Below the pieces are notes generated by a model. The model saw nothing but the letters and a program-made list of their open reading frames with translations. It did no database searches and was not told the DNA's origin. 64,000 nt of DNA from Candidatus Acidiferrum sp. (GTDB taxonomy: Bacteria > Acidobacteriota > Terriglobia > Acidiferrales > UBA7541): contig DATFSI010000009.1 of assembly GCA_035262705.1 (NCBI GenBank), forward strand, positions 3-64,002, written 5' to 3'. This document shows, in pieces, positions 1 to 64,000 of this stretch (positions are counted from its first letter, which is position 1; the number at the start of each line of letters is the position of its first letter). The position numbers and the translations under genes were made by a program.

Positions 1-594
1 TTCGCGTTCTTTTTCGTTGCTCTGTTTCTGGAGCGCGGCCAGTTGATCTGCCTGTGCGGCGAGTAACGCATCCGCGGCGGCCTTTTCCGCGGAAAGCTTT
101 TGCAATGGATCGCTGTTGGAAGCAACAGCGCCGGCGAAATTCGGCGCCGGCGCCGGCGGCGCAGCGTGGTTCATGGCCCCCAAGCGATAACCGCCATAAG
201 CCGCAGCCAGCACGAGAGAGGCAGCGAGGCCTGACACGAGCAGCGGGCTCCTTACCAGCCTACTTAGATAACGAGGAACTCCACCGACTGCAGGAAGTTT
301 AGACAAATCGGGAGCGACGTTCGCGTTGGCGCGCACGCTGTCCAGCAAGCGGCGGCGGGCGCGAGCCTCATCCCAGTCGGGCTGATGCTCTTCACCAAAA
401 CTCTCTGCCAAAGCCGCCATGCCATGCGTGGCCAATACCTGATGCTCCGCCAAGAGTTCGGCGCACGATTCGCACTCCTGCAAATGAACGCGAAGCTCCG
501 ACAACTCCAGCAGGGAAAGACTCCCAGAGACGGCCAGGGCGCAGAGTTGCCGAAACCTTTCGTGATGGTCGTCTTGCATATCGTTAAAGCGCAT
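1..594 (-). CDS. Zinc-binding anti-sigma factor, N-terminal part (runs off window edge; absent from ORF track)
   Basis: Manual translation from ATG at 594: MRFNDMQDDHHERFRQLCALAVSGSLSLLELSELRVHLQECESC (HxxxCxxC ZAS motif), later a hydrophobic helix LLVSGLAASLVLAAAYGGYRLG; 198 codons open to position 1; start overlaps the sigma factor stop (584-586). Confidence 0.8.
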   Translation of the reverse strand, partial: MRFNDMQDDHHERFRQLCALAVSGSLSLLELSELRVHLQECESCAELLAEHQVLATHGMAALAESFGEEHQPDWDEARARRRLLDSVRANANVAPDLSKLPAVGGVPRYLSRLVRSPLLVSGLAASLVLAAAYGGYRLGAMNHAAPPAPAPNFAGAVASNSDPLQKLSAEKAAADALLAAQADQLAALQKQSNEKERE

Positions 595-1258
595 GTTTGC
601 TGTCCCGAAGTTTTTGCACAAAGGCACTCTTGCGGAGGCGCTCCAGGCCTCGATAGAAATGGTGCCTTGTGTTGCCGAGTGATTCCTGTTGCCGGCGGCT
701 GATTTCCCGCAGGTCCAGACCTTGGAAATAGAATAGCTCAAGAGTCGAGCGCTGGGCCCGGGGAAGTTGAGCGAAGGCCTTCAGCAACTGCTCGCGGTCG
801 AGTTTGGCGCCAATCTCGCGATCCAAGTCGGTCTCTCCAATGAGAATATCGTCGAGAGAGCCCAAGTCTGTACCAGCATAAAAGCCGCGGCGCACCAGGC
901 GGGCACGGTGGTCGAGCGCGCGATGCAGGGCGATCTGGGTCAGCCAGTTTTTGACATTGCCCTTGGTGGCGTCGAAAAGAGCCGATTTCTTGTAGAGGTA
1001 AAAAAACGATTCCTGAACCACATCCTCGGCTTCCCCGGGGTCACGCACAATCCCGCGGGCGATGCGCAACACGAGACGCGAATAGCGGTGGAAGAGACAC
1101 TCCAGGGCAGCCGCATCCCTGGACTGTACCAAAGCCATCAGTTCCTGATCGCTGGGTCCGCGCTCCTCTGCAGCCGGAGCAGTCGCACCTTCCCGCTCCT
1201 TTAGACGGTCCCACGCAATCGGAAATGTCAGGGCGCGCCCTGATGAAGTAGAACTCAT
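584..1258 (-). CDS. ECF sigma-70 factor (start uncertain: 1258 or 1270)
   Basis: Region 2 (AEDVVQESFFYLYKK..FDATKGNVKNWL) and region 4 (LPRAQRSTLELFYFQGLDLREIS..LGNTRHHFYRGLERLR). Confidence 0.9.
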   Translation of the reverse strand: MSSTSSGRALTFPIAWDRLKEREGATAPAAEERGPSDQELMALVQSRDAAALECLFHRYSRLVLRIARGIVRDPGEAEDVVQESFFYLYKKSALFDATKGNVKNWLTQIALHRALDHRARLVRRGFYAGTDLGSLDDILIGETDLDREIGAKLDREQLLKAFAQLPRAQRSTLELFYFQGLDLREISRRQQESLGNTRHHFYRGLERLRKSAFVQKLRDSKHAL

Positions 1259-1493
1259 GCTGTTCCCCATGGACCCCTGGAATAGCGCCCAACCCACGCT
1301 ACCCAAATCGCAACTCTCCCCGGCACGAGCCCGATGCACAGCAAAATACACCAGGTTACGCGAGAGGAGAAGTTATTTCGATAATACGGAACAATACGTT
1401 GAAAAGAAAATTGGGAACGGAGTTGGTACAAATAAGGGGGAGAATGCGTATTAATGAAAAGGGCCTGCCTCCCATTTCACGGAGTAATCCCCG

Positions 1494-4400
1494 CTAGAAC
1501 AAAAACTTTAATCCAAATTGAATCAAGCGCGGATTGGTGCCCTGCGCTGTGGCGGTTATGACCCCAAAATTCTGGTTGTTTGCCGTGCAACAGATGGTAT
1601 TCGGCGGTGCGAATTGCGTTCGATTAAAGATATTGAAGAATTCCGTGCGAAATTCCAAACCCAGGCGCTCATTGACGCCAAACTGAGTTCGCTTAAAGAC
1701 GGCGAAATCAAAATTGTTGATTCCCAAAGCACGCAATCGCGGGTCCACGCGCGGCTCATCGCCAAAGGTAAAGTCTGGGGGCGCGGTAAAACACGAGGTT
1801 TGAAACCATCGCAAGAGGGAGAGGTTGTTCGGGTCGCCGAGGCGTGACGTGGCGCTACCGGAAGTGCCGGGATTGCACCCCGGAACTATGTCGGGGCGCG
1901 AGCCGCCGCCAAACAGCGTAGTGCCATTGGTCTGGCCATTGGTGAAGACCAGCGGAAAACCACGCTGGAAAATCGTCACACCGTCGAATCCCCAGCCGCT
2001 TACAAATCTGTCGGCGGTTGGGCCGATGTTCGAAAGATACCTTCTGCCCTTGCCGACAGGAAGGTCCACCACATAACTGATCACCAGGCGCTGCGGCACG
2101 TCCTGCGAAGACAAGGAACGTTCTCCGCGTGGGTTGGTATTGTCTTGGATGCCGCCGACGCTGGGCTCCAGCCACGAAGTCAGTGTGTCCGTATCGCTGA
2201 TCAGTTTTGAATTGGTGTAGGCGATCTGCAAGGAGCCTGCGTTGGCGAAACGCTTGTTCACCGTAAGTTGCAATGAGTGATAGATGCTGTCGTAAGAACC
2301 CTGGCCGGCAAGCTGCACGCTGGTATATTGCGGGAACGGTCGCAGGAGTTGGCCGACAGTCGTGTTCGGCCCGGTAAGCGCCAAGGCCTGGCCGTTTATG
2401 AAAAAGGGATTGGGCGTGGGCTGCACCAGGGTTACGTTGGCGCGCGGGTCTGGAAGCAACGGATTAACCTGCGCTGCGGCCTGCGCCAGCAAGGCGTCTG
2501 AAATCTGGTTGATCTGTTGAGAGTATTGATCGAGGTGCGTTCCCTTCGATCCCACATACGCCACCGACAGGAAGAAACCCGCCGGCAATTCGCGCTGCAC
2601 ATTGAGATTCCACTGCTGGACGTAGCCGTTGGGATGATTGCTGGGCTCCACTTCGGTGATGGACTGCACAACCTGGGTCAGGAATTGTTGCGTCCCCTGC
2701 AAACCCAGGCTGCGGCCCGGCGGCTCGGATATACCTGCGGGAAACGGAAGGGCGATGGTGCTCACTGGATGAGTGCCATCGACGGTGCCGAAATACGTGG
2801 TTGCGGCGGCATTCACCATGTCGTTCAGCGGGTTCAACGCGAAGGAAGCGTAATTGGGCACCCAGAAAATCCCGTAACCGCCGCGAAGGGCGGTCCTCGG
2901 ACTCAGGCTGTAGGCAAGACCAACACGCGGCGAAACATTGCTTTTGTCGAGCGGCAGATTGTTGCGGTTAAACGGCCCAACCAAGGAGACGTCTCCTTTG
3001 ATGGGAGGCGAACCAGCCGGAAGGTACTGCGTCAGGAAGTTGGTGGCTTTCGGATCAAAGTACGTCAAGCGATCGAAACGTTCCGACCAGGGGCCCTGGA
3101 GGTCGTAGCGCAGGCCGAGATTGAGCGTAATATGTGAGGTGACGTGCCAGAAATCTCCGAAATACAGAGCGCGGTAAATCTGTTGTCCCGCGGTGAAGGC
3201 GGGCACCACCGCCTGCGCGAAGAAATGATTCACAAAGTTGTTGAAGTTGTCCGCGTAGCCCAGCAGAAAATCCGCGAAGGAAAAACCAGTGCCGGGAACC
3301 CCGGGCAGACCGGTAAAGCAAGCCTGGCCGGGGCTGCAAAAATTGAATGCGCCGCTGGCGATGTTGGACTGCGCGTAATTGTCCTGGCCGACCTCAAGTT
3401 GAAATCCAAACTGGTATTCGTGATGCCCGCGAAGCATGGAAAGGCTGGGCGCCAGGTTGTATTGCGTGTTGCGATCCTGAATGAAGCTCTGCCCCTGGGT
3501 GCACATGATGCTGTCGGCGAAATTAGCCACGCAGGGCGTCGGCGGCGTGCGCATTACCGCAGGAATCGCCAGGTTGTAGCTTTCCGGCCAGCCGATGGTA
3601 GTGAGGTTGAAGTCGGAATTCTTGGGAGTGCGATTGTAGCGGAACCTGCTGATCGCGGCGTTCATGGTGAACACCGTCGTCGGAGTGGGGTTGTAGGTGT
3701 ACCCCAGCGCAAGGGCGTTCGTGTAGTAACGTTCGGCGCAACGGTCCACGCACAATCCGGTTTGCAGCGGATCAATGGGGAGGTCGAGAACGTCCCAGTA
3801 GTTATAACGCAAGAAAAGCCGCTGCTTATCGGTGATATTGCGATCGAGGCGCGCAACCACCTGATTGTGATTGCCGCCGGTAGGCGCAACCGTGGTGAAA
3901 TTGTTGGTTGAGCCGGCTATGTTTGGTGCCGGCCACAGGTTCAGGAGTTTTTTGGACGTGTTATTCAAACGTCCTGGAGGAATCAAGTTGCTGAGAAACG
4001 GTGTCGGCGCGGCCGTGCTGCCGGGACACGCACCCTGCGCGTTGACCACGCCTCCGCAAGGGTCATAAATCTGGTCAATCACCACCGTTTTGCCGCTGGC
4101 ATCCAGGCCGCGATCGTTGCAGATGCCCGCGGTAAATCCGGTCTTGCAAATTTCAGAAAAGTCGCCGCCGGCTTCTTTCGTATCCGGGACGGTGGCGGTA
4201 AACGGCTGCCCGGTGCGTAGCCGGAATCCTTCCCAATTGAGGAACCAAAATGTTTTGTGGCGGCCCGGCAAATAGGGAACGTCCAGAGGTCCGCCGGCAT
4301 TCGCGCCGAATTGATTTTGCACCCAGGGGGGGCGGGGTTTGCCGACGGCGTTGAGGAAAAAGTCGTTAGCGTTAAAGACCCGGTTGCGGAGGTATTCGTA

Positions 4401-5243
4401 GGCTTCCCCGTGCACGGAACTCGTGCCGGACTTAGTGCTGAGGTTCGTGACGCCCCCCGAAAAGCGTCCCCATTCCGGGCCCAAATTGCTGGTTTGCACT
4501 TTAAATTCCTGAATGGAATCCTGCGTGGGAATGAGGATGGGAAGATTGATGTAGCCGATATTGAGGGGTTGGCCGTCCAAATATTCCGCACTCTGGTTTC
4601 CAAAAGAACCGTTGACCTGGTAGTTCCCCCAGCCAAATGGATTCACGCCAACGGGCGTGCCGGTGGCGCTGCCCTGAGGAACCACGGAGGGCGCGAGTTC
4701 GATCAAGTTGAAGACGTTACGGCCGTTGAGGGGCAATTCATTGGCCTTGCGCTGTTCAACGACGGTGCCGACGGTGGAGGATTCCGTGTCGAGTTGCGTG
4801 GCGCCGCCTTGCACGGTCACGCTTTCGGAGGCCGACCCGAAGGCCATTTCGAAATTAACTTCCAGCGCGTCCTGTACGTGCAGGACAAGATCCGACTTGA
4901 TGACGGTCTTGAAGCCGAGCTTTTCCACCTCGATGCGGTAGGTGCCGGGCGGCAGATTGCCAACGTAGTAGCTGCCGGTGCCGTTGGTGACGGTTTCGTA
5001 GTGGATCCGCGTGCCGGTGTTAATCACGGCCACTTTCGCAGCGGGGATCACCGCTTTGCTGGGATCGGTGATGCGGCCGGTCAGGGAGGCGTTTGAGGAC
5101 TGCGCCATCAGGTGAGCACTGGAAATTTGTAAAAGCAAAAGGATGAGGGCGGCGAGCGTCAACTTGGACCGTAAGAGTTGACGCGCACACGACACCTCCG
5201 CCGGCAGCGGCGCCTTGTTCGGACTCACCCCAACGACATCCAT
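1494..5243 (-). CDS. TonB-dependent receptor-like outer membrane protein with carboxypeptidase regulatory-like N-terminal domain
   Basis: 1249 aa; signal peptide, LTGRITDPS.AVIP.AKV domain, LPLNGRN plug motif, C-terminal NPRLIQFGLKFLF ending in Phe. Confidence 0.9.
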   Translation of the reverse strand: MDVVGVSPNKAPLPAEVSCARQLLRSKLTLAALILLLLQISSAHLMAQSSNASLTGRITDPSKAVIPAAKVAVINTGTRIHYETVTNGTGSYYVGNLPPGTYRIEVEKLGFKTVIKSDLVLHVQDALEVNFEMAFGSASESVTVQGGATQLDTESSTVGTVVEQRKANELPLNGRNVFNLIELAPSVVPQGSATGTPVGVNPFGWGNYQVNGSFGNQSAEYLDGQPLNIGYINLPILIPTQDSIQEFKVQTSNLGPEWGRFSGGVTNLSTKSGTSSVHGEAYEYLRNRVFNANDFFLNAVGKPRPPWVQNQFGANAGGPLDVPYLPGRHKTFWFLNWEGFRLRTGQPFTATVPDTKEAGGDFSEICKTGFTAGICNDRGLDASGKTVVIDQIYDPCGGVVNAQGACPGSTAAPTPFLSNLIPPGRLNNTSKKLLNLWPAPNIAGSTNNFTTVAPTGGNHNQVVARLDRNITDKQRLFLRYNYWDVLDLPIDPLQTGLCVDRCAERYYTNALALGYTYNPTPTTVFTMNAAISRFRYNRTPKNSDFNLTTIGWPESYNLAIPAVMRTPPTPCVANFADSIMCTQGQSFIQDRNTQYNLAPSLSMLRGHHEYQFGFQLEVGQDNYAQSNIASGAFNFCSPGQACFTGLPGVPGTGFSFADFLLGYADNFNNFVNHFFAQAVVPAFTAGQQIYRALYFGDFWHVTSHITLNLGLRYDLQGPWSERFDRLTYFDPKATNFLTQYLPAGSPPIKGDVSLVGPFNRNNLPLDKSNVSPRVGLAYSLSPRTALRGGYGIFWVPNYASFALNPLNDMVNAAATTYFGTVDGTHPVSTIALPFPAGISEPPGRSLGLQGTQQFLTQVVQSITEVEPSNHPNGYVQQWNLNVQRELPAGFFLSVAYVGSKGTHLDQYSQQINQISDALLAQAAAQVNPLLPDPRANVTLVQPTPNPFFINGQALALTGPNTTVGQLLRPFPQYTSVQLAGQGSYDSIYHSLQLTVNKRFANAGSLQIAYTNSKLISDTDTLTSWLEPSVGGIQDNTNPRGERSLSSQDVPQRLVISYVVDLPVGKGRRYLSNIGPTADRFVSGWGFDGVTIFQRGFPLVFTNGQTNGTTLFGGGSRPDIVPGCNPGTSGSATSRLGDPNNLSLLRWFQTSCFTAPPDFTFGDEPRVDPRLRALGINNFDFAVFKRTQFGVNERLGLEFRTEFFNIFNRTQFAPPNTICCTANNQNFGVITATAQGTNPRLIQFGLKFLF

Positions 5244-5338
5244 GGTTTCTTACCCTGAAGCAGGTAGACCAGCGCTGTCAAGGCAGAACGCCGCGACAAC
5301 GATTTCGTAGGTTGTATGAGAAGACTTCTCCGGTGAGA

Positions 5339-5806
5339 TTAGTAGTGAGTTCTGCCTTCTTTTTGCCGCCAGAGGGAAAAAATCTCCAGTGACTCTTCGC
5401 GAAGCATCTGTTGCATGGGCAGGCGGCGCGCGTCGTGTCCTCGTTTGAGCTCCTCGTAGATAAAGGCGTCGTCGAATCCCACCGCAGCGGCATCGGAGGC
5501 TACGCAGGCATAGTAAACGCGCGCTGGCCGCGCCCAATAGATAGCACCGAGGCACATGGGGCAGGGTTCGCAAGTGGTGTAGAGATCGCAGCCCGCAAGC
5601 TGGAAAACGCCAAGAGCACGGCAGGCTTCGCGGATGGCCACGACCTCAGCGTGCGCGGTCGGATCGTTGGTGGTGGTCACACGATTGACGCCCTCCGCGA
5701 CAATGCGCCCATCCTTGACGATCACTGCTGCAAACGGGCCGCCTCCGCCGGTGTGCACATTTTCCTTGCCGAGCACAATCGCGCGGCGCATGAATTCTTC
5801 GAACAT
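5339..5806 (-). CDS. guaD: Guanine deaminase (cytidine deaminase-fold, GuaD type)
   Basis: GGPFAAVIV, DPTAHAE and CEPCPMC zinc motifs; divergent from xdh and ureide genes; start taken at MFEEFMRRAI. Confidence 0.85.
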   Translation of the reverse strand: MFEEFMRRAIVLGKENVHTGGGGPFAAVIVKDGRIVAEGVNRVTTTNDPTAHAEVVAIREACRALGVFQLAGCDLYTTCEPCPMCLGAIYWARPARVYYACVASDAAAVGFDDAFIYEELKRGHDARRLPMQQMLREESLEIFSLWRQKEGRTHY

Positions 5807-5981
5807 GGCGTGATATCTCGTTTCAGGGTGCCTTGCCCTCCGGCAAATAGCAACATGGATGTGCCTATCGAGGCATGGCAAAGAAGGCTTCGATTGCCGC
5901 AACGCGGGCGGTAAGCGGAATGAGGCGAATTTGCGGCAAAGGTTGCGCTACAATCTCACAACCTCAAGGCGAAGGACCTCC

Positions 5982-8210
5982 ATGAAAGACCCGCAAATTG
6001 GGAAAGCAGTTCCTCGCAAAGAGGGGCGCGAGAAGGTGACCGGAAGCGCGCGCTATGTGGACGACCTGACGTTTCCAGGGATGATTCATGGCGTCACCGT
6101 GCGCAGCTCGATTGCGCGCGGAAGAATTCTCGGCATCCAGTTTGGCGAAGGAATTCCCTGGGACGAGTTCACGATTGTCACCGCCAAGGACATACCCGGT
6201 AAAAACTGTGTGGCTCTGCTGATTGAAGATCAGCCTTGCCTCGCCGACCAATTCGTCAATCATCCCGAAGAAGCGGTGGTTCTGCTGGCACATGCCGACA
6301 AATATCTGCTGGAAGAGGCACGGCGCGCAGTACGCATCGAAACGCAGCCATTGCCGCCGGTTTTTACCATCGAGGATTCGTTGGCGCGAAAGCAGGTGAT
6401 TTGGGTCGAGGACAATATCTTCAAGGCATATCAGGTGGAAAAAGGAAACGTAGATACGGCGTGGGAAGCCGCGGAATTCATCGTTGAGGGCGAGTACGAG
6501 ACGGGTGCACAGGAGCAACTCTACATCGAACCACAAGGCATGATTGCGCAGGCAGGCCCGGGCTCGCGCGTCACGGTGTGGGGTTCGCTGCAGTGTCCTT
6601 ACTATGTGCACAAGGCGCTGGTGCGATTGTTTGACCTGCCCAAGGAACAGGTGCGGGTGGTGCAGACGGAAACCGGCGGCGGGTTTGGCGGCAAGGAAGA
6701 GTACCCCTCGATGATCGCGGGGCACGCCGCGCTGCTGGCGTGGAAATCCGGTAAGCCGGTGAAGATTGTTTACGACCGCGCCGAGGACATGGCCGCGACC
6801 ACCAAGCGGCATCCCTCGCGTACCCGTCACCGCACGGGGATTTCGCGCGATGGAAAGCTCGTGGCCATGGAGATCGATTTCACTCTGGATGGCGGGGCTT
6901 ACGAAACGCTTTCGCCCGTAGTCTTGTCGCGAGGCACCATTCATGCGGCGGGGCCTTACTCCTGCCCCAACGTGCGCATTCGCAGCCGCGTGGTGGCCAC
7001 GAACGCTCCGCCCCATGGCGCGTTCCGCGGATTCGGCGCGCCGCAAAGTGTATTCGCCTTGGAACGCCATTTGGATCGCGTGGCCGCGGCGGTTGGGTTG
7101 ACGCCGGAAGAATTGCGCCGCCGGAATTTCATCCATGAGGGGGAAACGCTGGCGGTGAGCCAGGTGGTGCGCGAAAAGGTGCAGATGGACAAATTACTGG
7201 ACCGCGCGCTGGAGTTGAGCGGGTATCACGAAAAACGCAAGCGGTTTGCGACCGAGAATGCGCGCGGCCCAATCAAGCTGGGTATTGGCTTTGCCTCTTT
7301 CCTTCATGGAGCGGGATTCACGGGTTCGGGCGAGGAGTATCTGGCGTCTGAAGCATTGGTAACGGCGACGAGAGAAGGAAAAGTACACGTGCTGGCGGGC
7401 AGCACCGAGATGGGCCAAGGCACGAATACTATCTTTGCCCAAATCGCTGCCGACGCGCTGGGCCTAGATTGCCAGCAGATTGAGATCCTCCAGCCGGATA
7501 CGGCGCTGGTGCCCAACAGCGGGCCGACTGTCGCTTCGCGCACTACGATGATTGTCGGAAAGCTGGTGGAATCCGCGGCGTTAAGCATTCGCAAAACACT
7601 GCAAGATGCCGGTCTATTGAAGGCCGAGTACGGCTCGAAAGAATTCCAGGATGCGTGTTGTCGATACATCGAAAAGTTTGGCGCGCTGCAATCCTTGGTG
7701 AAATACCAGCACCCGCAGGACCTGCACTGGGACGATGGAACGTATCAGGGCGACGCTTATGGAGCGTACGCCTGGGCGGTTTATGTAGCGGAAGTTTCCG
7801 TGGACACGCGGACGGCGGAAGCACGCGTGGAAGATTTTGTGGCCGTGCAGGAAGTGGGGAAAGTGATTCATCCCGTGCTGGCTGCGGGACAAATTGAAGG
7901 TGGGGTGGCCCAGGGCATCGGCTTTGCGCTTTACGAAAATATCGTGTGGCAGGAAGGGCGCATGGCGAACGGCCAGATGACCAACTACATCATGCCCACT
8001 TCCATGGATGTGCCGAACATTCGCGTGTATTTCGAGGAGATTCCTTACGCGCGAGGCCCGGCTGGCGCAAAAGGTATCGGCGAACTGCCGCTGGACGGAA
8101 CCGCGCCGGCGATTGCCAACGCCATCGCGCATGCCACGGGAGCCGATGTGCGGGCAGTTCCGATGACGCCGGAAAAACTGATGGAATTGCTGGAGAGCGT
8201 GCATGCCTGA
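5982..8210 (+). CDS. Xanthine dehydrogenase molybdopterin-binding subunit
   Basis: GGGFGGK, AFRGFG, GPTVASR and KGIGE motifs; purine catabolism context; start at MKDPQIGK. Confidence 0.9.
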   Translation: MKDPQIGKAVPRKEGREKVTGSARYVDDLTFPGMIHGVTVRSSIARGRILGIQFGEGIPWDEFTIVTAKDIPGKNCVALLIEDQPCLADQFVNHPEEAVVLLAHADKYLLEEARRAVRIETQPLPPVFTIEDSLARKQVIWVEDNIFKAYQVEKGNVDTAWEAAEFIVEGEYETGAQEQLYIEPQGMIAQAGPGSRVTVWGSLQCPYYVHKALVRLFDLPKEQVRVVQTETGGGFGGKEEYPSMIAGHAALLAWKSGKPVKIVYDRAEDMAATTKRHPSRTRHRTGISRDGKLVAMEIDFTLDGGAYETLSPVVLSRGTIHAAGPYSCPNVRIRSRVVATNAPPHGAFRGFGAPQSVFALERHLDRVAAAVGLTPEELRRRNFIHEGETLAVSQVVREKVQMDKLLDRALELSGYHEKRKRFATENARGPIKLGIGFASFLHGAGFTGSGEEYLASEALVTATREGKVHVLAGSTEMGQGTNTIFAQIAADALGLDCQQIEILQPDTALVPNSGPTVASRTTMIVGKLVESAALSIRKTLQDAGLLKAEYGSKEFQDACCRYIEKFGALQSLVKYQHPQDLHWDDGTYQGDAYGAYAWAVYVAEVSVDTRTAEARVEDFVAVQEVGKVIHPVLAAGQIEGGVAQGIGFALYENIVWQEGRMANGQMTNYIMPTSMDVPNIRVYFEEIPYARGPAGAKGIGELPLDGTAPAIANAIAHATGADVRAVPMTPEKLMELLESVHA

Positions 8211-8694
8211 GGCGCTGCGCAGGATCCGCGTGCAATGCGTGATCAACGGCAAAGGGGTCTCGCTCGAAGCGTATCCCATGGCGCGATTGCTGGATGTGCT
8301 GCGGGAGGAAGCCGGGCTGACCGGCACAAAAGAAGGATGCGGTGAAGGCGAATGCGGCGCGTGCTCAATTGAGATGGACGGCGTGTTGGTGAATAGTTGC
8401 CTGGTTCCCGTGCTGCAGGCGGAAGGCGCAGTGATTCGAACGATTGAAGGCATGGCGGGCGCAGGGCAGCTGAGCGCGGTGCAGCAGGCGTTTCTCGCGC
8501 ACGGCGGGGCGCAATGCGGTATTTGCACGCCGGGCATGATTTTGGCGGCGGTGAACCTGCTTTCGCGCAACGCGCAGCCAACGGAGAGCGAAATCCGTGA
8601 AGGCTTGTCGGGCAATCTTTGCCGCTGCACGGGGTATACGAAGATTTTTGAATCGGTGATGGAAGCCTGCCGTTTGCTGGAGGTGGGCAAATGA
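8203..8694 (+). CDS. Xanthine dehydrogenase (2Fe-2S) subunit
   Basis: GTKEGCGEGECGACS and QCGICTPG...GNLCRCTGY motifs; overlaps the previous stop. Confidence 0.93.
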   Translation: MPEALRRIRVQCVINGKGVSLEAYPMARLLDVLREEAGLTGTKEGCGEGECGACSIEMDGVLVNSCLVPVLQAEGAVIRTIEGMAGAGQLSAVQQAFLAHGGAQCGICTPGMILAAVNLLSRNAQPTESEIREGLSGNLCRCTGYTKIFESVMEACRLLEVGK

Positions 8695-9554
8695 GGTCCT
8701 TCGTTCCGCAATATCGAATGGAGACACCGCGGAATCTTGCGGACGCGCTTGCGCGCATGGCGCGCGAGCCCGGCGTGTGGAGGCCCTTCGCCGGGGGAAC
8801 GGATTTGATGGTCTTGCTGGAAGCGGGGAAATTGCCGCACCGACAATTTTTGAGCATCTGGAAATTGCCCGAGCTGCGCGGGATTGCAGTGACCCCTGAA
8901 TTCGTAACGCTAGGGGCGTTGACGACTTACTCGGAAGTGCGGTGGCACGAGGTACTGCGGCGCGAATTTCCGTTGTTATGCCGTGCCGCGGCGGAAACCG
9001 GCAGCATTGCCACGCAGAACCGCGGCACGCTGGGCGGCAATATCGCGAATGCTTCGCCGGCGGCGGATTCGCCTCCGGCCTTGCTCGTTTACGACGCGGA
9101 ACTCGAGCTGGTCTCTGCGCGCGACGAGCGTTGGGTGGCGTTTCACGGCTTCTGGAAAGGCTATAAGAAACTTGAGATGCGCGACGACGAGTTGATTCGG
9201 CGTATTCGTTTACCGCGAAACAAAAACGGCTGGACGCAATTTTACCGTAAGGTGGGCTCGCGCCACGCGCAGGCTATTTCGAAAGTTTGCCTGGCGGGCA
9301 CGGCATTGCAAGAGTCCGGAAGCATCGCGGATGTGCGGATCGCGCTGGGCAGCGTGGCGCCGATCGTTTTGAGAGCGACCGAAACGGAAAAGATCTTACG
9401 CGGGCAAAAACTGACGGCGCAGATCGCTCACACAGCCGAAAAAGCACTGGCGCGGGAAATCACGCCTATAGACGACATTCGTTCGACCGCGCATTACCGG
9501 TTGCGCGTGGCACAAAATCTTCTCTGGGAATTCTGCGAGGTACTGGCCAGTTAG
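8691..9554 (+). CDS. Xanthine dehydrogenase FAD-binding subunit
   Basis: AGGTDL, QNRGTLGGNIANASPAADS motifs; ATGA overlap with the Fe-S subunit. Confidence 0.93.
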   Translation: MRSFVPQYRMETPRNLADALARMAREPGVWRPFAGGTDLMVLLEAGKLPHRQFLSIWKLPELRGIAVTPEFVTLGALTTYSEVRWHEVLRREFPLLCRAAAETGSIATQNRGTLGGNIANASPAADSPPALLVYDAELELVSARDERWVAFHGFWKGYKKLEMRDDELIRRIRLPRNKNGWTQFYRKVGSRHAQAISKVCLAGTALQESGSIADVRIALGSVAPIVLRATETEKILRGQKLTAQIAHTAEKALAREITPIDDIRSTAHYRLRVAQNLLWEFCEVLAS

Positions 9555-9560
9555 CGGAAG

Positions 9561-10958
9561 ATGCCTACTCATTCTCAAAGTTCAAGCGAGGCGCCGAACC
9601 TGGTTGTTCGTGGAAGGCGCGTGATTACTGCGGAGGGCGAACGGTCCGCTGCGATTCACATTCGCGAGAGAGTCATCGCGAAAGTCACTTCGTTTGATAA
9701 TGTCGTCGACGGCGGCCCGGTTTATGAAGCTGGGGATCGCGTGGTGATGCCTGGTGTGGTGGATACACACGTCCACATCAACGAGCCGGGGCGCACGGAA
9801 TGGGAGGGTTTTTCGACGGCCACGCGAGCGGCCGCAGCCGGCGGGATCACCACGCTTATCGAAATGCCGCTGAACAGCATCCCGGCGACAACCAGCGTTG
9901 GCGCATTTCAGGAAAAACTGGAAGCCACGCAGGGCAAGCTCTGGGTGGATACCGGATTTTGGGGCGGCGTGGTGCCTGGAAATTCGGCTGAGCTTCGCAG
10001 TTTGTGGGAAGTTGGCTGCTTCGGCTTCAAATGTTTTCTGGTGGAAAGTGGCGTGCCGGAATTCGCGCGAGCGAGCGAAAGCGATCTTCGCCTAGCTCTG
10101 CCGGAATTTGCGGAGATGGGCGTGCCGCTCCTGGCACACGCGGAAGTGCCTGGCCCGATCGACGAGGCAGCAAAACGCCGCAGCGCGAGTGACTCAGGAA
10201 AGTCGCATCAGACGTTGCTCGAGTCGCGTCCGCGCGCGGCGGAAAACGAAGCGATCGATCTTTTGTTGCGGCTCGGTGCGGAGTACGATGCACACATTCA
10301 TATCGTGCACCTTTCCTCTTCCGATGTAATTTCAGCGATTCAGCGCGCAAAGAAAGAGCGGGCAAAAGTGAGTGTGGAGACTTGCCCGCATTACTTAACG
10401 TTTGCTTCGGAGGAGATTTCTGATGGGGCGACGCAATTCAAATGCGCACCGCCGATTCGCGAACGCGCGAACCGCGAATGCCTTTGGGCAGCGTTGAGCG
10501 ATGGAACGATTGACATGATTGCGACCGACCATTCGCCCTGCCCTCCGGAAATGAAGCGGCTCGACAGCGGCGATTTTTTCGCGGCGTGGGGAGGAATCGC
10601 CTCGCTGCAGCTGAGCCTACCGGCGGTATGGACAGAAGCGCGGGCGCGTGGATTTTCGCCGGTGCATCTGGCGCAATGGCTTTGCGAAGGTCCGGCGCGG
10701 CTCGCCGGACTTGCAAAGAAAAAAGGTGTGATTGCGGTTGGCCATGACGCGGACTTGGTGATCTGGAATCCTGATGCGGCGTTCCGCGTGGACCCCGCGC
10801 AGCTCTACCATCGGCATAAAGTGACGCCCTATGCGGGGCGCGAGCTTCTGGGTATAGTCGAAGCCACATTTCTGCGCGGCAGGAAGATTTTCGAGCGAGG
10901 GGCGTTTTGCCCCGCACCCGAGGGCAGAGTCCTGCTGCGTGGCCAAGGCCAGGCATGA
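9561..10958 (+). CDS. allB: Allantoinase
   Basis: Amidohydrolase motifs DTHVHINEPGRTEWEGF, MPLNSIP, GFKCF, FKCAPPIR, TDHSPC. Confidence 0.93.
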   Translation: MPTHSQSSSEAPNLVVRGRRVITAEGERSAAIHIRERVIAKVTSFDNVVDGGPVYEAGDRVVMPGVVDTHVHINEPGRTEWEGFSTATRAAAAGGITTLIEMPLNSIPATTSVGAFQEKLEATQGKLWVDTGFWGGVVPGNSAELRSLWEVGCFGFKCFLVESGVPEFARASESDLRLALPEFAEMGVPLLAHAEVPGPIDEAAKRRSASDSGKSHQTLLESRPRAAENEAIDLLLRLGAEYDAHIHIVHLSSSDVISAIQRAKKERAKVSVETCPHYLTFASEEISDGATQFKCAPPIRERANRECLWAALSDGTIDMIATDHSPCPPEMKRLDSGDFFAAWGGIASLQLSLPAVWTEARARGFSPVHLAQWLCEGPARLAGLAKKKGVIAVGHDADLVIWNPDAAFRVDPAQLYHRHKVTPYAGRELLGIVEATFLRGRKIFERGAFCPAPEGRVLLRGQGQA

Positions 10959-12481
10959 AAGAGTTCACACAGCTTGCCGATCTTGCGGCCGAGCGTCTCG
11001 GCGGACGCGCGTTGGAAGCGAATGACGACTTCTTTGCGCCGAAGGAGAATCTGCTGAAAGAGTCCCAGCCGGTTTTCATCGCGGGGAAATACACTTCGCG
11101 CGGGAAGTGGATGGACGGCTGGGAGTCGCGGCGGCGCCGTACGCCGGGTTTCGACTGGTGCCTGATCCGACTGGGGCTGCCGGGAGTGATTCGCGGCGTG
11201 CTGGTGGATACGAGTTTTTTTACCGGCAACTACCCGGAACGGTTTTCCCTGGAAGGCTGTGACCTCGGCAAGGGCCATCCTTATAAAAACGAAAAACAGC
11301 GATTGTCCTCGGAAAAAACAGAGTGGGTTACGATTTTTCCCGAGACTCCCCTAAAGGGCGATACGTGGAATCTCTTCGGATGCGGATTCGCGCAGCGATT
11401 CACGCACTTGCGGTTCCGGATTTTTCCCGACGGTGGCGTGGCGCGGCTGCGCGTTTATGGAGAGGCGGTTCCTGATTTGGGGGCTATAGGCGCTCGCCGC
11501 GAAATCGACCTCGTGGCGGTGGAAAACGGCGGCAGCGCTGTGGCCGCGAGCGACCAACATTACGGCGCGCCGCGCAATCTGCTGATGCCGTATCGCGCGG
11601 AAAACATGGGCGACGGCTGGGAGACCAAGCGGCGGCGCGGGCCGGGCCACGATTGGGTGATCCTGAAACTTGGCGTGCCCGGCACAATCCGTCGGGTGAT
11701 TGTCGACACCGCGCATTTCAAGGGTAACTATCCGGATTCGTGTTCGCTGGAAGCGGCCTGCGTCGAGAATCAGATCGTAGATGCGACGAACGCGGATTCG
11801 CTGGTATGGGAAGAGGTGCTTCCCAACACCAAGCTGAGGGCCAACCATCGCCACGTGTTCGCCAAGCTCAAGCATGGACGCACAGCCACATATGTGCGCT
11901 TGCTGATTTTTCCCGACGGCGGCGTCAGCCGTCTGCGTCTTATCGGGCGGCCGGAAGTGGCCGCCGACCCAGCGAAATCACTAAACACCTTTGATCGTCT
12001 TGCAAAGCAGAAGGCAATCAAGATGCTGATGGACTGTTGCGGATCGCGGAAATGGGCGGAGCAGATGGTCGCGTACCGGCCATTTGTAGACGCCACTGAA
12101 TTATTCGCCGCGGCGGATAAAATCTGGTCCAAGTTGGAAGAAAAGGACTGGCTGGAGGCGTTCCGGCACCATCCGCCGATTGGTGGGAGGCACGCGAAGG
12201 CCAAGCAATCCACGACCGCCAGCCGTTGGTCGGCGAAAGAGCAATCCGCCGCGCAAAAAGCTTCGTCCGCGACGCTGGAGGCGCTGGCGACGGAGAACCA
12301 GCGTTACGCAGAGAAATTCGGCTATGTGTTTCTGATTTGCGCCACGGGAAAGAGCAGCGAAGAGATTTTGAGCGCGCTGCGGCGGCGCATGCCGAATGAT
12401 CGACAAACGGAATTGCGTACGGCTGCGGAAGAGCAGTGCAAGATCACGCGGCTGCGCCTGGAGAAACTACTCGCATCATGA
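10955..12481 (+). CDS. alc: Allantoicase fused to C-terminal OHCU decarboxylase (UraD) domain
   Basis: Two allantoicase repeats (NDDFFAP..MDGWESRRRR; MGDGWETKRRR; PDGGVARLR/PDGGVSRLR), then CCGS..W..M..RPF, HPPIG, FGYVFLICATG of UraD; start at MKEFTQL. Confidence 0.88.
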   Translation: MKEFTQLADLAAERLGGRALEANDDFFAPKENLLKESQPVFIAGKYTSRGKWMDGWESRRRRTPGFDWCLIRLGLPGVIRGVLVDTSFFTGNYPERFSLEGCDLGKGHPYKNEKQRLSSEKTEWVTIFPETPLKGDTWNLFGCGFAQRFTHLRFRIFPDGGVARLRVYGEAVPDLGAIGARREIDLVAVENGGSAVAASDQHYGAPRNLLMPYRAENMGDGWETKRRRGPGHDWVILKLGVPGTIRRVIVDTAHFKGNYPDSCSLEAACVENQIVDATNADSLVWEEVLPNTKLRANHRHVFAKLKHGRTATYVRLLIFPDGGVSRLRLIGRPEVAADPAKSLNTFDRLAKQKAIKMLMDCCGSRKWAEQMVAYRPFVDATELFAAADKIWSKLEEKDWLEAFRHHPPIGGRHAKAKQSTTASRWSAKEQSAAQKASSATLEALATENQRYAEKFGYVFLICATGKSSEEILSALRRRMPNDRQTELRTAAEEQCKITRLRLEKLLAS

Positions 12482-12819
12482 GCACAATCACCACACACGT
12501 TTTGGATGTTTCCATCGGGCGCCCGGCCGCCAATGTTCCGGTGCTGCTGGAAATGCAATCAGCCAACGGGGCATGGTCGGAGGCAGGCCACGGGGCGACC
12601 TACAGCGACGGCCGGCTGAAGGATTTAGCAGAGGGCAAAACGCTGAGCGCGGGGATCTATCGATTGACCTTTGACACCCGCTCCTACTTCGCTGGGCGAA
12701 ATATTGCCGGGCTCTATCCACAGGTGATGATCGTCTTCGAAGTGAAGGACTCGCAGGAGCACTACCACATTCCCCTGCTCCTGAGCCCCTTTGGGTATTC
12801 CACGTACCGTGGGAGTTGA
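12478..12819 (+). CDS. uraH: 5-hydroxyisourate hydrolase (transthyretin-like)
   Basis: TTHVLD and HYHIPLLLSPFGYSTYRGS signatures. Confidence 0.95.
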   Translation: MSTITTHVLDVSIGRPAANVPVLLEMQSANGAWSEAGHGATYSDGRLKDLAEGKTLSAGIYRLTFDTRSYFAGRNIAGLYPQVMIVFEVKDSQEHYHIPLLLSPFGYSTYRGS

Positions 12820-12822
12820 GCG

Positions 12823-13668
12823 ATGGCCATCCGGCTGGGCGAAAACAACTATGGCAAGCAGCGCGTGCGCATCCTGCAGGTTGCGCGCCACGCGGACCGT
12901 CACGATATCAAAGAACTGACCTTAGGGATTCGCCTGGAAGGCGATTATGAGACGGCACACACTACGGGAGACAACGAAAAGATTTTGCCAACTGACACGA
13001 TGAAAAACACAGTGTATGCACTGGCGAAGCAGCATCGCATCGAAACGCCAGAAGGTCTTTGCCTGCGCCTGGCCGAGCATTTTCTGGCGAACAATCAACA
13101 GGTTTCCCGCGCTCGCGTGGAAGCGGTGGAGGCCCTCTGGGTGCGGCTGCCGTTCGGCGGAAAAGGGCACCCCTACACGTTCACGCGGTCGAGCGAAGAG
13201 AAGCGCGTGGCCTCGATCAGCGCAACGCGCGGCGAAAAGACCGTTCGCGCCGGCATTAGTGGCTTGGTGGTTCTAAAAACAACGGATTCGGCATTTGAAG
13301 GATTCCTGCGTGACCAATACACAACCTTAAAAGAGGACCGCGATCGCATCCTGGCCACGGCGATTCATACGAAATGGTTTTATCGCTCCGAGAAAGCAGA
13401 ATTCGAGGGCACGTGGCACGGCGTCCGGCAGGCGTTACTCGAAGCGTTTGCGGAACACGACAGCAAGTCGCTGCAGCAGACGCTTTATGCCATGGGCGAG
13501 GCGGCGTTGCGCAAATTTCCAGCGATCCGCGAAATCCATCTCTCGCTGCCCAACAAACATTACAACCTGGTGGATTTGTCGCCCTTCAAGATGGACAACC
13601 CAAAAGAGGTTTTTCTGCCCACCGATGAACCGCATGGCTTGATCGAAGCGACCTTGCACAATGATTGA
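12823..13668 (+). CDS. pucL: Factor-independent urate oxidase (uricase)
   Basis: YGK, TDTMKNTV, VLKTTDSAFEGF, SLQQTL, LPNKHY motifs. Confidence 0.93.
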   Translation: MAIRLGENNYGKQRVRILQVARHADRHDIKELTLGIRLEGDYETAHTTGDNEKILPTDTMKNTVYALAKQHRIETPEGLCLRLAEHFLANNQQVSRARVEAVEALWVRLPFGGKGHPYTFTRSSEEKRVASISATRGEKTVRAGISGLVVLKTTDSAFEGFLRDQYTTLKEDRDRILATAIHTKWFYRSEKAEFEGTWHGVRQALLEAFAEHDSKSLQQTLYAMGEAALRKFPAIREIHLSLPNKHYNLVDLSPFKMDNPKEVFLPTDEPHGLIEATLHND

Positions 13669-13716
13669 ACCGCCGGGCACGCACACCCTGGCCGCCAATA
13701 ACTTCCCAAAAAGAAT

Positions 13717-13742
13717 GGGGCGAAGAACCTTCTCTTCGCCCC
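13717..13742. terminator. Intrinsic terminator-like hairpin between convergent uricase and WXXGXW genes
   Basis: GGGGCGAAGA-ACCTTC-TCTTCGCCCC perfect 10-bp stem followed by TTGCTTATT. Confidence 0.7.
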
Positions 13743-13776
13743 TTGCTTATTCAGTCAGCCGGGTTCGCCCGCAGCG

Positions 13777-14919
13777 CTAGGGTTTCCCTTTGTCGTACCC
13801 ACCGGATTGTTTGTGTCCCGATTCATTGTGCCCTGACTCGCGCGGCTGCGGCTGCTGATGCTGTTGCATCCGCTCCTGCTGCTCGTAGTGCTGCTGAGCG
13901 AGTTGCTGCGTCTGCTGCTGGTGCTGGCGGTCTAGCTGTTGTTGGCGCTCCTGATTGGCTTGTTGCTCCGCAAAGCGCTGGTGTTCCTGCTCCTGCTTTT
14001 GCTGGAGCTGCTGGCGTTCGCGCTCCTGCCGGGAATAGAGCTGGTCCTGCTGCTGGTGGTATTTGCGGTCACGCTCGGAGCTGCCCGTGTTGGGATTGCT
14101 CAAGCGCGAATTGGGAGGCAAGTCCCGAGGATGAACAGCAGTACCCGGGGTTCCCGAATAGTTGTCCGGCCCCGGCCGCGCGGAACCGTAGCCGCGTCCT
14201 TCAGAGGCAGCGGTACGTTCATTTCCACTGAACGCACCCGGCCGGGAGGTGGCGGCGACGGGCGGGCGTCCGTGGTTGGAGCTGGAACGAGACTCCGGAT
14301 TGTTGCGAGCCTCTTGCAGGTGCTGCACCTGGGCACGTACGGGCGAGGTGTGCCGTTCGTGCATTGCAGCTTCTTCCTGGGAACTGGCGCGCGCTTCAAT
14401 GCCACCGCGGCCGCCGTTATAGCTAACGCGCGAATTGCCGTAATTGTTGACGATCGTGGTGTTGTAGGTGTTGTGAATGATGTTCACATTCACGTTGTTG
14501 ACGGTGCGGTTGTAATAGAAATGATCGTGCTCCCAGCGGCCGCCTTCATAGCCGTGGCCGAAGTATCCGTAGCCGTAGTTAATTCCGCCGTAGAAGCCGA
14601 TGTGCGGCCCCCAGTAGCCTTCATGAAAAATGAAACCGCTTCCGCCCCAGCCCCACCACGCCGGAGTCCAGAAGTAGCCCGGGCGAGGAGCGAGCACCCA
14701 GGTTCCGGGAACCCAGTAATAGTCGTAGCCGTCCCAGGCCCAATAGCCCGGCGTCCAGATGTAGTCGTCGCCCGGGCAGATGGGCTGGTCGTATACCGGC
14801 AATTCCGGCGGCCCGAAAGAAACCACCACGCCAACACCGAATTGGGCAATAGAAGCTGCGGAAAGGAGCAGCATTCCAACAGCAAGCAGCAGGGAACGTA
14901 TGGAAAAGATCTTGCGCAT
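13777..14919 (-). CDS. Secreted YXWGXW/WXXGXW-repeat protein with Gln/Glu-rich C-terminal tail
   Basis: Signal peptide; WTPGYW, WVPGTW, WTPAWW, FHEGYW repeats; HQQQQDQLYSRQERERQQLQQKQEQ... tail. Confidence 0.8.
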   Translation of the reverse strand: MRKIFSIRSLLLAVGMLLLSAASIAQFGVGVVVSFGPPELPVYDQPICPGDDYIWTPGYWAWDGYDYYWVPGTWVLAPRPGYFWTPAWWGWGGSGFIFHEGYWGPHIGFYGGINYGYGYFGHGYEGGRWEHDHFYYNRTVNNVNVNIIHNTYNTTIVNNYGNSRVSYNGGRGGIEARASSQEEAAMHERHTSPVRAQVQHLQEARNNPESRSSSNHGRPPVAATSRPGAFSGNERTAASEGRGYGSARPGPDNYSGTPGTAVHPRDLPPNSRLSNPNTGSSERDRKYHQQQDQLYSRQERERQQLQQKQEQEHQRFAEQQANQERQQQLDRQHQQQTQQLAQQHYEQQERMQQHQQPQPRESGHNESGHKQSGGYDKGKP

Positions 14920-15105
14920 CAACTCTCCTTGTGAACGATCAGGTTTGGCATGCGAATGAATTGGCTGGGCAGAAAGGGTTGTTACCGCACCTGGTGTCTA
15001 GCTTACGCCTTTTTCTCAGACGGGAGCAGCCGACATGGAGTAAGGTGTGCCTTCGGATACGGATGTCTTCGCGTGAAATTTTCGGATTAAAAATAAGGAT
15101 AGCCG

Positions 15106-16404
15106 GTGAAGCCTGGATTCGCTGTGCAAACAACTCGCGGGCCGCGCAGGCGCTGGGGAATCGCGCTGCTGCTCGGCTTCGGCGTGCTGGTGAATTATTT
15201 CGATCGCGTGAATCTCTCCATTTCCCAGGGAGCGTTGCACGACACCTTCGGGATTTCGGCGGTAACGTTCGGCTATTTGCTCAGCGCGTATAGCTGGACC
15301 TATGCAGCGCTACAGCTTCCCTCAGGCCTGCTGCTTGATCGCTTCGGGGTAAAGATGGTCGGGCGCATCGGCGCGTTGCTTTGGAGCGTAGCCTCCTTTG
15401 CGGCAGCCATGGCGACGGGCCTGCCCGGATTTTTTGCGGCGCGGCTGCTGCTCGGCGTCGGCGAAGCGCCTACTTTTCCCGCGAATGCCAAGGCTATCGG
15501 TTACTGGTTTCCCGCGGAAGAGCGCAGCCTGGCCACCGCAATTTTTGATTCAGCGGCCAAGCTGGCTTCGGCAATCGGTGTGCCCATCCTAGGGGTGGTG
15601 TTGATGCGATTCGGCTGGCGGTGGTGTTTTGCAGCCACGGGTTTCATCAGCCTTGTGTACTTCGTTCTTTTTTCTTTGTTTTACAAGAACCCGAGCGAGG
15701 AGCATTCGCTTTTGGCCTCCGAGCGCGGTTTTCTTTTGACGCATGGCGCGCAGCCTGAAGATCGCACGCATGCCACGAAAGGGGCGCCCCTCGCCTATTT
15801 GCTGGCGCGCCGCAAAGTGTGGGCCCTGGCGCTGGGCTTCGCCGCGTACAACTACACTTTCTATTTTCTGCTCACCTGGCTTCCGTCTTATTTGTCCATG
15901 GCCCGCGGCATCGACTTGCTCCATTCGGCTCTCTACACGAGCCTGCCGTGGCTGGTGGCGGCGTGCGCGGACATGCTGGTGGGCGGCTGGCTGGTGGACA
16001 AGCTGGTGCAGCGCGGCCTGGACGCCTCACGCGTGCGGCAGACGATTCTGATTGCCGGCACGTCGTTGGGCCTGGGCATGCTCGGGGTGATGTACGCACA
16101 AAGCACCTCGGGAGCGGTCACGTGGATCAGCGTGGCGATTGGCGGACTATCGGCGGCGGCGCCGGTGTGCTGGTCGGTTCCGTCGCTGATCGCACCGCGG
16201 GAAAGCGTCGGCACCTTGGGGGGAATCATGAATTTCGGCAGCCAGCTTTCGGCGATTGCCGCGCCCATCGCCACGGGTTATGTGGTCGAGCTGACGCATT
16301 CCTTTTATTGGGCATTTGGCGCGGCGGCAGGTTTTCTGGCCGTGGGAATTGCAGGCTACGTCTTTCTGCTCGGCAGGATTGAAGCCATTCCGGAGCCGGA
16401 ATGA
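15106..16404 (+). CDS. MFS transporter, anion:cation symporter-like
   Basis: NYFDRVNLS, LLDRFG, RLLLGVGEAPTFP, WFPAEER motifs; about 12 hydrophobic segments. Confidence 0.88.
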   Translation: MKPGFAVQTTRGPRRRWGIALLLGFGVLVNYFDRVNLSISQGALHDTFGISAVTFGYLLSAYSWTYAALQLPSGLLLDRFGVKMVGRIGALLWSVASFAAAMATGLPGFFAARLLLGVGEAPTFPANAKAIGYWFPAEERSLATAIFDSAAKLASAIGVPILGVVLMRFGWRWCFAATGFISLVYFVLFSLFYKNPSEEHSLLASERGFLLTHGAQPEDRTHATKGAPLAYLLARRKVWALALGFAAYNYTFYFLLTWLPSYLSMARGIDLLHSALYTSLPWLVAACADMLVGGWLVDKLVQRGLDASRVRQTILIAGTSLGLGMLGVMYAQSTSGAVTWISVAIGGLSAAAPVCWSVPSLIAPRESVGTLGGIMNFGSQLSAIAAPIATGYVVELTHSFYWAFGAAAGFLAVGIAGYVFLLGRIEAIPEPE

Positions 16405-16442
16405 AGCAAAGCCAACCTCATGCCCGAAAAATGTCGGGCGAT

Positions 16443-16814
16443 TCAGGAACGGTTCGTTTTTGCGTGGATTTCCAGCTCGGCGATTTTTTGCTTTAGCCAA
16501 CCCTTCAACGCCTTTTCCAGCTCCTCTTCAGTGCCGCATTCATAAAAATGAGCGACGGTTTCGCCCGCCGGCGTCAGCGGAATATGCCGGCAAGGAAAAG
16601 CCAGTTCTGCCTTATCTTTGGGAACGAAGTCCAGCATCAGGCATTCCGAACAAGGCTTCCGATCCTCTTTGGACTGGGCGTTGAAACAAGTGTGGGAATC
16701 CTCAAAAACGAAGCTGGGCCGCCAGGGGAAGCGCGGCTTGTCGCGGTACCCGCCACTTTCTACGAACGCCAGTTCGGCCCTTAGTGTTGCGAGCACATTC
16801 CGCCTGTCTGGCAT
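16443..16814 (-). CDS. Small cysteine-rich hypothetical protein
   Basis: ORF from MPDRRNVL; five Cys (TCF, PCSECL, FPCRHIP, YECG); divergent from the Crp/Fnr gene. Confidence 0.65.
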   Translation of the reverse strand: MPDRRNVLATLRAELAFVESGGYRDKPRFPWRPSFVFEDSHTCFNAQSKEDRKPCSECLMLDFVPKDKAELAFPCRHIPLTPAGETVAHFYECGTEEELEKALKGWLKQKIAELEIHAKTNRS

Positions 16815-16858
16815 GGCTAAAACCCCAGAATACAGTTCCATTTTTGTGGTGGGGTTTC

Positions 16859-16896
16859 GGTGGCACGGGTCACCCTTAACGGTGATTTACGTCACA
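16859..16896. promoter_or_regulatory. Two tandem CRP-like boxes
   Basis: GGTGG-CACGGG-TCACC (16859-16874) and GGTGA-TTTACG-TCACA (16881-16896; 9/10 match to TGTGA-N6-TCACA), starts 22 bp apart. Confidence 0.6.
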
Positions 16897-17026
16897 GGAA
16901 TCCCCCAAGTGGAGGTGTATCAACGTCACAGATATAGGTGACGGTATGCTGCACGATCTGCGGAAACCGGCGAACCGGTTCCAATTCCTGACAAAGCTGG
17001 GGGGCTTACTCCCGGAGGGTAGCCCT

Positions 17027-17743
17027 ATGCGCACGCCTTACGGCCTTGAGATTATTGAGAATTGCCTCGCGTGTCCCCACCGCGAAGACCGGCTTTTCTG
17101 CAATCTGCCCGAACCCTCGATACGGGCACTGGCGGCCATCACAGCCTCGGCCGCATATCCCAAAGGGGCCACGTTGTTTGTGGAAGGGCAGCCGGCTCGT
17201 GGAGTGTTTATTCTCTGCAGCGGGCGGGTGAAGCTGTCAACTTCCTCTGCGGATGGGAAAACGCTTATTTTGCGGATTTCCGAGCCGGGAGAAGTGCTGG
17301 GGCTGCCGGCAACCGTGACCGGCACCAGTTACGAACTGACCGCGGACATTATTGAACCGGCGCAGGCCAACTTCATCGCGCGCAATGATTTTTTGAATTT
17401 TCTGAAAGAGAATGGCGAAGCGGCTTTGCGGGTGGCGCAACAACTGGGCGAAACTTATCATTCCGCTATCGCGGAAATGCGCACCATCGGGCTCTCGCAC
17501 TCCGCAAGCGAAAAGCTGGCGCGCTTCCTGCTCGAATGGGCCGCCAACTGCCCCGAGGAAAAGGGCCAGGTGCGTATCAAGATGACCCTGACGCACGAGG
17601 AGATCGCGCAGATGATCGGCTCTTCGCGCGAAACGGTGACACGGCTGCTCGCGGATTTCCGTCGCAAGCAGTTGGTGCAGGTAGTGGGTTCCACGCTGAT
17701 CCTGCGCAACAAAGCAGACCTCGAAGCTATCGTCAACCGCTGA
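17027..17743 (+). CDS. Crp/Fnr family transcriptional regulator with N-terminal Cys cluster
   Basis: CLAC..FC N-terminus, cNMP-binding-like barrel (LFVEG..PGEVLGL), HTH LTHEEIAQMIGSSRETVTR; start taken at MRTPYG. Confidence 0.9.
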   Translation: MRTPYGLEIIENCLACPHREDRLFCNLPEPSIRALAAITASAAYPKGATLFVEGQPARGVFILCSGRVKLSTSSADGKTLILRISEPGEVLGLPATVTGTSYELTADIIEPAQANFIARNDFLNFLKENGEAALRVAQQLGETYHSAIAEMRTIGLSHSASEKLARFLLEWAANCPEEKGQVRIKMTLTHEEIAQMIGSSRETVTRLLADFRRKQLVQVVGSTLILRNKADLEAIVNR

Positions 17744-17749
17744 CGATTT

Positions 17750-18838
17750 TTATCGCCCCATTTCGATGGGCCGGTCGTAGCCCGTCATTTCCAGATAGCC
17801 CACGCCGCTCAGGTTTCCTCCTGCCTGTCTGTCGCGAATCGTGATTGCGCCTTCCCAATAATTCGGAGAAGCAGGCCCTCCGCCGGAGAGTTCCTGCGAC
17901 TTCAGGCGTGTCGCGGCTTCGAGTTTCAGTGAGAGCTTTGGAATATCGATGGTCCGTGCGACGGGATATTTAGCGCTTGTTGCGGGGCTGGTCCACGTTT
18001 CCCCTGACGGAGTTAGCCGAAAGTCGGAAGAAGTCAGGTGTTGCGTGCGTCCGCGCGCGTCCACATAAGTGCCCGAGGAGAAGGGATCGAGGGAGCCGTC
18101 TTTGCGGCGGAACTGATAGAGCATGAGTTCGGTGTTGTCAGAGAGCTGGATGCTCAGCCAGTCCCACCCCACTTGTTCCGGTTCCAGTTGATGGGTGAAG
18201 AATTCGTGGTCCATCCAGGAGGTGCCGTTGACGGCCAGCGATTTTCCGCCGAGGTTGATCGTGCCGCTCGTTTTCAGACGCGTGAAGGAAATGTAGTGCG
18301 AAGCGTGCCCGGCTTCCGTGCCTTTTTGGCTGACGCCGTTTTCGCCATGGACCACCGGTGGTTTCTCCGGATGCAGCGTGAATTTCAAAGAAAAACGCTC
18401 GTCCGCGACGGTTAGCGTCATCTCGTCCTTGCCGGTCCAGCGCAACTCCCAATTACCATTCCAGATCCGTTGTTGGTGCGCGTCGATTCCCGCGAGGCCG
18501 GGGCCCGCGCGATTCGTGCGCTCGCTGTGGTAAAAGTTTCCGCCATCGAGATCACTGAGGGCCAGGTGCGCGAGATAAAGATCCTGAATATCCCAGGTGG
18601 CTTTTTTTGTGGCGTCACGTTCCGCGCCCTGACGGAAAAAAGTAAGTTCGAAACCGAAGTGGCGGCCATCGGCGGCGGTCAGGTTTCCCGTGGTGTACCA
18701 CCACTCGGTCTGAAAGTCCTCGTGGTTGAAATGATCGCGGGGAAATTCGTAGCGGTAGCCGGGCAAGGCCGTTTTGTACTGGGCGAAGGCGGAGGGCAGC
18801 GCGGTGAAGAGCAGGACGAAGAGAAGCCTACTCTTCAT
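17750..18838 (-). CDS. Secreted AttH/CrtC-like lipocalin-domain protein
   Basis: Signal peptide, RDHFNH, TEWWY, WMDHEF, YWEG and GYLEMTGY motifs. Confidence 0.82.
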   Translation of the reverse strand: MKSRLLFVLLFTALPSAFAQYKTALPGYRYEFPRDHFNHEDFQTEWWYTTGNLTAADGRHFGFELTFFRQGAERDATKKATWDIQDLYLAHLALSDLDGGNFYHSERTNRAGPGLAGIDAHQQRIWNGNWELRWTGKDEMTLTVADERFSLKFTLHPEKPPVVHGENGVSQKGTEAGHASHYISFTRLKTSGTINLGGKSLAVNGTSWMDHEFFTHQLEPEQVGWDWLSIQLSDNTELMLYQFRRKDGSLDPFSSGTYVDARGRTQHLTSSDFRLTPSGETWTSPATSAKYPVARTIDIPKLSLKLEAATRLKSQELSGGGPASPNYWEGAITIRDRQAGGNLSGVGYLEMTGYDRPIEMGR

Positions 18839-21383
18839 GGATGACCTCCAGCGGATTCAAGCGCACGGCGATGCTGGCTGGATAAAGTCCCGCTACAACT
18901 GTGGCTGTATATACGACGGTCAACGCTCCGAGCAGCACCTCGACAGGCCAGTGAAAACGAATGGTCCAGCCGAAGGATTGTTTGTTGATGACGAAAATGA
19001 GAATCAGCGAAAGAAAATAACCGAGAATAAAACCTGCGAGATTGGCCAGCAGGCCCAGGAGGCCCGCCTCCACCAGGATCATTTTTTGAATCTGGCGGGA
19101 AGCAGCGCCGAGAAAACGAAGCAAGCCCAGTTCGCGGCGGCGATCGATGACCAGCGCCAGGAGCGCTCCCGCGATGCCCATCACCGCCACGATGACGGCC
19201 ACGGCTTCTAGCGCGTAGGTGATGGCAAAGGTGCGGTCAAAAATGCGCACCGCTTCGGCGCGGATTTCACGGTCGGAAAAAATCAGAATGCGATGGCCGG
19301 CGGCCGCTGCAAGGATTTCCCGGTGCACTTCTTCAGCGTTGGCGCCAGGTGCGACAAAGATGGCCAGATTCGTCGGCGCCGCATCCGGCAGGAATTTCAG
19401 GAGCACTTCGCGATCCATCAGGATGTAGCCCCGTTCGCTGCCGTAATCGTAGTGGACATCCACGATGCGGAAATAGGCGCGGGCGGCGCCGAGCGACAAG
19501 GTGATGGTGTCGCCGGTTTTCACGTGATGCTTGTAGGTAAAGGGTTCGCTGACGATGACGTTGTTTTTGCCGCGAAGCTGCTCGAGCACTTCGGAAGCCG
19601 GGCGGCCGGAGAAGAAATCCGATTGGCGGCGGGCACGCCGGGCGGTCAAGTCTACCGCGGCGAGCGTGACGGGCATGCCGTCATAGCTGATTTCGTAGGC
19701 GCGCAGGCGATCTACTTGCGCAACGCCCGGCAGCGTGCGAATTTTCTCGAGCAATTCGGGCGAAAGGGTGGGATGCCGGTCGGCGGCGGGACTTCCCGCC
19801 GGACGAACATACAAATCCGCCGGCAACTGGTTGTTCATCCAGTTCACAACGGTTTGTCGGAAACTGCCGACCATAATGCCGACAGAAACCACCATGGCGA
19901 CGGCTGTGGCCAGCGCGCCAACGAGCACCGAGGTACGTCGCAAGGAGGCAGCGAGGCTGCGCGAGGCCAGCAGCGCCTCTACTCCGAACAATTCTTCCAA
20001 GCTTTTCGCAGCGATTCGCGAAACGATATAGACGAACGCAGGAATGGCATAGGCCGCGGCGACGATCAGGAGAAGCACCGCCAGGTAACCGAACAGGGGC
20101 TTCCCGGCGATGGCCGGCGCTTTTGCGGCAAGCGCGCCCAATACCGCCAGCACCAGCGCGATCGCGAGATCTCGTCCCTTGTGCATTTGCGCGAGATATT
20201 CGCGGCGGCCTTGCGCCATAGCGTCGGTAGGAGAAACTTGCATCGCCTCGCACGCGGGAGAAAATGCGGAGAAGGTTGCGACACCGATGCCGATGGCGAG
20301 CGCAAGAGCAACGGAGTGCGGCGTCAGCTCGATGGCGCCCGGGCGGCTGCTCACATAGAGCGACTCGACCGTCGCGCCCATGAGTTTCACCGCGCCATCG
20401 GCCATTACACGGCCGAGCGGCAGGCCGAGCAAACCACCTGCGAGCCCAAGCCCGGCGGCTTCACCGAGGAATGCAGCCACAACGTCAGTGCGGCTGGCGC
20501 CGAGAGCGCGCACAATGCCGATTTCATTACGGCGACGCACCACGGAAACGGAAATGGTGTTGTAGATGAGAAACGCGCCGACTACTAGAGCGATGTAACT
20601 GAGCAGCCGAAGGTTCCAGCGGAAAGCCTCGAGCATCTTGCGATTTTCCTCGGTGCCTGTTCCTTGCGGGCGGACTTCGATACCCGCCGGCAGAACGCCG
20701 CGCAAACGCTCTTGCCATTCGTCGAGGTTGCCGTCGGGAGGAAGCTTGAGCAGGATGCGGTCGACGCGGCCAAAGCGATTGAGTGCGCGCTGCGCTCCGG
20801 CGATGTCCATCAGGACAGCATGTCCGTTGGCGGAGGTGTCCGGAAAAACGCCGCGAACGATGCAGTCGCGGACCTGATCATTGATTAAGAACGACAGATG
20901 TTCGCCGGGCTTTTTTCCGAGGCCGGCGCTGACCCAGATGCTTTGCGGGTCTTCGAGCATACGTGCAGATTCTTCGCCTGTCAGTTTTTCAAGAGAAGTA
21001 TCCTGAAGCGTGGAGCGTCGGGTTGCGTAACGGCGGCCTTCTGCAATCAAATCGAGGCCAATCAGCGGAAGCGTTTCCTGGGTGCGCAAATCCACGGCGA
21101 AATCTTCCATGCGCGGCGAGAGACGCAGGGGGAAAGGCTGCGTCGCGAGCGTGGCGAGGATGGATTCCGGCACACCGCCGGAGGCCACAATTTCCAGGTC
21201 GTTGTCGCCGGAGAGCGTTTCCATCGAAGAATGGAATGAGCCCGCAGCCGCGCTTCCCGCCAAATCGATGGCCAACACCACGGCCACGCCGAGCGCCACG
21301 GCCAGCACCATCAGCGCAAGGCGCACCGGTTCGTGCAGCAGAGGCCGCACCATTAACCGGTAGAAGAGCTCGAGCCGGACCAT
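18828..21383 (-). CDS. FtsX/MacB-type double-domain ABC permease (AttFG/YbbP-like)
   Basis: Two permease repeats (RRRNEIGIVRALGAS; RRRELGLLRFLGAA) with periplasmic domains; start at MVRLELF. Confidence 0.88.
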   Translation of the reverse strand: MVRLELFYRLMVRPLLHEPVRLALMVLAVALGVAVVLAIDLAGSAAAGSFHSSMETLSGDNDLEIVASGGVPESILATLATQPFPLRLSPRMEDFAVDLRTQETLPLIGLDLIAEGRRYATRRSTLQDTSLEKLTGEESARMLEDPQSIWVSAGLGKKPGEHLSFLINDQVRDCIVRGVFPDTSANGHAVLMDIAGAQRALNRFGRVDRILLKLPPDGNLDEWQERLRGVLPAGIEVRPQGTGTEENRKMLEAFRWNLRLLSYIALVVGAFLIYNTISVSVVRRRNEIGIVRALGASRTDVVAAFLGEAAGLGLAGGLLGLPLGRVMADGAVKLMGATVESLYVSSRPGAIELTPHSVALALAIGIGVATFSAFSPACEAMQVSPTDAMAQGRREYLAQMHKGRDLAIALVLAVLGALAAKAPAIAGKPLFGYLAVLLLIVAAAYAIPAFVYIVSRIAAKSLEELFGVEALLASRSLAASLRRTSVLVGALATAVAMVVSVGIMVGSFRQTVVNWMNNQLPADLYVRPAGSPAADRHPTLSPELLEKIRTLPGVAQVDRLRAYEISYDGMPVTLAAVDLTARRARRQSDFFSGRPASEVLEQLRGKNNVIVSEPFTYKHHVKTGDTITLSLGAARAYFRIVDVHYDYGSERGYILMDREVLLKFLPDAAPTNLAIFVAPGANAEEVHREILAAAAGHRILIFSDREIRAEAVRIFDRTFAITYALEAVAVIVAVMGIAGALLALVIDRRRELGLLRFLGAASRQIQKMILVEAGLLGLLANLAGFILGYFLSLILIFVINKQSFGWTIRFHWPVEVLLGALTVVYTATVVAGLYPASIAVRLNPLEVIHEE

Positions 21384-21384
21384 G

Positions 21385-22062
21385 TCAGCGCCGCGTGACT
21401 TCGGCGATTCGGCCATCGCGCAAGACCACCAACGTGTCGGCCACGGCAGCGGCTTCGTGGCTGTGCGTGGCCATGATGGTAGCGGTTTTCCGTTCACGGG
21501 TCAGGCGCAGTAGCAAATCCAGAATCACCGTGCCGGTGGTGGTGTCGAGATTGCCGGTGGGTTCATCGGCAAGCAGAATGCGGGGAGCATGCACCAGCGC
21601 GCGGGCAATCGCCACGCGCTGCATCTGGCCGCCGGAAAGCTGATGCGGATAACGCTCGCCGAGGCCGTCGAGTTCCACCCAATGCAATCGCTCGAGCGCG
21701 ATTTCAAGCGCGCCTGGCTTTCCCGCGAGAAGTAAGGGGAGCTCGACGTTTTCCTGGACGGTGAGCGTGTGCAGAAGCTGAAAGGATTGGAAGATGAAGC
21801 CGACTTTTTCACGGCGTAATGCGGTCTGCTGCGCGTCGCTCAAGCCGGATGTGGCAAGGCCTTCGATCGACACCGTGCCGAAGGTAGGAAAGTCCATCGC
21901 GCCTGCAAGATGCAGCAGTGTGGATTTGCCGCAACCGCTGCGGCCTACGAGCGCGACGAATTCACCTTCGGCCACGTCGAGCGAAACATTTTCGAGCGCG
22001 CGCACGCTCTGGCCATCCGTGGAGTATTCCTTGCAGACCGATTGCAGAGAGAGGATCGCCAT
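21385..22062 (-). CDS. ABC transporter ATP-binding protein (LolD/MacB/AttE-like)
   Basis: Walker A GRSGCGKS, LSGGQMQR, ILLADEPTGNLD, MATH. Confidence 0.93.
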   Translation of the reverse strand: MAILSLQSVCKEYSTDGQSVRALENVSLDVAEGEFVALVGRSGCGKSTLLHLAGAMDFPTFGTVSIEGLATSGLSDAQQTALRREKVGFIFQSFQLLHTLTVQENVELPLLLAGKPGALEIALERLHWVELDGLGERYPHQLSGGQMQRVAIARALVHAPRILLADEPTGNLDTTTGTVILDLLLRLTRERKTATIMATHSHEAAAVADTLVVLRDGRIAEVTRR

Positions 22063-22066
22063 GTGC

Positions 22067-24013
22067 TTACTGCAACAAGAACACGCTGATGCTTTCGGCC
22101 GGGAGACGCAGCTTCATCGTATTGCCATCTAGTTCAGCCTGGCCCGCGCCAAGCAAGGGGGCGACGCCGCCAGACTTTTCGGCGGGAGTCTCCCGCAATG
22201 GGAGTGAGATTTCCCGCGCCGCGCCTCCGGCGTGAAAAGCCACCAGGACTTTGTCTTCTTCGGTCTCGCGCAGAAAGACGTAGGTCGTGTCGTCCGAGGC
22301 CAGGCTCCAGAGCTTGCCGCGGCGCAGCGCGGGATGTTGCGCACGCAAAAGCAGCAGCGATTTCACAAATTCATGAATCTCCTGCTGCTCGGGAGTGCGG
22401 CCCTGTTTCTGGAAGGCGCTGCGGGGATCCTCGGTCCAGCCACCGGGAAAATCGCGCCGGTTATCGGGATCCTCGCCTCCCGGCATTCCCAGTTCGTCCC
22501 CGTAGTAGATTTCGGGGATGCCGCGCACCATGCAGATCAGGCCGAAGGCGAGTTTCAAGCGCGCAGGCGTTCCCTGGGACATGCCGGCAAAACGTTTCGT
22601 GTCGTGATTGTCAAAAAAGGGCACGAGAAAATCCGGATGCGGATAAAGAGAATCCTCGCGCACGACGTTGGCGATTTTTCCCACCGGCGCGCCGTTCAAC
22701 AGAACATCGCGTGAGGTGAAATAGAGAGGAAAATCGAAAAGCGTGGTGAGTTGCGTGTCTACGCCGTCCCATCCCGTTTTTCCACCCTGAAAAAAAGAAG
22801 TGACCGTGGGATCAGGATGGAAGACTTCGCCTATGGTGGAAAGGCGTGGATAGATTTTGCGCAGCGCCGTGTGCCACTGCTGCCAGAAAGTGCGTGAAAC
22901 GTACGGGAAAGTGTCGATGCGGTAGCCATCGAGGCCGGATACCTCCGCCCACCAGATGCTGTTTTGCGCCAAGTATTGCGCGACCATGGGATTTTCCGTG
23001 TTCATGTCGGGCAGGATTCCCGCGAACCAGCCGTCGATCAGGCTGCGGCGCAACCGTGGCGGCGTGTGCGGGTCGGCCAGCGCTTCGAACGCGTCGTTGG
23101 TAATTTCCTTTTTTTCCGGCTGGCCGTAGAACGGCGGCTTGACGCCCGACTCGGCTCTCAGGTGATGCTCCGGCGTGCCGTGGAACCAATCCGGCATCGG
23201 CGGATGCGCGACCCAGGGATGCCGGGGGCCGACGTGATTCGGCACCACGTCGAAGAGAATCTTCATGTGCTGCTTGTGCGCCGCCTGCACGAGTTCCTGA
23301 TAATCGGCGAGCGAGCCGAGGTGCGGATCGACGGCGTACAAATCCACAGCGCCGTAGCCGTGATAGCTTTGCGCGTCGCCATTCTTTACCACCGGCGTCA
23401 GCCACAGCGTGGTTACGCCGAGATCTTTCAGATAATCGAGATGCTGCTCGATGCCGCGCAGGTCGCCGCCGTGATAAGCGCGCGGCTTGCCGCGATAGTG
23501 CGAGCCGGGAAATTCCGCGGGCTCATCGTTGAGCGGATCGCCATTGGCAAAACGGTCGGGCATGATCAGGTAAATCACGTCGTCGAGCGTCAGTCCCTGA
23601 TTGCGGCCGAGAATTTGCGAGCGCGCGGCAATCGGCAGTTCGAAAGAAGTCTGGCCGTTCGTGGTGGTGATGCGGCAGATGACGGTGCCGCGGCGGAGCT
23701 CAGGCGCGAATTTCAGCCAGAGGAAGAGGTAATCGCCGTCAGCGGAGGATTGCGTGCGGCCAACGGTGACCTCTGGGAGGTTGCAACTGGCATGCGTTGC
23801 CTCCAGGTTTTTGCCGGAAAGCAGCAGCATCAGGTCCGGCGTCAGGCCCACCCACCAGTTTGGAGGTTCCACTTTTTTGACGACGGGGGCGTTGGGATTG
23901 GTGGATTCCTGGGCGCGGAGCGTTGCGCTCCCGATCCGCATGGCAAGCGCAAGCTGAGCGCAAGTCCAGAAAAGCCAAATACAGTACAAAAGATTTGGTT
24001 TAAGTTTCATCAT
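22067..24013 (-). CDS. Secreted GH13 cyclomaltodextrinase/neopullulanase-like alpha-amylase
   Basis: KKVEPPNWW N-domain, IYLIMPDRFANGD, YHGY, DVVPNH, GYRIDTF, GEVF, FFDNHD; start at MMKLKP overlaps the upstream stop (TGATG). Confidence 0.9.
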   Translation of the reverse strand: MMKLKPNLLYCIWLFWTCAQLALAMRIGSATLRAQESTNPNAPVVKKVEPPNWWVGLTPDLMLLLSGKNLEATHASCNLPEVTVGRTQSSADGDYLFLWLKFAPELRRGTVICRITTTNGQTSFELPIAARSQILGRNQGLTLDDVIYLIMPDRFANGDPLNDEPAEFPGSHYRGKPRAYHGGDLRGIEQHLDYLKDLGVTTLWLTPVVKNGDAQSYHGYGAVDLYAVDPHLGSLADYQELVQAAHKQHMKILFDVVPNHVGPRHPWVAHPPMPDWFHGTPEHHLRAESGVKPPFYGQPEKKEITNDAFEALADPHTPPRLRRSLIDGWFAGILPDMNTENPMVAQYLAQNSIWWAEVSGLDGYRIDTFPYVSRTFWQQWHTALRKIYPRLSTIGEVFHPDPTVTSFFQGGKTGWDGVDTQLTTLFDFPLYFTSRDVLLNGAPVGKIANVVREDSLYPHPDFLVPFFDNHDTKRFAGMSQGTPARLKLAFGLICMVRGIPEIYYGDELGMPGGEDPDNRRDFPGGWTEDPRSAFQKQGRTPEQQEIHEFVKSLLLLRAQHPALRRGKLWSLASDDTTYVFLRETEEDKVLVAFHAGGAAREISLPLRETPAEKSGGVAPLLGAGQAELDGNTMKLRLPAESISVFLLQ

Positions 24014-24675
24014 CAGCTTTCTCGGAACACCAGATGGCCAAACGCGGCGGGCACATGAAAATTGGGCTCGGGCGTCATCGTAGGGCTCCATGCCCCGTAA
24101 AAGCGAGGTTCCGCGCGGCCCTCTACGCGAAAAAAATTGGCGCGCCATGGCTTTTGCGGATCGAAAGCGGGCGTCAGGTTACGCATGGGAATGATGAGTT
24201 CCGCGGTGCAGCTCTTCGCTTGTGTATCTTGCCCCACGCGGCGGCGTAATCCGCTGCGCATCTCCTCTTTTTCGCCGTGCGAGATGTTCAGGTCGATCCA
24301 GTAGCCGTTGGGCGCTACTTCCAATTCCTTATATATAAGAGGGTCGGAGTCATCTGGTTGCAAAAAGGCTTCGGCGACGTCGCGTTCCCAGAGTCGGTCG
24401 CGCCAGCCATCGGGCCGCGCGTCTGGAAATACATTTAATTCGCGAAACTTAGCGACAAATCGAATGAAGAGCGTTTCCGGATTCCACAGTAAGCGCACTT
24501 CGGTCGAACATTCGGGGTCAGCGTTTGCTCCCCGCCAGTCGCGATCGAAGCGAATTGCAGAGGCCTGTTCCCAGCAAATGGCTTGGGGAAAGCCTTCCGC
24601 GGCAACATTTTCGGGCGACCGCAACGCGTAGGCGGTCGGCAGGTGAAGGAAGGGGGAGACCGAGGCAGAACCCAT
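24013..24675 (-). CDS. Carbohydrate-binding family 9-like (DOMON-like) protein (start uncertain: 24675 or 24699)
   Basis: TEVRLLW, LWERDVAEAFL, YKELEVAPNG..DL, WRANFFR, WSPT..NFHVP.AFG pattern typical of CBM9-like proteins. Confidence 0.72.
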   Translation of the reverse strand: MGSASVSPFLHLPTAYALRSPENVAAEGFPQAICWEQASAIRFDRDWRGANADPECSTEVRLLWNPETLFIRFVAKFRELNVFPDARPDGWRDRLWERDVAEAFLQPDDSDPLIYKELEVAPNGYWIDLNISHGEKEEMRSGLRRRVGQDTQAKSCTAELIIPMRNLTPAFDPQKPWRANFFRVEGRAEPRFYGAWSPTMTPEPNFHVPAAFGHLVFRES

Positions 24676-25087
24676 GGCCTGGCTAGTGTATTCCAGCATT
24701 GGCGCGGCAGTCACGACGGGTGTGAGAAATGTCGGCGCGCCGACATTTAAAGTAAAACCCGAAGATTGTTCGAATGGCCCAAAATGGAATTGCCGCTGAA
24801 ACCATAGTACATAGCTGCGCCGGAGTGGATCCTGATGCCGAAATACAGCCGGCAAGGTGCCGGCACTACCAATTGCCGGCTGCCGACACTTCAAGTTTTA
24901 CCCAAAAGTTGTTCGAATCGCTGCTCAAAACGCTCCGAAAAATCTCGACCGAACCCGGCTATTTGGCCAGCAGACTGATTGCGCACGTGGCTTGCACGCT
25001 CCGCGGGGCGGCGGCGAAACGCGTGCTACCATGCGCCTTAGCTCGAAATTCGGCTCATTTCCGGCCCACCCGAGAAGGAGAAACACC

Positions 25088-25933
25088 GTGGAATTCCAAC
25101 GCAGTTCCGGTTCCGTGGCCGTTCGCGGCGTCGACGTTCGCACGGAACCCACGCGCCGGCAACCCTCCGATTTCCAGTTCGTGAAGATGCAGGTGAGCGG
25201 GGGCGTGGCACGTATGACGCTGAACCGCGCGGAGCACAACCTGCTGAACGAAAACTTCCTGCGCGAACTGGCCGACGGGATCGCGTACGCCGGCGATCAC
25301 CAGGACGTGAAGCTGATCGTGCTGGATTCCGCGTGCAAGGTTTTCTGCGGCGGCATTGACGTGGGCGAATACACGTCGGAGCGCGTGTTTCAGATGATTG
25401 ATGCGTTCCACGCGGTGTTTAATGGAATGCTGGAGACGTCGAAGCCGGTGCTGTGCGTGGTGAACGGGCCTGCGATTGGCGGCGGCGCAGAGCTGGCTGC
25501 ATTCGGCGATATGGTGATCGCGACACCGAAGGCGCGGTTTGCGCAGCCGGAGATTACCATCGGGGTGTTTCCGCCACTGGCGTCCACGATTCTGCCGTTC
25601 CTCGTCGGGCCGAAGCTGGCGCTGGAGCTGGTGCTGCTGGGCGAGCCGGCGACCGCGGAGCGGGCAATGGAACTTGGCATCGTGAACCGCCTGGTGCCCG
25701 AGGCGCAGCTCGAGTCCACTGTAAATGATATTTGTGCGCGCATCAGCGGGCATTCCGGGCCTGTACTGACCATGGCGAAAAAAGCGATTCTCGGCGGCAT
25801 GGGCCTTTCTCTGCGCGACGGTTTGAAGAATTCCATGAACATTTTCCTCAACGAGCTCTATCGACTGGAAGATTCGCAGGAAGGTCTTCGCGCGCTGGTG
25901 GAAAAACGCAAGCCGAACTGGAAGAACCGCTAG
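25088..25933 (+). CDS. Enoyl-CoA hydratase/isomerase, resembling cyclohexadienecarbonyl-CoA hydratase (start uncertain)
   Basis: FCGGIDV oxyanion motif, GGGAE and QPEITIGVFPP with both crotonase glutamates, EGLRALVEKRKPNW C-terminus. Confidence 0.85.
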   Translation: MEFQRSSGSVAVRGVDVRTEPTRRQPSDFQFVKMQVSGGVARMTLNRAEHNLLNENFLRELADGIAYAGDHQDVKLIVLDSACKVFCGGIDVGEYTSERVFQMIDAFHAVFNGMLETSKPVLCVVNGPAIGGGAELAAFGDMVIATPKARFAQPEITIGVFPPLASTILPFLVGPKLALELVLLGEPATAERAMELGIVNRLVPEAQLESTVNDICARISGHSGPVLTMAKKAILGGMGLSLRDGLKNSMNIFLNELYRLEDSQEGLRALVEKRKPNWKNR

Positions 25934-26135
25934 CTTCTTCCCGGCAATCTTCAAAGCCCTGCGCGCCCCATGCTTTTCCTCAAAAAGCAAGCCGCATTTA
26001 GTTACGTTCAGGTTTCGCGCGAAGGTGACTTAACAAACATCGATCAAGTGGTAGCAAATCGAGAAGGACTTAACTGATTTTGCGACAATAGCCATGAACG
26101 GAATGAAAATTCGATCGGCAGCGATTGCCGTTTGA

Positions 26136-26164
26136 TTGACACGTTTCATCGTGGGCCGTAAACT
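26136..26164 (+). promoter_or_regulatory. Sigma70-type promoter upstream of first cobalamin riboswitch
   Basis: TTGACA-N17-TAAACT. Confidence 0.7.
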
Positions 26165-26182
26165 CGAAGGGAAATCCAACAG

Positions 26183-26275
26183 GCCAGGAAAGTGGGGAAG
26201 GCCGTGTAAATCGGCCGCGGTCCCGCCACTGTAATCGGCTTCAACGCCGAGAGCCAGGCTACCCTTCCTCGCCGT
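26183..26275 (+). ncRNA. Cobalamin riboswitch, short class II type
   Basis: GGGAAG-GCCGTGTAAATCGGC (T-loop stem)-CGCGGTCCCGCCACTGTAA-TCGGC..GCCGA-GAGCCAGGCTACC; directly upstream of btuFCD; ends approximate. Confidence 0.82.
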
Positions 26276-26318
26276 CGTGGTTGGGCTACTTCGCGAGAGA
26301 GTACGCCTCCCGTATGCG

Positions 26319-26346
26319 CCCGGCTTTTCGCCGGGTTTTTCATTTT
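26319..26346 (+). terminator. Intrinsic terminator of riboswitch expression platform
   Basis: CCCGGC-TTTTC-GCCGGG followed by TTTTTCATTTT, between aptamer and btuF. Confidence 0.7.
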
Positions 26347-26379
26347 CCATTCTCGCGGAATTCGCCACAGGGGAGATTC

Positions 26380-27456
26380 TTGCAACAAGGTCAGCCCAAA
26401 TTTGCGCATTACGCAAGGCTTCTCCTGTTCTTTGCGTTGGGTTGGACGGTGTTTCCGTTGCACGCACAATCGGCGGCGCCGCCAGCAACACCGCCGGCAA
26501 TGCGCGAGGTGGTGGACGAGTTCGGCCGCACAGTGCGCATTCCGCAGCTACCGCAGCGCATCGTTTCGCTGGCGCCCAGCCTGACGGAGACTCTCTACGC
26601 GCTGGGCGTGCAGGACCGCCTTGTGGGCGATACGGATTATTGCGATTATCCCGCCGACGCGCAAAAGAAAAAGAAGGTCGGCGGCGTGATTAATCCGAAT
26701 CTTGAGGAGATCGCCGCTCTGCATCCGGACTTGGTGCTGGTGACCAGGGAAGGCAACCGTGCGGACACGGTGCGCGCGCTGGATACGCTGGGTATCCCGA
26801 CGTATGCGACGCAGGCGCGGAATGTGAACGAAGTGCTGACGACCACGCAAAAGCTGGCGAATCTGCTGGGCGTGCCGGAAGCGGGAAGCTCCTTGACGGG
26901 CGACCTGCAAGCGCGGCTGGACGCTCTGCACGGGAAGCTGGATGTGATTCCTCCAACCCGTGCGCTTTTTATTGTGTGGACCGAGCCGCTGATATCCGTC
27001 GGCAAAGATACCTTTGTCGCCGACGCGATGCGGCTTGCCGACGCGACCAGCATCGTGGACGCCAAGCAGGACTGGCCGCAGATGAGCCTGGAGGAAATCG
27101 CAAAGCTGCAGCCGGAGTATCTGGTGTTTGCCGCCGGGCATTTTGAGGAGGGCACGCGCAATTTCGAAGCACTGGCGGACCGGCCCGGATGGCGTATTTT
27201 GGATGCGGTGCGCCAGCGGCGATTCGCGGTGGTCAGCGAGGCGGTGATTCGGCCCTCTCCGCGCATCGTTTCGGCCATCGAAGACCTTGCGCGCCAACTG
27301 CATCCCGCGGCGTTTCAGGAAACGCCCGCGCCGAATAGTCCGGGCGCTCCCGCTCCTCCTACGCCGCCCGGTGCAAAACCGCTGACAAGCACTCGCGCAG
27401 CCCGCATGGCCCTCAACACTCAAATTGAGATACAGGAGCTGGCATGCGCCCGCTGA
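26380..27456 (+). CDS. btuF: Cobalamin-binding periplasmic protein (start uncertain; TTG after GGGGAG)
   Basis: VVDEFGRTV..PQRIVSLAPSLTETLYALG..VGDTDYCDYP, NLEEIAALHPDLV, RPSPRI; downstream of a B12 riboswitch. Confidence 0.85.
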   Translation: MQQGQPKFAHYARLLLFFALGWTVFPLHAQSAAPPATPPAMREVVDEFGRTVRIPQLPQRIVSLAPSLTETLYALGVQDRLVGDTDYCDYPADAQKKKKVGGVINPNLEEIAALHPDLVLVTREGNRADTVRALDTLGIPTYATQARNVNEVLTTTQKLANLLGVPEAGSSLTGDLQARLDALHGKLDVIPPTRALFIVWTEPLISVGKDTFVADAMRLADATSIVDAKQDWPQMSLEEIAKLQPEYLVFAAGHFEEGTRNFEALADRPGWRILDAVRQRRFAVVSEAVIRPSPRIVSAIEDLARQLHPAAFQETPAPNSPGAPAPPTPPGAKPLTSTRAARMALNTQIEIQELACAR

Positions 27457-28484
27457 CTCTAGCGCGCCTTCTGATGCGCTGCGGCATTCTCGTGGCCATT
27501 CTTTTCGCCGTGGTTGTAATCGCCCTGAAGCTTGGCGCGGTGCAGGTTTCTCTCTATGGATTGGGGAAGGATTTGCTCGGCGTGCTGTTGCGCCGCAGCA
27601 ACACGCTATCGTCTGACTACGGCATGATTGTGCTGGACATCCGGTTGCCGCGGATATTGCTGGGCATCGTGGTGGGCGCATCGCTCTCCGTGGCGGGGGC
27701 AAGCTTTCAGGCGCTGCTGCGGAATCCGCTGGCGGATCCTTACGTCCTGGGCGTTTCGTCGGGAGCGGCGCTGGGCGCGATTGTCGCGCTGGTGATTGAA
27801 GGGCACATGAATCTGACTCCGGAACTCGCCGGGGTGATCACGCCGGTCGGCGCGTTCATCGGCGCGGCGCTAACCATCGCCGCGGTCTACGTACTCGGGC
27901 GGCGCGAGGGACAAATCGACAGCAACACGCTGCTGCTCGGAGGAATCATCACCACGTCGTTTCTCTCCGCGGTAATCATGTTCCTGATGACCACGCTGCC
28001 GAGCAATAATCTTCGCGGCACGGCCTTTTGGCTGATGGGTGACCTATCCACACCACAGCCGCGCAGCCTGCTGTACTTGCTTATATTGGGTTTCCTCGCG
28101 GCGGCGGGAGCGATTTACACCACGTCCTCGGACCTGAACCTCCTGCTCGCCGGCGAGAAGGAAGCGATGCACCTGGGCGTGGACGTGCCGCGGGTGCGCA
28201 TCGTGGTTTATCTGGCGGCTTCCATTCTTACAGGATTGGCGGTGGCCGCGAGCGGAGTAATCGGCTACGTGGGCTTACTGGTGCCGCACGTGATGCGCCT
28301 TATTTTTGGCTCGGATCATCGCATGCTGCTACCCGCCGCAGCGCTGGGCGGCGCGATCGCCCTGGTGATTGCGGACACGCTGGCCCGCACGGTGGCTTCG
28401 CCGACGGATCTGCCCGTCGGAGCGATGACCGCGATGGCCGGTGCGCCGCTGTTCATTTATCTGCTGCGCAGGAGGCTGGCATGA
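27444..28484 (+). CDS. btuC: FecCD/BtuC-family ABC permease
   Basis: DIRLPR, QALLRNPLADPYVLGVSSGA, A.HLGVD, IGYVGLLVPH, LPVG. Confidence 0.88.
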   Translation: MRPLTLARLLMRCGILVAILFAVVVIALKLGAVQVSLYGLGKDLLGVLLRRSNTLSSDYGMIVLDIRLPRILLGIVVGASLSVAGASFQALLRNPLADPYVLGVSSGAALGAIVALVIEGHMNLTPELAGVITPVGAFIGAALTIAAVYVLGRREGQIDSNTLLLGGIITTSFLSAVIMFLMTTLPSNNLRGTAFWLMGDLSTPQPRSLLYLLILGFLAAAGAIYTTSSDLNLLLAGEKEAMHLGVDVPRVRIVVYLAASILTGLAVAASGVIGYVGLLVPHVMRLIFGSDHRMLLPAAALGGAIALVIADTLARTVASPTDLPVGAMTAMAGAPLFIYLLRRRLA

Positions 28485-29326
28485 GTAGCGTGGCGCGTCC
28501 GCTTCCCGGCGAACCCTCGCGCACGAGTTCCGAGGTGCGCCTGAGCGTGGAGCAGGTAAGCTATGCGTATGCGGCCAATCCGGCGCAGGCGCCGCTGTTT
28601 ACTCTGGAAGCGTTGAGCTTTCAGGCGAAGCCGGGTGAGCTTGTTGCTATCCTCGGCCCCAACGCCAGCGGCAAATCCACACTGCTGCGATTGATTTCCG
28701 GGGAACTCGAAGCGCTTTCCGGGCGCATCTTTCTCAACGGTTTTGCGACGCACGATCTGCCGGTGAAGATGCGCGCGCAGCGCATCGCCATGGTGCAGCA
28801 GGAGAGCCGCCTGCTGTTTCCTTCGCGGGCATGGGAATTTGTGCTGCAGGGGCGGCATCCGTATGGCGGCGGGCTGCGCTTTGAATCCGAGGAAGATATC
28901 GCCATTGCCGGGAACGCGCTGGCGCAGGTCGGGGCCACGCATCTAGCGGACCGCTGGATGGACATGGTTTCCGGCGGCGAGAAGCAGCGGATTATTCTGG
29001 CGCGGGCGCTGGCGCAACAGCCGCTGTTGCTGCTGCTGGACGAGCCGACGCTGCATCTGGATATCGGTGCACAGGTGGACTTGCTGGAGTCGTTGCGCCG
29101 GCTGGCCGCAGAAAACCGCTATACCGTGGTGGTGGTGACGCACGAACTCAACCTGGCCGGGGAATATGCCGACCAGGTGGTGCTGATGCAGCGCGGCAAA
29201 TGCCTGCGCGTGGGGCCACCGGCAACGGTGCTGCAGCGGGAAATTCTGGAGCAGGTTTTTCAGGCGTCGCTTTCTGTGGAGATGACCGCTACGGGAAGGC
29301 CGCGCGTGACGCTTTTCAACAAATAG
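28481..29326 (+). CDS. btuD: BtuD/FepC-family ABC ATPase
   Basis: GPNASGKS, VSGGEKQR, LLLDEPTLHLD, VTHELNLA. Confidence 0.88.
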   Translation: MSSVARPLPGEPSRTSSEVRLSVEQVSYAYAANPAQAPLFTLEALSFQAKPGELVAILGPNASGKSTLLRLISGELEALSGRIFLNGFATHDLPVKMRAQRIAMVQQESRLLFPSRAWEFVLQGRHPYGGGLRFESEEDIAIAGNALAQVGATHLADRWMDMVSGGEKQRIILARALAQQPLLLLLDEPTLHLDIGAQVDLLESLRRLAAENRYTVVVVTHELNLAGEYADQVVLMQRGKCLRVGPPATVLQREILEQVFQASLSVEMTATGRPRVTLFNK

Positions 29327-29404
29327 AAGTTTTTCGCGTTCACCCCAACCCGGCGATTTTTTAATCGCTGATCAATGAAACCCGCAGCGGGCGCCGCCCC
29401 TCGA

Positions 29405-29605
29405 CAACAACCGCGGACTTCGTGCTCGGGAAGACGGTGAGAAGCCGTCGCCGCCGCGCGACTGTAAGGCGAATGTGCAGCTCGCATGTCACTGTGGCCG
29501 AACTTGGCCGCGGGAAGGCAGCGAGCGAACTCTTTGAGGCCAGCGCTGATAGTAAGCCAGCCGGGCTGAGGGTTCCTTTTCGCCAAGCCAGGAGACCGGC
29601 GAAGT
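29405..29605 (+). ncRNA. Cobalamin (AdoCbl, class I) riboswitch with extra insertion
   Basis: GGGAAG-ACGGTGAGAAGCCGT-CGCCGCCGCGCGACTGTAA...GTCACTG...GGGAAGGC...AAGCCAGGAGACC B12-box elements in order; upstream of btuB; ends approximate. Confidence 0.9.
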
Positions 29606-29676
29606 CTGCAGCCAGTGCCAGCGCCCCAGGTACCGGCCAACCTTCAGGCTCCCGCGCGTGAGGGAGCGGAGGAACC

Positions 29677-31896
29677 ATGAAAAACTTTTTTGCCGTCCTC
29701 TCCGTGACTTTCGCATTTTTTGCCTATTCCGCAAATTCCAAGGCTGTTCCGCAATCTTCGACTGATAACGCCCACTTGACCGGCACGCTGACCGATCCTT
29801 CCGGCGCAGCCGTCGCCGGAGCGCAAATCAGCGCGCAGGCCACCGGTTCGTCCGCACAGGTCAACGCAACTTCCGGCGCGGACGGTTCGTATTCGCTGAA
29901 CCTTCCGCCAGGGAGCTATCGTGTGCGTTTTGCGCGCACGTCGTTTGCCGCGCGCGAGATTAACGTGAGCCTGGCTGCCGGCGAATCCCGCGTGGTGAGC
30001 CTTCCCCTTGAACTCGAGCGACTATCCGAGAGCGTGGTGGTCACCCCGCAATCGCTTCCGGTTAGCGCGCAGCAGACCACAGTTCCTACCGACGTTATCT
30101 CCCGCGAGGTGATCGAGGACCGTCAGGCGGCTTCCCTGCCCGAGCTTTTGCAGTTCTCACCGGGCATCGCCATAGGCCGGACCGGACCGTTTGGCGGAAC
30201 CGCCTCAGTCTTCCTTAACGGCGGCAATTCGAACTTCACAAAGGTTCTTGTTGATGGTACGCCCATCAACCCACCGGGAAGTGCGGTGGATTTCTCCAGC
30301 GTTACCACCGAAAACATCGATAAAGTCGAAATCGTCCGCGGCCCCGAAAGCGCCATCTATGGCAGCGATGCCGTGGCCGGCGTCATCCAGCTGTTCACTC
30401 ACCAGGGTGAAACGCGGATTCCAGCTTTCGGCGCCTTTGCTGAAGGTGGCAACTTCGCTTCCGGCCGTGGGGGTGCGGACCTCAGCGGCCTTCTCGGCAA
30501 GTTCGATTATTCCGGCTCTGCCGCTTACTTCCACACGGACGGCCAAGGCCCGAACAACTACTTCGTGAACCGCACGCTCTCCGGGAATTTTGGCTACTCT
30601 TTTTCCGATACCAACCAACTGCACCTCTCGCTTCGTAACAACATGAGTGACGCCGGGATCCCCGGACAAACCGGACTTCCTCCCTCGCCTGGCGCAATGC
30701 CGGATCTCTTTACGGGTTACGTACAGCACATCTTTTCGGCCAATGCGCGATGGAACCTCACCAGCGGCCGCCACTGGCAGCATCAGCTGATGGGCACGGA
30801 GTCCTATACGCGGCAGCGGAGTTTTGCGAACCCGGGAGACGTCTTCCCCTTCAACACCATCCTGGAATTCAATCGGGCCGCGGCGAATGCGCGATCGAGC
30901 TACGTGTCGAGGAATTTCAGCGCCACGGCCGGCTACCAATACGAAGTGGAAAACGGAGGCATTACATTTGTGAGTCCCGGCCACTTGCGCCGCAACAATC
31001 AGGCCGGGTACCTCGACTTCCGCTATACGCCCCTTGCGCGCCTGACCCTCGATTTGGGAGTCCGCGCAGAAGCCAACGACAGCTTTGGCACGCGCGTGGT
31101 GCCCCGCATCGGCGGGTCGTATCTGCTGCACAACGGGAAGGGGTTTTTCGGCGATACACGCTACCGGGCTTTTTATGGACAAGGCATCAAGGAAGCGCGC
31201 TTCGATCAAACCTTTGGCACGGATCCTTGTTTCCCAGGAAATCCCGGCCTGAAACCGGAAGCCAGCAAAGGCTGGGCAACGGGCTTCGATCAGAAACTCG
31301 CCGCGGATCGGTGGAAGGTTTCCGCCGATTATTTCTACAGCCGCTTTTACGACATCGTCAGCTTCGCCGACTGCCAGGCCACCGGGCTCTGCCCAGTGCA
31401 AGTTGGTTGCCCGTTTGGCAACGGCACCTATTTCAACACCGACCTGGCGTTTGCGCGCGGCGTGAATTTCGTCTCCGAGTTTCGCTTCCGCAACTGGATT
31501 TTCGTCAATGGGAACTACACGTATGACGATACCCGCGTGGTCAAATCCCCCACGGTCGCGGATCCCGCGCTCATTCCGGGAAATCATTTGATACGACGCC
31601 CGGTAAATTCCGGTTCTTTGGGGTTGAACGTAGCGTATGCAAGGATCAACTGGAACTTCATCGGGTACTTTACCGGCGTGCGCACGGACAGCGATTTTTT
31701 GGGATTGGGGCTTACGAGCAATCCGGGCTATGCGCGTTTTGACATGGCCGCCAGCTACCACGTCACGCGCGGGGTTTTCTTCACCGGACGCGTCATCAAC
31801 CTCTTCGACAAACAGTATCAGGACGTGCTTGGGTTTCCCGAGCTGGGTCGCTACTACATGCTTGGACTGCGCTACGCATTCAGCGGGAGAGACTGA
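29677..31896 (+). CDS. btuB: TonB-dependent cobalamin receptor
   Basis: Signal peptide, plug motif IDKVEIVRGPESAIYGSDAVAGVI, C-terminal INLFDKQY..GRYY..GLRYAF; preceded by a B12 riboswitch. Confidence 0.88.
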   Translation: MKNFFAVLSVTFAFFAYSANSKAVPQSSTDNAHLTGTLTDPSGAAVAGAQISAQATGSSAQVNATSGADGSYSLNLPPGSYRVRFARTSFAAREINVSLAAGESRVVSLPLELERLSESVVVTPQSLPVSAQQTTVPTDVISREVIEDRQAASLPELLQFSPGIAIGRTGPFGGTASVFLNGGNSNFTKVLVDGTPINPPGSAVDFSSVTTENIDKVEIVRGPESAIYGSDAVAGVIQLFTHQGETRIPAFGAFAEGGNFASGRGGADLSGLLGKFDYSGSAAYFHTDGQGPNNYFVNRTLSGNFGYSFSDTNQLHLSLRNNMSDAGIPGQTGLPPSPGAMPDLFTGYVQHIFSANARWNLTSGRHWQHQLMGTESYTRQRSFANPGDVFPFNTILEFNRAAANARSSYVSRNFSATAGYQYEVENGGITFVSPGHLRRNNQAGYLDFRYTPLARLTLDLGVRAEANDSFGTRVVPRIGGSYLLHNGKGFFGDTRYRAFYGQGIKEARFDQTFGTDPCFPGNPGLKPEASKGWATGFDQKLAADRWKVSADYFYSRFYDIVSFADCQATGLCPVQVGCPFGNGTYFNTDLAFARGVNFVSEFRFRNWIFVNGNYTYDDTRVVKSPTVADPALIPGNHLIRRPVNSGSLGLNVAYARINWNFIGYFTGVRTDSDFLGLGLTSNPGYARFDMAASYHVTRGVFFTGRVINLFDKQYQDVLGFPELGRYYMLGLRYAFSGRD

Positions 31897-31900
31897 CGCC

Positions 31901-32605
31901 ATGGCGGCGCCGGAGCCGATTCTTTTTTGCTGGAGCGGCGGCAAGGACAGCGCGCTGGCCTTGCATTCCTTGTCGCGGCAAGGCGATGTGCGCGCCGCGG
32001 CTCTGCTCACGACGGTGACCGAGGGCTACGACCGCATCAGCATGCACGGCGTGCGCCGGGAACTGCTGCGACGGCAGGCGAAGTCGCTCCGCTTGCCGCT
32101 GCACGAGGTGTTCATCCCGCCGCAGTGCGTCAATTCCATTTACGAAGCCCGGATGGAAGAAGCGCTGCGGCACTATCTGGACCAGGGGATTCACCGGGTC
32201 GCGTTTGGAGATATTTTTCTGGAAGACTTGCGCGTTTACCGTGAAACAAATCTCGCGCGTCTCGACATGCAGGCGATTTTTCCTCTTTGGAAGCGCGATA
32301 CGAGCGAGCTGATCCGCGAATTCAACGTGTTCGGATTCCGTGCCGTTGCCACCTGCATTGACCCGAGGGTGCTTGATGCCGGCTTTGCCGGACGTGAACT
32401 CGATGAATCCTTTTTCGCAGATTTGCCTCCGGGCGTGGATCCCTGCGGGGAGAACGGCGAGTTTCACACTTTTGTTTTCGACGGGCCCATTTTCGCGCGC
32501 CCTGTTGAATTTACCGTTGGCGAGGTGGTCCAGCGGGATTCGTTTGTGTTCTGCGATTTGCTGCCGGACAAAATTCGAGAGGAGGCTAGCTCGACCCATG
32601 CTTAA
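31901..32605 (+). CDS. DUF71/COG2102 PP-loop ATPase (diphthine-ammonia ligase-like)
   Basis: WSGGKDS PP-loop, RISMHGV, FGDIFLEDLR.YRE, DPCGENGEFHTFVFDGPIF; start at MAAPEP. Confidence 0.88.
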   Translation: MAAPEPILFCWSGGKDSALALHSLSRQGDVRAAALLTTVTEGYDRISMHGVRRELLRRQAKSLRLPLHEVFIPPQCVNSIYEARMEEALRHYLDQGIHRVAFGDIFLEDLRVYRETNLARLDMQAIFPLWKRDTSELIREFNVFGFRAVATCIDPRVLDAGFAGRELDESFFADLPPGVDPCGENGEFHTFVFDGPIFARPVEFTVGEVVQRDSFVFCDLLPDKIREEASSTHA

Positions 32606-33158
32606 CGAGAATTCCCGTTCCCACGCTTATGCCCTTCGCGCGCTGCTCGCCGCTGTGATGATTGTTCTGGCCGCGGTTGCGCGAATTGCGCCGCATCCCT
32701 GGAATTTCACGCCGATCGGGGCCATGGCACTTTTTTCCGGGGCCATCTTCCGAGATCGCCGCATTGCGCTTTTGTTTCCGCTAACTGCGCTTTTCGCAGG
32801 CGACCTGTTTGTGGGCCTTTACCGCCTGATGCCGGTGATTTATGTGAGCTTTCTCGTGAACGTGCTCATCGGCCGATGGATGGCGGCGAATCGCAGCGTG
32901 GCGCGCGTCGGCGGCTCCGTGTTCCTTGGCGCGTTACAATTCTTTTTGGTGACGAACTTTGCGATGTGGCGCGCGTACGACACCTTTCCCCACACACTTG
33001 CCGGCCTTGGTACCTGCTATCTCACGGGCTTGCCGCTTTTTGGAGACACTCTGGCCGGAGACGCCTTCTACGCGGCACTTTTCTTTGGCACTTTTGCGCT
33101 TGCGGAACGTCAATGGCCCGCGCTGCGGGAACCCACGGCGGCTCACAGTGCGTCGTGA
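32598..33158 (+). CDS. DUF6580-like integral membrane protein (ECF S-component-like)
   Basis: RIAPHPWNFTPIGAMALFSGA, FFLVTNF..W, Y..GL.TCY..GLP.F, GDAFY; about six hydrophobic segments; overlaps upstream stop. Confidence 0.72.
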   Translation: MLNENSRSHAYALRALLAAVMIVLAAVARIAPHPWNFTPIGAMALFSGAIFRDRRIALLFPLTALFAGDLFVGLYRLMPVIYVSFLVNVLIGRWMAANRSVARVGGSVFLGALQFFLVTNFAMWRAYDTFPHTLAGLGTCYLTGLPLFGDTLAGDAFYAALFFGTFALAERQWPALREPTAAHSAS

Positions 33159-33168
33159 GGAATGGCCG

Positions 33169-33594
33169 ATGGTGGATTCTGGCCTTCCCCGAGTTGGAGT
33201 TGGCGTGCTGCTGGTGGACGCACAGGGCCGCGTTTTGCTGACGCTGCGGAATCGTGCGCCCGAGGCGGGTTGCTGGAGCATCGTTGGCGGCAAACTGGAT
33301 TTTCTGGAAACGCTCGAAGAGTGCGCCGTGCGCGAGGCTCGCGAAGAGGTCGGCCTAGAGGTGGCCATTCGATCGTTGCTTTGTGTGACGGATCATTGCC
33401 TGCCGCAGGAGAACCAGCATTGGGTTTCGCCAGCGTATCTGGCGCAAATCCTCGCGGGTGAGGCGGAGAACTGCGAGCCGGAGAAAACAATGGCGGTGCA
33501 ATGGTTCTCCCTGGACGATTTACCCGCCAATTTGACCATGACCGCACGCAATGCTATTTGCGCCTATGCCCGGCAATTCCGGCAGGGAACGTGA
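33169..33594 (+). CDS. Nudix hydrolase
   Basis: Nudix box GGKLDFLETLEECAVREAREEVGL. Confidence 0.9.
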   Translation: MVDSGLPRVGVGVLLVDAQGRVLLTLRNRAPEAGCWSIVGGKLDFLETLEECAVREAREEVGLEVAIRSLLCVTDHCLPQENQHWVSPAYLAQILAGEAENCEPEKTMAVQWFSLDDLPANLTMTARNAICAYARQFRQGT

Positions 33595-33607
33595 CGCCCG
33601 GCAGGGA

Positions 33608-33616
33608 TGCTATAAT
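33608..33616 (+). promoter_or_regulatory. Extended -10 element upstream of gatB
   Basis: TGC-TATAAT immediately upstream of the gatB start region. Confidence 0.55.
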
Positions 33617-33628
33617 TCCTGTTCCTGT

Positions 33629-35110
33629 ATGACTAAATTCGCCACAGAGTCGGCCATGGACTCCGCACTACTCGCTAAGTACGAGCCGGTGATTGGGCTT
33701 GAAGTGCACGTGCAGCTGCTGACGAAGACAAAGATTTTTTGCGGCTGCTCGACACGATTTGGCGATCCGCCCAATTCGAACGTTTGCCCGGTGTGTCTGG
33801 GCCTGCCGGGGACGCTGCCGGTATTGAACAAGCGTGCCGTGGAAATGGCCATGCGAGCGGCGCTGGCGATTAATTGCACGGTTCACGAGCATTCGCGCTT
33901 CGCACGAAAAAACTATTTTTACCCGGACCTGCCTAAGGGCTACCAGATTTCGCAGTATGAATTGCCGCTCGCCACTGGGGGATGGATTGAGATTGAAGTG
34001 CGCGGCGAGCAGAAGCGCGTAGGCATTACGCGTCTGCACCTGGAAGAAGACGCGGGCAAGTCACTGCACGATGGTTTTCCTCACTCGGATGACAAGACCT
34101 ACGTTGACTTCAACCGCTGCGGCACGCCGCTGAGCGAAATCGTCTCCGAGCCGGACATGCGGACACCGGATGAGGCTTACGCATATTTGACGACGCTGCG
34201 GCAGATTCTGCTCTATGCCGGGGTGAGCGATTGCAACATGGAGGAAGGCTCGCTGCGCTGCGACGCCAACGTGAGTGTGCGGCCACGCGGGGCCAAGGAA
34301 TTCGGCACCAAGGTGGAAGTGAAGAACCTGAATTCGTTCCGGTATCTGGCCAAGGCCTTGGAATATGAAATCGAGCGGCACATTGCAATCATTGAGTCCG
34401 GCGGGCGTATTTCGCAGGAGACGCGGTTGTGGAATCAGGCGGCGAACCGCACCGATTCGATGCGGTCCAAGGAAAAGGCGCACGACTACCGCTATTTTCC
34501 GGAGCCGGACCTGTTGCCGGTGCATGTGGGCGCGGGGTGGCGGGAAGACGTGAGACTTTCGTTGCCCGAGTTGCCGAATGCCAAGCGGGCGCGGTTTGTG
34601 GCTTCCTATGGAATCACGGCCTACGACGCGGAGATTCTTACAGACACGCAGGCCCTGGCGGATTATTTTGAGGCTGCGGTGAAGGCAGGCGCGCCGGGGA
34701 AGGCCGCCGCGAACTGGATGCAGACGGAGCTACTGCGACGCCTGAACGATTCGGGCAAGGAGATCGGTGCCAGCTCGGTTTCGCCTGCGGCGCTCGGCGA
34801 GCTGGTGGTGTTTGTGGGCTCGGGCAAAATTACCGCGGCGATTGGCAAGAAAGTGTTTGCCACGATGTTTGAAACCGGACGTTCCGCCCGGGACATCGTC
34901 GCTGCCGAAGGCCTGGGGGCGCGGGTTGGCGAGGACGCCATCGAAAGGGCGGCACGCGCGGTCATCGAGAAAAATCCGGACAACGTAGCGAAGTTCAAAT
35001 CTGGCAACGAAGGCGTGTTCAAGTTTTTTGTCGGCCAGGTGATGAAGGCCACCAAAGGGCAGGCTAATCCGCACGCGGTGAACGATATCGTGCGGCGGTT
35101 GTTGTCCTAG
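33629..35110 (+). CDS. gatB: Asp-tRNA(Asn)/Glu-tRNA(Gln) amidotransferase subunit B (start 33629 or 33656)
   Basis: VIGLEVHVQL, CPVCLGLPG.LP, RKNYFYPDLPKGYQISQ, HLEEDAGK, EGSLRCDANVSVR, YRYFPEPDL. Confidence 0.97.
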   Translation: MTKFATESAMDSALLAKYEPVIGLEVHVQLLTKTKIFCGCSTRFGDPPNSNVCPVCLGLPGTLPVLNKRAVEMAMRAALAINCTVHEHSRFARKNYFYPDLPKGYQISQYELPLATGGWIEIEVRGEQKRVGITRLHLEEDAGKSLHDGFPHSDDKTYVDFNRCGTPLSEIVSEPDMRTPDEAYAYLTTLRQILLYAGVSDCNMEEGSLRCDANVSVRPRGAKEFGTKVEVKNLNSFRYLAKALEYEIERHIAIIESGGRISQETRLWNQAANRTDSMRSKEKAHDYRYFPEPDLLPVHVGAGWREDVRLSLPELPNAKRARFVASYGITAYDAEILTDTQALADYFEAAVKAGAPGKAAANWMQTELLRRLNDSGKEIGASSVSPAALGELVVFVGSGKITAAIGKKVFATMFETGRSARDIVAAEGLGARVGEDAIERAARAVIEKNPDNVAKFKSGNEGVFKFFVGQVMKATKGQANPHAVNDIVRRLLS

Positions 35111-35164
35111 GGCGTGGCAACTCGGCCCGCCTTAGGAGGCGGGCCCTACCTCAGGAGAGAGTTC

Positions 35165-35623
35165 ATGGTCAAAGTGGGCCAGAAGGCACCTGAATTTACA
35201 CTCGCTTCAGACGAAGGCAAGGAAATCTCGCTGAAGGATTTTGCGGGCCGGCGGGTGCTGCTCTTTTTCTTTCCGAAGGCGAACACGCCGGGTTGAACGA
35301 TTGAGGCGTCCGAGTTTCGCGACGCAAAGGCGAACTTCGACAAGCTGGGCGTGTCCATTCTGGGGGCCAGCGCGGACCCGATGAAGGCTCTAGAAAGTTT
35401 TAAGGCCAAGCAGAAGCTGAATTTTCCGCTGCTGAGTGATCCAACCCACAAAATGATTGAGGCTTACGGTGTGTGGCGTATGAAGAAGTTCATGGGACGC
35501 TCGTTCAAGGGCATTGTGCGCAGCAGTTTTCTGATTGGCGCCGACGGGAAACTCGAGGAGGTCTGGGACGAAGTGAAGGCCAAGGGGCATGCCGCCGAAG
35601 TCCTAACCAGGCTCGCAAAGTAA
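35165..35623 (+). CDS. bcp: BCP/PrxQ peroxiredoxin with in-frame TGA (35294-35296) at the peroxidatic residue; probable selenoprotein
   Basis: Track ORFs 35114-35296 and 35351-35623 are in one frame; joined they read FFFPKANTPG-TGA-TIEASEFRD..LSDP..EAYGVW..RSSFLI, matching PxxxTxxC; RBS AGGAG upstream. Confidence 0.85.
35306..35325 (+). promoter_or_regulatory. Candidate bacterial SECIS hairpin
   Basis: GCGTC-CGA-GTT-TCG-C-GACGC: 5-bp lower stem, bulged C, 3-bp upper stem, G-containing loop 18 nt after the TGA. Confidence 0.6.
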
Positions 35624-35748
35624 ACTTGTTACGTTTCGTCGCAAACATTCCCGCAAGTAACCTGCAGCGTACTTACACCATCCAACTGGCTCCTTTATTT
35701 TTCCATCGGGTGCATGCCATTTGAAATCGCGCCCAGGGGGGGTCGCTT

Positions 35749-36759
35749 ATGCCGCAGGTCGTGCGCTTCCATCAACTGGGAGGCCCTGAGGTTTTACAGG
35801 TCGAAGAACTTCCTTTACAGGATCCGCAGGCGGGAGAAGTTCGCATAAAGGTGCAAGCCATCGGACTGAATCGCGCGGAAGCGATGTTCCGGTTAGGACA
35901 ATACCTGGAGCAGCCAGAATTCCCTTCCCGGCTGGGAATTGAAGCCGCGGGAATCGTAGACGCGGTCGGCGCCGGGGTTATGAATGTGAAGGCGGGCGAC
36001 AAAGTCAGCGTCGCCACCGGGCAATCGATTGCGGAATATGGTACCTACGGCGAATTCGCCGTGGTGCCCGCCATTTCCGCCGTTCCCTATCCTGCGAATT
36101 TGACGCCCGAAGAAGCGGCTTCGGTTTGGGTGCAATACCTGACGGCTTATTTCGCCTTCGTGGATATGGCAGGTCTAAAAACGGGGCAGTCGGTGTTGAT
36201 CACGGCGGCCACAGGCGGCGCGGGTTTGGGGGCCATCGAAATGGCCCGCATCCTTGGCGCGACTTCCATCGCCACAACGCGTTCCGCTGCGAAAAAAGAT
36301 GCGCTGTTAAAAGCCGGCGCGGATCACGTGATTGTCGGCAACGAGAATTTCGCTGACCGCGTGAAAGAGGTTATGGGCGGCAAGGGCGCTGAGGTCATTT
36401 TTGATCCCATCGCCGGCGACACACTTCCTATATTGGCCGAATCGGTTGCCTGGGGAGGCCACATTATTTTGTACGGAGCTTTGCAAGGGGCGCAGACGGC
36501 CTATCCGCTTTGGACGGCGTTTTTGCGCAATTTTACCCTGCAAACCTACATGGTCTACAATTTCACCGGCCTCGCAACTCTCGGACTTCGACGCAATGAA
36601 GAAGCGATGGCGCGCGCGGTGGCCTTCATCACCCAGCAACTCCGTGAGGGCCGATTGAAGCCCAGGATCGATAGGACTTTCCCACTCGCAAAAATCCGCG
36701 AAGCGCACGCTTACATGGAATCGAACCAGCAGTTCGGCAAGATTGTGGTGACTGTTTAG
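35749..36759 (+). CDS. MDR-family NAD(P)H:quinone oxidoreductase-like protein
   Basis: GLNRAE, RLGIEAAG, ITAATGGAGL, AHAYMESNQQFGKIVV; no catalytic zinc ligands seen. Confidence 0.88.
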   Translation: MPQVVRFHQLGGPEVLQVEELPLQDPQAGEVRIKVQAIGLNRAEAMFRLGQYLEQPEFPSRLGIEAAGIVDAVGAGVMNVKAGDKVSVATGQSIAEYGTYGEFAVVPAISAVPYPANLTPEEAASVWVQYLTAYFAFVDMAGLKTGQSVLITAATGGAGLGAIEMARILGATSIATTRSAAKKDALLKAGADHVIVGNENFADRVKEVMGGKGAEVIFDPIAGDTLPILAESVAWGGHIILYGALQGAQTAYPLWTAFLRNFTLQTYMVYNFTGLATLGLRRNEEAMARAVAFITQQLREGRLKPRIDRTFPLAKIREAHAYMESNQQFGKIVVTV

Positions 36760-36792
36760 CCGTAAGCTTTGTTTGCAGTTGGCGTGCTGCGA

Positions 36793-37665
36793 TCAGAGGT
36801 CGCAACGTAAGTCGTCGCCGGCGGGCTCGATCAGCAGGTTGTCGATGAGGCGGGTCTTGCCGATGAAGACTGCGAGTAGGGCGTAGCAGCGGCGCGATAC
36901 GCGCACCACCGCCTCGAACGTTTCCGCGTCCACAATTTCGGCGTAATCGACGCGGGCGCGCGGCTCGCTTTTCAGGATCTTCTGCATAGCCCCTTGCAAG
37001 TGCGGCGCATCTCGCACACCTGCAGCAATTTCGTGTTCCGCGGCGCGCAGGGCGCGCACCAGGACCGTGGCAGCTTTGCGGTCGGCGGCATCCAGGTAAG
37101 TATTCCGCGAGCTCATGGCCAAGCCATCGGACTCGCGGGCGATAGGGCAAACGACGATCCCCACATCGAGGTTGAGGTCGCGCGCCATCTGCTGAACGAT
37201 GCGCACTTGCTGCGCATCTTTGCGGCCGAAATAGGCGTAATGCGGCTGGACGATCTCGAACAGCTTCATAACAACGGTCGAAACGCCCCGGAAATGGCCA
37301 GCACGCGACTTGCCCTCGAGACGCTCACTCAGCCCCTCGACGTGCACATAGGTGGAAAATCCCGGCGGATAAATCTCCGCCGACTCAGGCAGAAACAGTC
37401 CGTCTACTTTTGCAGCGGTTAGCTTCTCCACGTCCGTTTTGAGTGGCCGCGGGTAGCGCGACAAATCTTCGTTGGCAGCGAATTGTTTGGGATTAAGAAA
37501 AATGGACGCGTAGACCGGCGAGCATTCACGCTTGGCACGTTCCACCAGCGCCATGTGCCCGGCGTGCAGCGCGCCCATCGTGGGCACCAAGCCGATGATT
37601 CGCTGCTCCTGGCGCGCCGCGTGCGACTTTTCTTTCATCCAGGCTACGGTTCGGATGGTTTCCAT
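36793..37665 (-). CDS. panC: Pantoate--beta-alanine ligase
   Basis: VPTMGALHAGH, SIFLNPKQF, RAGHFRGV, YFGRKDAQQ, GLAMSSRN, RLIDN; start at METIRTV. Confidence 0.95.
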   Translation of the reverse strand: METIRTVAWMKEKSHAARQEQRIIGLVPTMGALHAGHMALVERAKRECSPVYASIFLNPKQFAANEDLSRYPRPLKTDVEKLTAAKVDGLFLPESAEIYPPGFSTYVHVEGLSERLEGKSRAGHFRGVSTVVMKLFEIVQPHYAYFGRKDAQQVRIVQQMARDLNLDVGIVVCPIARESDGLAMSSRNTYLDAADRKAATVLVRALRAAEHEIAAGVRDAPHLQGAMQKILKSEPRARVDYAEIVDAETFEAVVRVSRRCYALLAVFIGKTRLIDNLLIEPAGDDLRCDL

Positions 37666-37670
37666 GCAGA

Positions 37671-38180
37671 CTAAGCGCCGGCGGCGGTGGCGCGTTCGCG
37701 ATAGAAGTGCATCAGGTCGGTGAGAATCGGCTGCGCGTTCAGCTGGCGGAGCAGCGTGGTCGATTGGCCCCGATGGTAGGTTCCGTGATTCACCACGTGC
37801 TGCATCGATTGCCAAAGCGGATTGCGGTAGACCCCGAATTTCAGCGTTTTGTATTCCATCACGCGATTGAGATCGTCCTGCGTGAGATTACCTACAAAGG
37901 CGAGGAGGCGGGCTTCAAGTTGGAGCCATTTCTCGCGGAGGCGTGGCACATCCTGGAATTGCGTGACGTCCGGCAGACTGCCCGGGGAACGCCCCTCGAA
38001 GCGCTCCAGCCATATCCATTCCGCGCCATAGATATGTGCGAGCGTGTCGCGCAGGGAGCCGAAGCTCGAGCCCATCGGGCGCAGGAATTCTTCCGTAGTG
38101 ATCTTGGATGCGGCTTCGAGGTGCCGGCGGTTGGCCCAGGCGTTGTAGTCGTACAGCACGCGCATTTCTTCCGGTGTCAT
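37671..38180 (-). CDS. DinB family protein
   Basis: SLRDTLAHIYGAEWIW and HVVNHGTYHRGQ His motifs. Confidence 0.87.
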   Translation of the reverse strand: MTPEEMRVLYDYNAWANRRHLEAASKITTEEFLRPMGSSFGSLRDTLAHIYGAEWIWLERFEGRSPGSLPDVTQFQDVPRLREKWLQLEARLLAFVGNLTQDDLNRVMEYKTLKFGVYRNPLWQSMQHVVNHGTYHRGQSTTLLRQLNAQPILTDLMHFYRERATAAGA

Positions 38181-38228
38181 TTTCCCTCCTGGAGCCTTTC
38201 TCAGGTCACGGAAAAGTGCTTTGCAGAG

Positions 38229-38295
38229 CTTCAGGAGCTGAAGCCCTTATCAAAACGAGGCTCTTGCGCGGGGGCTATCCCCCCAGCTCCTGAAG
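38229..38295. repeat. REP-like inverted repeat element
   Basis: Perfect 12-bp inverted repeat CTTCAGGAGCTG / CAGCTCCTGAAG; first 18 nt match 62033-62050 at 16/18. Confidence 0.65.
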
Positions 38296-38320
38296 ATTCG
38301 GTTTTTTCCGCACGCTCTTT

Positions 38321-39217
38321 CTACCAGTCGCCGTCGGTGTTCACCGGCAATTCGAGTTCTTCCTTCGCTGCGTGCGCGCGATGGTAGGACTCGGCATCCG
38401 ACGGAAAGTTCCCACTCTGCACGTCGGCGCAGTATTCGCGCACGGCTTGGCCAATTCTTTTGCCGACGTTGGTGTAGCGACGCGCGAACTTCGGCGGTTC
38501 GTGGAACGTGAGGCCGATCATGTCGTGCAGGACCAGGATTTGCCCGTCGCAATCCGGGCCGGCGCCGATACCGATGGTGGGAATGCGCAGCGTGCGGGTG
38601 ATCTCCGCGGCCAGTTCGCGCGGGATGCCTTCGAGCACGATGGAAAACGCTCCGGCGGCTTCGACCGCGCGCGCATCGCGCAGCAATTGCTCGGCGCCGC
38701 TTAAGGTTTTCCCCTGCACACGGTAGCCGCCCATGGCGTTCACCGATTGCGGCGTCAAGCCGACGTGACCCATCACGGGAATTTCGGCTTCCGTCAGACG
38801 CGCGATCAGTTCGAGCCGGCGCTCACCGCCCTCCACCTTCACGGCTTCCGCGCCGGACTCCTTCACGAAGCGCACGGCATTACGCAGCGCTTCATTCACG
38901 TCGCTGTGATAAGTGCCGAAGGGCATGTCCGCTATCAGCAGCGCGCGCTGGACGCCACGCCGCGCGGCCTTGGTGTGGTGCAGGGCTTCGTCAAGCGTCA
39001 GCGGCAGTGTGCTGTCGTAGCCCAGCGCCACCATGGCCATGGAATCGCCGACGAGCACGACATCCACGCCCGCTTCGTCAACGATGCGCGCGGTGGGATA
39101 GTCGTAGGCCGTGAGGCAGGTGATCTTTTTGTTAGGGAAATTGGCAGCCTGGGATTTGCGCTGCAACAATTCGGGAACGGTGATTTTCGCGGCGTTCCCC
39201 TTGAAATGGACGCTCAT
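38321..39217 (-). CDS. panB: 3-methyl-2-oxobutanoate hydroxymethyltransferase
   Basis: LTAYD, LVGDS, ADMPF, AVKVEGG, GHVGLTPQS, IGIGAG.CDGQ.LV.HD. Confidence 0.96.
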   Translation of the reverse strand: MSVHFKGNAAKITVPELLQRKSQAANFPNKKITCLTAYDYPTARIVDEAGVDVVLVGDSMAMVALGYDSTLPLTLDEALHHTKAARRGVQRALLIADMPFGTYHSDVNEALRNAVRFVKESGAEAVKVEGGERRLELIARLTEAEIPVMGHVGLTPQSVNAMGGYRVQGKTLSGAEQLLRDARAVEAAGAFSIVLEGIPRELAAEITRTLRIPTIGIGAGPDCDGQILVLHDMIGLTFHEPPKFARRYTNVGKRIGQAVREYCADVQSGNFPSDAESYHRAHAAKEELELPVNTDGDW

Positions 39218-39329
39218 GTCGGCCTCCGGTGCCCTTCCCTGACCTCGGGATAGAGCCCTCGCGCGAACACCTCAACTATAACAAATTGTGTTGCAGGGCA
39301 CCATGATTTGTGATTCGCGGGCGACGGGC

Positions 39330-42300
39330 TTATTTTTGACTGCCCACTTGAACGATGCGGGGGTCGAGGTTCCAGCCGCGGAGGCCGAGGGAGATGCCGG
39401 ACTGAGCGGAGGTTTTTGAATATTCGATAATGATTTCCTTGTTTTCACCAGGTAACAAAGAAACGTAATTGTCGCTGTAGTAGGCAGGAAGGACGCGGGC
39501 TTTTCCGGCAGCGTCGAGCAGGGTCAGCTTAAGCTGCAGAGCGGCACTCGTTCCCGTGTTTTCGAGCGTGACTTTCACCCGCGAGTGTTTTTCCTCTTCG
39601 GCGGCGCGCAGCGTGGCCTTGATTTGCGCCTTGCTGAGGCGGTTTAGCTTGCGGTAATCGGCGTTACTGCCGGCGAGCCAATAAAAATTGTTGGAAAGCA
39701 GCGCGCCATTGGAGTCTCGCAATTCCAGTTTTAAGAGAGCCGCATTGCCGTTGAGGTGTTGGGCGAGATCGAGGGCGAAGAATTGCGTCGCGCCGGTGGG
39801 CGCGTCTTTCTTTTCTTCGTGCTCCGTCAGCAGCTTGTTTTCGAGCGAATAGAGGCGGGCACGCGCCGTGAGCGCGGCTTTTATGTCCGGCAGAGAATTG
39901 ACGACCTCGATCGAGGTGTTCGAAGGATCGAATTGCACGTGCAGCGGCTCGCTGCCCTTCTTTGTGCCGTAGAACGAGGCCTGCGTGTCGTAGTCCGCAC
40001 TGAAGATCTGCCAGGTGGAACTGGGCCACGCGGGCTGCGTCATCCAGAGCATGCGTCCGCTGTTCGGCGCCCAGAGGTGCGCGTTCATGCCTTCGAAGAT
40101 GGCGCGGTGCTGCACGTAGTTGAGCATCTGTGCCTTGCGCTCGAAATCAGCGAGGCTTGTCGGCGCGCCGAATTCTTTCTCGATTTCGGCCATGAAGGCA
40201 GACATTGCGCCGTTTCCACCCTGGTGCCAGTCGTGATAGGCCCAGTCGTCGCTGATGGGCCAAAGATCTTCCTTCGGCAGCCAGGCTTGCCACATTTCGA
40301 GCGTCGGAAATGAGGGCGTGCCGGTCTCCACGGAGAAACCATGATTTAGCTCGGTGAAATACAGCTTGGGGTCGACGTAGAAATAAGGGCCGCTGGCCTG
40401 CAGGTTCACCTGGTTGGAGGTCGGTGTGTAATAGCGCGTGCCGTCGATGGTGCGAATCAATTCGTCCAAGCCTTCGTTGAGCATGGGCTGCGGTACGCCT
40501 TCGTTGCGGCCGCACCATACGGCAATCGAAGGATGATTGCGAAAGCGCAAGAGCGTGTCGCGGACGTTTTTCAGAAACAAAGCGGGGTCTTCCGGTTCGA
40601 TGTTGTAGTTCTGCGTGGAGGCCCAGAAATCGTTCCACACCAGCAGGCCGTATTCGTCGGCCAGTTCGTAGAAGGCTTCTTCCGTGCTTTGGCCGACCCA
40701 GTTTCGGATGATGTTGACGTTAGCGTCCCGGTGCAGGCGGAAATAAGGTTCGAGGCGCTCGCGGGAGACGCGCTTGCGCGAGTCGTCCATGCCCCAACTG
40801 CCCCCGCGCGCGGCAATGCGCACGCCGTTGACGCGAATGGTAAGGAACGGTGTTGCTCGCGTGTCTTCCACCGGCTTGACCGCTGGGGATTTCTCCATGC
40901 CGGGACGCAGTGAGGCCACCCACCATTTCCAGCCGTCCTTCCACTCTCCGGGAAAAACGGAGGGATAGGGATCGGTTGAGGGCACGTTGCGAATGCCGTT
41001 GTGGGTGACGTCCACGACCTGCTGGTTGAGGGCACGGGCGGCGGACGGCGAATAATTTACTCGGTCGAGCTTGCCGTTGCTATCAAGCAGGCTGATTTCG
41101 TAGGTGAGTTCGCGAATGCCGAAACGGAGTTGTCTGGCGTCGGACGATTTGCCGTCAACCGCCACATCGAGCTTCAGCGTGTACAGTTCTGGCTTGCCGT
41201 AGCCGTTGGGCCACCAAAGGCGGGGATGCTGCACGTTTAGCTGCGGAAATTCCGCTGGTGTCAGCTTGAGTTCGGTTTTTCCGGGTACAAGCGAGATGCT
41301 TTTGGAAAGCGTCACGCCTTCAAACGCTGCGGTCAGCGTGGCGCTCACAGTCGCACTGGTCGCGTTCTCGAGCGGCACTGTCAATTCCACAGCCGCGCGG
41401 CTGGTGTCCGGTAGCGGAAGCTTCGTCACGACTTGAGGATCGCCGATGCGCACGGCGCTGGTGGCGCGCACGGTAACCCCTTGCCAGATCCCCGTGTCGC
41501 GATCGCGGATGCCGGGAATCCAGTCCCAGCCTTCGGTGTCCACGAACGTGGGGCCGTCAAGGCACATCATGCCGCCGTTCTCGCCGGCGCCCGCGCGCAG
41601 GCTTTGCTCGTGGGGAATGCCGGGATGCGGCGGAGGAGAAACGCGCACGGCCAGCACATTCTTCGCGCCGGGCTGGATGGCATCGGTCACATCAAAGACG
41701 CCGCGAATAAACGCGCCGCGGATTGTGCCCAGTTCCTTTCCGTTCAGCCAAACCGCGGCCATATAGTTGATGCCTTCAAACGTGAGCTTGAGGCGTTCAC
41801 CTTTCCAATCGTTGGGAGCCGTGAATTCGCTGCGGTACCAGTAATCCTGCTTGTTCAGCGTTTCGGGAATGGCCAGATTGTTCAGGCCGAAGTCGGGATC
41901 GGGATAAACGCCTTGCGCAACCATGGTTGTGAGCACGGTGCCGGGAACCACGGCGTCCCACCAACCGCTGGCGTCGTAGCTGGATTGCGAAAGCGCGTCA
42001 CCGCTTTCCGGAACATCGGGCGCAGGCCGCAGTTTCCAGCGGCCGCTGATCGTCGACATATGCGCGTCGCCCGCGACGACACCGTTTTCGGTATGCGGCA
42101 CGGGTGATTTTTGGGGTGCGGAAAAGGCCGCTTTGGTCTTGGGCATCAATTCCGGATCTTGCGGAGCGCGATAGCCGTCCTGCTCGCGTGTCTGCACCGG
42201 CCAGGGTTTGGAGCCCTCTTCGTAGAGCAACGTCGAGAAGGCCGGTGGCTTTCCTGCGAGTTCCTTGAACTCGTCCGAGTTGAGCGTGCGCCGCACCAGC

Positions 42301-42848
42301 GTGACGCCGGCCATTTTTCCGGCGAAATGGTGGTTGTCCTGCACAGGGAATTGCGCGGGGGCGATTTGCAGCAGCGGGGTCACACGGCCGAAGTCAAGCT
42401 TCCCTTCGGCAACCTGCGCACCTTCGGCATACAAGCGAAACACCTGGCCGTCAAAAGTTGCGCCGACGAGATGCCATTCGCCGGGAGCCAGCTTTGCATT
42501 CCCGGAAAAACCTAGATCCTTGCCGCCCCAATAGGCCAACTTGTCACCATCCACTCCGATGTAGCGCCCATATTCGGCATCCCACTCTCCGATACCCAGC
42601 AGCAAGATTGCGCTCTTGGGGGTCTCGTCCGTGCGGACCCAGGCCCAGAGGCTCCACGGCGAATCCGCGCGGAGCACGGTGTCCGTCTTGAGAATCTGTT
42701 TTTTCAAGCCGTCACCGCCCGCGAGAAAAGTTCCATTGTAGGGGCCGTACTGCGGCGGGTCGTTGGTGGGAATTTCAATCTGGGCGGCAAGGCGAGGAGC
42801 AAAGATAGATGCAAGCAGGAAGAACAGACTGGCGAGTATGTTTTTCAT
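39330..42848 (-). CDS. Secreted GH2 glycoside hydrolase (beta-mannosidase/exo-beta-glucosaminidase subgroup) with N-terminal LamG-like domain
   Basis: Signal peptide, LamG-like WHLVGATFDG..LYAEG, FEGINY.A.VWLNG, RFGIR, IRNWVGQ, WCGRNE, SVETG. Confidence 0.85.
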   Translation of the reverse strand: MKNILASLFFLLASIFAPRLAAQIEIPTNDPPQYGPYNGTFLAGGDGLKKQILKTDTVLRADSPWSLWAWVRTDETPKSAILLLGIGEWDAEYGRYIGVDGDKLAYWGGKDLGFSGNAKLAPGEWHLVGATFDGQVFRLYAEGAQVAEGKLDFGRVTPLLQIAPAQFPVQDNHHFAGKMAGVTLVRRTLNSDEFKELAGKPPAFSTLLYEEGSKPWPVQTREQDGYRAPQDPELMPKTKAAFSAPQKSPVPHTENGVVAGDAHMSTISGRWKLRPAPDVPESGDALSQSSYDASGWWDAVVPGTVLTTMVAQGVYPDPDFGLNNLAIPETLNKQDYWYRSEFTAPNDWKGERLKLTFEGINYMAAVWLNGKELGTIRGAFIRGVFDVTDAIQPGAKNVLAVRVSPPPHPGIPHEQSLRAGAGENGGMMCLDGPTFVDTEGWDWIPGIRDRDTGIWQGVTVRATSAVRIGDPQVVTKLPLPDTSRAAVELTVPLENATSATVSATLTAAFEGVTLSKSISLVPGKTELKLTPAEFPQLNVQHPRLWWPNGYGKPELYTLKLDVAVDGKSSDARQLRFGIRELTYEISLLDSNGKLDRVNYSPSAARALNQQVVDVTHNGIRNVPSTDPYPSVFPGEWKDGWKWWVASLRPGMEKSPAVKPVEDTRATPFLTIRVNGVRIAARGGSWGMDDSRKRVSRERLEPYFRLHRDANVNIIRNWVGQSTEEAFYELADEYGLLVWNDFWASTQNYNIEPEDPALFLKNVRDTLLRFRNHPSIAVWCGRNEGVPQPMLNEGLDELIRTIDGTRYYTPTSNQVNLQASGPYFYVDPKLYFTELNHGFSVETGTPSFPTLEMWQAWLPKEDLWPISDDWAYHDWHQGGNGAMSAFMAEIEKEFGAPTSLADFERKAQMLNYVQHRAIFEGMNAHLWAPNSGRMLWMTQPAWPSSTWQIFSADYDTQASFYGTKKGSEPLHVQFDPSNTSIEVVNSLPDIKAALTARARLYSLENKLLTEHEEKKDAPTGATQFFALDLAQHLNGNAALLKLELRDSNGALLSNNFYWLAGSNADYRKLNRLSKAQIKATLRAAEEEKHSRVKVTLENTGTSAALQLKLTLLDAAGKARVLPAYYSDNYVSLLPGENKEIIIEYSKTSAQSGISLGLRGWNLDPRIVQVGSQK

Positions 42849-42911
42849 GGTGGTTGTGGTTTCCCGGAGCCTGAGTGGGTTGGGCCCGGAGAGATATTTC
42901 TACAATCCCGC

Positions 42912-44141
42912 TCAGGGTTGCAAGATGTTTTCCCGTGCATCGCGGGAAGACTCGGCTTGCCGCAGAGTCATTTCGCGTTGGGGCCTCGGCGGCGCTTGTG
43001 CGCGGCCCTTCCACTGGCCGCCGCGGCCCATCCAATAACGCAGCGCGGAAAGCCAGGTGGAGTAGGAATAGAAAAGCGCGGCGACGGGCAACGCGGGTGC
43101 CCAAAGCGGAGACAACCCGTAGAACCGCACCGTCGGCAAATAGGTGAGGGTCATCAACGCCCACCCCGACAAACTCATTCGCCACACCGCGGGATACGGG
43201 CTGAAGGTGAAAAGCACGGGGACACCGTATGTGAGAAACATGCCCAGCAGAGCACCGGCCAGCAGAACCGGCGAGTAGCCTAGCTGCGTGTAGGCGGTGC
43301 GCGAGATCATGTCGCGAATTTCCGCGAAGGTTGCGTATCCGCGGAGGCTTACGCTTTTTCGAGTGAGGCCGAGCCAAGGTTTCCCGCCGCTTTGTTTCAC
43401 GGCAATGGCCAGCGAGCAATCGTCAATCACTTCGCCGCAAATGCGGGCGAAACCGCCGATGCGCTCGAGGGCTTCACGCTTGAGCAGCACACAGCCGCCA
43501 GCGGCTCCAGCCGTTCGCGATCTCCCGTTTGCAACCCATTTGGGCGGGTACAGTTTGAGGAAGAAATAAAGGAACGCGGGAATCAGCAGCTTTTCCGCCA
43601 GGGACTTTGTCTCCAGCAACACCATCAGGGAGACCATGTCCAGGCGGTGCGTCTCGGCGCGACTCATCAAGCGGCTCAGCGTGTCGGGGGCTTGCCGGAT
43701 GTCGGCGTCGGTGAACCAGAAATAATCCGCAGCGTGTTTGCGGGCGTGCTCCACACCTTGTTGCATAGCCCAGAGCTTCCCTGTCCACCCAGGGGGCAAC
43801 GTTTCCGCGGCGATAACCCCGACGCGGTCGTCAGCGGCCGCGCGCCGTGCAGCTTCCCAGGCCAACTGTGCGGTTGTGTCCTCGCTGTGGTCGTCCACCA
43901 CAACGATGCGCAGTTCGCCGGGGTATTCCTGCGCCAGCATCGCTTCTACGGTTTGCGCGATGGCTTGCGCTTCATTGCGCGCGGGCAGAATCGCGGTGAC
44001 ACGGGGCCAATTTGCGAGGGGTTCCGGCTTGTGCAGGTCGTCGTCGAACGCACGGAGATGCCAGAATTCGCCGCGCGCAAACGTCAGCACCACCCAGATG
44101 AGAAAAGAGACGGCGGCCAGAATGAATGAGAGCCAGGGCAC
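42912..44141 (-). CDS. hpnB: Hopanoid-associated GT2 glycosyltransferase
   Basis: ILPARNEA, VVVDDHSED.T, GWTGKLWAM, FTDADI, IDDCSLA, WKGR. Confidence 0.8.
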   Translation of the reverse strand: MPWLSFILAAVSFLIWVVLTFARGEFWHLRAFDDDLHKPEPLANWPRVTAILPARNEAQAIAQTVEAMLAQEYPGELRIVVVDDHSEDTTAQLAWEAARRAAADDRVGVIAAETLPPGWTGKLWAMQQGVEHARKHAADYFWFTDADIRQAPDTLSRLMSRAETHRLDMVSLMVLLETKSLAEKLLIPAFLYFFLKLYPPKWVANGRSRTAGAAGGCVLLKREALERIGGFARICGEVIDDCSLAIAVKQSGGKPWLGLTRKSVSLRGYATFAEIRDMISRTAYTQLGYSPVLLAGALLGMFLTYGVPVLFTFSPYPAVWRMSLSGWALMTLTYLPTVRFYGLSPLWAPALPVAALFYSYSTWLSALRYWMGRGGQWKGRAQAPPRPQREMTLRQAESSRDARENILQP

Positions 44142-44174
44142 GGGCTTATTGTGCCGCGAAACGTGTGCGCCGCG

Positions 44175-46325
44175 CTAGGTCAGATCTTCCGGGCGAATCG
44201 GCAGGCGCCGCACGGGCTTGCCGGTGGCCGCGAAGATGGCGTTGCATATGGCAGGAGCGATGGGCGGCGTTCCCGGCTCGCCGATGCCGCCGGGGCCGTC
44301 GTTGCTCTGCACGATGTGCACTTCCACTTCGGGCGCTTCGCTGATGCGCACCATGTCGTAATCGTTGAAATTGGCCTGCTCGACGCGGCCGTTGGCAATG
44401 GTGATTTCGCCCTTTAGCGCGGCGGTCAGGCCATAGATGATTCCGCCTTCGATTTGCGCGTGAATCGTTTCCGGGTTGACGTGGCGCCCGCAATCGACGG
44501 CGGCAACCACGCGATGAACGCGCAGCGAGCGGGCCTTGCGGTCGATGCTGATTTCGGCGACTTCGGCGACGTGGCTGCCGAAGGATTCCACGACAGCGAT
44601 GCCGCGGTAGCGGTCCGCGGGCAGCGGCTTGCCCCAACCCGCCTTTTCCGCGGCCATTTCAAGGACGCCGCGTTGCCGCGCGTCTGTGGAAAGCATGGCG
44701 CGTCGGAATTCAAACGGGTCCTTGCCGGCGGCCTTGGCCATTTCGTCGACAAAGCACTCCGCGATGTAGCCGTTATGCGAATTGCCCACGGAACGCCAGA
44801 AGCCCACGGGCACACCGGTTTCCGTCAGCTGATATTCGACCAGGAAATTTGGCACGTCATATTTCAGCGTGGCTATGCCTTCGGTGGCCGTGTCGTCCAG
44901 TCCGTTTTTGACTGAGCCGGGGAAAAAGCGCGACATGATGGAAGGCCCGGCGATGCGCGACTTCCACGCGGCAACTTTTCCGGAACCGTCCAGCCCGGCC
45001 CAAAGCTTCACCATCACCGTCGGACGGTACAGGTCGTGCTGCATGTCGTCTTCACGCGACCAGGTCACTTGCACGGGCGCGCCCATGGTTTTCGAAAGCT
45101 CGACAGCCTCGGCGACGAAGTCCTGTTCGGCGCGGCGGCCGAAGCCACCACCAAGATACGTTGTGTGAATGCGCACCTGCTCGGGCTTCAGGCCGGTAAT
45201 TTTTGCCCCGGTCATCTGCGCAAAGGTTTGAAACTGCGTGGGCGCATAGATGTCACAGCCGTCGGCGCGCACGTCGGCGGTGCAGTTCATCGGTTCCATG
45301 GTTGCGTGCGCGAGAAAGGGGACTTCGTAAACTGCTTCGACTTTCTTCGCGGAGCCGCCCATGGCGGCGTCGGCGTCGCCTTCCTTGCGGGCGATAACGC
45401 CGGGTTGCTCTAGACGGCCCTGATACAGCTTGCGGATGGCGTCACTGGAGTTTTTCGCGTTTGCGCCTTCGTCCCAGCTGATGTGCATCGCTTCGCGGCC
45501 TTGCATGGCCGACCAGGTGTTGTCCGCGACGACGGCAACGCCCGTGGACACCTGTACGACATTTTTCACGCCGCTGACGGCTTTCGCCTTGCCGGCATCG
45601 AAACCTTTCACTGTGCCGCCGAAGACAGGGCAGCGCGCCACCACGGCGTGTAGCATTTTGGGCTGGCGCACGTCGATGCCGAACTCCGCCGTACCGGTCA
45701 CTTTTATTTTAGAATCGATGCGCTTCGTCGGTTTTCCGATGAGTTTGTAGTCTTTTGCCGATTTAGGTTTTGGGCTGGCCGGCACAGGGAGCTTTGCCGC
45801 ATCCTCGGCAAGTTCGCCGTAGCTGATGCGCTTACCGGAAGAGGTATTCACCACTGCGCTGTTCTCCGTGTAGCAAGCGGAGGGCTCGACGTTCCACTTT
45901 TTCGCCGCGGCGGCAATGAGCATTTCGCGCCCTGCCGCGCCGGTCTTCGCGAGAGGTTCCCAGGAACCGCGCACACTGGTGCTTCCGCCCGTCCCTTGCA
46001 AGCCGAAAACGGGGTTGAAGTAAACCGGCGCGGCCGGCGCAAACACGGTCTTGATCTTTTTCCAGTCGAGATCGAGTTCTTCGGCCAGGATCATCGCCAG
46101 GGCGGTGTTGATTCCCTGGCCCATTTCGGACTTGTCGATGAATAGCGTCGTGGTGTCGTCTGGCGCGATCTGCACCCAGGCATTCATCGTTGCCGGGTCT
46201 TTTGCCGGCACGCCTGCCAGCGCCTCGTACTTTCCCGGCAGATAGAGGCCAATAACCAGCCCAACTCCACCCGCGGTGCTTTTTTTCAGGAACTCCCGAC
46301 GGCCCACCACGTCAGTCGTTGCCAT
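44175..46325 (-). CDS. IorB-type molybdopterin oxidoreductase large subunit, paralogue 2
   Basis: Tat-like GRREFLK, KSEMGQG, QGTGGSTS, GGGFGRR, WRSV, GIGEP; start at MATTDVV. Confidence 0.88.
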   Translation of the reverse strand: MATTDVVGRREFLKKSTAGGVGLVIGLYLPGKYEALAGVPAKDPATMNAWVQIAPDDTTTLFIDKSEMGQGINTALAMILAEELDLDWKKIKTVFAPAAPVYFNPVFGLQGTGGSTSVRGSWEPLAKTGAAGREMLIAAAAKKWNVEPSACYTENSAVVNTSSGKRISYGELAEDAAKLPVPASPKPKSAKDYKLIGKPTKRIDSKIKVTGTAEFGIDVRQPKMLHAVVARCPVFGGTVKGFDAGKAKAVSGVKNVVQVSTGVAVVADNTWSAMQGREAMHISWDEGANAKNSSDAIRKLYQGRLEQPGVIARKEGDADAAMGGSAKKVEAVYEVPFLAHATMEPMNCTADVRADGCDIYAPTQFQTFAQMTGAKITGLKPEQVRIHTTYLGGGFGRRAEQDFVAEAVELSKTMGAPVQVTWSREDDMQHDLYRPTVMVKLWAGLDGSGKVAAWKSRIAGPSIMSRFFPGSVKNGLDDTATEGIATLKYDVPNFLVEYQLTETGVPVGFWRSVGNSHNGYIAECFVDEMAKAAGKDPFEFRRAMLSTDARQRGVLEMAAEKAGWGKPLPADRYRGIAVVESFGSHVAEVAEISIDRKARSLRVHRVVAAVDCGRHVNPETIHAQIEGGIIYGLTAALKGEITIANGRVEQANFNDYDMVRISEAPEVEVHIVQSNDGPGGIGEPGTPPIAPAICNAIFAATGKPVRRLPIRPEDLT

Positions 46326-46336
46326 TTTTTCTCCTC

Positions 46337-48553
46337 TCAAGCCAAGTCTTGAGCCCGAATCGGCAGCCGGCGCAACCGTTTGCCGGTGGCCGAAAAAATC
46401 GCGTTGCAAATCGCCGGGGCGATCACCGGCACGGTCGGTTCACCGATGCCGGTCGGCGCTTCGTTATTCACCACCAGGTGCACTTCTATCTTCGGCGTCT
46501 CTTTCATACGAATCATGGCGTAGTCGTTGAAGTTCGACTGCACCACGCGGCCGCGCTCGACGGTTATAGCGTCTTTCACTGTCGCCGTCAGCGCATATAT
46601 CACGGCGCTTTCGACTTGCGCGCGCACGCCGTTGGGATTCACGAGACGCCCGCAATCGACACCGCATATGATACGTTTCACGGTGATTCCGCGAGGGCTG
46701 GCCGCGACTTCGGCAACGGCGGCCACGTAGGAATTGAACGAGAAGAATCCAGCGATACCGCGGCCTTCACCGGCTGGCATGGAGTTTCCCCATCCCGCCC
46801 TTTCCGCAGCCAGGCGCAGCACGCCTTTCAAGCGAGCGGTATCCAGAGGCGGATCGTTCGGATCACTGTTCAGTTGCGGAATCTTGCGCGAATCGCCAAT
46901 CAGCTTCAAGCGGTACTCCAGAGGATCCTGTCCCGCGGAGTGCGCCAGTTCGTCGGCGAAACTTTCCATGACGAATCCGCTGCTTGAATGCTCCACCGAA
47001 CGCCACCACGCACGCGGGGCACTGGAGTGCGCCAGCGTGTATTCGATGCGGAGGTTGGGAGTTTGGTACGGCGGTGTGGTGCCGGTGCCGAATTCACTGT
47101 CCTCGGGCTTTTCCACGCCGTTTTTTTCCCACTTGTAGGCGATGGAGGTGGAGGTCTGAAAATGCTTGTACGCGAGGAGGTCACCGGTGTCGCCCAAAGC
47201 GGCTTGTAGGAGATGATAGGACGCGGGGCGATAGAAATCGTGCTGCATATCGTCTTCGCGGGTCCAGACAACCATGACGGGCTTCCCCATGGCTTTCGCC
47301 ACCTGCGCCGCTTCCATTACGAAGTCCGCCTGATAGCGCCGGCCGAAGCCGCCGCCAAGCTGCGTGGTACGTACGTCCACCTTCTCGGGAGGAAGCCCGG
47401 CGATTTCCGCGATGACGCTCTGCGCCCATTGTGGGGCTTGCGTAGGAACCCAGGCTTCGGCGCGATCGGCCTGAATGTGGACCGTGCAGTTCATCGGCTC
47501 CATGCAGACGTGCGCGGCGAAAGGCAACTCGTAAGCTGCGGTGAGTCTCTCGGTTGATTTTTGCAAGGCGGCATCCGCGTCGCCCTCGTTGCGAACGACT
47601 TTTCCGGGCTTGGAAGCGAGAGCGAGAAACTGCTTGCGCAATTCTTCGGTGGATTCGTTCGCCGCTGCCCCTTCATCCCACTTCACTTCGAGAGCCTTGC
47701 GCCCCTGCATGGCGGCCCAAGAATTTTCGGCGATGACGGCTACGCCGCCGGTGGTCGAAGCGCCGCGCCCGGAGGTTTCGATTTTCACCACCTCGCGGAC
47801 GCCGCGGACTTGTTTGGCTTTGGTGGCATCGAACGAGGCGACCTGGCCGTCAAAGACGGGGCAGCGCGCGATTACGGCATACAACATGCCCGGGACGCGC
47901 GAATCGATTCCATATTTTGCCGCGCCGGTGGCCTTGGAGGCCGTATCGATGCGCCGCGTGTCCTGGCCGACGAGCGTGAACTCGCTCGCGTTTTTGAGCG
48001 GCACCTGCTTGAGATTGGGAATGGGCAATTGCGCGGCATCGGCCACCAGTTCGCCATAGCTAAACGCGCGCTCCGGATGACCGTGGATGACGTGGCCGTT
48101 CTGTGCCTTGCAGGTGTCCGGGGTGACTTCCCATTTTCTGGCTGCGGCGAGGATCAACATCTCCCGCGCGGCCGCGCCTGCCTGGCGCAACGGCAGCCAG
48201 GAATCGGAGACGCTGCCACTACCGCCGGTGCCTAGGTCGTAGATTTTGGGATTGGTGACCGCTTGCTCGACGGTCACTTGTTTCCAGTCGACGCACAACT
48301 CTTCGGCCAAAATCATCGGGAGCGAGGTCATCACGCCCTGGCCCATTTCGGATTTCCCGAGGATCAGCGTGACTTTATCGTCCGGCGAGATTTTCACCCA
48401 AGCGCTGAACGGGTTGACCGGCGGTTTTTCTTGCGCTTGCGCCGGGTCGTCGGCTGCTCGTGCGGGCAGATGAAACCCCACGAGCAACATGGCACCGCCC
48501 GCAGCAGTCGTTTTTAGGAAGTCACGGCGATAGAAAAGGGCCGTCGGAGACAT
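46337..48553 (-). CDS. IorB-type molybdopterin oxidoreductase large subunit, paralogue 1
   Basis: Tat-like YRRDFLK, KSEMGQG, GTGGSGS, GGGFGRR, WWRSV, GIGEP; start at MSPTALF. Confidence 0.88.
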   Translation of the reverse strand: MSPTALFYRRDFLKTTAAGGAMLLVGFHLPARAADDPAQAQEKPPVNPFSAWVKISPDDKVTLILGKSEMGQGVMTSLPMILAEELCVDWKQVTVEQAVTNPKIYDLGTGGSGSVSDSWLPLRQAGAAAREMLILAAARKWEVTPDTCKAQNGHVIHGHPERAFSYGELVADAAQLPIPNLKQVPLKNASEFTLVGQDTRRIDTASKATGAAKYGIDSRVPGMLYAVIARCPVFDGQVASFDATKAKQVRGVREVVKIETSGRGASTTGGVAVIAENSWAAMQGRKALEVKWDEGAAANESTEELRKQFLALASKPGKVVRNEGDADAALQKSTERLTAAYELPFAAHVCMEPMNCTVHIQADRAEAWVPTQAPQWAQSVIAEIAGLPPEKVDVRTTQLGGGFGRRYQADFVMEAAQVAKAMGKPVMVVWTREDDMQHDFYRPASYHLLQAALGDTGDLLAYKHFQTSTSIAYKWEKNGVEKPEDSEFGTGTTPPYQTPNLRIEYTLAHSSAPRAWWRSVEHSSSGFVMESFADELAHSAGQDPLEYRLKLIGDSRKIPQLNSDPNDPPLDTARLKGVLRLAAERAGWGNSMPAGEGRGIAGFFSFNSYVAAVAEVAASPRGITVKRIICGVDCGRLVNPNGVRAQVESAVIYALTATVKDAITVERGRVVQSNFNDYAMIRMKETPKIEVHLVVNNEAPTGIGEPTVPVIAPAICNAIFSATGKRLRRLPIRAQDLA

Positions 48554-48606
48554 GACGCACCTCGATGGACTTTCAGCGTGGCTGCCGGGGCGCCGCGGCA
48601 GGAAGG

Positions 48607-49071
48607 TTACTTGCCGGCTTGCAGAGAAGCGGCGTGGTGAATGGCTTTGCGGATCCGCTGATAGGTGCCGCAGCGGCAGATGTTGCCGCTCATGGCATCG
48701 TCGATGTCGGCGTCGGTGGGATTGGCTTTCTTGGCCAGTAACGCCGCCGCGGACATGATCTGCCCGGACTGGCAGTAGCCGCACTGCGGCACGTCTTCTT
48801 CGATCCAGGCCTTTTGCACCGGATGCGAAGCATCCGTGGAAAGGCCTTCGATGGTGATTACTTTTTTGCCCGCGACGCTGGAAATCGGGGTGATGCAGGA
48901 ACGCGTGGCTTCACCGTTGATGTGCACGGTGCATGCGCCGCAGAGCGCCATGCCACAGCCGAACTTCGTGCCGGTCATGTTCAGGGTATCGCGCAAAACC
49001 CACAACAGCGGCATTTGCGGATCAACATCGACGGTGGTGGACTTGCCATTCAAAGTGAAGGTGGTGCCCAT
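48607..49071 (-). CDS. IorA-type (2Fe-2S) small subunit
   Basis: [42 protein letters not shown]. Confidence 0.92.
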
Positions 49072-49184
49072 GCTTTCCTCCCCAGTGCGTTCCATATCCT
49101 ACACCACGGCGCCCTGCGATGGAAATCGGCGAAAATCCGCTTATCGAACTGGTGCGACGGCGCTCTTAAACGTCGGCTCGGAAT

Positions 49185-50060
49185 TCAGGCCGTGGTGGCG
49201 CGGGATTTCACGGTGCGGGCGAGAAAATCCAGGATGGTGTTACCAATTTCCTGATGATGGGTTTCCAGGGCGAAGTGGCCGGTGTCGTACAAGTGGACTT
49301 CGGCGGTCGGGATGTCGCGCTTGTAGGCTTCAGCGCCAGGGGGAAGGAAAAAGGGATCGTTCTTGCCCCACACGGCCAGCAGTGGCGGACGGAAGGTGCG
49401 GAAATATTCCTGGAACTTGGGATAGAGGGCGACATTGCTCGCGTAGTCGAGGAAGAGGTCGAGCTGAATTTCGTCATTTTCCGGACGCGCCAGCAGAGCG
49501 GAGTCGAGCGTGTAAGATTCAGGGGCGACCTGGGATTCGTCCTTCACGCCGTGGGTGTATTGCCATTTGGTGAGTTCGGGGGTCAGGAACGCGCGCAATG
49601 CCGCGCGATTTTCGGCCGTGGGTTCTTTCCAATACTTCTGGATGGGATTCCATCCCTCGCTCAGGCCTTCTTCATAGGCGTTGCCGTTTTGCGAAATGAT
49701 GGCGGTGACGCGCTCTGGATGCGCGAACGCCAACCGAAAGCCGACGGGAGCCCCATAATCGAACACGTAAATCGCGTAGCTCTTCAGGTCGGCGGCTTGC
49801 GTAAATGCGTCGATCGTTTTGGCTAACTTGCCAAAGGTGTAACGAAACTCGCTGCGGGGCGCAACGTCAGAAAAGCCGAAGCCCGGCAGGTCAGGAGCGA
49901 CCACGTGGTAACGCTCCGCAAGCATGGGAATCAGGTTGCGGAACATGTGCGAAGAGGTGGGAAAACCATGCAGCAGCAATACGGTTGGCGCGGTGCTGGG
50001 TCCCGCTTCGCGGTAGAAAATGTTGCGGCCGTCCACAAGAATTCGTCGGTAATTAATCAT
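49185..50060 (-). CDS. Alpha/beta hydrolase (epoxide hydrolase/dehalogenase family)
   Basis: LLHGFP, APDLPGFG, FDYGAP nucleophile elbow, WGKND, GHFALE; start at MINYRR. Confidence 0.9.
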   Translation of the reverse strand: MINYRRILVDGRNIFYREAGPSTAPTVLLLHGFPTSSHMFRNLIPMLAERYHVVAPDLPGFGFSDVAPRSEFRYTFGKLAKTIDAFTQAADLKSYAIYVFDYGAPVGFRLAFAHPERVTAIISQNGNAYEEGLSEGWNPIQKYWKEPTAENRAALRAFLTPELTKWQYTHGVKDESQVAPESYTLDSALLARPENDEIQLDLFLDYASNVALYPKFQEYFRTFRPPLLAVWGKNDPFFLPPGAEAYKRDIPTAEVHLYDTGHFALETHHQEIGNTILDFLARTVKSRATTA

Positions 50061-50158
50061 TTCAGGTCTCCTTAGCCCCGCCAGGAGCAAGGTGCGGCTC
50101 CTGGCACGCCCTTGGATCAGATGCGCGAGTCTTCACAAGGTTTCCGTTTTGTTCAACT

Positions 50159-50295
50159 TCAAACAATGACGGCGATCTTGCCGTTGGCGCGGTCCGATTC
50201 CAAACGATGCGCATCCTGACCCGTTCGAATGAAAAGAGATGCGCCGGCTTGGCCTGATAGGAGCCGTCTGCTACGCGGTCGAAGATCCGCGCAAG
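50159..50295 (-). pseudogene. Frameshifted C-terminal remnant of an MDR quinone oxidoreductase gene
   Basis: One frame gives LARIFDRVADGSYQAKPAHLFSFERV, a shifted frame continues QDAHRLESDRANGKIAVIV-stop (compare AHAYMESNQQFGKIVV at 36759); upstream in-frame TAA, no N-terminal domain. Confidence 0.6.
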
Positions 50296-50410
50296 TACGG
50301 TTTACGTACTTACAGGGATTGCTCCGTGTGACGTGGATCGCCCTCAAGTGGAACGACAGATCGAAGCGCTGCTGCAGGGCCTCCGTTCATAGAAATTTCA
50401 TTCTTGGAAG

Positions 50411-53400
50411 CTACAACGTCACGGGTTCGCGCGCCGCGGGAGGTTCCTTCTCGACGCCTTTCCATCCCACGGGACGCCCGCTTACGGCTTCTTTCACCGA
50501 GCGGAACAACACGATGTACATCAACTGACGGTAATAGAAGCGTTGCAGCAGCACCGGGACGAGCAGCGTCCAGTCCTCATGGCGCTCCAGCGCGAAAGCC
50601 ACCACGCAGGTCAAGACGTCAATGATCAGGAAGCCCAGGAAGAACACAACGGAGCGCTGCATGTCCGCGCTGGTCCAGAGATGTGGGATTTGCGTGATAT
50701 GCAGCCCGGCCAGCCCCCAAAGGAGCAGGCTACCGAGAAACAGCAGATCCAGGATCGGAGAAACCAGCGGCAGGGCAATCTGAAAAATAAAAATGTTGGG
50801 CAGGGCGATGAAGCCCAGCGTGCCGTACTTCGGGCGGAACACCGTCTCACCATGTTTCCAGAAAGATTGCAGCGTTCCGAACGTCCAGCGGAAGCGCTGG
50901 CGGATCAACTGGCCCGGCGTTTCCGGCGCTTCGGTCCAGGCGATCGCTTCTTCGTCGTAGGTAATGCGCCAACCCAAGCGGCGGATGGCGATGGTTAGGT
51001 CGGCGTCTTCGGCCACAGTGTCCGCGGTAATGCCTCCGGCGGCTTCGATGGCCTGCTTGCGCCAAGCGCCCAACGCGCCGGGGACGACAGTGATGCAGTT
51101 CAGCAGATCGAAGGCGCGCTTCTCCATGTTCTGGCTGGTGACGTATTCGAGGGCCTGCCAGCGCGTAAGCCAGCGCGAACGGTTGCCGACCTTGACGTTG
51201 CCGGCGACCGCGCCGACCTTAGGGTTGGAAAAATGGCGCAGCAGTTTGCGGATGGCGTTGGGCTCGATTTCCGTGTCCGCATCGATGGTTACGACAATTT
51301 CCGTCAGCGCGTGGCTCATGGCGTTGTTGAGCGCCGCCGCCTTGCCGCGGTTGGATTGGTGAATGATCTGCACGTGGACGTTACGGCCGAAATTGCTTTG
51401 CAGAAGCTCCAGGGTGCGGTCTTTCGAGCCGTCGTCCACGACGATCACGTGGATGTCCTCAAGATCGGAAAGCAGCACGGACTGCACCGTCTGCACAATC
51501 ACGCTTTCTTCGTTGTGCGCGGGAATCAGGACGGTGACGCCCGGCGGCGGCTCCGACAGCTTTGCCGTATCCGGGCGCAATTTTTCGAGGATGGCCAGCA
51601 GCCCTACGATGACTGCGCGCCCGCTGACCAGCACGATGCCGAGAATGAAAATAGTGGCAATGGCGAAGCGTGACCACTGAAAGATGCTGAAGATGAAACC
51701 GTCGGCGCGGGCCGCCAGGCGTTCCCGCAACGACAGCGGGACCATCAGGTCCGCCCTCTTCTTCCCCACCAGGTCGGCCACGGAAACGAATTCGTAACCT
51801 CGCGAGCGCAGCTCATCAATAATCAGCGGCAGCGCCTTCACCGTCTGCTCGCGTTCGCCACCCCCGTCGTGCAGCAACACGATGTTCCCGTTCTTGGCCT
51901 GGCGGAGCACATCGTCGGCAATTTCCTGCGCAGGGCGCTGCTTTTGATCGTCGGTCATGCGCCAATCGTCGGGATCGATCTTCTGGCCGACGATGATGTA
52001 GCCCAACTCCTGCGGGTAAGGAAGCTGTGCCACTTCTTCCGCGTATTCCGGCTGGTGGTCGATGCCGTAAGGCGGACGGAAGAGCAGCGACTTGACGCCC
52101 AGAGTGCTTTCTATCAGGCGCTGCGTGAGGTTGAGCTGCCATTGCACTTCGGTACGGCCGATCTGGTCGAACTTAGGATGCGTGAAGGTATGGTTCCCGA
52201 TTTCGTGGCCTTCGTTGTACTCGCGTTTTAGCAAGTCCGGAGCCTGGTTGGCTTGTTCCCCGATGACGAAAAAAATTCCGGGAACTTTCTTTTGCTTCAA
52301 AACATCCAGGATTTTTGGCGTCCATTGGCGATCCGGGCCATCGTCAAACGACAACACAATCTTGTTCTTGGCGGCCCCGATTTGGTCGATATCGTAGGAG
52401 AGCGGATAAGCTTCGTAATTTTCGTCGGTGATCTGATCGCTCGCAGCCTCGTAGGTAAAACTCCGGCGCCCTTGCTTGGGAGTATCGGTGATATGCCAGA
52501 TGTCGCCATCGCCTTCGAGGATCAGGTCGGGGCCAGGAGGGAGCTCCGCGAGTTTCGCGCGCACGGTGTCGTCGGGGCGCGTGGTATCCCAGATGGGCCA
52601 CAAGGAGGTGTCGGAAGAACCCAGTCGCCAGAGAGCGGTGCCCTGCACGCCGAGGCGCTCGCTGGCGCGCAGTTCGTTGTATGCGGTGACGGCGTCGAGC
52701 AGCCACACCTGGTGGGTGTGGTTCTGCTCATCTTCGTAGGAATAATGCGGGTTCAGGGAATCGGAATCGAATTCTATTTCGCTTTCCGATTCGTAAGCGT
52801 GCAGCAGCGCTTCCTGAATGCTGAATTCTTCCGCGTGCGGTGCTTCCTTTTTCGAGGTTTCCGTCCAGTCGTAGGCGTAATTCGCCACGCCCATCACGAT
52901 TTTTTGCGCAGGGACCACGTCGAGCACCTGGCGCATGTTTTCCGTGAACCAGTCCTGCGCGGCGATGGGACCTGGGGGCGAGGTCAGCCAGTGCTGGTCG
53001 TAGTTCATCAGGATGATGGCATCGGTGGTCTTGCCAAAGAATTCGTAATCGTAGGCGTCGTCGCGGGCGGGCAGCGCGATCATGAGCTTCAGCCCCACGG
53101 CGTGCAGCGACGGCGCGAATTGCCCGATGAACTCGCGGAAATTGGCCTGGCTTTTGTCCGGCACTTCCTCGAAATCCACGACGATGCCGGCTTGTTTGGC
53201 AAGCACGGCGTATTGCGTGACGTCGGAAAGCAGCCTACTCCGCGAGGCGGGATTGGCCAGCAACTCCGCCATTTCCTTCACGCGCCAAACCTGGCCGTCA
53301 TAGTTGTTCAGCAGGCCCATCATGGGAAGTTCCTGGGGAGGTGTCAGCGAGCGCATCCACTGGTGCAGTTTGTCCTGCTGCAGGCGCGCCAGCGCTTCCA

Positions 53401-53845
53401 TGGGAGAGACCTGCACGGTCTGGTTGCTTTCGTAATCCACCACGGTGATGGCCCCATCTGGGGTGACCGCGTGCAACTGCTCGGGCATGAGCAGGTCGAT
53501 GTCCTTGTAATGCTTTTTCAGCGAGGCCAGGCTGTTGGGATCCCAGCTCACGAAAAACGCGGCGCGCAGCGGATCATAGGCCGCCGGAATGTTGCCGATG
53601 TTGGCGACGCGTTTGTGGCGCCCTTCGCGCAGTGCCACGGGTTTAAGCAGTTTTTTCTTGATCGAATGGTAGACCGGCCGCGTATCGGGCAGCAGCGAGG
53701 AAGGCAGTTCCACGGTCCGGATAATGGTGAAGAAGAAGTACACGAGCAGCAGGGTCAGCATCGCGCCGCTGAGTTCCAGCATGCGCCGCGTGCGTCGCCA
53801 GCGGACTTTCTCCGCGTCGTAAAAAATGGGTTTTCGTTCTTTCAT
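50411..53845 (-). CDS. GH18-like + CE4 polysaccharide deacetylase + GT2 synthase fusion protein
   Basis: GIVVDFEE and MNYDQH (GH18-like); SFDDGP, HTFTH, FRPPYG, LLHDGG (CE4); IPAHNE, DDGS.D, DADT, AED, QRFRW (GT2); start at MKERKP. Confidence 0.9.
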   Translation of the reverse strand: MKERKPIFYDAEKVRWRRTRRMLELSGAMLTLLLVYFFFTIIRTVELPSSLLPDTRPVYHSIKKKLLKPVALREGRHKRVANIGNIPAAYDPLRAAFFVSWDPNSLASLKKHYKDIDLLMPEQLHAVTPDGAITVVDYESNQTVQVSPMEALARLQQDKLHQWMRSLTPPQELPMMGLLNNYDGQVWRVKEMAELLANPASRSRLLSDVTQYAVLAKQAGIVVDFEEVPDKSQANFREFIGQFAPSLHAVGLKLMIALPARDDAYDYEFFGKTTDAIILMNYDQHWLTSPPGPIAAQDWFTENMRQVLDVVPAQKIVMGVANYAYDWTETSKKEAPHAEEFSIQEALLHAYESESEIEFDSDSLNPHYSYEDEQNHTHQVWLLDAVTAYNELRASERLGVQGTALWRLGSSDTSLWPIWDTTRPDDTVRAKLAELPPGPDLILEGDGDIWHITDTPKQGRRSFTYEAASDQITDENYEAYPLSYDIDQIGAAKNKIVLSFDDGPDRQWTPKILDVLKQKKVPGIFFVIGEQANQAPDLLKREYNEGHEIGNHTFTHPKFDQIGRTEVQWQLNLTQRLIESTLGVKSLLFRPPYGIDHQPEYAEEVAQLPYPQELGYIIVGQKIDPDDWRMTDDQKQRPAQEIADDVLRQAKNGNIVLLHDGGGEREQTVKALPLIIDELRSRGYEFVSVADLVGKKRADLMVPLSLRERLAARADGFIFSIFQWSRFAIATIFILGIVLVSGRAVIVGLLAILEKLRPDTAKLSEPPPGVTVLIPAHNEESVIVQTVQSVLLSDLEDIHVIVVDDGSKDRTLELLQSNFGRNVHVQIIHQSNRGKAAALNNAMSHALTEIVVTIDADTEIEPNAIRKLLRHFSNPKVGAVAGNVKVGNRSRWLTRWQALEYVTSQNMEKRAFDLLNCITVVPGALGAWRKQAIEAAGGITADTVAEDADLTIAIRRLGWRITYDEEAIAWTEAPETPGQLIRQRFRWTFGTLQSFWKHGETVFRPKYGTLGFIALPNIFIFQIALPLVSPILDLLFLGSLLLWGLAGLHITQIPHLWTSADMQRSVVFFLGFLIIDVLTCVVAFALERHEDWTLLVPVLLQRFYYRQLMYIVLFRSVKEAVSGRPVGWKGVEKEPPAAREPVTL

Positions 53846-53942
53846 GAAGCGTGCGACCCGCAGGCGTGGCCGGGTGCCTGCCGGCGTTAGGGTACTCCGT
53901 CCGGTAGAACAATTCTCCTGTATTGTAAGATGCAAAGCACAA

Positions 53943-55391
53943 ATGAAGCGAATTTTCTCCAGCCCCATTTCGGCCCTGGTTGCCGGCGCGGCTTTGCGGT
54001 TGCTGTTTGCGCTGAAATTCCCCGGCGGCTCCGGGGACACGGTTATATACGATCAACTAGCAACGAACTGGCTGCAGCACGGCAAATACGCGATGGACAT
54101 CGCCGGACAGCCGGTTCCTGTGGACATTCGCATGCCCGGGTACCCCGCATTTCTTGCCCTGGTGTATATGCTGACGGGCCACACTGGTGAAGCCGCGCGC
54201 CGCGCAGTCATGTTCGCGCAGATCTTTGTGGATCTCGGCACGTGCGTGGTGATTGCCGCTCTGGCTGCGCTTCTTGCGTCGTTGTGGATGGAAAAAACGG
54301 AATCCCAACGAACGTTTCGTATTGCACTGTGGCTTGCGGCGCTGTGTCCTTTGACCGCCAATTATGTGGCCGTGCCGCTCACGGAAAGCTGGGCCGTTTT
54401 TTTCGCGGCGCTGGCCACATTGCTGCTGGTTGCGGTCCTCTTCCTTGCCGCCGGCATCTGGCTGCCCCTTCTGGAACGCCGTGGGGACCGCGAGTATTGG
54501 CTCGCGGCGGGTGCATCGGGTTTTGTGGTTGGCTTGGGCACTCTTTTTCGGCCGGAGACGCCTCTGCTGCTGGCGATCGCATTTTTTGCATTGGCGTTTG
54601 TGTTGTTACGCCGGCGGCATCCCGAACAACTGCTCCTTTCCATCACGTTGATGATCTTCAGCGCCGCTCTGCCCTTGGCGCCTTGGGCTATCCGCAACGT
54701 GATTACGCTGCACGAATTCCAGCCCCTCGCGCCTAAAGACGCCATGCTTCCCGGCGAACTCGACCCAAGAGGATTTATGGCCTGGGAGCGGACGTGGTTG
54801 TATCGCGTGCGCGACTGCTATCTAGTGCCGTGGAAGCTCAACGACGAAGCCATCCTCATCGACGACATCCCGCCCTCGGCGTTCGACACACCCGAAGAGC
54901 GCGAACGCGTTGCCGCGGTGCTCGAGACGTACAACGATGAACTGACGCTCACAGCGGAGGAAGATGCCGTGTTTGCGCAACTGGCCCGCGAACGTACCGC
55001 CCGCCACCCGCTGCGTACCTACGTGACGATCCCCCTGCGGCGCGCCGTGCGCATCTGGTTTACCCCGCGCATCGAACTCCTTCCCAATATCTCCGGGCAT
55101 GTGTTTCCTCTTGCTTATATGCGGGAAGAGGACCCGGTGGACCAGCGGGTGACGATTTTCTTTTTCCTGCTCAACATTGTTTACGTCGGGCTAGGGATTT
55201 GGGGCCTGTGGCGGCTTTGCAAGTATCCCGCCGCGCGCGTGACAGTGTTCTTTTTTGTTGCGTATCTCGTTGTGCGCACGGCGTTTCTCACTACACTGGA
55301 AACGCCGGAACCCCGCTATGTGCTGGCGTGTTTCCCTGCTCTGCTGGCGCTGGGAGCCCAGGTCTTCCACCGGTTCCCCCGGCGTTCCTAA
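53943..55391 (+). CDS. GT-C fold (GT39/PMT-like) membrane glycosyltransferase
   Basis: GD..IY..LA.N, R.PGYP.FLA, LTE, LFRPE motifs; many transmembrane segments; start at MKRIFSS. Confidence 0.72.
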   Translation: MKRIFSSPISALVAGAALRLLFALKFPGGSGDTVIYDQLATNWLQHGKYAMDIAGQPVPVDIRMPGYPAFLALVYMLTGHTGEAARRAVMFAQIFVDLGTCVVIAALAALLASLWMEKTESQRTFRIALWLAALCPLTANYVAVPLTESWAVFFAALATLLLVAVLFLAAGIWLPLLERRGDREYWLAAGASGFVVGLGTLFRPETPLLLAIAFFALAFVLLRRRHPEQLLLSITLMIFSAALPLAPWAIRNVITLHEFQPLAPKDAMLPGELDPRGFMAWERTWLYRVRDCYLVPWKLNDEAILIDDIPPSAFDTPEERERVAAVLETYNDELTLTAEEDAVFAQLARERTARHPLRTYVTIPLRRAVRIWFTPRIELLPNISGHVFPLAYMREEDPVDQRVTIFFFLLNIVYVGLGIWGLWRLCKYPAARVTVFFFVAYLVVRTAFLTTLETPEPRYVLACFPALLALGAQVFHRFPRRS

Positions 55392-55593
55392 CGATAAACA
55401 CCGGTCTATTGCTCCTGCCAAGGTGGGTGGCGAAGATAAGGGCGACAAGCGCCCGGTCCCCGTTGCATGCTATCCTCGGTCTTTCCGAAGTAGCCCCAAC
55501 CCAGATGCTTCGGTGCTTTCGCTTTCCGGTGAGCACGCAGGATGACCCTGTTGCTGCCGGCCTGAATTCGAACTCATTCGAACGGGGTGCACC

Positions 55594-57147
55594 ATGAGCG
55601 AGCCATGGAAACAATGGGAAGGCCAGACTGTCGACGGAAAATTCTCCCTGCGGCAATTTCTGGGAAGCACGCACCATAGCGCGGTTTTCCTGGCGCAGAC
55701 CGTCGAGCCACAACCCAAAAACGCCGCCATCAAGTTTCTCTTCTCGGGCGCGTCCAACGCGGACACGCAGCTGGCGCTTTGGAAACGCGCCGCGCATCTC
55801 TCTCACCCCAATCTTCTGGCCATTTACGATTGCGGTCGGTGCCGCCTGGGGGACAGCGATTTGCTTTATGTGGTGATGGAACACGCCGAGGAAAATCTTG
55901 GCGACGTCCTTCCGCAGCGGCCTCTTTCGCCGGAAGAGACCCGCGATTTTCTGGAGCCAGCTCTGGATGTGCTGGTGTATCTGCACGGCAAAGGACTCGC
56001 GCACGGGCATTTAAAGCCTTCCAACTTGCTGGCCACCCGGGATTGCCTGAAGCTTTCAAGCGACGCAGTCCTGACGATTGGCGCGGGCGCGCAATTCGAC
56101 CGCGAGGCGGACGCCTATGACGCTCCGGAATTGAGGACAGCGGCGGTTACCGCGAAGGCCGATGCGTGGTCCCTTGGCGCGACTTTGGTGGAGGCACTGA
56201 CGCAGGAGCCTCCTTTTGCGCCGCCGCAAGCCGGCGATCCGGCCATCCCGGATTCCCTGCCAGAAGAGTTTCGCGAAATTGCGGGTCACGCACTGAGGCG
56301 GCATGAGGCGCAGCGCTGGTCCATCGGCGAAATTGCCGCGCGGCTGAATCTGGCACCGCTGGCTGCGGCCGCAGTGGCCAGCGTTGCCGCGCCAGCCGTT
56401 CCCGCGGCGGTGATTTCTCCGCTCAGCGTGCCCCTGGCCACGGAGCCTGCCGTGCCGCTTGCGAAGTTGCCCGCCGCTCCGGAGATTTCTCCCCGCCGCC
56501 CCGCGCAAGCGGCAAAAAGAAGTTCCTCGCGCTCTTCGTTCGATTATTTCGTGCCCGCAGTTCTGGTCACGGCGGTGATCATCGGCTTGATTTTCGCGGT
56601 GCCCAAGATTTTCAATTTTCAGCGACCGTCCGGGACGCCGACACCTCAGGTGGCAAGCGAGGCAAAGATGCAGACAGCGCCGGGGCCTGCAGCAGAAGCA
56701 AATCCGGTGAAGCCCGAACCTGCTGTCAGAAAGCCGGTCAGCCGGCCGGCTGAGCCGCCAACGCCCACTACTGCCACGGCGGTTCTTAGAACGGACTCCT
56801 CCAGTTCCACTCCGGTACGCGCAAAAAGCGCTGACGAGGTCGAGGGACGCGGACAGGTTCTCGACCAGGTGTTGCCGAAACCCGCCCCGAAAGCTCTGGA
56901 AACGATTCAAGGCACGGTGCGCGTGGTGGTAAAAGTTCAAGTGGAAGCGTCGGGGAGTGTGAGCGACGCGGAGCTCGATTCACCAGGGCCAAGCAAGTAT
57001 TTCGCAGACCTCTCGGAAAAAGCGGCCCGGCAGTGGCAGTTTGCGGGCGCGGAAAGCGACGGGCACAGCGTGCCCAGCGCGTGGCTGATTCGTTTTGAGT
57101 TTTCGCCGTCCGGCGTGCGCGCCTTCCCGCAACAGACCGCGCCGTGA
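55594..57147 (+). CDS. Protein kinase-like (degenerate) domain - TM - Pro-rich linker - TonB C-terminal domain
   Basis: AAIK, HPNLL.IYD, YVVMEH, HGHLKPSNLL, YDAPE, D.WSLGATL; TM FVPAVLVTAVIIGLIFAV; C-terminal GTVRVVVKVQVEASGSV..AARQWQF. Confidence 0.8.
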   Translation: MSEPWKQWEGQTVDGKFSLRQFLGSTHHSAVFLAQTVEPQPKNAAIKFLFSGASNADTQLALWKRAAHLSHPNLLAIYDCGRCRLGDSDLLYVVMEHAEENLGDVLPQRPLSPEETRDFLEPALDVLVYLHGKGLAHGHLKPSNLLATRDCLKLSSDAVLTIGAGAQFDREADAYDAPELRTAAVTAKADAWSLGATLVEALTQEPPFAPPQAGDPAIPDSLPEEFREIAGHALRRHEAQRWSIGEIAARLNLAPLAAAAVASVAAPAVPAAVISPLSVPLATEPAVPLAKLPAAPEISPRRPAQAAKRSSSRSSFDYFVPAVLVTAVIIGLIFAVPKIFNFQRPSGTPTPQVASEAKMQTAPGPAAEANPVKPEPAVRKPVSRPAEPPTPTTATAVLRTDSSSSTPVRAKSADEVEGRGQVLDQVLPKPAPKALETIQGTVRVVVKVQVEASGSVSDAELDSPGPSKYFADLSEKAARQWQFAGAESDGHSVPSAWLIRFEFSPSGVRAFPQQTAP

Positions 57148-57196
57148 AACGTTGGATTCGGAATGTATGTTGGACAATCCTGAGGCTCAACAGCAG

Positions 57197-58231
57197 CTAC
57201 TGAAACGCCATGTATTTTGTGTGATCCACGAATTCCGCCAGTTTGCCTTGCGGGCCAGCCGCCCAACCACGATTTACCGCGGCCGTAAAGGAATAGGCGT
57301 TAAGATTCTGCCCACCTAAGTGCTTCCAGTGTAGGCCGTCCGTGCTTATTTCTGATCCTGTGGGGCCCACGGTGACATAGCCGTCGTGATAGCTCCCAAC
57401 GGCCGAGCGATATCCCTGTGGTGGCTTCATTGCGAGCTGCCAAGTTTTCCCGGCATCTTTTGAGAAGGCAGCATTGCGTTCCGCGCCATGCGCATCTCGG
57501 TAGTCACCCCCCACCGCGGCCAATACGAAACCATCACAGGAGAGCGAAAAGATACCGGAGGACGCATTGCCACTGAGAATCGGCGTTTCTGTCACGTCCC
57601 ATGTTTGCCCAAAATCGTGAGAAGCAAAGAGGCGTGCGGCCGGACCTCCGGTCCCAAAATAGATGTCGGTTCCACGAAAGCAAAGAGAGGAATTGCTGGC
57701 GGCAAATGCGCCCTCTTTCGGTAAAGCCGGGGGCATGTGCTCGCGCGGCAACTCCGTCCAGTGCTCGCCGTCCTGATTCGCCAGCAAAACAAATTTGCCG
57801 TCGACCGGATCGCTCAGCGCGACGCAATGTTTCTCGTCCTCACAAAGGAGCGCATCGAGAAAAAAGCGTTTATTCTCGCCCTTGTATTGCAGCTTCCAGA
57901 TTTTTCCGCCATCGGTGGTCTTGTAAATCCGCGATTGTGCACCTTCGCCGCTGGACATTACATACGCGGTTTCGGGGCTCAATGCCTGGACGCCGCGAAA
58001 ATCCAGCGATTCGGCATCTGGAACGAGCAGGCGATGCCAGGTTTTCCCGGAATCCGCGGAACGTACAGCGACGCCGTTCGAGCCGGTCGCCCAGATGGTC
58101 AAGACTTCTCCTGTGCCAGGATTGGGCACCACGCTGATGCCGCGCAGGTTGGAGTCGACGCCAGCGTCTCGTACATCCCACCAGTTGTCCGCCGGAAGGA
58201 GCAACAGCAAGAACAGGCACAGATTTCGCAT
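57197..58231 (-). CDS. Secreted BNR/Ycf48-like beta-propeller protein
   Basis: Signal MRNLCLFLLLLLP; Asp-box repeats SADSGKTW, TTDGGKIW, SHDFGQTW, SKDAGKTW; track ORF overextends to 58783. Confidence 0.82.
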   Translation of the reverse strand: MRNLCLFLLLLLPADNWWDVRDAGVDSNLRGISVVPNPGTGEVLTIWATGSNGVAVRSADSGKTWHRLLVPDAESLDFRGVQALSPETAYVMSSGEGAQSRIYKTTDGGKIWKLQYKGENKRFFLDALLCEDEKHCVALSDPVDGKFVLLANQDGEHWTELPREHMPPALPKEGAFAASNSSLCFRGTDIYFGTGGPAARLFASHDFGQTWDVTETPILSGNASSGIFSLSCDGFVLAAVGGDYRDAHGAERNAAFSKDAGKTWQLAMKPPQGYRSAVGSYHDGYVTVGPTGSEISTDGLHWKHLGGQNLNAYSFTAAVNRGWAAGPQGKLAEFVDHTKYMAFQ

Positions 58232-58284
58232 GGAGAGGAGTCTAACAGGCCGGGAGAATTTCGAGGAAGGATTGGGCGGAAATC

Positions 58285-58689
58285 TTACTTCTTGCTTTGC
58301 GAGAAAGGCGAAAGCACGGTGCGCGCCTCGGGATGCTTTGGCGACCAGTCTTCCGGGGGAAATGCCACACGCCAGAAACCGGGGCGCGTCTCGGAAAATT
58401 CCAAGCCCACTTCGGCTTTGCCGGAACGCACCGGACCGAGGAAGGCCACGTGGCATTCCTGCTCTTCCTTGGTGATGTTGTGCTGGAGGTGAACCTTGCT
58501 GCCACTGGTCACGCGCGCCTGGAGAAGCACCAGGGCGCCATGCGCGTTGATGGCTAGCGTGGCGGTTTCCTCTTCGAAATTCTTGCCTTGCGAATCGGCC
58601 CCGCGCAGGCGCACGGAAACCTGCATCAATACGCGCTGGCTGCGGCGGCGGGGACCGGGATGCGTGTAACCATTCGGAGACTGACCCAT
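58285..58689 (-). CDS. PilZ domain protein
   Basis: RRRSQR motif followed by beta-barrel pattern (TLAINAHGALV, VGLEF). Confidence 0.75.
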   Translation of the reverse strand: MGQSPNGYTHPGPRRRSQRVLMQVSVRLRGADSQGKNFEEETATLAINAHGALVLLQARVTSGSKVHLQHNITKEEQECHVAFLGPVRSGKAEVGLEFSETRPGFWRVAFPPEDWSPKHPEARTVLSPFSQSKK

Positions 58690-58841
58690 AAGCCCTCTTA
58701 CAGATGACTATACCCCGCCACCTCGGAAAGTCGAGCAAGAAGGCAGCGGGGCGTATGCAAAAAGGATACGCGGCTTCCGGCAAGGGTTGCCTCGGTTGGG
58801 CGGATGAGGTGCTGCGTGAAACTAAACTCTAGCGCGTACGG

Positions 58842-60182
58842 CTAGCCGCGCTGGTCAATGGTCGTGTAGCTTCGCGTGTCGTACCCGAGATAAATCTGGC
58901 GGGGACGCGCGATTTTCTGCTCGGGATCGAGCAATAACTCTTCCCACTGCGAGATCCATCCGCTCATGCGCGGAATGGCAAAGAGCACCGGGAACATGGT
59001 CATTGGGAAACCCATCGACTGGTAAATCAGCCCGGTATAGAAGTCCACGTTGGGATACAGCTTGCGTTTCACGAAGTATTCGTCTTCGAGGGCGATGCGT
59101 TCGCACTCCAGGGCGATTTCCAGCAGCGGGTTCTTGCCCATCAGGTCGAACACTTCATAAGCGACGCGCTTGATGATGCGCGCGCGCGGATCGTAATTCT
59201 TGTACACGCGATGGCCAAACCCCATCAGCTTCTTTTCGCCGGCCTTGACGCGCTTGATGAAGTCCGGAACCTTCTGCACGGAGCCGATTTCGTGCAGCAT
59301 GCGGACCACCTCTTCGTTGGCCCCGCCGTGCAGTGGTCCATAGAGCGCGGCGATGGCCGCCGCGGCCGCCGAATACGGATCCACGTGCGAACTGCCAACG
59401 CCGCGCACCGTGTTGGTTGAACAGTTTTGCTCGTGGTCGGCGTGCAGAATAAACAGAATGTCCAGCGCGCGCTCCAACGTCGGGTTCGGCCGGTAGCGCG
59501 CCTCGGTGGTTCGAAACAGCATGTTCAGAAAATTGCCGGGATAGCTGAGGTCGTTGTCCGGATAAACATAGGGCATTCCCAGCGTGTGGCGGTAGGCGAA
59601 CGCCGCAATCGTGGGCATCTTACCGATCAGCCGGAAGGTCTGCTTCTTGCGCGATTCCACGCTGAAGATGTCTTTTGCGTCGTGATAAAAGGTGGAAAGC
59701 GCGGCGATAGTGGAAATCACCATGCCCATCGGGTGCGCGTCGTAATGGAAGCCGTCGAGGAACTTCTTGATGCTTTCGTGAATGAACGTGTGGTGCGTGA
59801 CGTTGTACTGCCACTCCTTGAGCTGGGCAGCCGTGGGCAGCTCGCCGTTGAGCAACAGGTAAGCCGTTTCGAGGTACGTCGATTTCTCCGCCAGCTCCTC
59901 GATGGGATAGCCGCGGTAGCGCAGAATGCCCTCGTCGCCGTCGATATAGGTGATGCGGCTGATGCAGGACGCGGTGTTGTTGTAAGCGGGGTCGTAACTG
60001 ATCATCCCGAAATCTTCGGGGTTCACCTTGATCTGCCGCAGGTCCATAGCCTTGATCGTGTCGTGGGTGATGGGAAGTTCATAGGACTTGCCGGTGCGGT
60101 TATCAACGATGGTCAAGGTGTCGCGGCGCGCGGCATCCGATTCGGAAGCCTTGGTTTGCGTAGTAGGAATAGCCGAGTCCAT
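58842..60182 (-). CDS. gltA: Citrate synthase
   Basis: IDGDEGILRYRGY, LHADHEQN.ST, GPLHGGANE, MGFGHRVYK, YPNVDFY; start at MDSAIP. Confidence 0.96.
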   Translation of the reverse strand: MDSAIPTTQTKASESDAARRDTLTIVDNRTGKSYELPITHDTIKAMDLRQIKVNPEDFGMISYDPAYNNTASCISRITYIDGDEGILRYRGYPIEELAEKSTYLETAYLLLNGELPTAAQLKEWQYNVTHHTFIHESIKKFLDGFHYDAHPMGMVISTIAALSTFYHDAKDIFSVESRKKQTFRLIGKMPTIAAFAYRHTLGMPYVYPDNDLSYPGNFLNMLFRTTEARYRPNPTLERALDILFILHADHEQNCSTNTVRGVGSSHVDPYSAAAAAIAALYGPLHGGANEEVVRMLHEIGSVQKVPDFIKRVKAGEKKLMGFGHRVYKNYDPRARIIKRVAYEVFDLMGKNPLLEIALECERIALEDEYFVKRKLYPNVDFYTGLIYQSMGFPMTMFPVLFAIPRMSGWISQWEELLLDPEQKIARPRQIYLGYDTRSYTTIDQRG

Positions 60183-60375
60183 ACCAATCACCTCACCTGA
60201 GGCGGCGGGAAGCGCGCCACACCAAGAAACACTGTACACCAAAGGAGGAGAGGGTGGAAATGAAGGCGCAACCAGAAGCGCACAAGAATGGGAGATCGAT
60301 AGAAAAGCTGTCGAGCGGCCAAGAGATTGGCGGGAAAGGGGATAGGGCGCAGACCGCGCCTTAAGGACTAGCCTC

Positions 60376-60404
60376 TTGACAATAGTCGTTATAACAAATA
60401 TTAT
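60376..60404 (+). promoter_or_regulatory. Sigma70 promoter of pirin with palindromic operator in the spacer
   Basis: TTGACA-N17-TATTAT; ATAGTCGTTATAACAAATAT (60382-60401) is self-complementary at 16/20. Confidence 0.75.
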
Positions 60405-60430
60405 CGATCCGCAGGTTTAGGAGGCAGGCT

Positions 60431-61129
60431 ATGATTCAGATTCGCAAGAGCGATCAACGCGGGCACGCCAACCACGGCTGGCTCGATTCCCGATTCAGCT
60501 TTTCTTTCGCGGAGTACTATGACCCGGAGTTCGTCGAGTTCCGCACCCTGCGCGTGATGAACGATGACCACATCGCGGGCGGCGGCGGCTTTCCCACGCA
60601 CCCGCACCGCGACATGGAGATCGTGACGTACGTGCTGGAAGGCGCGCTGGCGCACAAGGACAGCATGGGCAACGGCTCCACGATTCGCTCGGGCGACGTG
60701 CAGTATATGAGCGCGGGCACAGGCGTGGCGCACAGCGAGTTCAACGCTTCGGAAAAGGAACCCGTGCATATGTACCAGATCTGGATGTTCCCGGACAAAA
60801 ACGGGTATAAACCGGTGTACGACCAGAAGCACTTCAGCGCATCGGAAAAGCGCGGGAAGCTGCGGCTGATCGCTTCGCCGGATGGGCGCGAAGGATCGAT
60901 GCAAATCCGGCAGGACAACGAGCTTTACGCCACGGTGCTGATTCCCGGCGAGGCCGTAAAACACACGTTGAAGCCGGAGCGCCATGCGTATGTGCAGGTG
61001 GCGCGCGGGAGTGTGACGCTTAACGGCGCGAAGCTTGAAACCGGCGACGGCGCGGCCATCTCCGCAGAGAAGTCTGTGGAGTTGGTCGGCGTGAAGGACG
61101 CCGAAGTGCTGCTGTTCGATTTGGCATGA
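60431..61129 (+). CDS. Pirin family protein (YhhW-like)
   Basis: HPHRDMEI, HKDSMGN, MSAGTG..HSE, QIW; RBS AGGAGG. Confidence 0.94.
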   Translation: MIQIRKSDQRGHANHGWLDSRFSFSFAEYYDPEFVEFRTLRVMNDDHIAGGGGFPTHPHRDMEIVTYVLEGALAHKDSMGNGSTIRSGDVQYMSAGTGVAHSEFNASEKEPVHMYQIWMFPDKNGYKPVYDQKHFSASEKRGKLRLIASPDGREGSMQIRQDNELYATVLIPGEAVKHTLKPERHAYVQVARGSVTLNGAKLETGDGAAISAEKSVELVGVKDAEVLLFDLA

Positions 61130-61140
61130 AGCCAAACAAG

Positions 61141-61292
61141 TAATCAGTAATCGGTAATCAGCAGCAGTTGTCAGCCGTTAGCAAGAGCAAAGAGAAAAGG
61201 GCGGAGTCTTCTTCTCCGCCCTTTTTGCTTTTTGAAAGGTAATTCTTCGTCTTTATTTCTGACTGACAGCTAAAAGCTAACGACTGATGACT
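61141..61292. repeat. Degenerate heptamer arrays flanking a terminator in inverted orientation
   Basis: TAATCAG TAATCGG TAATCAG .. TTGTCAG CCGTTAG on the left; the right side reads TCATCAG TCGTTAG CTTTTAG CTGTCAG on the minus strand. Confidence 0.6.
61195..61226. terminator. Bidirectional intrinsic terminator
   Basis: AAAAGGGCGGAG-TCTTCTT-CTCCGCCCTTTT with A/T tails on both sides, between convergent genes. Confidence 0.85.
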
Positions 61293-61299
61293 TGCTCCC

Positions 61300-61851
61300 T
61301 CACGCCGCTTTGGGCTTCGGGAAAGTTCCAGCGGAGGCGAGGATGCCGAGAATAATGGCCACGCCCAAAACGAGCAACGACGCGCCGAGGGATTCGGGCT
61401 TCACGGTCATCAGGTAGACGATGCCGAGAGCAAGGAGGCCGCGCACACGAATCAGCGTGGGAATCGCCGGAGCCTGCAGAAGCGCGCTGACATTTGCCGG
61501 CAGGCCGCCGCTGCCTTCCGGCAACGCTCCGCGGATGGCGCGGACGCGCGGCAGGATGAACACGAAGCCGATGCCTAGCGCGAAGACAATGGCCAGGAGC
61601 GAAGCGGATATCCATCCCTGTTTCATAGAGCCAGAAAGGGAAGCGAGGTAGCCGCCGCTGAGAATCAGGATCAGCAGGCCGGGACCCGAGATGGGCAACG
61701 AGGTGCGATAGACGCGCAGCCAGGCACGCACCTGGTCGGTGGTGGTGGCCTGGCGCAGTAGGCCGGAGACGACCCACTCCAGGCCGTAGCCGACAAACAG
61801 CGCAACCAGGCCCAGGAAATGAAAGAACATCGCGAGCGTGTAGTTGGTCAT
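61300..61851 (-). CDS. Small multi-TM membrane protein (DUF2269-like)
   Basis: Four to five hydrophobic helices, FFHFLG start and YLMTVKP end; start at MTNYTL. Confidence 0.65.
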   Translation of the reverse strand: MTNYTLAMFFHFLGLVALFVGYGLEWVVSGLLRQATTTDQVRAWLRVYRTSLPISGPGLLILILSGGYLASLSGSMKQGWISASLLAIVFALGIGFVFILPRVRAIRGALPEGSGGLPANVSALLQAPAIPTLIRVRGLLALGIVYLMTVKPESLGASLLVLGVAIILGILASAGTFPKPKAA

Positions 61852-61885
61852 ATACTTTTCGTGTCGCCAATACTCCTGTCGGGAG

Positions 61886-62077
61886 GGCACGACTTTAGTC
61901 GTGCCGCAAACTCCATGCATCAGCCGGCTTTAGCCGCTGAGGCGCTCTTTTCCGATCTCACGCCGACCGCCCCGGATTTTTGGCCGCTGTTTCCCGTGGA
62001 ACATTATCCATGAAAAGCCGGAAAAAACCCGACTTCCGGGGCTGAAGCCCCAATTTTCTTTAGCCCTTTCGGCACAG
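61886..62077. repeat. Pair of REP-like elements in inverted orientation (second truncated)
   Basis: GGCACGAC-TTTA-GTCGTGCC and CGGCTTTAGCCG (61886-61942); GGGGCTGAAGCCCC...CGGCAC (62038-62075). Confidence 0.65.
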
Positions 62078-62103
62078 CTCTCCGGGCGGCAATCAATCAT
62101 CTT

Positions 62104-63261
62104 CTAGCCGCGGGTACGGTGGAATTCTTTCATAAAGTGGGTCAGGGCCTCGACGTCGGCCGGGCTGACGGCGTTGTACAGCGAGGCGCGCATGCCACCT
62201 ACGGATCGATGGCCCGGCGTGCCGACCAGTCCGGAAGCGGCGGCCTGCTTGGCGAAATCTTTTTCGAGCGCTTCGTCGCCGGGACCAGCCGCGCTGCCGC
62301 CAACGCGAAAAACGATGTTCATCAGCGAGCGCGAAGCCTTGTCGACGGGGCAGTGGTAAAAGCCGCCGCTCGCGTCGATCGCGTCGTAGGTCAGCCTGGC
62401 CTTCGCTTCATTACGCTTCTGAATGCCGGCCAGCCCGCCTTCCGAGGCGATCCATTCGGTGACGAGCCCGAGGATGTACACGGCAAAAGTTGGCGGCGTG
62501 TGGTACAGGGACTTCTCCTTGATGTGCGTGCGGTATTGCAGAATCGTGGGCAGACTCTTGTCCGCGCGTTCGGCCAGGTCCTTGCGCACGATCACCAGAG
62601 TGACGCCGCTGGGGCCGAGGTTTTTCTGCGCGCCGGCGAAGATCAGCCCGAATTTGGAAACCTCGATCGGCCGGGAAGCGATGTCCGAGGACATATCCGC
62701 CACCAGCGGCGCGGCAGAGGTGGGCAGCGTGTGATATTGCGTGCCTTCGATGGTGTTGTTGGTGCAGAGATAGGTGTAAGAGGCGTCGGGCGCGAGGTCG
62801 ATTTCTTCTTCGCGTGGGACGCGCGTGAACTTTACGCCTTCGGTGGATGCGGCCAGCCGGTGCAGCGTGCCTTTTTTCAGTTCGCTGATGGCCTTCGCGG
62901 TCCACGCGCCGGTGTGCAGCACGTCCACCGGCTTGCCGGGCAGGGCAAGATTCATCGGCACCATGGAGAACTGCAGGCTGCCGCCGCCCTGGACGAAGAT
63001 AACCGCGTAGGCGTCGGGGATTGCCAGCAGCTTGCGCAGGTTTTGCTCGGCGGCGTTGTTGATAGCTTCAAACTCGGCGGAGCGGTGGGAAAGCTCCATC
63101 ACGGACATGCCCGTGCCGCGGTAGTCGAGGAGTTCTTCGCGAATGCGTTCGAGGACCGGCAGGGGTAGGGCCGCGGGGCCGGCGTTGAAATTGTGCGCGC
63201 GATGGCCGGCGCGCTGGTTGGTGGTGGGAGCGAAAGTGATGTTGCCGACGGGGGTGCTCAC
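62104..63261 (-). CDS. serC: Phosphoserine aminotransferase
   Basis: HNFNAGPAALP, SVMELSHR, NNTIEGT, ADMSS, FAGAQKNLGP, GHRSVGG.RASLYNA; GTG start assumed. Confidence 0.95.
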   Translation of the reverse strand: MSTPVGNITFAPTTNQRAGHRAHNFNAGPAALPLPVLERIREELLDYRGTGMSVMELSHRSAEFEAINNAAEQNLRKLLAIPDAYAVIFVQGGGSLQFSMVPMNLALPGKPVDVLHTGAWTAKAISELKKGTLHRLAASTEGVKFTRVPREEEIDLAPDASYTYLCTNNTIEGTQYHTLPTSAAPLVADMSSDIASRPIEVSKFGLIFAGAQKNLGPSGVTLVIVRKDLAERADKSLPTILQYRTHIKEKSLYHTPPTFAVYILGLVTEWIASEGGLAGIQKRNEAKARLTYDAIDASGGFYHCPVDKASRSLMNIVFRVGGSAAGPGDEALEKDFAKQAAASGLVGTPGHRSVGGMRASLYNAVSPADVEALTHFMKEFHRTRG

Positions 63262-63373
63262 GAAAGTAAAACCTTTCGAGTGAATTTGCGGTGCGTCCGA
63301 GCGGGGAAGGCCCGCCCCTCGCGCCAAGCGCTTGGGGTTAAGGAGTGGACCGCTCCATAGAATAGCAGAAGAG

Positions 63374-63539
63374 GTGAGTGGTGACCGGTGACCAGTGGAA
63401 AGAACTCGGCCTCTTGATTTGTGTATTGGCCGGTCTTCAGACCGGTTCTGGTAACACAGGGTTCACCCCGCGTTTCTAATGTCTTTTTACAGGGGGCCTA
63501 CCCTATCCCTTTCCTCCCTATTGCTCGCCACTCGCCACT
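63374..63539. repeat. Short heptamer arrays in serC-cupin intergenic region
   Basis: GTGAGTG GTGACCG GTGACCA (63374-63394) and CTCGCCA CTCGCCA CT (63524-63539), roughly inverted relative to one another. Confidence 0.5.
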
Positions 63540-63608
63540 TTGCAGCCCCAACGCGAGCGGTCCGGGAGTAGAATGTCTGCAATTTGTTCGCTGGAAGAGA
63601 GGCGCCCT

Positions 63609-64000
63609 GTGAGTTTCGACCTTCAGCAATTCATCTCCGATTGTAAAACGGCGATTCGCGAAGACGCTTCGCACGCCGGGGTGCGCCAGGTGATCGAGCG
63701 CGCGGTCTCCGATCCCTCCGCGGTGCTGCGCGCGCTGGGCGAACCGCAGCGTGCCGAGATGCAGAAGATTTACGTGTCGAAGGACCTGACCATCCTGAAC
63801 GTAATCTGGGCTCCCTGGATGACCATCCTGCCGCACAATCATCAGATGTGGGCGGTCATCGGCATCTACACCGGGCGCGAGGACAACATCTTCTGGCGAT
63901 GCCTGCCCAGCGACGCGGGCCGGCGACTGGAAGCCGCGGGCGCGAAAGCGCTGCGCGAAAAAGACGCTTATCCCCTAGGACAGGATATCGTCCATTCGGT
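63609..64000 (+). CDS. Cysteine dioxygenase-like cupin (partial; absent from ORF track)
   Basis: Manual translation from GTG: MSFDLQQFISDC...LTILNVIWAPWMTILPHNHQMWAVIGIYTGREDNIFW...DIVHS; HxH plus distal His; open to window end. Confidence 0.8.
   Translation, partial: MSFDLQQFISDCKTAIREDASHAGVRQVIERAVSDPSAVLRALGEPQRAEMQKIYVSKDLTILNVIWAPWMTILPHNHQMWAVIGIYTGREDNIFWRCLPSDAGRRLEAAGAKALREKDAYPLGQDIVHS

Follow-up and report, generated by a model that had tools for sequence, protein, structure and literature searches.

A predicted selenocysteine-containing BCP peroxiredoxin without a resolving cysteine, split at an in-frame UGA in an acidobacterial genome

Introduction

Selenocysteine (Sec) is decoded in bacteria when hairpin-bound SelB delivers Sec-tRNA(Sec) to a UGA codon. 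One hairpin of this kind, the SECIS of Escherichia coli fdhF, lies just 3' of the UGA within the coding sequence, has an apical GU and carries a single bulged pyrimidine. Among the bacterial selenoprotein families listed in surveys is "Peroxiredoxin (Prx), COG1225 (Bcp), TxxU" (PMC9312934; PMC13188914). Twelve Sec-Prx proteins and five Cys-to-Sec events were reported by Zhang et al. in 2006, together with three selenoprotein families, comprising four proteins, in the Acidobacteriota (PMC1794560). The Sec-Prx of Anaeromyxobacter dehalogenans_1 (FYPKANTSGUTQEASDFRDE) and that of Geobacter metallireducens (PGUTKEANGFRD) were both recorded without a resolving Cys (PMC1794560, supplementary file 4). 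Sec-containing BCPs lacking this residue have hence been in the literature since 2006, in agreement with the first-pass annotation of the present locus, which had described Sec-peroxiredoxins as known from selenoproteome surveys.

The locus considered here lies in a 64-kb window, this being the whole stretch of DNA analysed. With a probability of roughly 0.93, judged from sequence comparison, it is a real gene for a Sec-containing BCP that lacks a resolving Cys, and gene callers break it into two pieces. The same proposal had been made in the first-pass annotation, and it was backed by the alternation of Cys and TGA among relatives, by the presence of the TGA in independent read sets, by the conservation of the hairpin and by the selection acting downstream of the TGA.

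Gene and Protein Family

The coding sequence (35165-35623, + strand) is a single frame of 152 codons running from an ATG at 35165 to a TAA at 35621-35623, and on translation its sole internal stop was found to be the TGA at 35294-35296. A Shine-Dalgarno-like AGGAGAG, read directly from the sequence at 35153-35159 (+), lies 5 nt upstream of the ATG and so favours 35165 as the start codon. The ORF listing breaks this frame into 35114-35296 and 35351-35623. The read-through product, MVKVGQ...FFFPKANTPG(stop)TIEASEFRD...RLAK(stop), contains no Cys.

The family assignment was based on the translation, on Pfam and NCBIfam matches and on identities to homologues. When C was substituted for the internal stop, the protein scored 129.5 bits against Pfam PF00578 (AhpC-TSA; 8.8e-38, cut-off 26 bits) and 178.3 bits against NCBIfam NF006960 (thioredoxin-dependent thiol peroxidase; cut-off 140), the nearest solved chain being PDB 5enu (9e-38). 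Identity to full-length Cys-type homologues was 68-78%. When the protein was aligned with 17 full-length homologues, the internal stop fell on the nearly invariant peroxidatic Cys of PxxxTxxC, giving the active-site motif P37-K-A-N-T41-P-G-U44 (PxxxTxxU; 35273-35296, +) with the predicted Sec44 encoded by the UGA at 35294-35296 (+). P37, T41, P42, G43 and R119 (codon at 35519-35521, +) were invariant in this alignment, R119 being the active-site Arg that completes the Prx catalytic tetrad. Both the family score above cut-off and the presence of P37, T41, U44 and R119 place the protein in the BCP/PrxQ subfamily. The resolving Cys at +5 that marks the atypical 2-Cys type is missing: position 49, occupied by Cys in nearly all of the 17 aligned homologues, is Ser in the window protein (codon TCC, 35309-35311, +, within the stem of the putative SECIS). 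Given Ser49 and a product free of Cys, the protein was grouped with the 1-Cys-type members of the subfamily. Translation and alignment therefore upheld the initial description of one frame split by a lone TGA at the peroxidatic site, as well as that of a 152-residue product without Cys in which Ser replaces the usual CxxxxC partner.

Authenticity of the TGA and Selection on the Frame

As the window derives from a metagenome assembly, the TGA might be a sequencing or assembly error for a true TGC or TGT. Sequence near-identical to the window was found in 24 public soil runs. Contigs from four runs, belonging to four different soil metagenome studies, were free of variants at the TGA even though they differ nearby (e.g. 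the synonymous 35302 T>C, ATT>ATC), and a soil metatranscriptome contig spanning 35098-35446 keeps the TGA intact. An unchanged codon in independent DNA and RNA contigs effectively rules out such an error, whose probability is practically negligible; the check on read support proposed at the outset was thereby answered in favour of the TGA.

A second explanation is that a nonsense mutation from TGC or TGT to TGA killed an ordinary Cys-type BCP and left a pseudogene. The two codons differ by one base, the gene calls do consist of two fragments, and the C-terminus is aberrant in one related contig (L100). This explanation was weighed against the relatives of the gene. Metagenomes were scanned with the pattern F/Y-P-K/R-A-x-T-x-G-TGA-T-x-E-x-x-E/D-F-R-D, synonymous choices being left free, and the TGA was recovered at the peroxidatic column in at least 120 public contigs, with 117 distinct sequences among the matches listed. 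The frame continues for 104-137 codons past the TGA in every complete contig listed except for the aberrant C-terminus of L100, and the metagenomic TGA forms listed share from 39% to 87% protein identity with the window over the first 100 residues after the TGA. Genomes were scanned with one genome per species, and among the best 80 loci 70 carried the motif, with TGA in 38 and TGC or TGT in 32. These 80 loci appear to come from acidobacterial MAGs of Acidoferrales/Acidoferrum/Sulfotelmatobacter type, a few being labelled as other phyla. The residue at +5 was Ser in all 38 TGA-type relatives and Cys in all 32 Cys-type ones. Among the 142 distinct Sec forms listed, residue 49 was Ser in 125, Cys in 7, His in 5, Arg in 3 and Thr in 2, and 102 contained no Cys whatever.

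Selection was estimated by the Nei-Gojobori method on 145 TGA forms. Upstream of the TGA, pS was 0.69 and pN 0.26 (pN/pS 0.38), and downstream the corresponding values were 0.66 and 0.29 (0.44). The matching ratios on either side indicate that the downstream part is translated and selected as the upstream part is. Purifying selection that is equal across the TGA, an intact downstream frame in nearly all of at least 120 diverged contigs and in 38 species-level genomes, and synonymous sites that are frozen and covary only beside the TGA make a pseudogene extremely improbable. Random stops and frameshifts past the TGA, which would have pointed to inactivation, were not seen in the relatives.

A 13-kb contig of 43% GC from a compositionally unrelated organism (L080, PVBE012839811.1) also encodes a Sec-BCP. 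It has the same SECIS architecture with a compensatory GCA...GAT, so that the element occurs across very different genomes.

Putative SECIS Hairpin

The putative SECIS, GCGUCCGAGUUUCGCGACGC (35306-35325, +), is a hairpin of 8 bp defined by folding and comparative data. Its stems comprise 35306-35313 on one side and 35317-35319 plus 35321-35325 on the other, GUU (35314-35316) forms the apical loop, C35320 is bulged, and the element covers codons A48-S49-E50-F51-R52-D53-A54. It begins 10 nt past the A of the TGA and its loop G lies 18 nt past, reproducing the distances first noted. Stability of the hairpin was not above chance when compared with shuffled sequences (z = -0.43; 61 of 200 shuffles folded equally well), and no SECIS family matched it in an Rfam search at gathering or permissive thresholds. 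Because the stability of the lone sequence is about that expected by chance, the significance of the hairpin comes from comparative data only.

Across the 37 TGA-type genome loci analysed, the sequence of codons +4 to +10 is GCG TCC GAG TTT CGY GAC GCA, with near-zero synonymous variation except at the bulged Y, and the flanking codons (+1 to +3 and +11 to +15) show free variation. The matching codons of the 32 Cys-type orthologues are GCY/GCT/GCG, TGC/TGT, GAA, TTY, CGN, GAY and CTN, and the energies of the best folds in this region lie between -0.2 and -9.5 kcal/mol, compared with -10.3 kcal/mol for the TGA forms. Over the seven hairpin codons pS was 0.24, as against 0.66-0.69 in the flanks. 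When 47 distinct sequences were considered, 91% of cells paired in the proposed helix and 7-54% paired when the partners were slid. Covariation was observed between codons 49 and 52: Sec forms with CAC at codon 49 have CGT for Arg52 (7 loci), those with CGC have CGC (4 loci), those with TGC have CGC (3 loci) and those with ACC have CGG (2 loci). The second base of codon 49 thus pairs with the wobble base of Arg52 in all non-Ser variants, pair 8-18 being AU in 6, GC in 6, CG in 1 and unpaired in none. Additionally, a compensatory change from GCG...GAC to GCA...GAT was found in two sequences, one of them from the 43% GC organism. A UGA at the Cys column, a conserved 3' stem-loop with an apical G and a conserved downstream frame, three of the features expected of a selenoprotein gene, were found, and on this comparative footing the hairpin is the predicted SECIS of the gene.

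Residue 54 is Ala in the Sec forms and Leu in the Cys forms. This Ala looks imposed by the RNA, as the base of the stem is formed by pairing between the GC of its codon and that of the Ala48 codon. The possibility that Ser49 is likewise dictated by the RNA was rejected, a TGC at codon 49 fitting the hairpin in three natural Sec forms (L051, L068 and L090). Since a good hairpin is retained where Sec forms have TGC at +5, the RNA does not force the loss of the resolving Cys, and this loss is more likely to have been functional, as far as sequence comparison can tell. A group of Sec-BCPs with EACDFRDE, belonging to an Anaeromyxobacter-like clade (L053, L067, L073, L084 and L111), was observed to retain Cys at +5. 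The hairpin of this clade is distinct and lies farther downstream (GCGAYUUC-CGUGAY-GAARUCGC), and it shows a compensatory change from U-A to C-G.

Identity of the Inserted Residue and Sec Machinery

A third explanation accepts that the UGA is read through and holds that the residue inserted is not Sec, either through a reassigned code or through insertion of Cys, Trp or Gly by a suppressor or near-cognate tRNA, possibly in a condition-dependent way. Of the three stop codons, UGA is the one used most often as an ordinary stop in the window (19 of 41 long ORFs), and it also terminates 40 of the 142 distinct Sec-BCP genes listed. Reassignment of the genetic code was rejected on this stop-codon usage, and because UGA is an ordinary stop elsewhere, recoding at bcp is site-specific. 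No further recoding candidate was seen in the window: the sole other same-frame TGA junction, at 12817, is an ordinary gene boundary, and its candidacy as a second selenoprotein gene was dismissed. Insertion of another amino acid would also fail to explain why recoding invariably falls on the redox-active Cys column, with the conserved hairpin after it in every case. What speaks for it is that the Sec machinery of the window genome is inferred from related contigs.

The search for this machinery covered the window and 200 related loci, in which ARAGORN detected no tRNA and tblastn with E. coli queries detected no SelA, SelB or SelD; E. coli selC, used as a positive control, was detected by ARAGORN. 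The SelA of Solibacter usitatus (PMC1794560) then served as a query and returned Bryobacteraceae-type matches only, and SelA of the Terriglobales was reached from it through a representative search and cluster look-ups. A complete Sec toolkit was found on the Terriglobales-labelled soil contigs L216 (2588-15792), L217 and L218, as well as on L212-L215 and L220-L222. The sel island comprises an fdh operon, fdhE, fdhD, selA, a transglutaminase-like gene, selD and selB, with a tRNA-SeC(UCA) adjoining selB. The same selA-selD-selB-tRNA-SeC-fdh arrangement was present on a 4.43-Mb contig (L225, 8001-17046). FdhA of the sel island is split at a TGA within ETQARV-U-HGPTVSS, and its SECIS has an AGUU apex (G23-U24) similar to the GAGUUUC apex of bcp (G21-U22). 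In gene calls this FdhA appears as two separate proteins, one of 194 aa and one of 911 aa. In tetranucleotide composition the sel contigs correlate with the window at r 0.90-0.92, which is compatible with a relationship and too unspecific for assignment.

The Sec machinery is therefore present in related soil Terriglobales contigs, and the window genome presumably possesses it too. The first-pass annotation had attributed such machinery to the organism itself; the toolkit was found on Terriglobales-labelled contigs, no record of which comes from a genome seen to have the TGA-type BCP, and the window and the 200 loci contributed none of the components. Considering the complete toolkit on related soil contigs along with the stop-codon usage, insertion of a residue other than Sec was judged very unlikely, and Sec is the preferred reading of the UGA.

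Sec/Cys Alternation

The genomic slot btuB-(orf)-gatB-bcp-panC-panB was shared by 35 of 38 TGA forms and 31 of 32 Cys forms. With both types in the same slot, Sec and Cys alternate between orthologues, and the alignment check suggested earlier was settled by the 38 TGA and 32 TGC/TGT codons at this column among the best 80 loci. The nearest neighbour of a BCP was of the same type in 67 of 67 cases, the minimum Sec-Cys distance being 0.205. The adjacent GatB mixes the types, the nearest neighbour being of the other type in 9 of 67 cases, at distances down to 0.075. One such pair, L124 (Cys) and L132 (Sec), is 92.5% identical in GatB and 76% identical in BCP. A clean split of BCP beside an intermixed GatB suggests allele replacement at a fixed locus. 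Tentatively, and with rather less than an even chance of being correct, the Sec- and Cys-type BCPs of this acidobacterial order may be two old and strongly diverged allelic lineages that were swapped at gatB-bcp-panC by recombination, and not by repeated point mutation, the SECIS having reshaped the protein. Were this so, the Sec/Cys dimorphism could follow the availability of selenium in soil.

Among the Cys-type proteins of the database, the nearest (P0001, 79% identical) is encoded with a TGC followed by an intact SECIS sequence and is a recent revertant from Sec to Cys. The Cys-type BCP on contig L211 (1100-1140; Logan SRR24332681_4985) has TGC together with the whole SECIS sequence GCG TCC GAG TTT CGT GAC GCA and Ser at +5, and has reverted from Sec to Cys by one base.

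Genomic Neighbourhood

Two cobalamin riboswitches (Rfam RF00174) were observed upstream of the bcp locus, both on the + strand, at 26157-26284 (42 bits) and 29403-29618 (82 bits). A btuF/btuC/ATPase-like ABC transporter (26281-29326) follows the first, and a gene for a TonB-dependent B12 receptor (29677-31896) follows the second. An ORF of 272 aa at 32340-33158 (+) had no NCBIfam match, shares 47-72% identity with its counterparts in many relatives, and in many of them lies between the B12 receptor gene and gatB. A GC-rich 8-bp hairpin, GGCCCGCC-TTAGGA-GGCGGGCC (35124-35145, +), sits between the gatB stop (35108-35110) and the ribosome-binding site of bcp and is not followed by a T-run. The metatranscriptome contig begins upstream of it, at 35098, and differs from the window in its loop at 35133 and 35136. 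Between bcp and panC lies a gene for a PIG3-type NAD(P)H quinone oxidoreductase (35749-36759, +). In most related genomes panC directly follows bcp, and the PIG3-type gene looks like an insertion confined to a few lineages, judging from gene order.

Synteny of gatB-bcp-panC was also observed in L121, L122, L128, L132, L139, L156, L181, L192, L196 and L199. Several of these MAGs are labelled Verrucomicrobiia, Eisenbacteria, Baltobacteraceae, Eremiobacteraceae, Alphaproteobacteria, Methylomirabilota, Dormiibacterota or Limnocylindrales, and in the off-label contigs GatB, where detected, was 64-90% identical to that of the window. Such off-label contigs with acidobacterial synteny are probably mis-binned.

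Proposed Mechanism

In the proposed mechanism, the UGA at 35294-35296 would be decoded instead of terminating translation. The hairpin, which has an apical GU and a single bulged pyrimidine, would serve as a bacterial SECIS, a role suggested by the comparative evidence, and would deliver SelB-GTP-Sec-tRNA(Sec) to the translating ribosome, where Sec would be incorporated as residue 44. Since the SECIS lies inside codons A48-A54, RNA structure and protein sequence constrain one another, the Ala54 codon being expected to pair with that of Ala48 at the stem base. By analogy with the peroxiredoxin family, Sec44, aided by P37, T41 and R119, would reduce peroxide and be converted to a selenenic acid. 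As the protein is free of Cys, this selenenic acid would have to be reduced by an outside thiol, and a direct reduction by thioredoxin or a small thiol, as in the 1-Cys-type BCPs, is envisaged.

Significance

For annotation, the consequence is that standard gene callers break up or cut short bcp of the window and well over a hundred of its relatives. With the Sec-BCP called in pieces, a main peroxide-defence enzyme is absent from the annotation of roughly one in two species-level genomes of the group. The acidobacterial group with the Sec-BCP occurs in many soil metagenomes. The locus also offers a clean and large Sec/Cys orthologue pair at a fixed position, in which the overlap of the SECIS with the active-site helix can be read through covariation, and it may be useful for understanding why Sec forms lose the resolving Cys and how the supply of selenium shapes soil bacteria.

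Comparison with Known Systems

The published Sec-Prx proteins are the closest described systems. The window protein was 45% identical to that of Anaeromyxobacter dehalogenans_1 and 46% identical to that of Geobacter metallireducens, in both cases over the full length and with U aligned. Fold, subfamily and the PxxxTxxU site are the same, and the +5 position is likewise not Cys, being Ser in Anaeromyxobacter and Asn in Geobacter. Anaeromyxobacter-type metagenome relatives (L053 and L084) were caught by the same pattern scan. The published proteins belong to Deltaproteobacteria, whereas the window is from Acidobacteriota of Acidoferrales/Acidoferrum type, where roughly one in two of the group's species-level genomes has the Sec form (among the best 80 loci). 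The window SECIS also has a sequence of its own, unlike the different hairpin found farther downstream in the Anaeromyxobacter-like clade.

Cys-type BCP/PrxQ proteins (NF006960; 5enu; Xanthomonas campestris BCP 3gkk/5iiz) resemble the window protein in family, length, active-site Pro, Thr and Arg, and genomic slot. They differ in that the window protein has Sec in place of the peroxidatic Cys and no resolving Cys at +5, the lack of which makes an atypical 2-Cys cycle impossible. The biochemically characterised PrxU of Eubacterium acidaminophilum (NF040737) is similarly a peroxiredoxin with Sec at the peroxidatic position, but it represents another Prx subfamily; identity with PrxU was rejected, the window protein scoring 51.7 bits against the family cut-off of 270. 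Prx-SUH (NF045827) was also considered and rejected (22.7 bits, cut-off 298). In relation to the E. coli fdhF SECIS, the window element is likewise an intragenic hairpin just 3' of the UGA with an apical GU and a single bulged pyrimidine. The loop GU is at nucleotides 23-24 from the U of the UGA in fdhF and at 21-22 in the window, the bulge of the window hairpin is on the 3' side of the stem, and the two elements have no sequence similarity. The Sec-BCP of the window adds to a known family and reveals no new kind of system.

Follow-up and report, generated by a model that had tools for sequence, protein, structure and literature searches.

A conserved pseudokinase-TonB C-terminal domain fusion in Acidobacteriota as a candidate trans-envelope coupler

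The gene and its product

The window (the whole 64,000-nucleotide stretch of DNA that was analysed) contains a complete gene that starts with ATG and encodes a protein of 517 amino acid residues. A public contig carries an identical gene call. A sequence search gave more than 1,700 homologues, of which the best 120 are full-length. The protein is composed of five parts, namely a kinase fold, a disordered linker, a transmembrane (TM) helix, an Ala/Pro/Ser-rich tether, and a TonB-C fold, as follows.

55594..57147, + strand: pseudokinase-TM-TonB_C gene, complete, 517 codons plus stop, ATG start
55594..56358, + strand: PknB-like Hanks-type kinase-fold domain, residues 1-255 (Pfam, PknB matches, pLDDT 80-93)
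56359..56538, + strand: Ala/Pro-rich cytoplasmic juxtamembrane linker, residues 256-315 (pLDDT below 50 at 262-313)
56539..56613, + strand: single TM helix, residues 316-340, N-in/C-out (helix 316-339 in the AF2 model)
56614..56850, + strand: periplasmic Ala/Pro/Ser/Thr-rich disordered tether, residues 341-419 (pLDDT about 30-37)
56851..57144, + strand: periplasmic TonB C-terminal-fold domain, residues 420-517 (Pfam, Foldseek, domain-model pLDDT 86)

In the AF2 model, the kinase fold (1-255) and an alpha/beta domain (421-517) are confident, and residues 262-313 and 341-420 are disordered. An earlier note on this DNA had described the product as a pseudokinase joined through a TM helix and a Pro-rich tether to a TonB-C domain. 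Pfam, the AF2 model, and Foldseek bear out this architecture, and the open reading frame and every motif quoted in the note were found in the translation, which carries LGSTHHSAVF, NAAIKF, SHPNLL, LAHGHLKPSNLL, CLKLSSDAVL, AYDAPE, and ADAWSLG, as well as the hydrophobic segment FDYFVPAVLVTAVIIGLIFAVPKIF.

A single hydrophobic segment is present in 143 of 151 family members. The family topology check detected no N-terminal signal peptide, and the residues flanking the TM helix include more Lys and Arg before it (3.2) than after it (2.2). The gene product is thus predicted to be a bitopic inner-membrane protein with its N-terminus inside and its C-terminus outside. The tether has a median length of 76 residues in the family (range, 26-135) and is composed mainly of Ala (19%), Pro (17%), Ser (13%), and Thr (8%).

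Family distribution and selection

The family comprises 956 clusters at 50% identity (E<=1e-30). Its members occur in 522 species genomes or more, only within Acidobacteriota, and with one copy per genome among the genomes examined. The dN/dS ratio is 0.13 in the kinase domain and 0.07 in TonB_C, compared with 0.20 in the cytoplasmic linker and 0.30 in the periplasmic tether. The folded domains each have a mean pairwise identity of 0.47, compared with 0.26 in the TM helix and about 0.20 in the linkers. Both folded domains are therefore equally conserved and under purifying selection, and the TM helix and linkers are not conserved in sequence.

PGAP and JGI annotate the members as 'TonB family protein'; the family has no name and no dedicated NCBIfam model. 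Literature searches combining pseudokinase, Hanks-type kinase, or kinome with TonB, including in Acidobacteria, found nothing relevant. All listed DNA runs with the gene come from soil metagenomes, and no RNA runs with it are listed.

Altered motifs of the kinase-fold domain

The Pfam Pkinase model (PF00069) matched residues 21-209 (E=1.2e-17; 64.7 bits against a cut-off of 31.7) and was called in all of 31 family members. PknB was the best PDB match of the kinase domain by sequence and also the closest structure in Foldseek (target-normalised TM 0.71-0.75). The register of the motifs was taken from a residue-by-residue alignment to M. tuberculosis PknB, and conservation was counted in 151 divergent representatives and 84 GTDB species/reference genomes.

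55663..55680, + strand: degenerate Gly-rich loop G24-S-T-H-H-S29, on GxGxxG of PknB
55732..55734, + strand: beta3 (VAIK) lysine K47, retained (K in 147/151 and 81/84)
56002..56025, + strand: catalytic loop H137-G-H-L-K-P-S-N144, with Gly for the HRD Arg and His for the catalytic Asp
56050..56064, + strand: K153-L-S-S-D157, replacing the beta8 strand and DFG in the PknB alignment

H137-G138-H139 aligns with H-R-D of PknB, and S156-D157-A158 aligns with D-F-G, so that the Asp is shifted by +1. Among the 151 representatives, position 139 is His in 73, Arg in 52, Ser in 8, Gln in 4, and Asp in 4; over the representatives and the 84 genomes, His or Arg occupies the catalytic Asp position in about 85-90% and Asp in only 3-6%. 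Position 138 is Gly in 116 of the 151. N144 is kept in 149/151 representatives and 84/84 reference genomes, and Lys141 of the catalytic loop is kept here and mostly retained across the family. D157 is found in 146/151, with a KLSSD-type motif in nearly all of the 84 genomes, and position 156, in the register of the DFG Asp, is Ser, Thr, Ala, Ile, or Gly. The beta3 Lys, the catalytic-loop Asn, and the shifted Asp are thus each at least 96% conserved, and both HGH and KLSSD are invariant among 31 orthologues.

The family consensus of the Gly-rich loop is G-G-S-[DE]-H-S, in which G2 and G3 are lost, and in the window's own clade the loop has decayed further (ASTEFN, ANTNHS), to the point of having no Gly in several close relatives. 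We found no conserved alphaC Glu in the family columns; W63 is conserved there instead. The adenine-pocket residues V31, A45, and L/M146 are kept in the family, and so is the C-lobe scaffold (the APE Glu, alphaF DxWSxG, and R241).

Under an operational definition, a pseudokinase is a kinase fold that has lost at least one of the VAIK Lys, HRD Asp, and DFG Asp, here with the loss conserved across orthologues under purifying selection, and the present domain agrees with this definition. It has the beta3 Lys of a catalytically competent kinase and lacks the HRD Asp, an in-register DFG Asp, and the GxGxxG/alphaC Glu pair. According to the earlier note, homologues that mostly retained HRD and DFG would have meant that this copy was merely decaying. 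They do not retain them; the substitutions are fixed family-wide (31 orthologues, 151 representatives, and 84 genomes). Judged from the sequences, the altered catalytic motifs are selected and are not the result of decay.

Some remaining catalytic activity could equally account for the conservation of K47, N144, and D157 (96% or more). The protein would then be an atypical active enzyme whose migrated residues still support phosphotransfer, or one with a different chemistry, for example AMPylation or glutamylation, as known from SelO and SidJ. The mostly kept K141 fits such an enzyme, as does a subclade (5 of the 84 genomes) that has H-G-D, in which the catalytic Asp is present as in non-RD kinases; kinase folds with a chemistry other than that of kinases are known (bioRxiv 10.1101/2021.04.13.439722). 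However, position 139 may be His, Arg, Ser, or Gln, so that no single alternative base is conserved. The Gly-rich loop has lost G2 and G3, and all its glycines in the window's clade; the alphaC Glu is not conserved, and the Asp is out of register with DFG. We regard an active enzyme as improbable. His139 as an alternative catalytic base was considered and dropped, because a position that swaps between His and Arg across the family is unlikely to supply one.

The nucleotide-dependent scaffolding proposed in the earlier note fits the kept beta3 Lys, Asn, and near-DFG Asp together with the lost base; the signalling that the note attached to it we only infer. In the case of the window copy, the decay of the Gly-rich loop in its clade makes nucleotide binding less probable.

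TonB C-terminal domain

In the whole protein, the Pfam TonB_C model (PF03544) gave a borderline score (E=3e-5; 24.8 bits against a cut-off of 24.6), which rose to 28.7 bits with the isolated domain; TIGR01352 (tonB_Cterm) gave 27.4 against a cut-off of 27.1. Pfam called TonB_C in 29 of 31 family members. In a profile search of PDB, the best 11 matches were all TonB, and in Foldseek the best 12 matches of the C-terminal domain were all TonB or FusB C-terminal domains, the first being 8rd6 (TM 0.78, rmsd 2.0 A over 91 columns). Residues 420-517 superimposed on the Salmonella TonB C-terminal domain with a TM-score of 0.78, and the order of elements is alpha1-beta1-beta2-alpha2-beta3-beta4. The PDB profile search and Foldseek thus agree with the earlier note that this domain adopts the TonB-C fold. 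All 151 representatives have both the TM helix and TonB_C, the latter without gaps, and the core residues G440, G454, F470, W481, F483, W497, and F501 are conserved.

A YP motif ahead of alpha1 of the C-terminal domain is a defining feature of the TonB family, and the TM helix of canonical TonB carries a conserved motif with His20, which couples to ExbB/ExbD. The canonical YP motif is absent from the present family: the Y-P of Salmonella and E. coli TonB aligns to residues 430-431, which are mostly V-S in the family and P-A in the window, and near this position only the preceding Pro (P428) is invariant. The equivalent of E. coli TonB Q160 is not conserved in the family, and 136 of the 151 members have no His in the TM helix. 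Of the features of TonB, the protein thus has the TonB_C domain and the Pro-rich spacer and lacks the YP motif; in place of a His-bearing N-terminal TM anchor without a cytoplasmic domain, it has a TM helix that follows 315 residues. Because the YP motif is missing and the Pfam score is borderline, TonB-box binding is only a candidate function.

The order of TM helix, Pro-rich linker, and TonB_C is canonical, PGAP and JGI use the name 'TonB family protein', and NF008082 TonB matches weakly over the linker and domain. These observations would suit an energy-transducing TonB paralogue that works inside-out via ExbB/ExbD, with the pseudokinase as an appendage that tunes or localises transport. 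However, TonB proteins generally have no cytoplasmic domain (PMC8262864), the TM helix has an identity of only 0.26 and mostly lacks His (136/151), some tethers are just 26 residues long, and ExbB/ExbD are not conserved neighbours, since no neighbour family is conserved (see below). We consider such a paralogue quite unlikely.

The shortest tethers, of 26 residues, suit the reach of peptidoglycan better than that of the outer membrane, and one widely conserved copy per genome examined fits a core envelope role. The protein could accordingly be an envelope anchor or sensor that does not use TonB boxes and that senses the cell wall or organises it, its TonB-C-like domain binding peptidoglycan or another periplasmic structure in a manner comparable to PASTA kinases or SjdR; TonB-like proteins with non-transport roles in the cell wall, such as SjdR, do exist (PMC8262864). 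However, SjdR itself has no true TonB-like periplasmic domain (PMC8262864), no peptidoglycan-binding signature was detected in the protein, and no cell-wall genes are conserved near the gene. An anchor of this kind is, like the active enzyme, improbable.

Upstream region

The following features precede the gene.

55409..55437, + strand: putative sigma-70-type promoter, TTGCTC (55409-55414), 17-nt spacer, GAAGAT (55432-55437)
55430..55517, + strand: conserved gene-specific upstream element (nhmmer and leader alignments)
55584..55589, + strand: Shine-Dalgarno-like GGGGTG, 4 nt before the ATG

The putative promoter takes an extended -10-like form, TGnGAGAAT, in other clades, and the A and T positions of its -10-like hexamer are nearly invariant across clades. 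A simple scan of the + strand for promoters and terminators gave nothing above shuffle expectation and did not flag it. The upstream element contains an inverted repeat, or 5' hairpin, of the form GCGCC-N8-GGCGC (55449-55466 in the window, with one mismatch) and a second motif, CCAGCCC..CAGACGCC. By nhmmer, the element was found in 39 distinct loci in addition to the window, non-syntenic clades among them. It always lies on the + strand with the ATG 128-180 nt downstream, and the 1.7 Mb searched contained no other copy. The hairpin has a 5-bp stem with one compensatory change. A larger structured-RNA leader, predicted from 11 close sequences, was lost in the broader alignment, which supported only the 5-bp hairpin, and Rfam had no match in or around the gene. 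The sequence G(G/A)GGTG is nearly invariant in all 36 aligned leaders. With no conserved neighbour family (see below), the gene stands alone behind its own conserved putative promoter/leader, which travels with it.

Genomic neighbourhood

The earlier note had proposed that the protein could report TonB-receptor occupancy and had pointed to two TonB-dependent receptors in the window. Both are present, at 1494-5243 on the - strand and 29677-31896 on the + strand, but they lie 50 kb and 24 kb from the gene, and only 5 of 85 loci have a TonB-dependent receptor-like gene no more than 10 kb away. The suggested link thus finds no support in gene position. We also clustered 4,478 ORFs from 84 loci all against all; no family occurred in more than 14 of the 84 loci, other than antisense ORFs of the gene itself. 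There is therefore no linked receptor, kinase, or operon partner. The window has no second TonB_C gene or active kinase linked to the gene, another kinase occurs within 10 kb in only 2 of 85 loci, and no sigma/anti-sigma genes are linked to the family loci. A profile search with TonB_C alone returned only short fragments of the same family, so it was uninformative about other architectures.

These data bear on outside-in signalling, in which the TonB-C domain would bind the TonB boxes of receptors and the pseudokinase would report their occupancy, independently of FecIR-type pairs. Such signalling fits the confirmed TonB-C fold with its conserved core and the median tether of 76 residues, which is long enough to span the periplasm, and the window genome encodes TonB-dependent receptors, of the CarboxypepD_reg type. 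However, the rarity of nearby receptor genes, the lack of a conserved partner gene in 84 loci, and the non-conserved YP motif and Q160 equivalent all argue against it, and a single copy per genome without receptor linkage does not suit a dedicated sensor of one receptor. We think it unlikely.

In the closest clade, the gene is syntenic with a polysaccharide-synthase block. The order GT2 fusion, 482-aa membrane protein, pseudokinase, BNR protein, PilZ-like ORF, and citrate synthase is kept in 14 loci, which might suggest a local regulator of the adjacent exopolysaccharide locus (a GH18-deacetylase-GT2 fusion, the 482-aa membrane protein, and a PilZ protein). This link was striking in five genomes and was dropped after 85 loci, because only the closest clade has the synteny; none of the 70 more distant loci shows it, and their neighbours are unrelated housekeeping genes. 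The block also holds citrate synthase and pirin, which indicates general genomic collinearity and not an operon, and the gene's putative promoter/leader moves with the gene. A role confined to this locus is extremely improbable.

Proposed role

The reading that we prefer, though tentatively and at somewhat short of an even chance, is that the protein is a non-catalytic trans-envelope coupler, with a possibly nucleotide-gated pseudokinase and a GltJ-like plan. The TonB-C domain would dock by beta-strand augmentation on an exposed strand of an outer-membrane or periplasmic partner, for which a protein bearing a TonB box is the most obvious candidate. On the cytoplasmic side, the pseudokinase would act through its conformation, which nucleotide might gate, as a platform on which a partner docks, for example an active Hanks-type kinase or a different effector. 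Its action may be akin to that of Myxococcus GltJ and of receptor pseudokinases that signal allosterically. Signalling itself, let alone its direction, is an inference, and the protein may instead act as a tether or scaffold. Against the coupler, tethers of down to 26 residues in some members are probably too short for the outer membrane, and the gene context (84 clustered loci) offers no clue to the partner.

In a stronger form, a TonB-like periplasmic probe hard-wired to a nucleotide-binding, non-catalytic kinase fold would represent an unrecognised class of bacterial cell-surface signalling that is core to Terriglobia, which we consider unlikely. If this were true, engagement of an outer-membrane partner would be converted into a cytoplasmic signal by allostery of the pseudokinase-kinase type, or the reverse, independently of ECF sigma/anti-sigma pairs and two-component systems. 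Regulation would then include a dedicated layer provided by the conserved leader, which is specific to the gene.

Few groups of soil bacteria are as abundant as the Acidobacteria, whose signalling is, to our knowledge, almost unstudied. The present family is large, ancient within the phylum, and single-copy in the genomes examined, and purifying selection acts on it. Its two modules, the Hanks-kinase fold and the TonB C-terminal domain, are both well studied; their combination is so far undescribed in the literature searched. The way in which its motifs are altered (the Lys retained, the catalytic Asp missing, and an Asp displaced) is unlike that of all seven catalogued bacterial pseudokinase families, by their descriptions. 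If the protein is a coupler, allosteric signalling by pseudokinases, well known from eukaryotic receptors, would also operate at the Gram-negative envelope, and the role of TonB-like proteins would be broadened beyond energising transport, as GltJ and SjdR indicate. Both domains are small and predicted with high confidence, and are suited to ligand-binding and partner-finding assays.

Comparison with known systems

[quoted passage not shown] The present family has the same plan (cytosolic effector domain, TM helix, disordered linker, and TonB-C), and the resemblance is in plan only. The cytosolic part of GltJ is a ZnR and GYF module that binds MglA-GTP, and not a kinase fold (PMC11135422). The gene for GltJ lies with those of the Agl-Glt machinery, of which GltJ is a working part, whereas the present family has no conserved neighbours. 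The AgmX/PglI C-terminal model NF033768 gave a sub-threshold match (E=0.098; 12.8 bits against a cut-off of 40).

Seven bacterial pseudokinase families (ActPs1-3, GLW, CP1, DYD, and DLHK) have been described, all of which substitute the VAIK Lys (bioRxiv 10.1101/2025.01.12.632604), and a scaffold function is described for the membrane pseudokinases EssB/YukC and MviN (PMC12599244). These described pseudokinases, including MviN (within ActPs1-3) and EssB/YukC, share with the present family a kinase fold with degraded catalytic motifs. In contrast to the seven families, the present family retains the VAIK Lys (97% of members), the HRD Asp being the residue that is lost; it belongs to Acidobacteriota and has a TonB_C ectodomain; neither PMC12599244 nor bioRxiv 10.1101/2025.01.12.632604 mentions TonB or Acidobacteria. 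On the basis of their published descriptions, it therefore appears to fit none of the seven.

PknB-type receptor kinases are the best match in both sequence and structure and have the same receptor-kinase topology; L33, which corresponds to the residue mutated in the PknB L33D/L33E PDB entries, is kept in 115 of 151 representatives. However, the present family has lost the catalytic Asp, HRD Arg, DFG, Gly-rich loop, and alphaC Glu, and its sensor is TonB_C instead of PASTA.

Canonical TonB shares the C-terminal fold (TM 0.64-0.78), a Pro-rich periplasmic linker, and a single N-in TM anchor. It generally has no counterpart of the 315-residue cytoplasmic extension (PMC8262864). The present family also differs in its unconserved TM helix without His, its replaced YP motif, and its lack of conserved ExbBD linkage.

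In the FecA-FecR-FecI system, the receptor has an N-terminal signalling domain, FecR is an anti-sigma protein, and FecI is an ECF sigma factor. The Fec proteins are entirely different from the present protein, and the likeness is conceptual: a trans-envelope route from a TonB-dependent receptor to the cytoplasm.

Gene and domain architecture

The gene under study begins with ATG and encodes a protein of 517 residues, whose own numbering is used below:

55594-57147 (+), pseudokinase-TM-TonB_C protein

A public soil-metagenome contig carries the identical gene call, and each of the motifs quoted in the earlier note was recovered from the translation of the ORF. In Pfam, Pkinase was called at residues 21-209 (E=1.2e-17) and TonB_C at residues 437-504 (E=3e-5); the latter was barely over the gathering score with the whole protein and reached 28.7 bits on the isolated domain. 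The TonB C-terminal domain model of NCBIfam scored slightly over its cut-off. NCBIfam holds no family-specific model for the protein, and the public names of the homologues go no further than 'TonB family protein' or 'protein kinase' (e.g., HKM68118.1 and HXJ13048.1).

An AlphaFold2 model was built from 31 orthologues. It consisted of a confident kinase fold (residues 1-255, pLDDT mostly 80-93), a disordered Ala/Pro-rich segment (262-313), a helix (316-339), a disordered Ala/Pro/Ser-rich segment (341-420), and a confident alpha/beta domain (421-517). When the whole model was compared with the PDB by Foldseek, PknB kinase domains came first (target-normalised TM 0.71-0.75). Residues 413-517 were also modelled on their own (pLDDT 86); the 12 best Foldseek matches of this model in the PDB were all TonB or FusB C-terminal domains, the best TM-score being that of Salmonella TonB (TM 0.78, rmsd 2.0 A, 91 columns), and the 11 best PDB matches of the sequence profile of this domain were TonB chains from several species. 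Both domains that had been proposed from motifs were confirmed by these HMM calls and fold matches, and the proposed order of pseudokinase, TM helix, Pro-rich spacer and TonB_C was supported by Pfam, AlphaFold2, and Foldseek.

Hydropathy analysis of 151 family members found one TM segment in 143 and no N-terminal signal sequence, and Lys and Arg residues were commoner on the N-terminal flank of the segment. A topology with the kinase domain inside and TonB_C outside would fit these three features. The TM helix and the TonB_C domain were present in all 151, with residues 420-517 free of gaps.

Mean pairwise identity and dN/dS by region (dN/dS from one pair, the window gene and the homologous locus L002)
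Kinase domain: identity 0.47; dN/dS 0.13
TM helix: identity 0.26; dN/dS 0.10
TonB_C: identity 0.47; dN/dS 0.07
Linkers: identity about 0.20; dN/dS 0.20-0.30

The protein has two folded modules that face each other across the inner membrane, are linked by flexible segments lacking conservation, and are under equal constraint. We regard this anatomy as near certain. That the protein serves as an anchor to peptidoglycan or to the envelope is improbable.

Altered kinase motifs

Among solved structures, the N-terminal half had its best relative in PknB of M. tuberculosis. In the alignment with PknB, H137-G138-H139 (HGH) corresponds to H-R-D, G24-S-T-H-H-S29 to GxGxxG, and K47 to the VAIK Lys. The D-F-G column holds S156-D157-A158, so that the Asp is present, shifted by one residue. 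No Glu of the window protein aligned to the alphaC Glu; at the expected site in alphaC, W63 is conserved among the 151 representatives. The catalytic loop keeps K141 and N144. Also kept are V31, A45, and L/M146 of the adenine pocket and, as scaffold of the C-lobe, E179, D190-x-W-S-x-G, and R241. HGH, KLSSD (K153-D157), K47, PSN, YDAPE, and DxWSLG were invariant in the 31 orthologues.

Residues at kinase motif positions in the 151 representatives (37-57% identity)
Position 139 (catalytic Asp): H 73, R 52, S 8, Q 4, D 4
Position 138 (HRD Arg): G in 116
Position 156 (DFG Asp): S, T, A, I or G
K47: 147/151
N144: 149/151
D157: 146/151

In 84 GTDB species genomes, sampled independently, the motif was HGH in 46, HGR in 10, HSH in 7, and HSR, HTR, and HGD in 5 each, with K47 in 81/84 and N144 in 84/84. 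The altered motifs, whose conservation the earlier note had proposed to check, followed a like pattern in these genomes and in the 151 representatives. The same note had named general retention of HRD/DFG among homologues as evidence against its reading; we found Asp139 in 4/151 representatives and HGD in 5/84 genomes. On this pattern of conservation, the motif loss is design, not decay. Because the N-terminal Hanks-fold domain falls short on three catalytic criteria, this member of the Hanks kinase fold, judged from its sequence, qualifies as a pseudokinase.

K47, N144, and D157 are residues of the kind that hold the ATP phosphates and Mg, and with them in place an atypical but active enzyme can be imagined. 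We consider this improbable. His139 as a replacement for the catalytic base was considered and is argued against by the alternation of H and R at this position.

A small H-G-D subclade (loci L027, L029, L031, L052, and L060) has the catalytic Asp, yet S-S-D replaces DFG. H-G-D with a catalytic Asp is the pattern of non-RD kinases, and the subclade suggests that the family may have derived from one; it could be either a relic of an active ancestor or a reversion.

Size and distribution of the family

More than 1,700 homologues shared words with the protein. The 120 best were all full-length with 53-78% identity, and an exhaustive search gave 956 clusters at 50% identity (E<=1e-30). With one genome scanned per species, relatives were found in at least 522 GTDB species; the best 80 of these came from 80 separate assemblies, nearly all labelled Acidobacteriota (among them Acidoferrales, Terriglobales, Acidobacteriaceae, Terracidiphilus, Sulfotelmatobacter, and Bryobacteraceae). 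Matches in MAGs of Acidobacteriaceae and Terracidiphilus (L075, L077, L083, and L084) suggest that there are cultured Terriglobia strains with an orthologue. The DNA runs containing the window version were exclusively soil metagenomes.

Loci L006, L010, L011, L013, L022, L034, L055, and L064, on MAG contigs labelled Limnocylindrales, Baltobacteraceae, Methylomirabilota, Eisenbacteria, Verrucomicrobiia, Alphaproteobacteria or Cybelea, carry this Acidobacteriota-type gene. The first four also have the syntenic block described below, with neighbours of 83-93% identity. Since the flanking genes that such bins share with the Acidoferrum contigs are 84-93% identical, the taxonomic labels, or else the binning, are probably in error.

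Gene neighbourhood

In five genomes, the pseudokinase gene (+) lies in a shared order, preceded by a GH18-deacetylase-GT2 fusion (-) and a 482-aa membrane protein (+) and followed by a BNR protein (-), a small ORF (-), citrate synthase (-), and pirin (+). The neighbours of note in the window are:

50411-53845 (-), three-part fusion protein of 1,144 aa: GH18-like domain, polysaccharide deacetylase, PgaC/NodC-like GT2 synthase
53943-55391 (+), 482-aa multi-TM protein without a Pfam family, weakly matching only LA_3751/3752 putative glycosyltransferases
58285-58689 (-), 134-aa PilZ-domain protein (PF07238, 23.4 bits; cut-off 22.5), unannotated in earlier gene calls

The first two are divergently transcribed. 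The triple fusion suggests that one protein may make, deacetylate, and trim a PNAG- or chitin-like polymer. The PilZ ORF is 78-90% identical in the syntenic clade, a higher conservation than that of the BNR gene beside it, and is a possible c-di-GMP receptor close to the polysaccharide genes. The sole interruption of the syntenic block is in L002, where a DDE transposase (DDE_Tnp_1_4; 10843-12225, -) separates the BNR gene from the PilZ-like ORF. Among members of the syntenic clade, the kinase domain of the pseudokinase is 57-62% identical, compared with 92-93% for citrate synthase, 83-87% for the GT2 fusion, and 78-88% for the PilZ ORF; it thus evolves much faster, still under purifying selection.

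The shared order was limited to the 14 closest loci and was missing from every other of the 85 loci tested. A local regulator of the polysaccharide genes, to which the order in these 14 would point, is very improbable. Clustering of all ORFs gave no conserved neighbour family above 14/84 loci, antisense ORFs of the gene aside; elsewhere, the recurrent neighbours were a HAD hydrolase, DNA glycosylase, aconitase subunits, a flavoprotein, and acyl-CoA dehydrogenase. A second kinase was found within 10 kb in 2/85 loci, and none within the window.

The earlier note had put forward the protein as a possible sensor of the occupancy of TonB-dependent receptors (TBDRs), of which it counted two in the window. 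Both are present:

1494-5243 (-), outer-membrane protein of 1,249 aa; CarboxypepD_reg domain plus OMP_b-brl_4 barrel (E=1.6e-195)
29677-31896, TonB-dependent receptor

TBDR-like genes lay within 10 kb in only 5/85 loci; the context does not support the tie to TBDRs and suggests no other partner. We consider the occupancy sensor unlikely; the interpretation in the earlier note is, as a whole, supported in part. The gene is conserved and behaves as one that stands alone.

The protein at 1494-5243 matched TonB_dep_Rec weakly and Plug not at all at the 1e-5 threshold; giant TBDR-like barrels of this kind are typical of Acidobacteria. Elsewhere in the window is a purine-catabolism cluster:

5859-12481 (+), cluster with a xanthine-dehydrogenase-type molybdopterin subunit and an amidohydrolase
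10907-12481 (+), unusual single ORF with two allantoicase repeats fused to OHCU decarboxylase

A conserved element upstream of the gene

The gap of 202 nt before the pseudokinase gene holds a block of about 90 nt that is nearly invariant between genomes with saturated synonymous sites. Together with the putative promoter and the Shine-Dalgarno sequence, it lies in this stretch:

55409-55589 (+), promoter/leader element, putative; equivalent site in L002-L040, L048, L061, L073, L081, and L082

A nucleotide HMM detected the element in 39 distinct loci and the window, in every case on the + strand and 128-180 nt ahead of the pseudokinase ATG, also in clades with wholly different upstream genes. 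There was no further match in 1.7 Mb on both strands, and in the distant loci from L041 onward it was detectable only in the five listed. Rfam has no family matching it.

The element starts with a putative extended -10-like hexamer after TG (TGnGAGAAT); the window version of the putative promoter is TTGCTC, 17 nt, GAAGAT. Next comes AGCGCC-C[GA]GCCCCn-GGCGCCTG, a 5-bp inverted repeat of the invariant form GCGCC-N8/9-GGCGC with a conserved C-rich loop, and then a second motif, CCAGCCC..CAGACGCC, and the Shine-Dalgarno sequence G(G/A)GGTG. The consensus structure is the 5-bp stem alone, with one compensatory and three wobble changes. We read the element as the putative promoter of the pseudokinase gene itself with a 5'-terminal RNA hairpin or operator. 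So read, it shows that the gene would be transcribed independently and regulated specifically.

Proposed mechanism and comparison with known systems

We tentatively favour, at somewhat less than even confidence, a non-catalytic trans-envelope coupler as the general mechanism. The TonB-C domain would dock by strand addition on an exposed strand of an envelope partner, and the pseudokinase would present a conformation-dependent, perhaps nucleotide-dependent, surface to a cytoplasmic partner. The weak points are that the canonical TonB YP motif and the Q160 equivalent are not conserved in the family, that the shortest tethers in some members are 26 residues, and that in the window's own clade the remaining P-loop glycines are gone too.

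Both HMM and fold place the C-terminal domain in TonB_C. The protein departs from canonical TonB in lacking the TM His motif and the YP motif and in carrying a large domain in the cytoplasm. A genuine ExbBD-energised TonB with a regulatory appendage is distinctly unlikely.

In soil bacteria, kinase folds are commonly fused to varied sensor domains. The protein can be described as a receptor-like bacterial pseudokinase or, just as well, as a TonB-like protein that carries an effector domain in the cytoplasm; it is not categorically new. We found no description of a kinase-TonB_C fusion in a non-exhaustive literature search; domain-architecture databases probably already contain the combination. 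The family is real, large, and unstudied, with an unusual, cleanly defined architecture and an unexpected dedicated leader element.

Seven pseudokinase families are described in an atlas of bacterial STKs and a companion review; the VAIK Lys is stated to be substituted in all of them (bioRxiv 10.1101/2025.01.12.632604), and the two papers mention neither TonB nor Acidobacteria (bioRxiv 10.1101/2025.01.12.632604; PMC12599244). By these descriptions, the Acidobacteriota family is set apart from the seven, as it retains the VAIK Lys and loses the HRD Asp. EssB/YukC and MviN are membrane pseudokinases that offer a scaffold precedent (PMC12599244). Of the known systems, Myxococcus GltJ is the closest working analogue. 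[quoted passage not shown]
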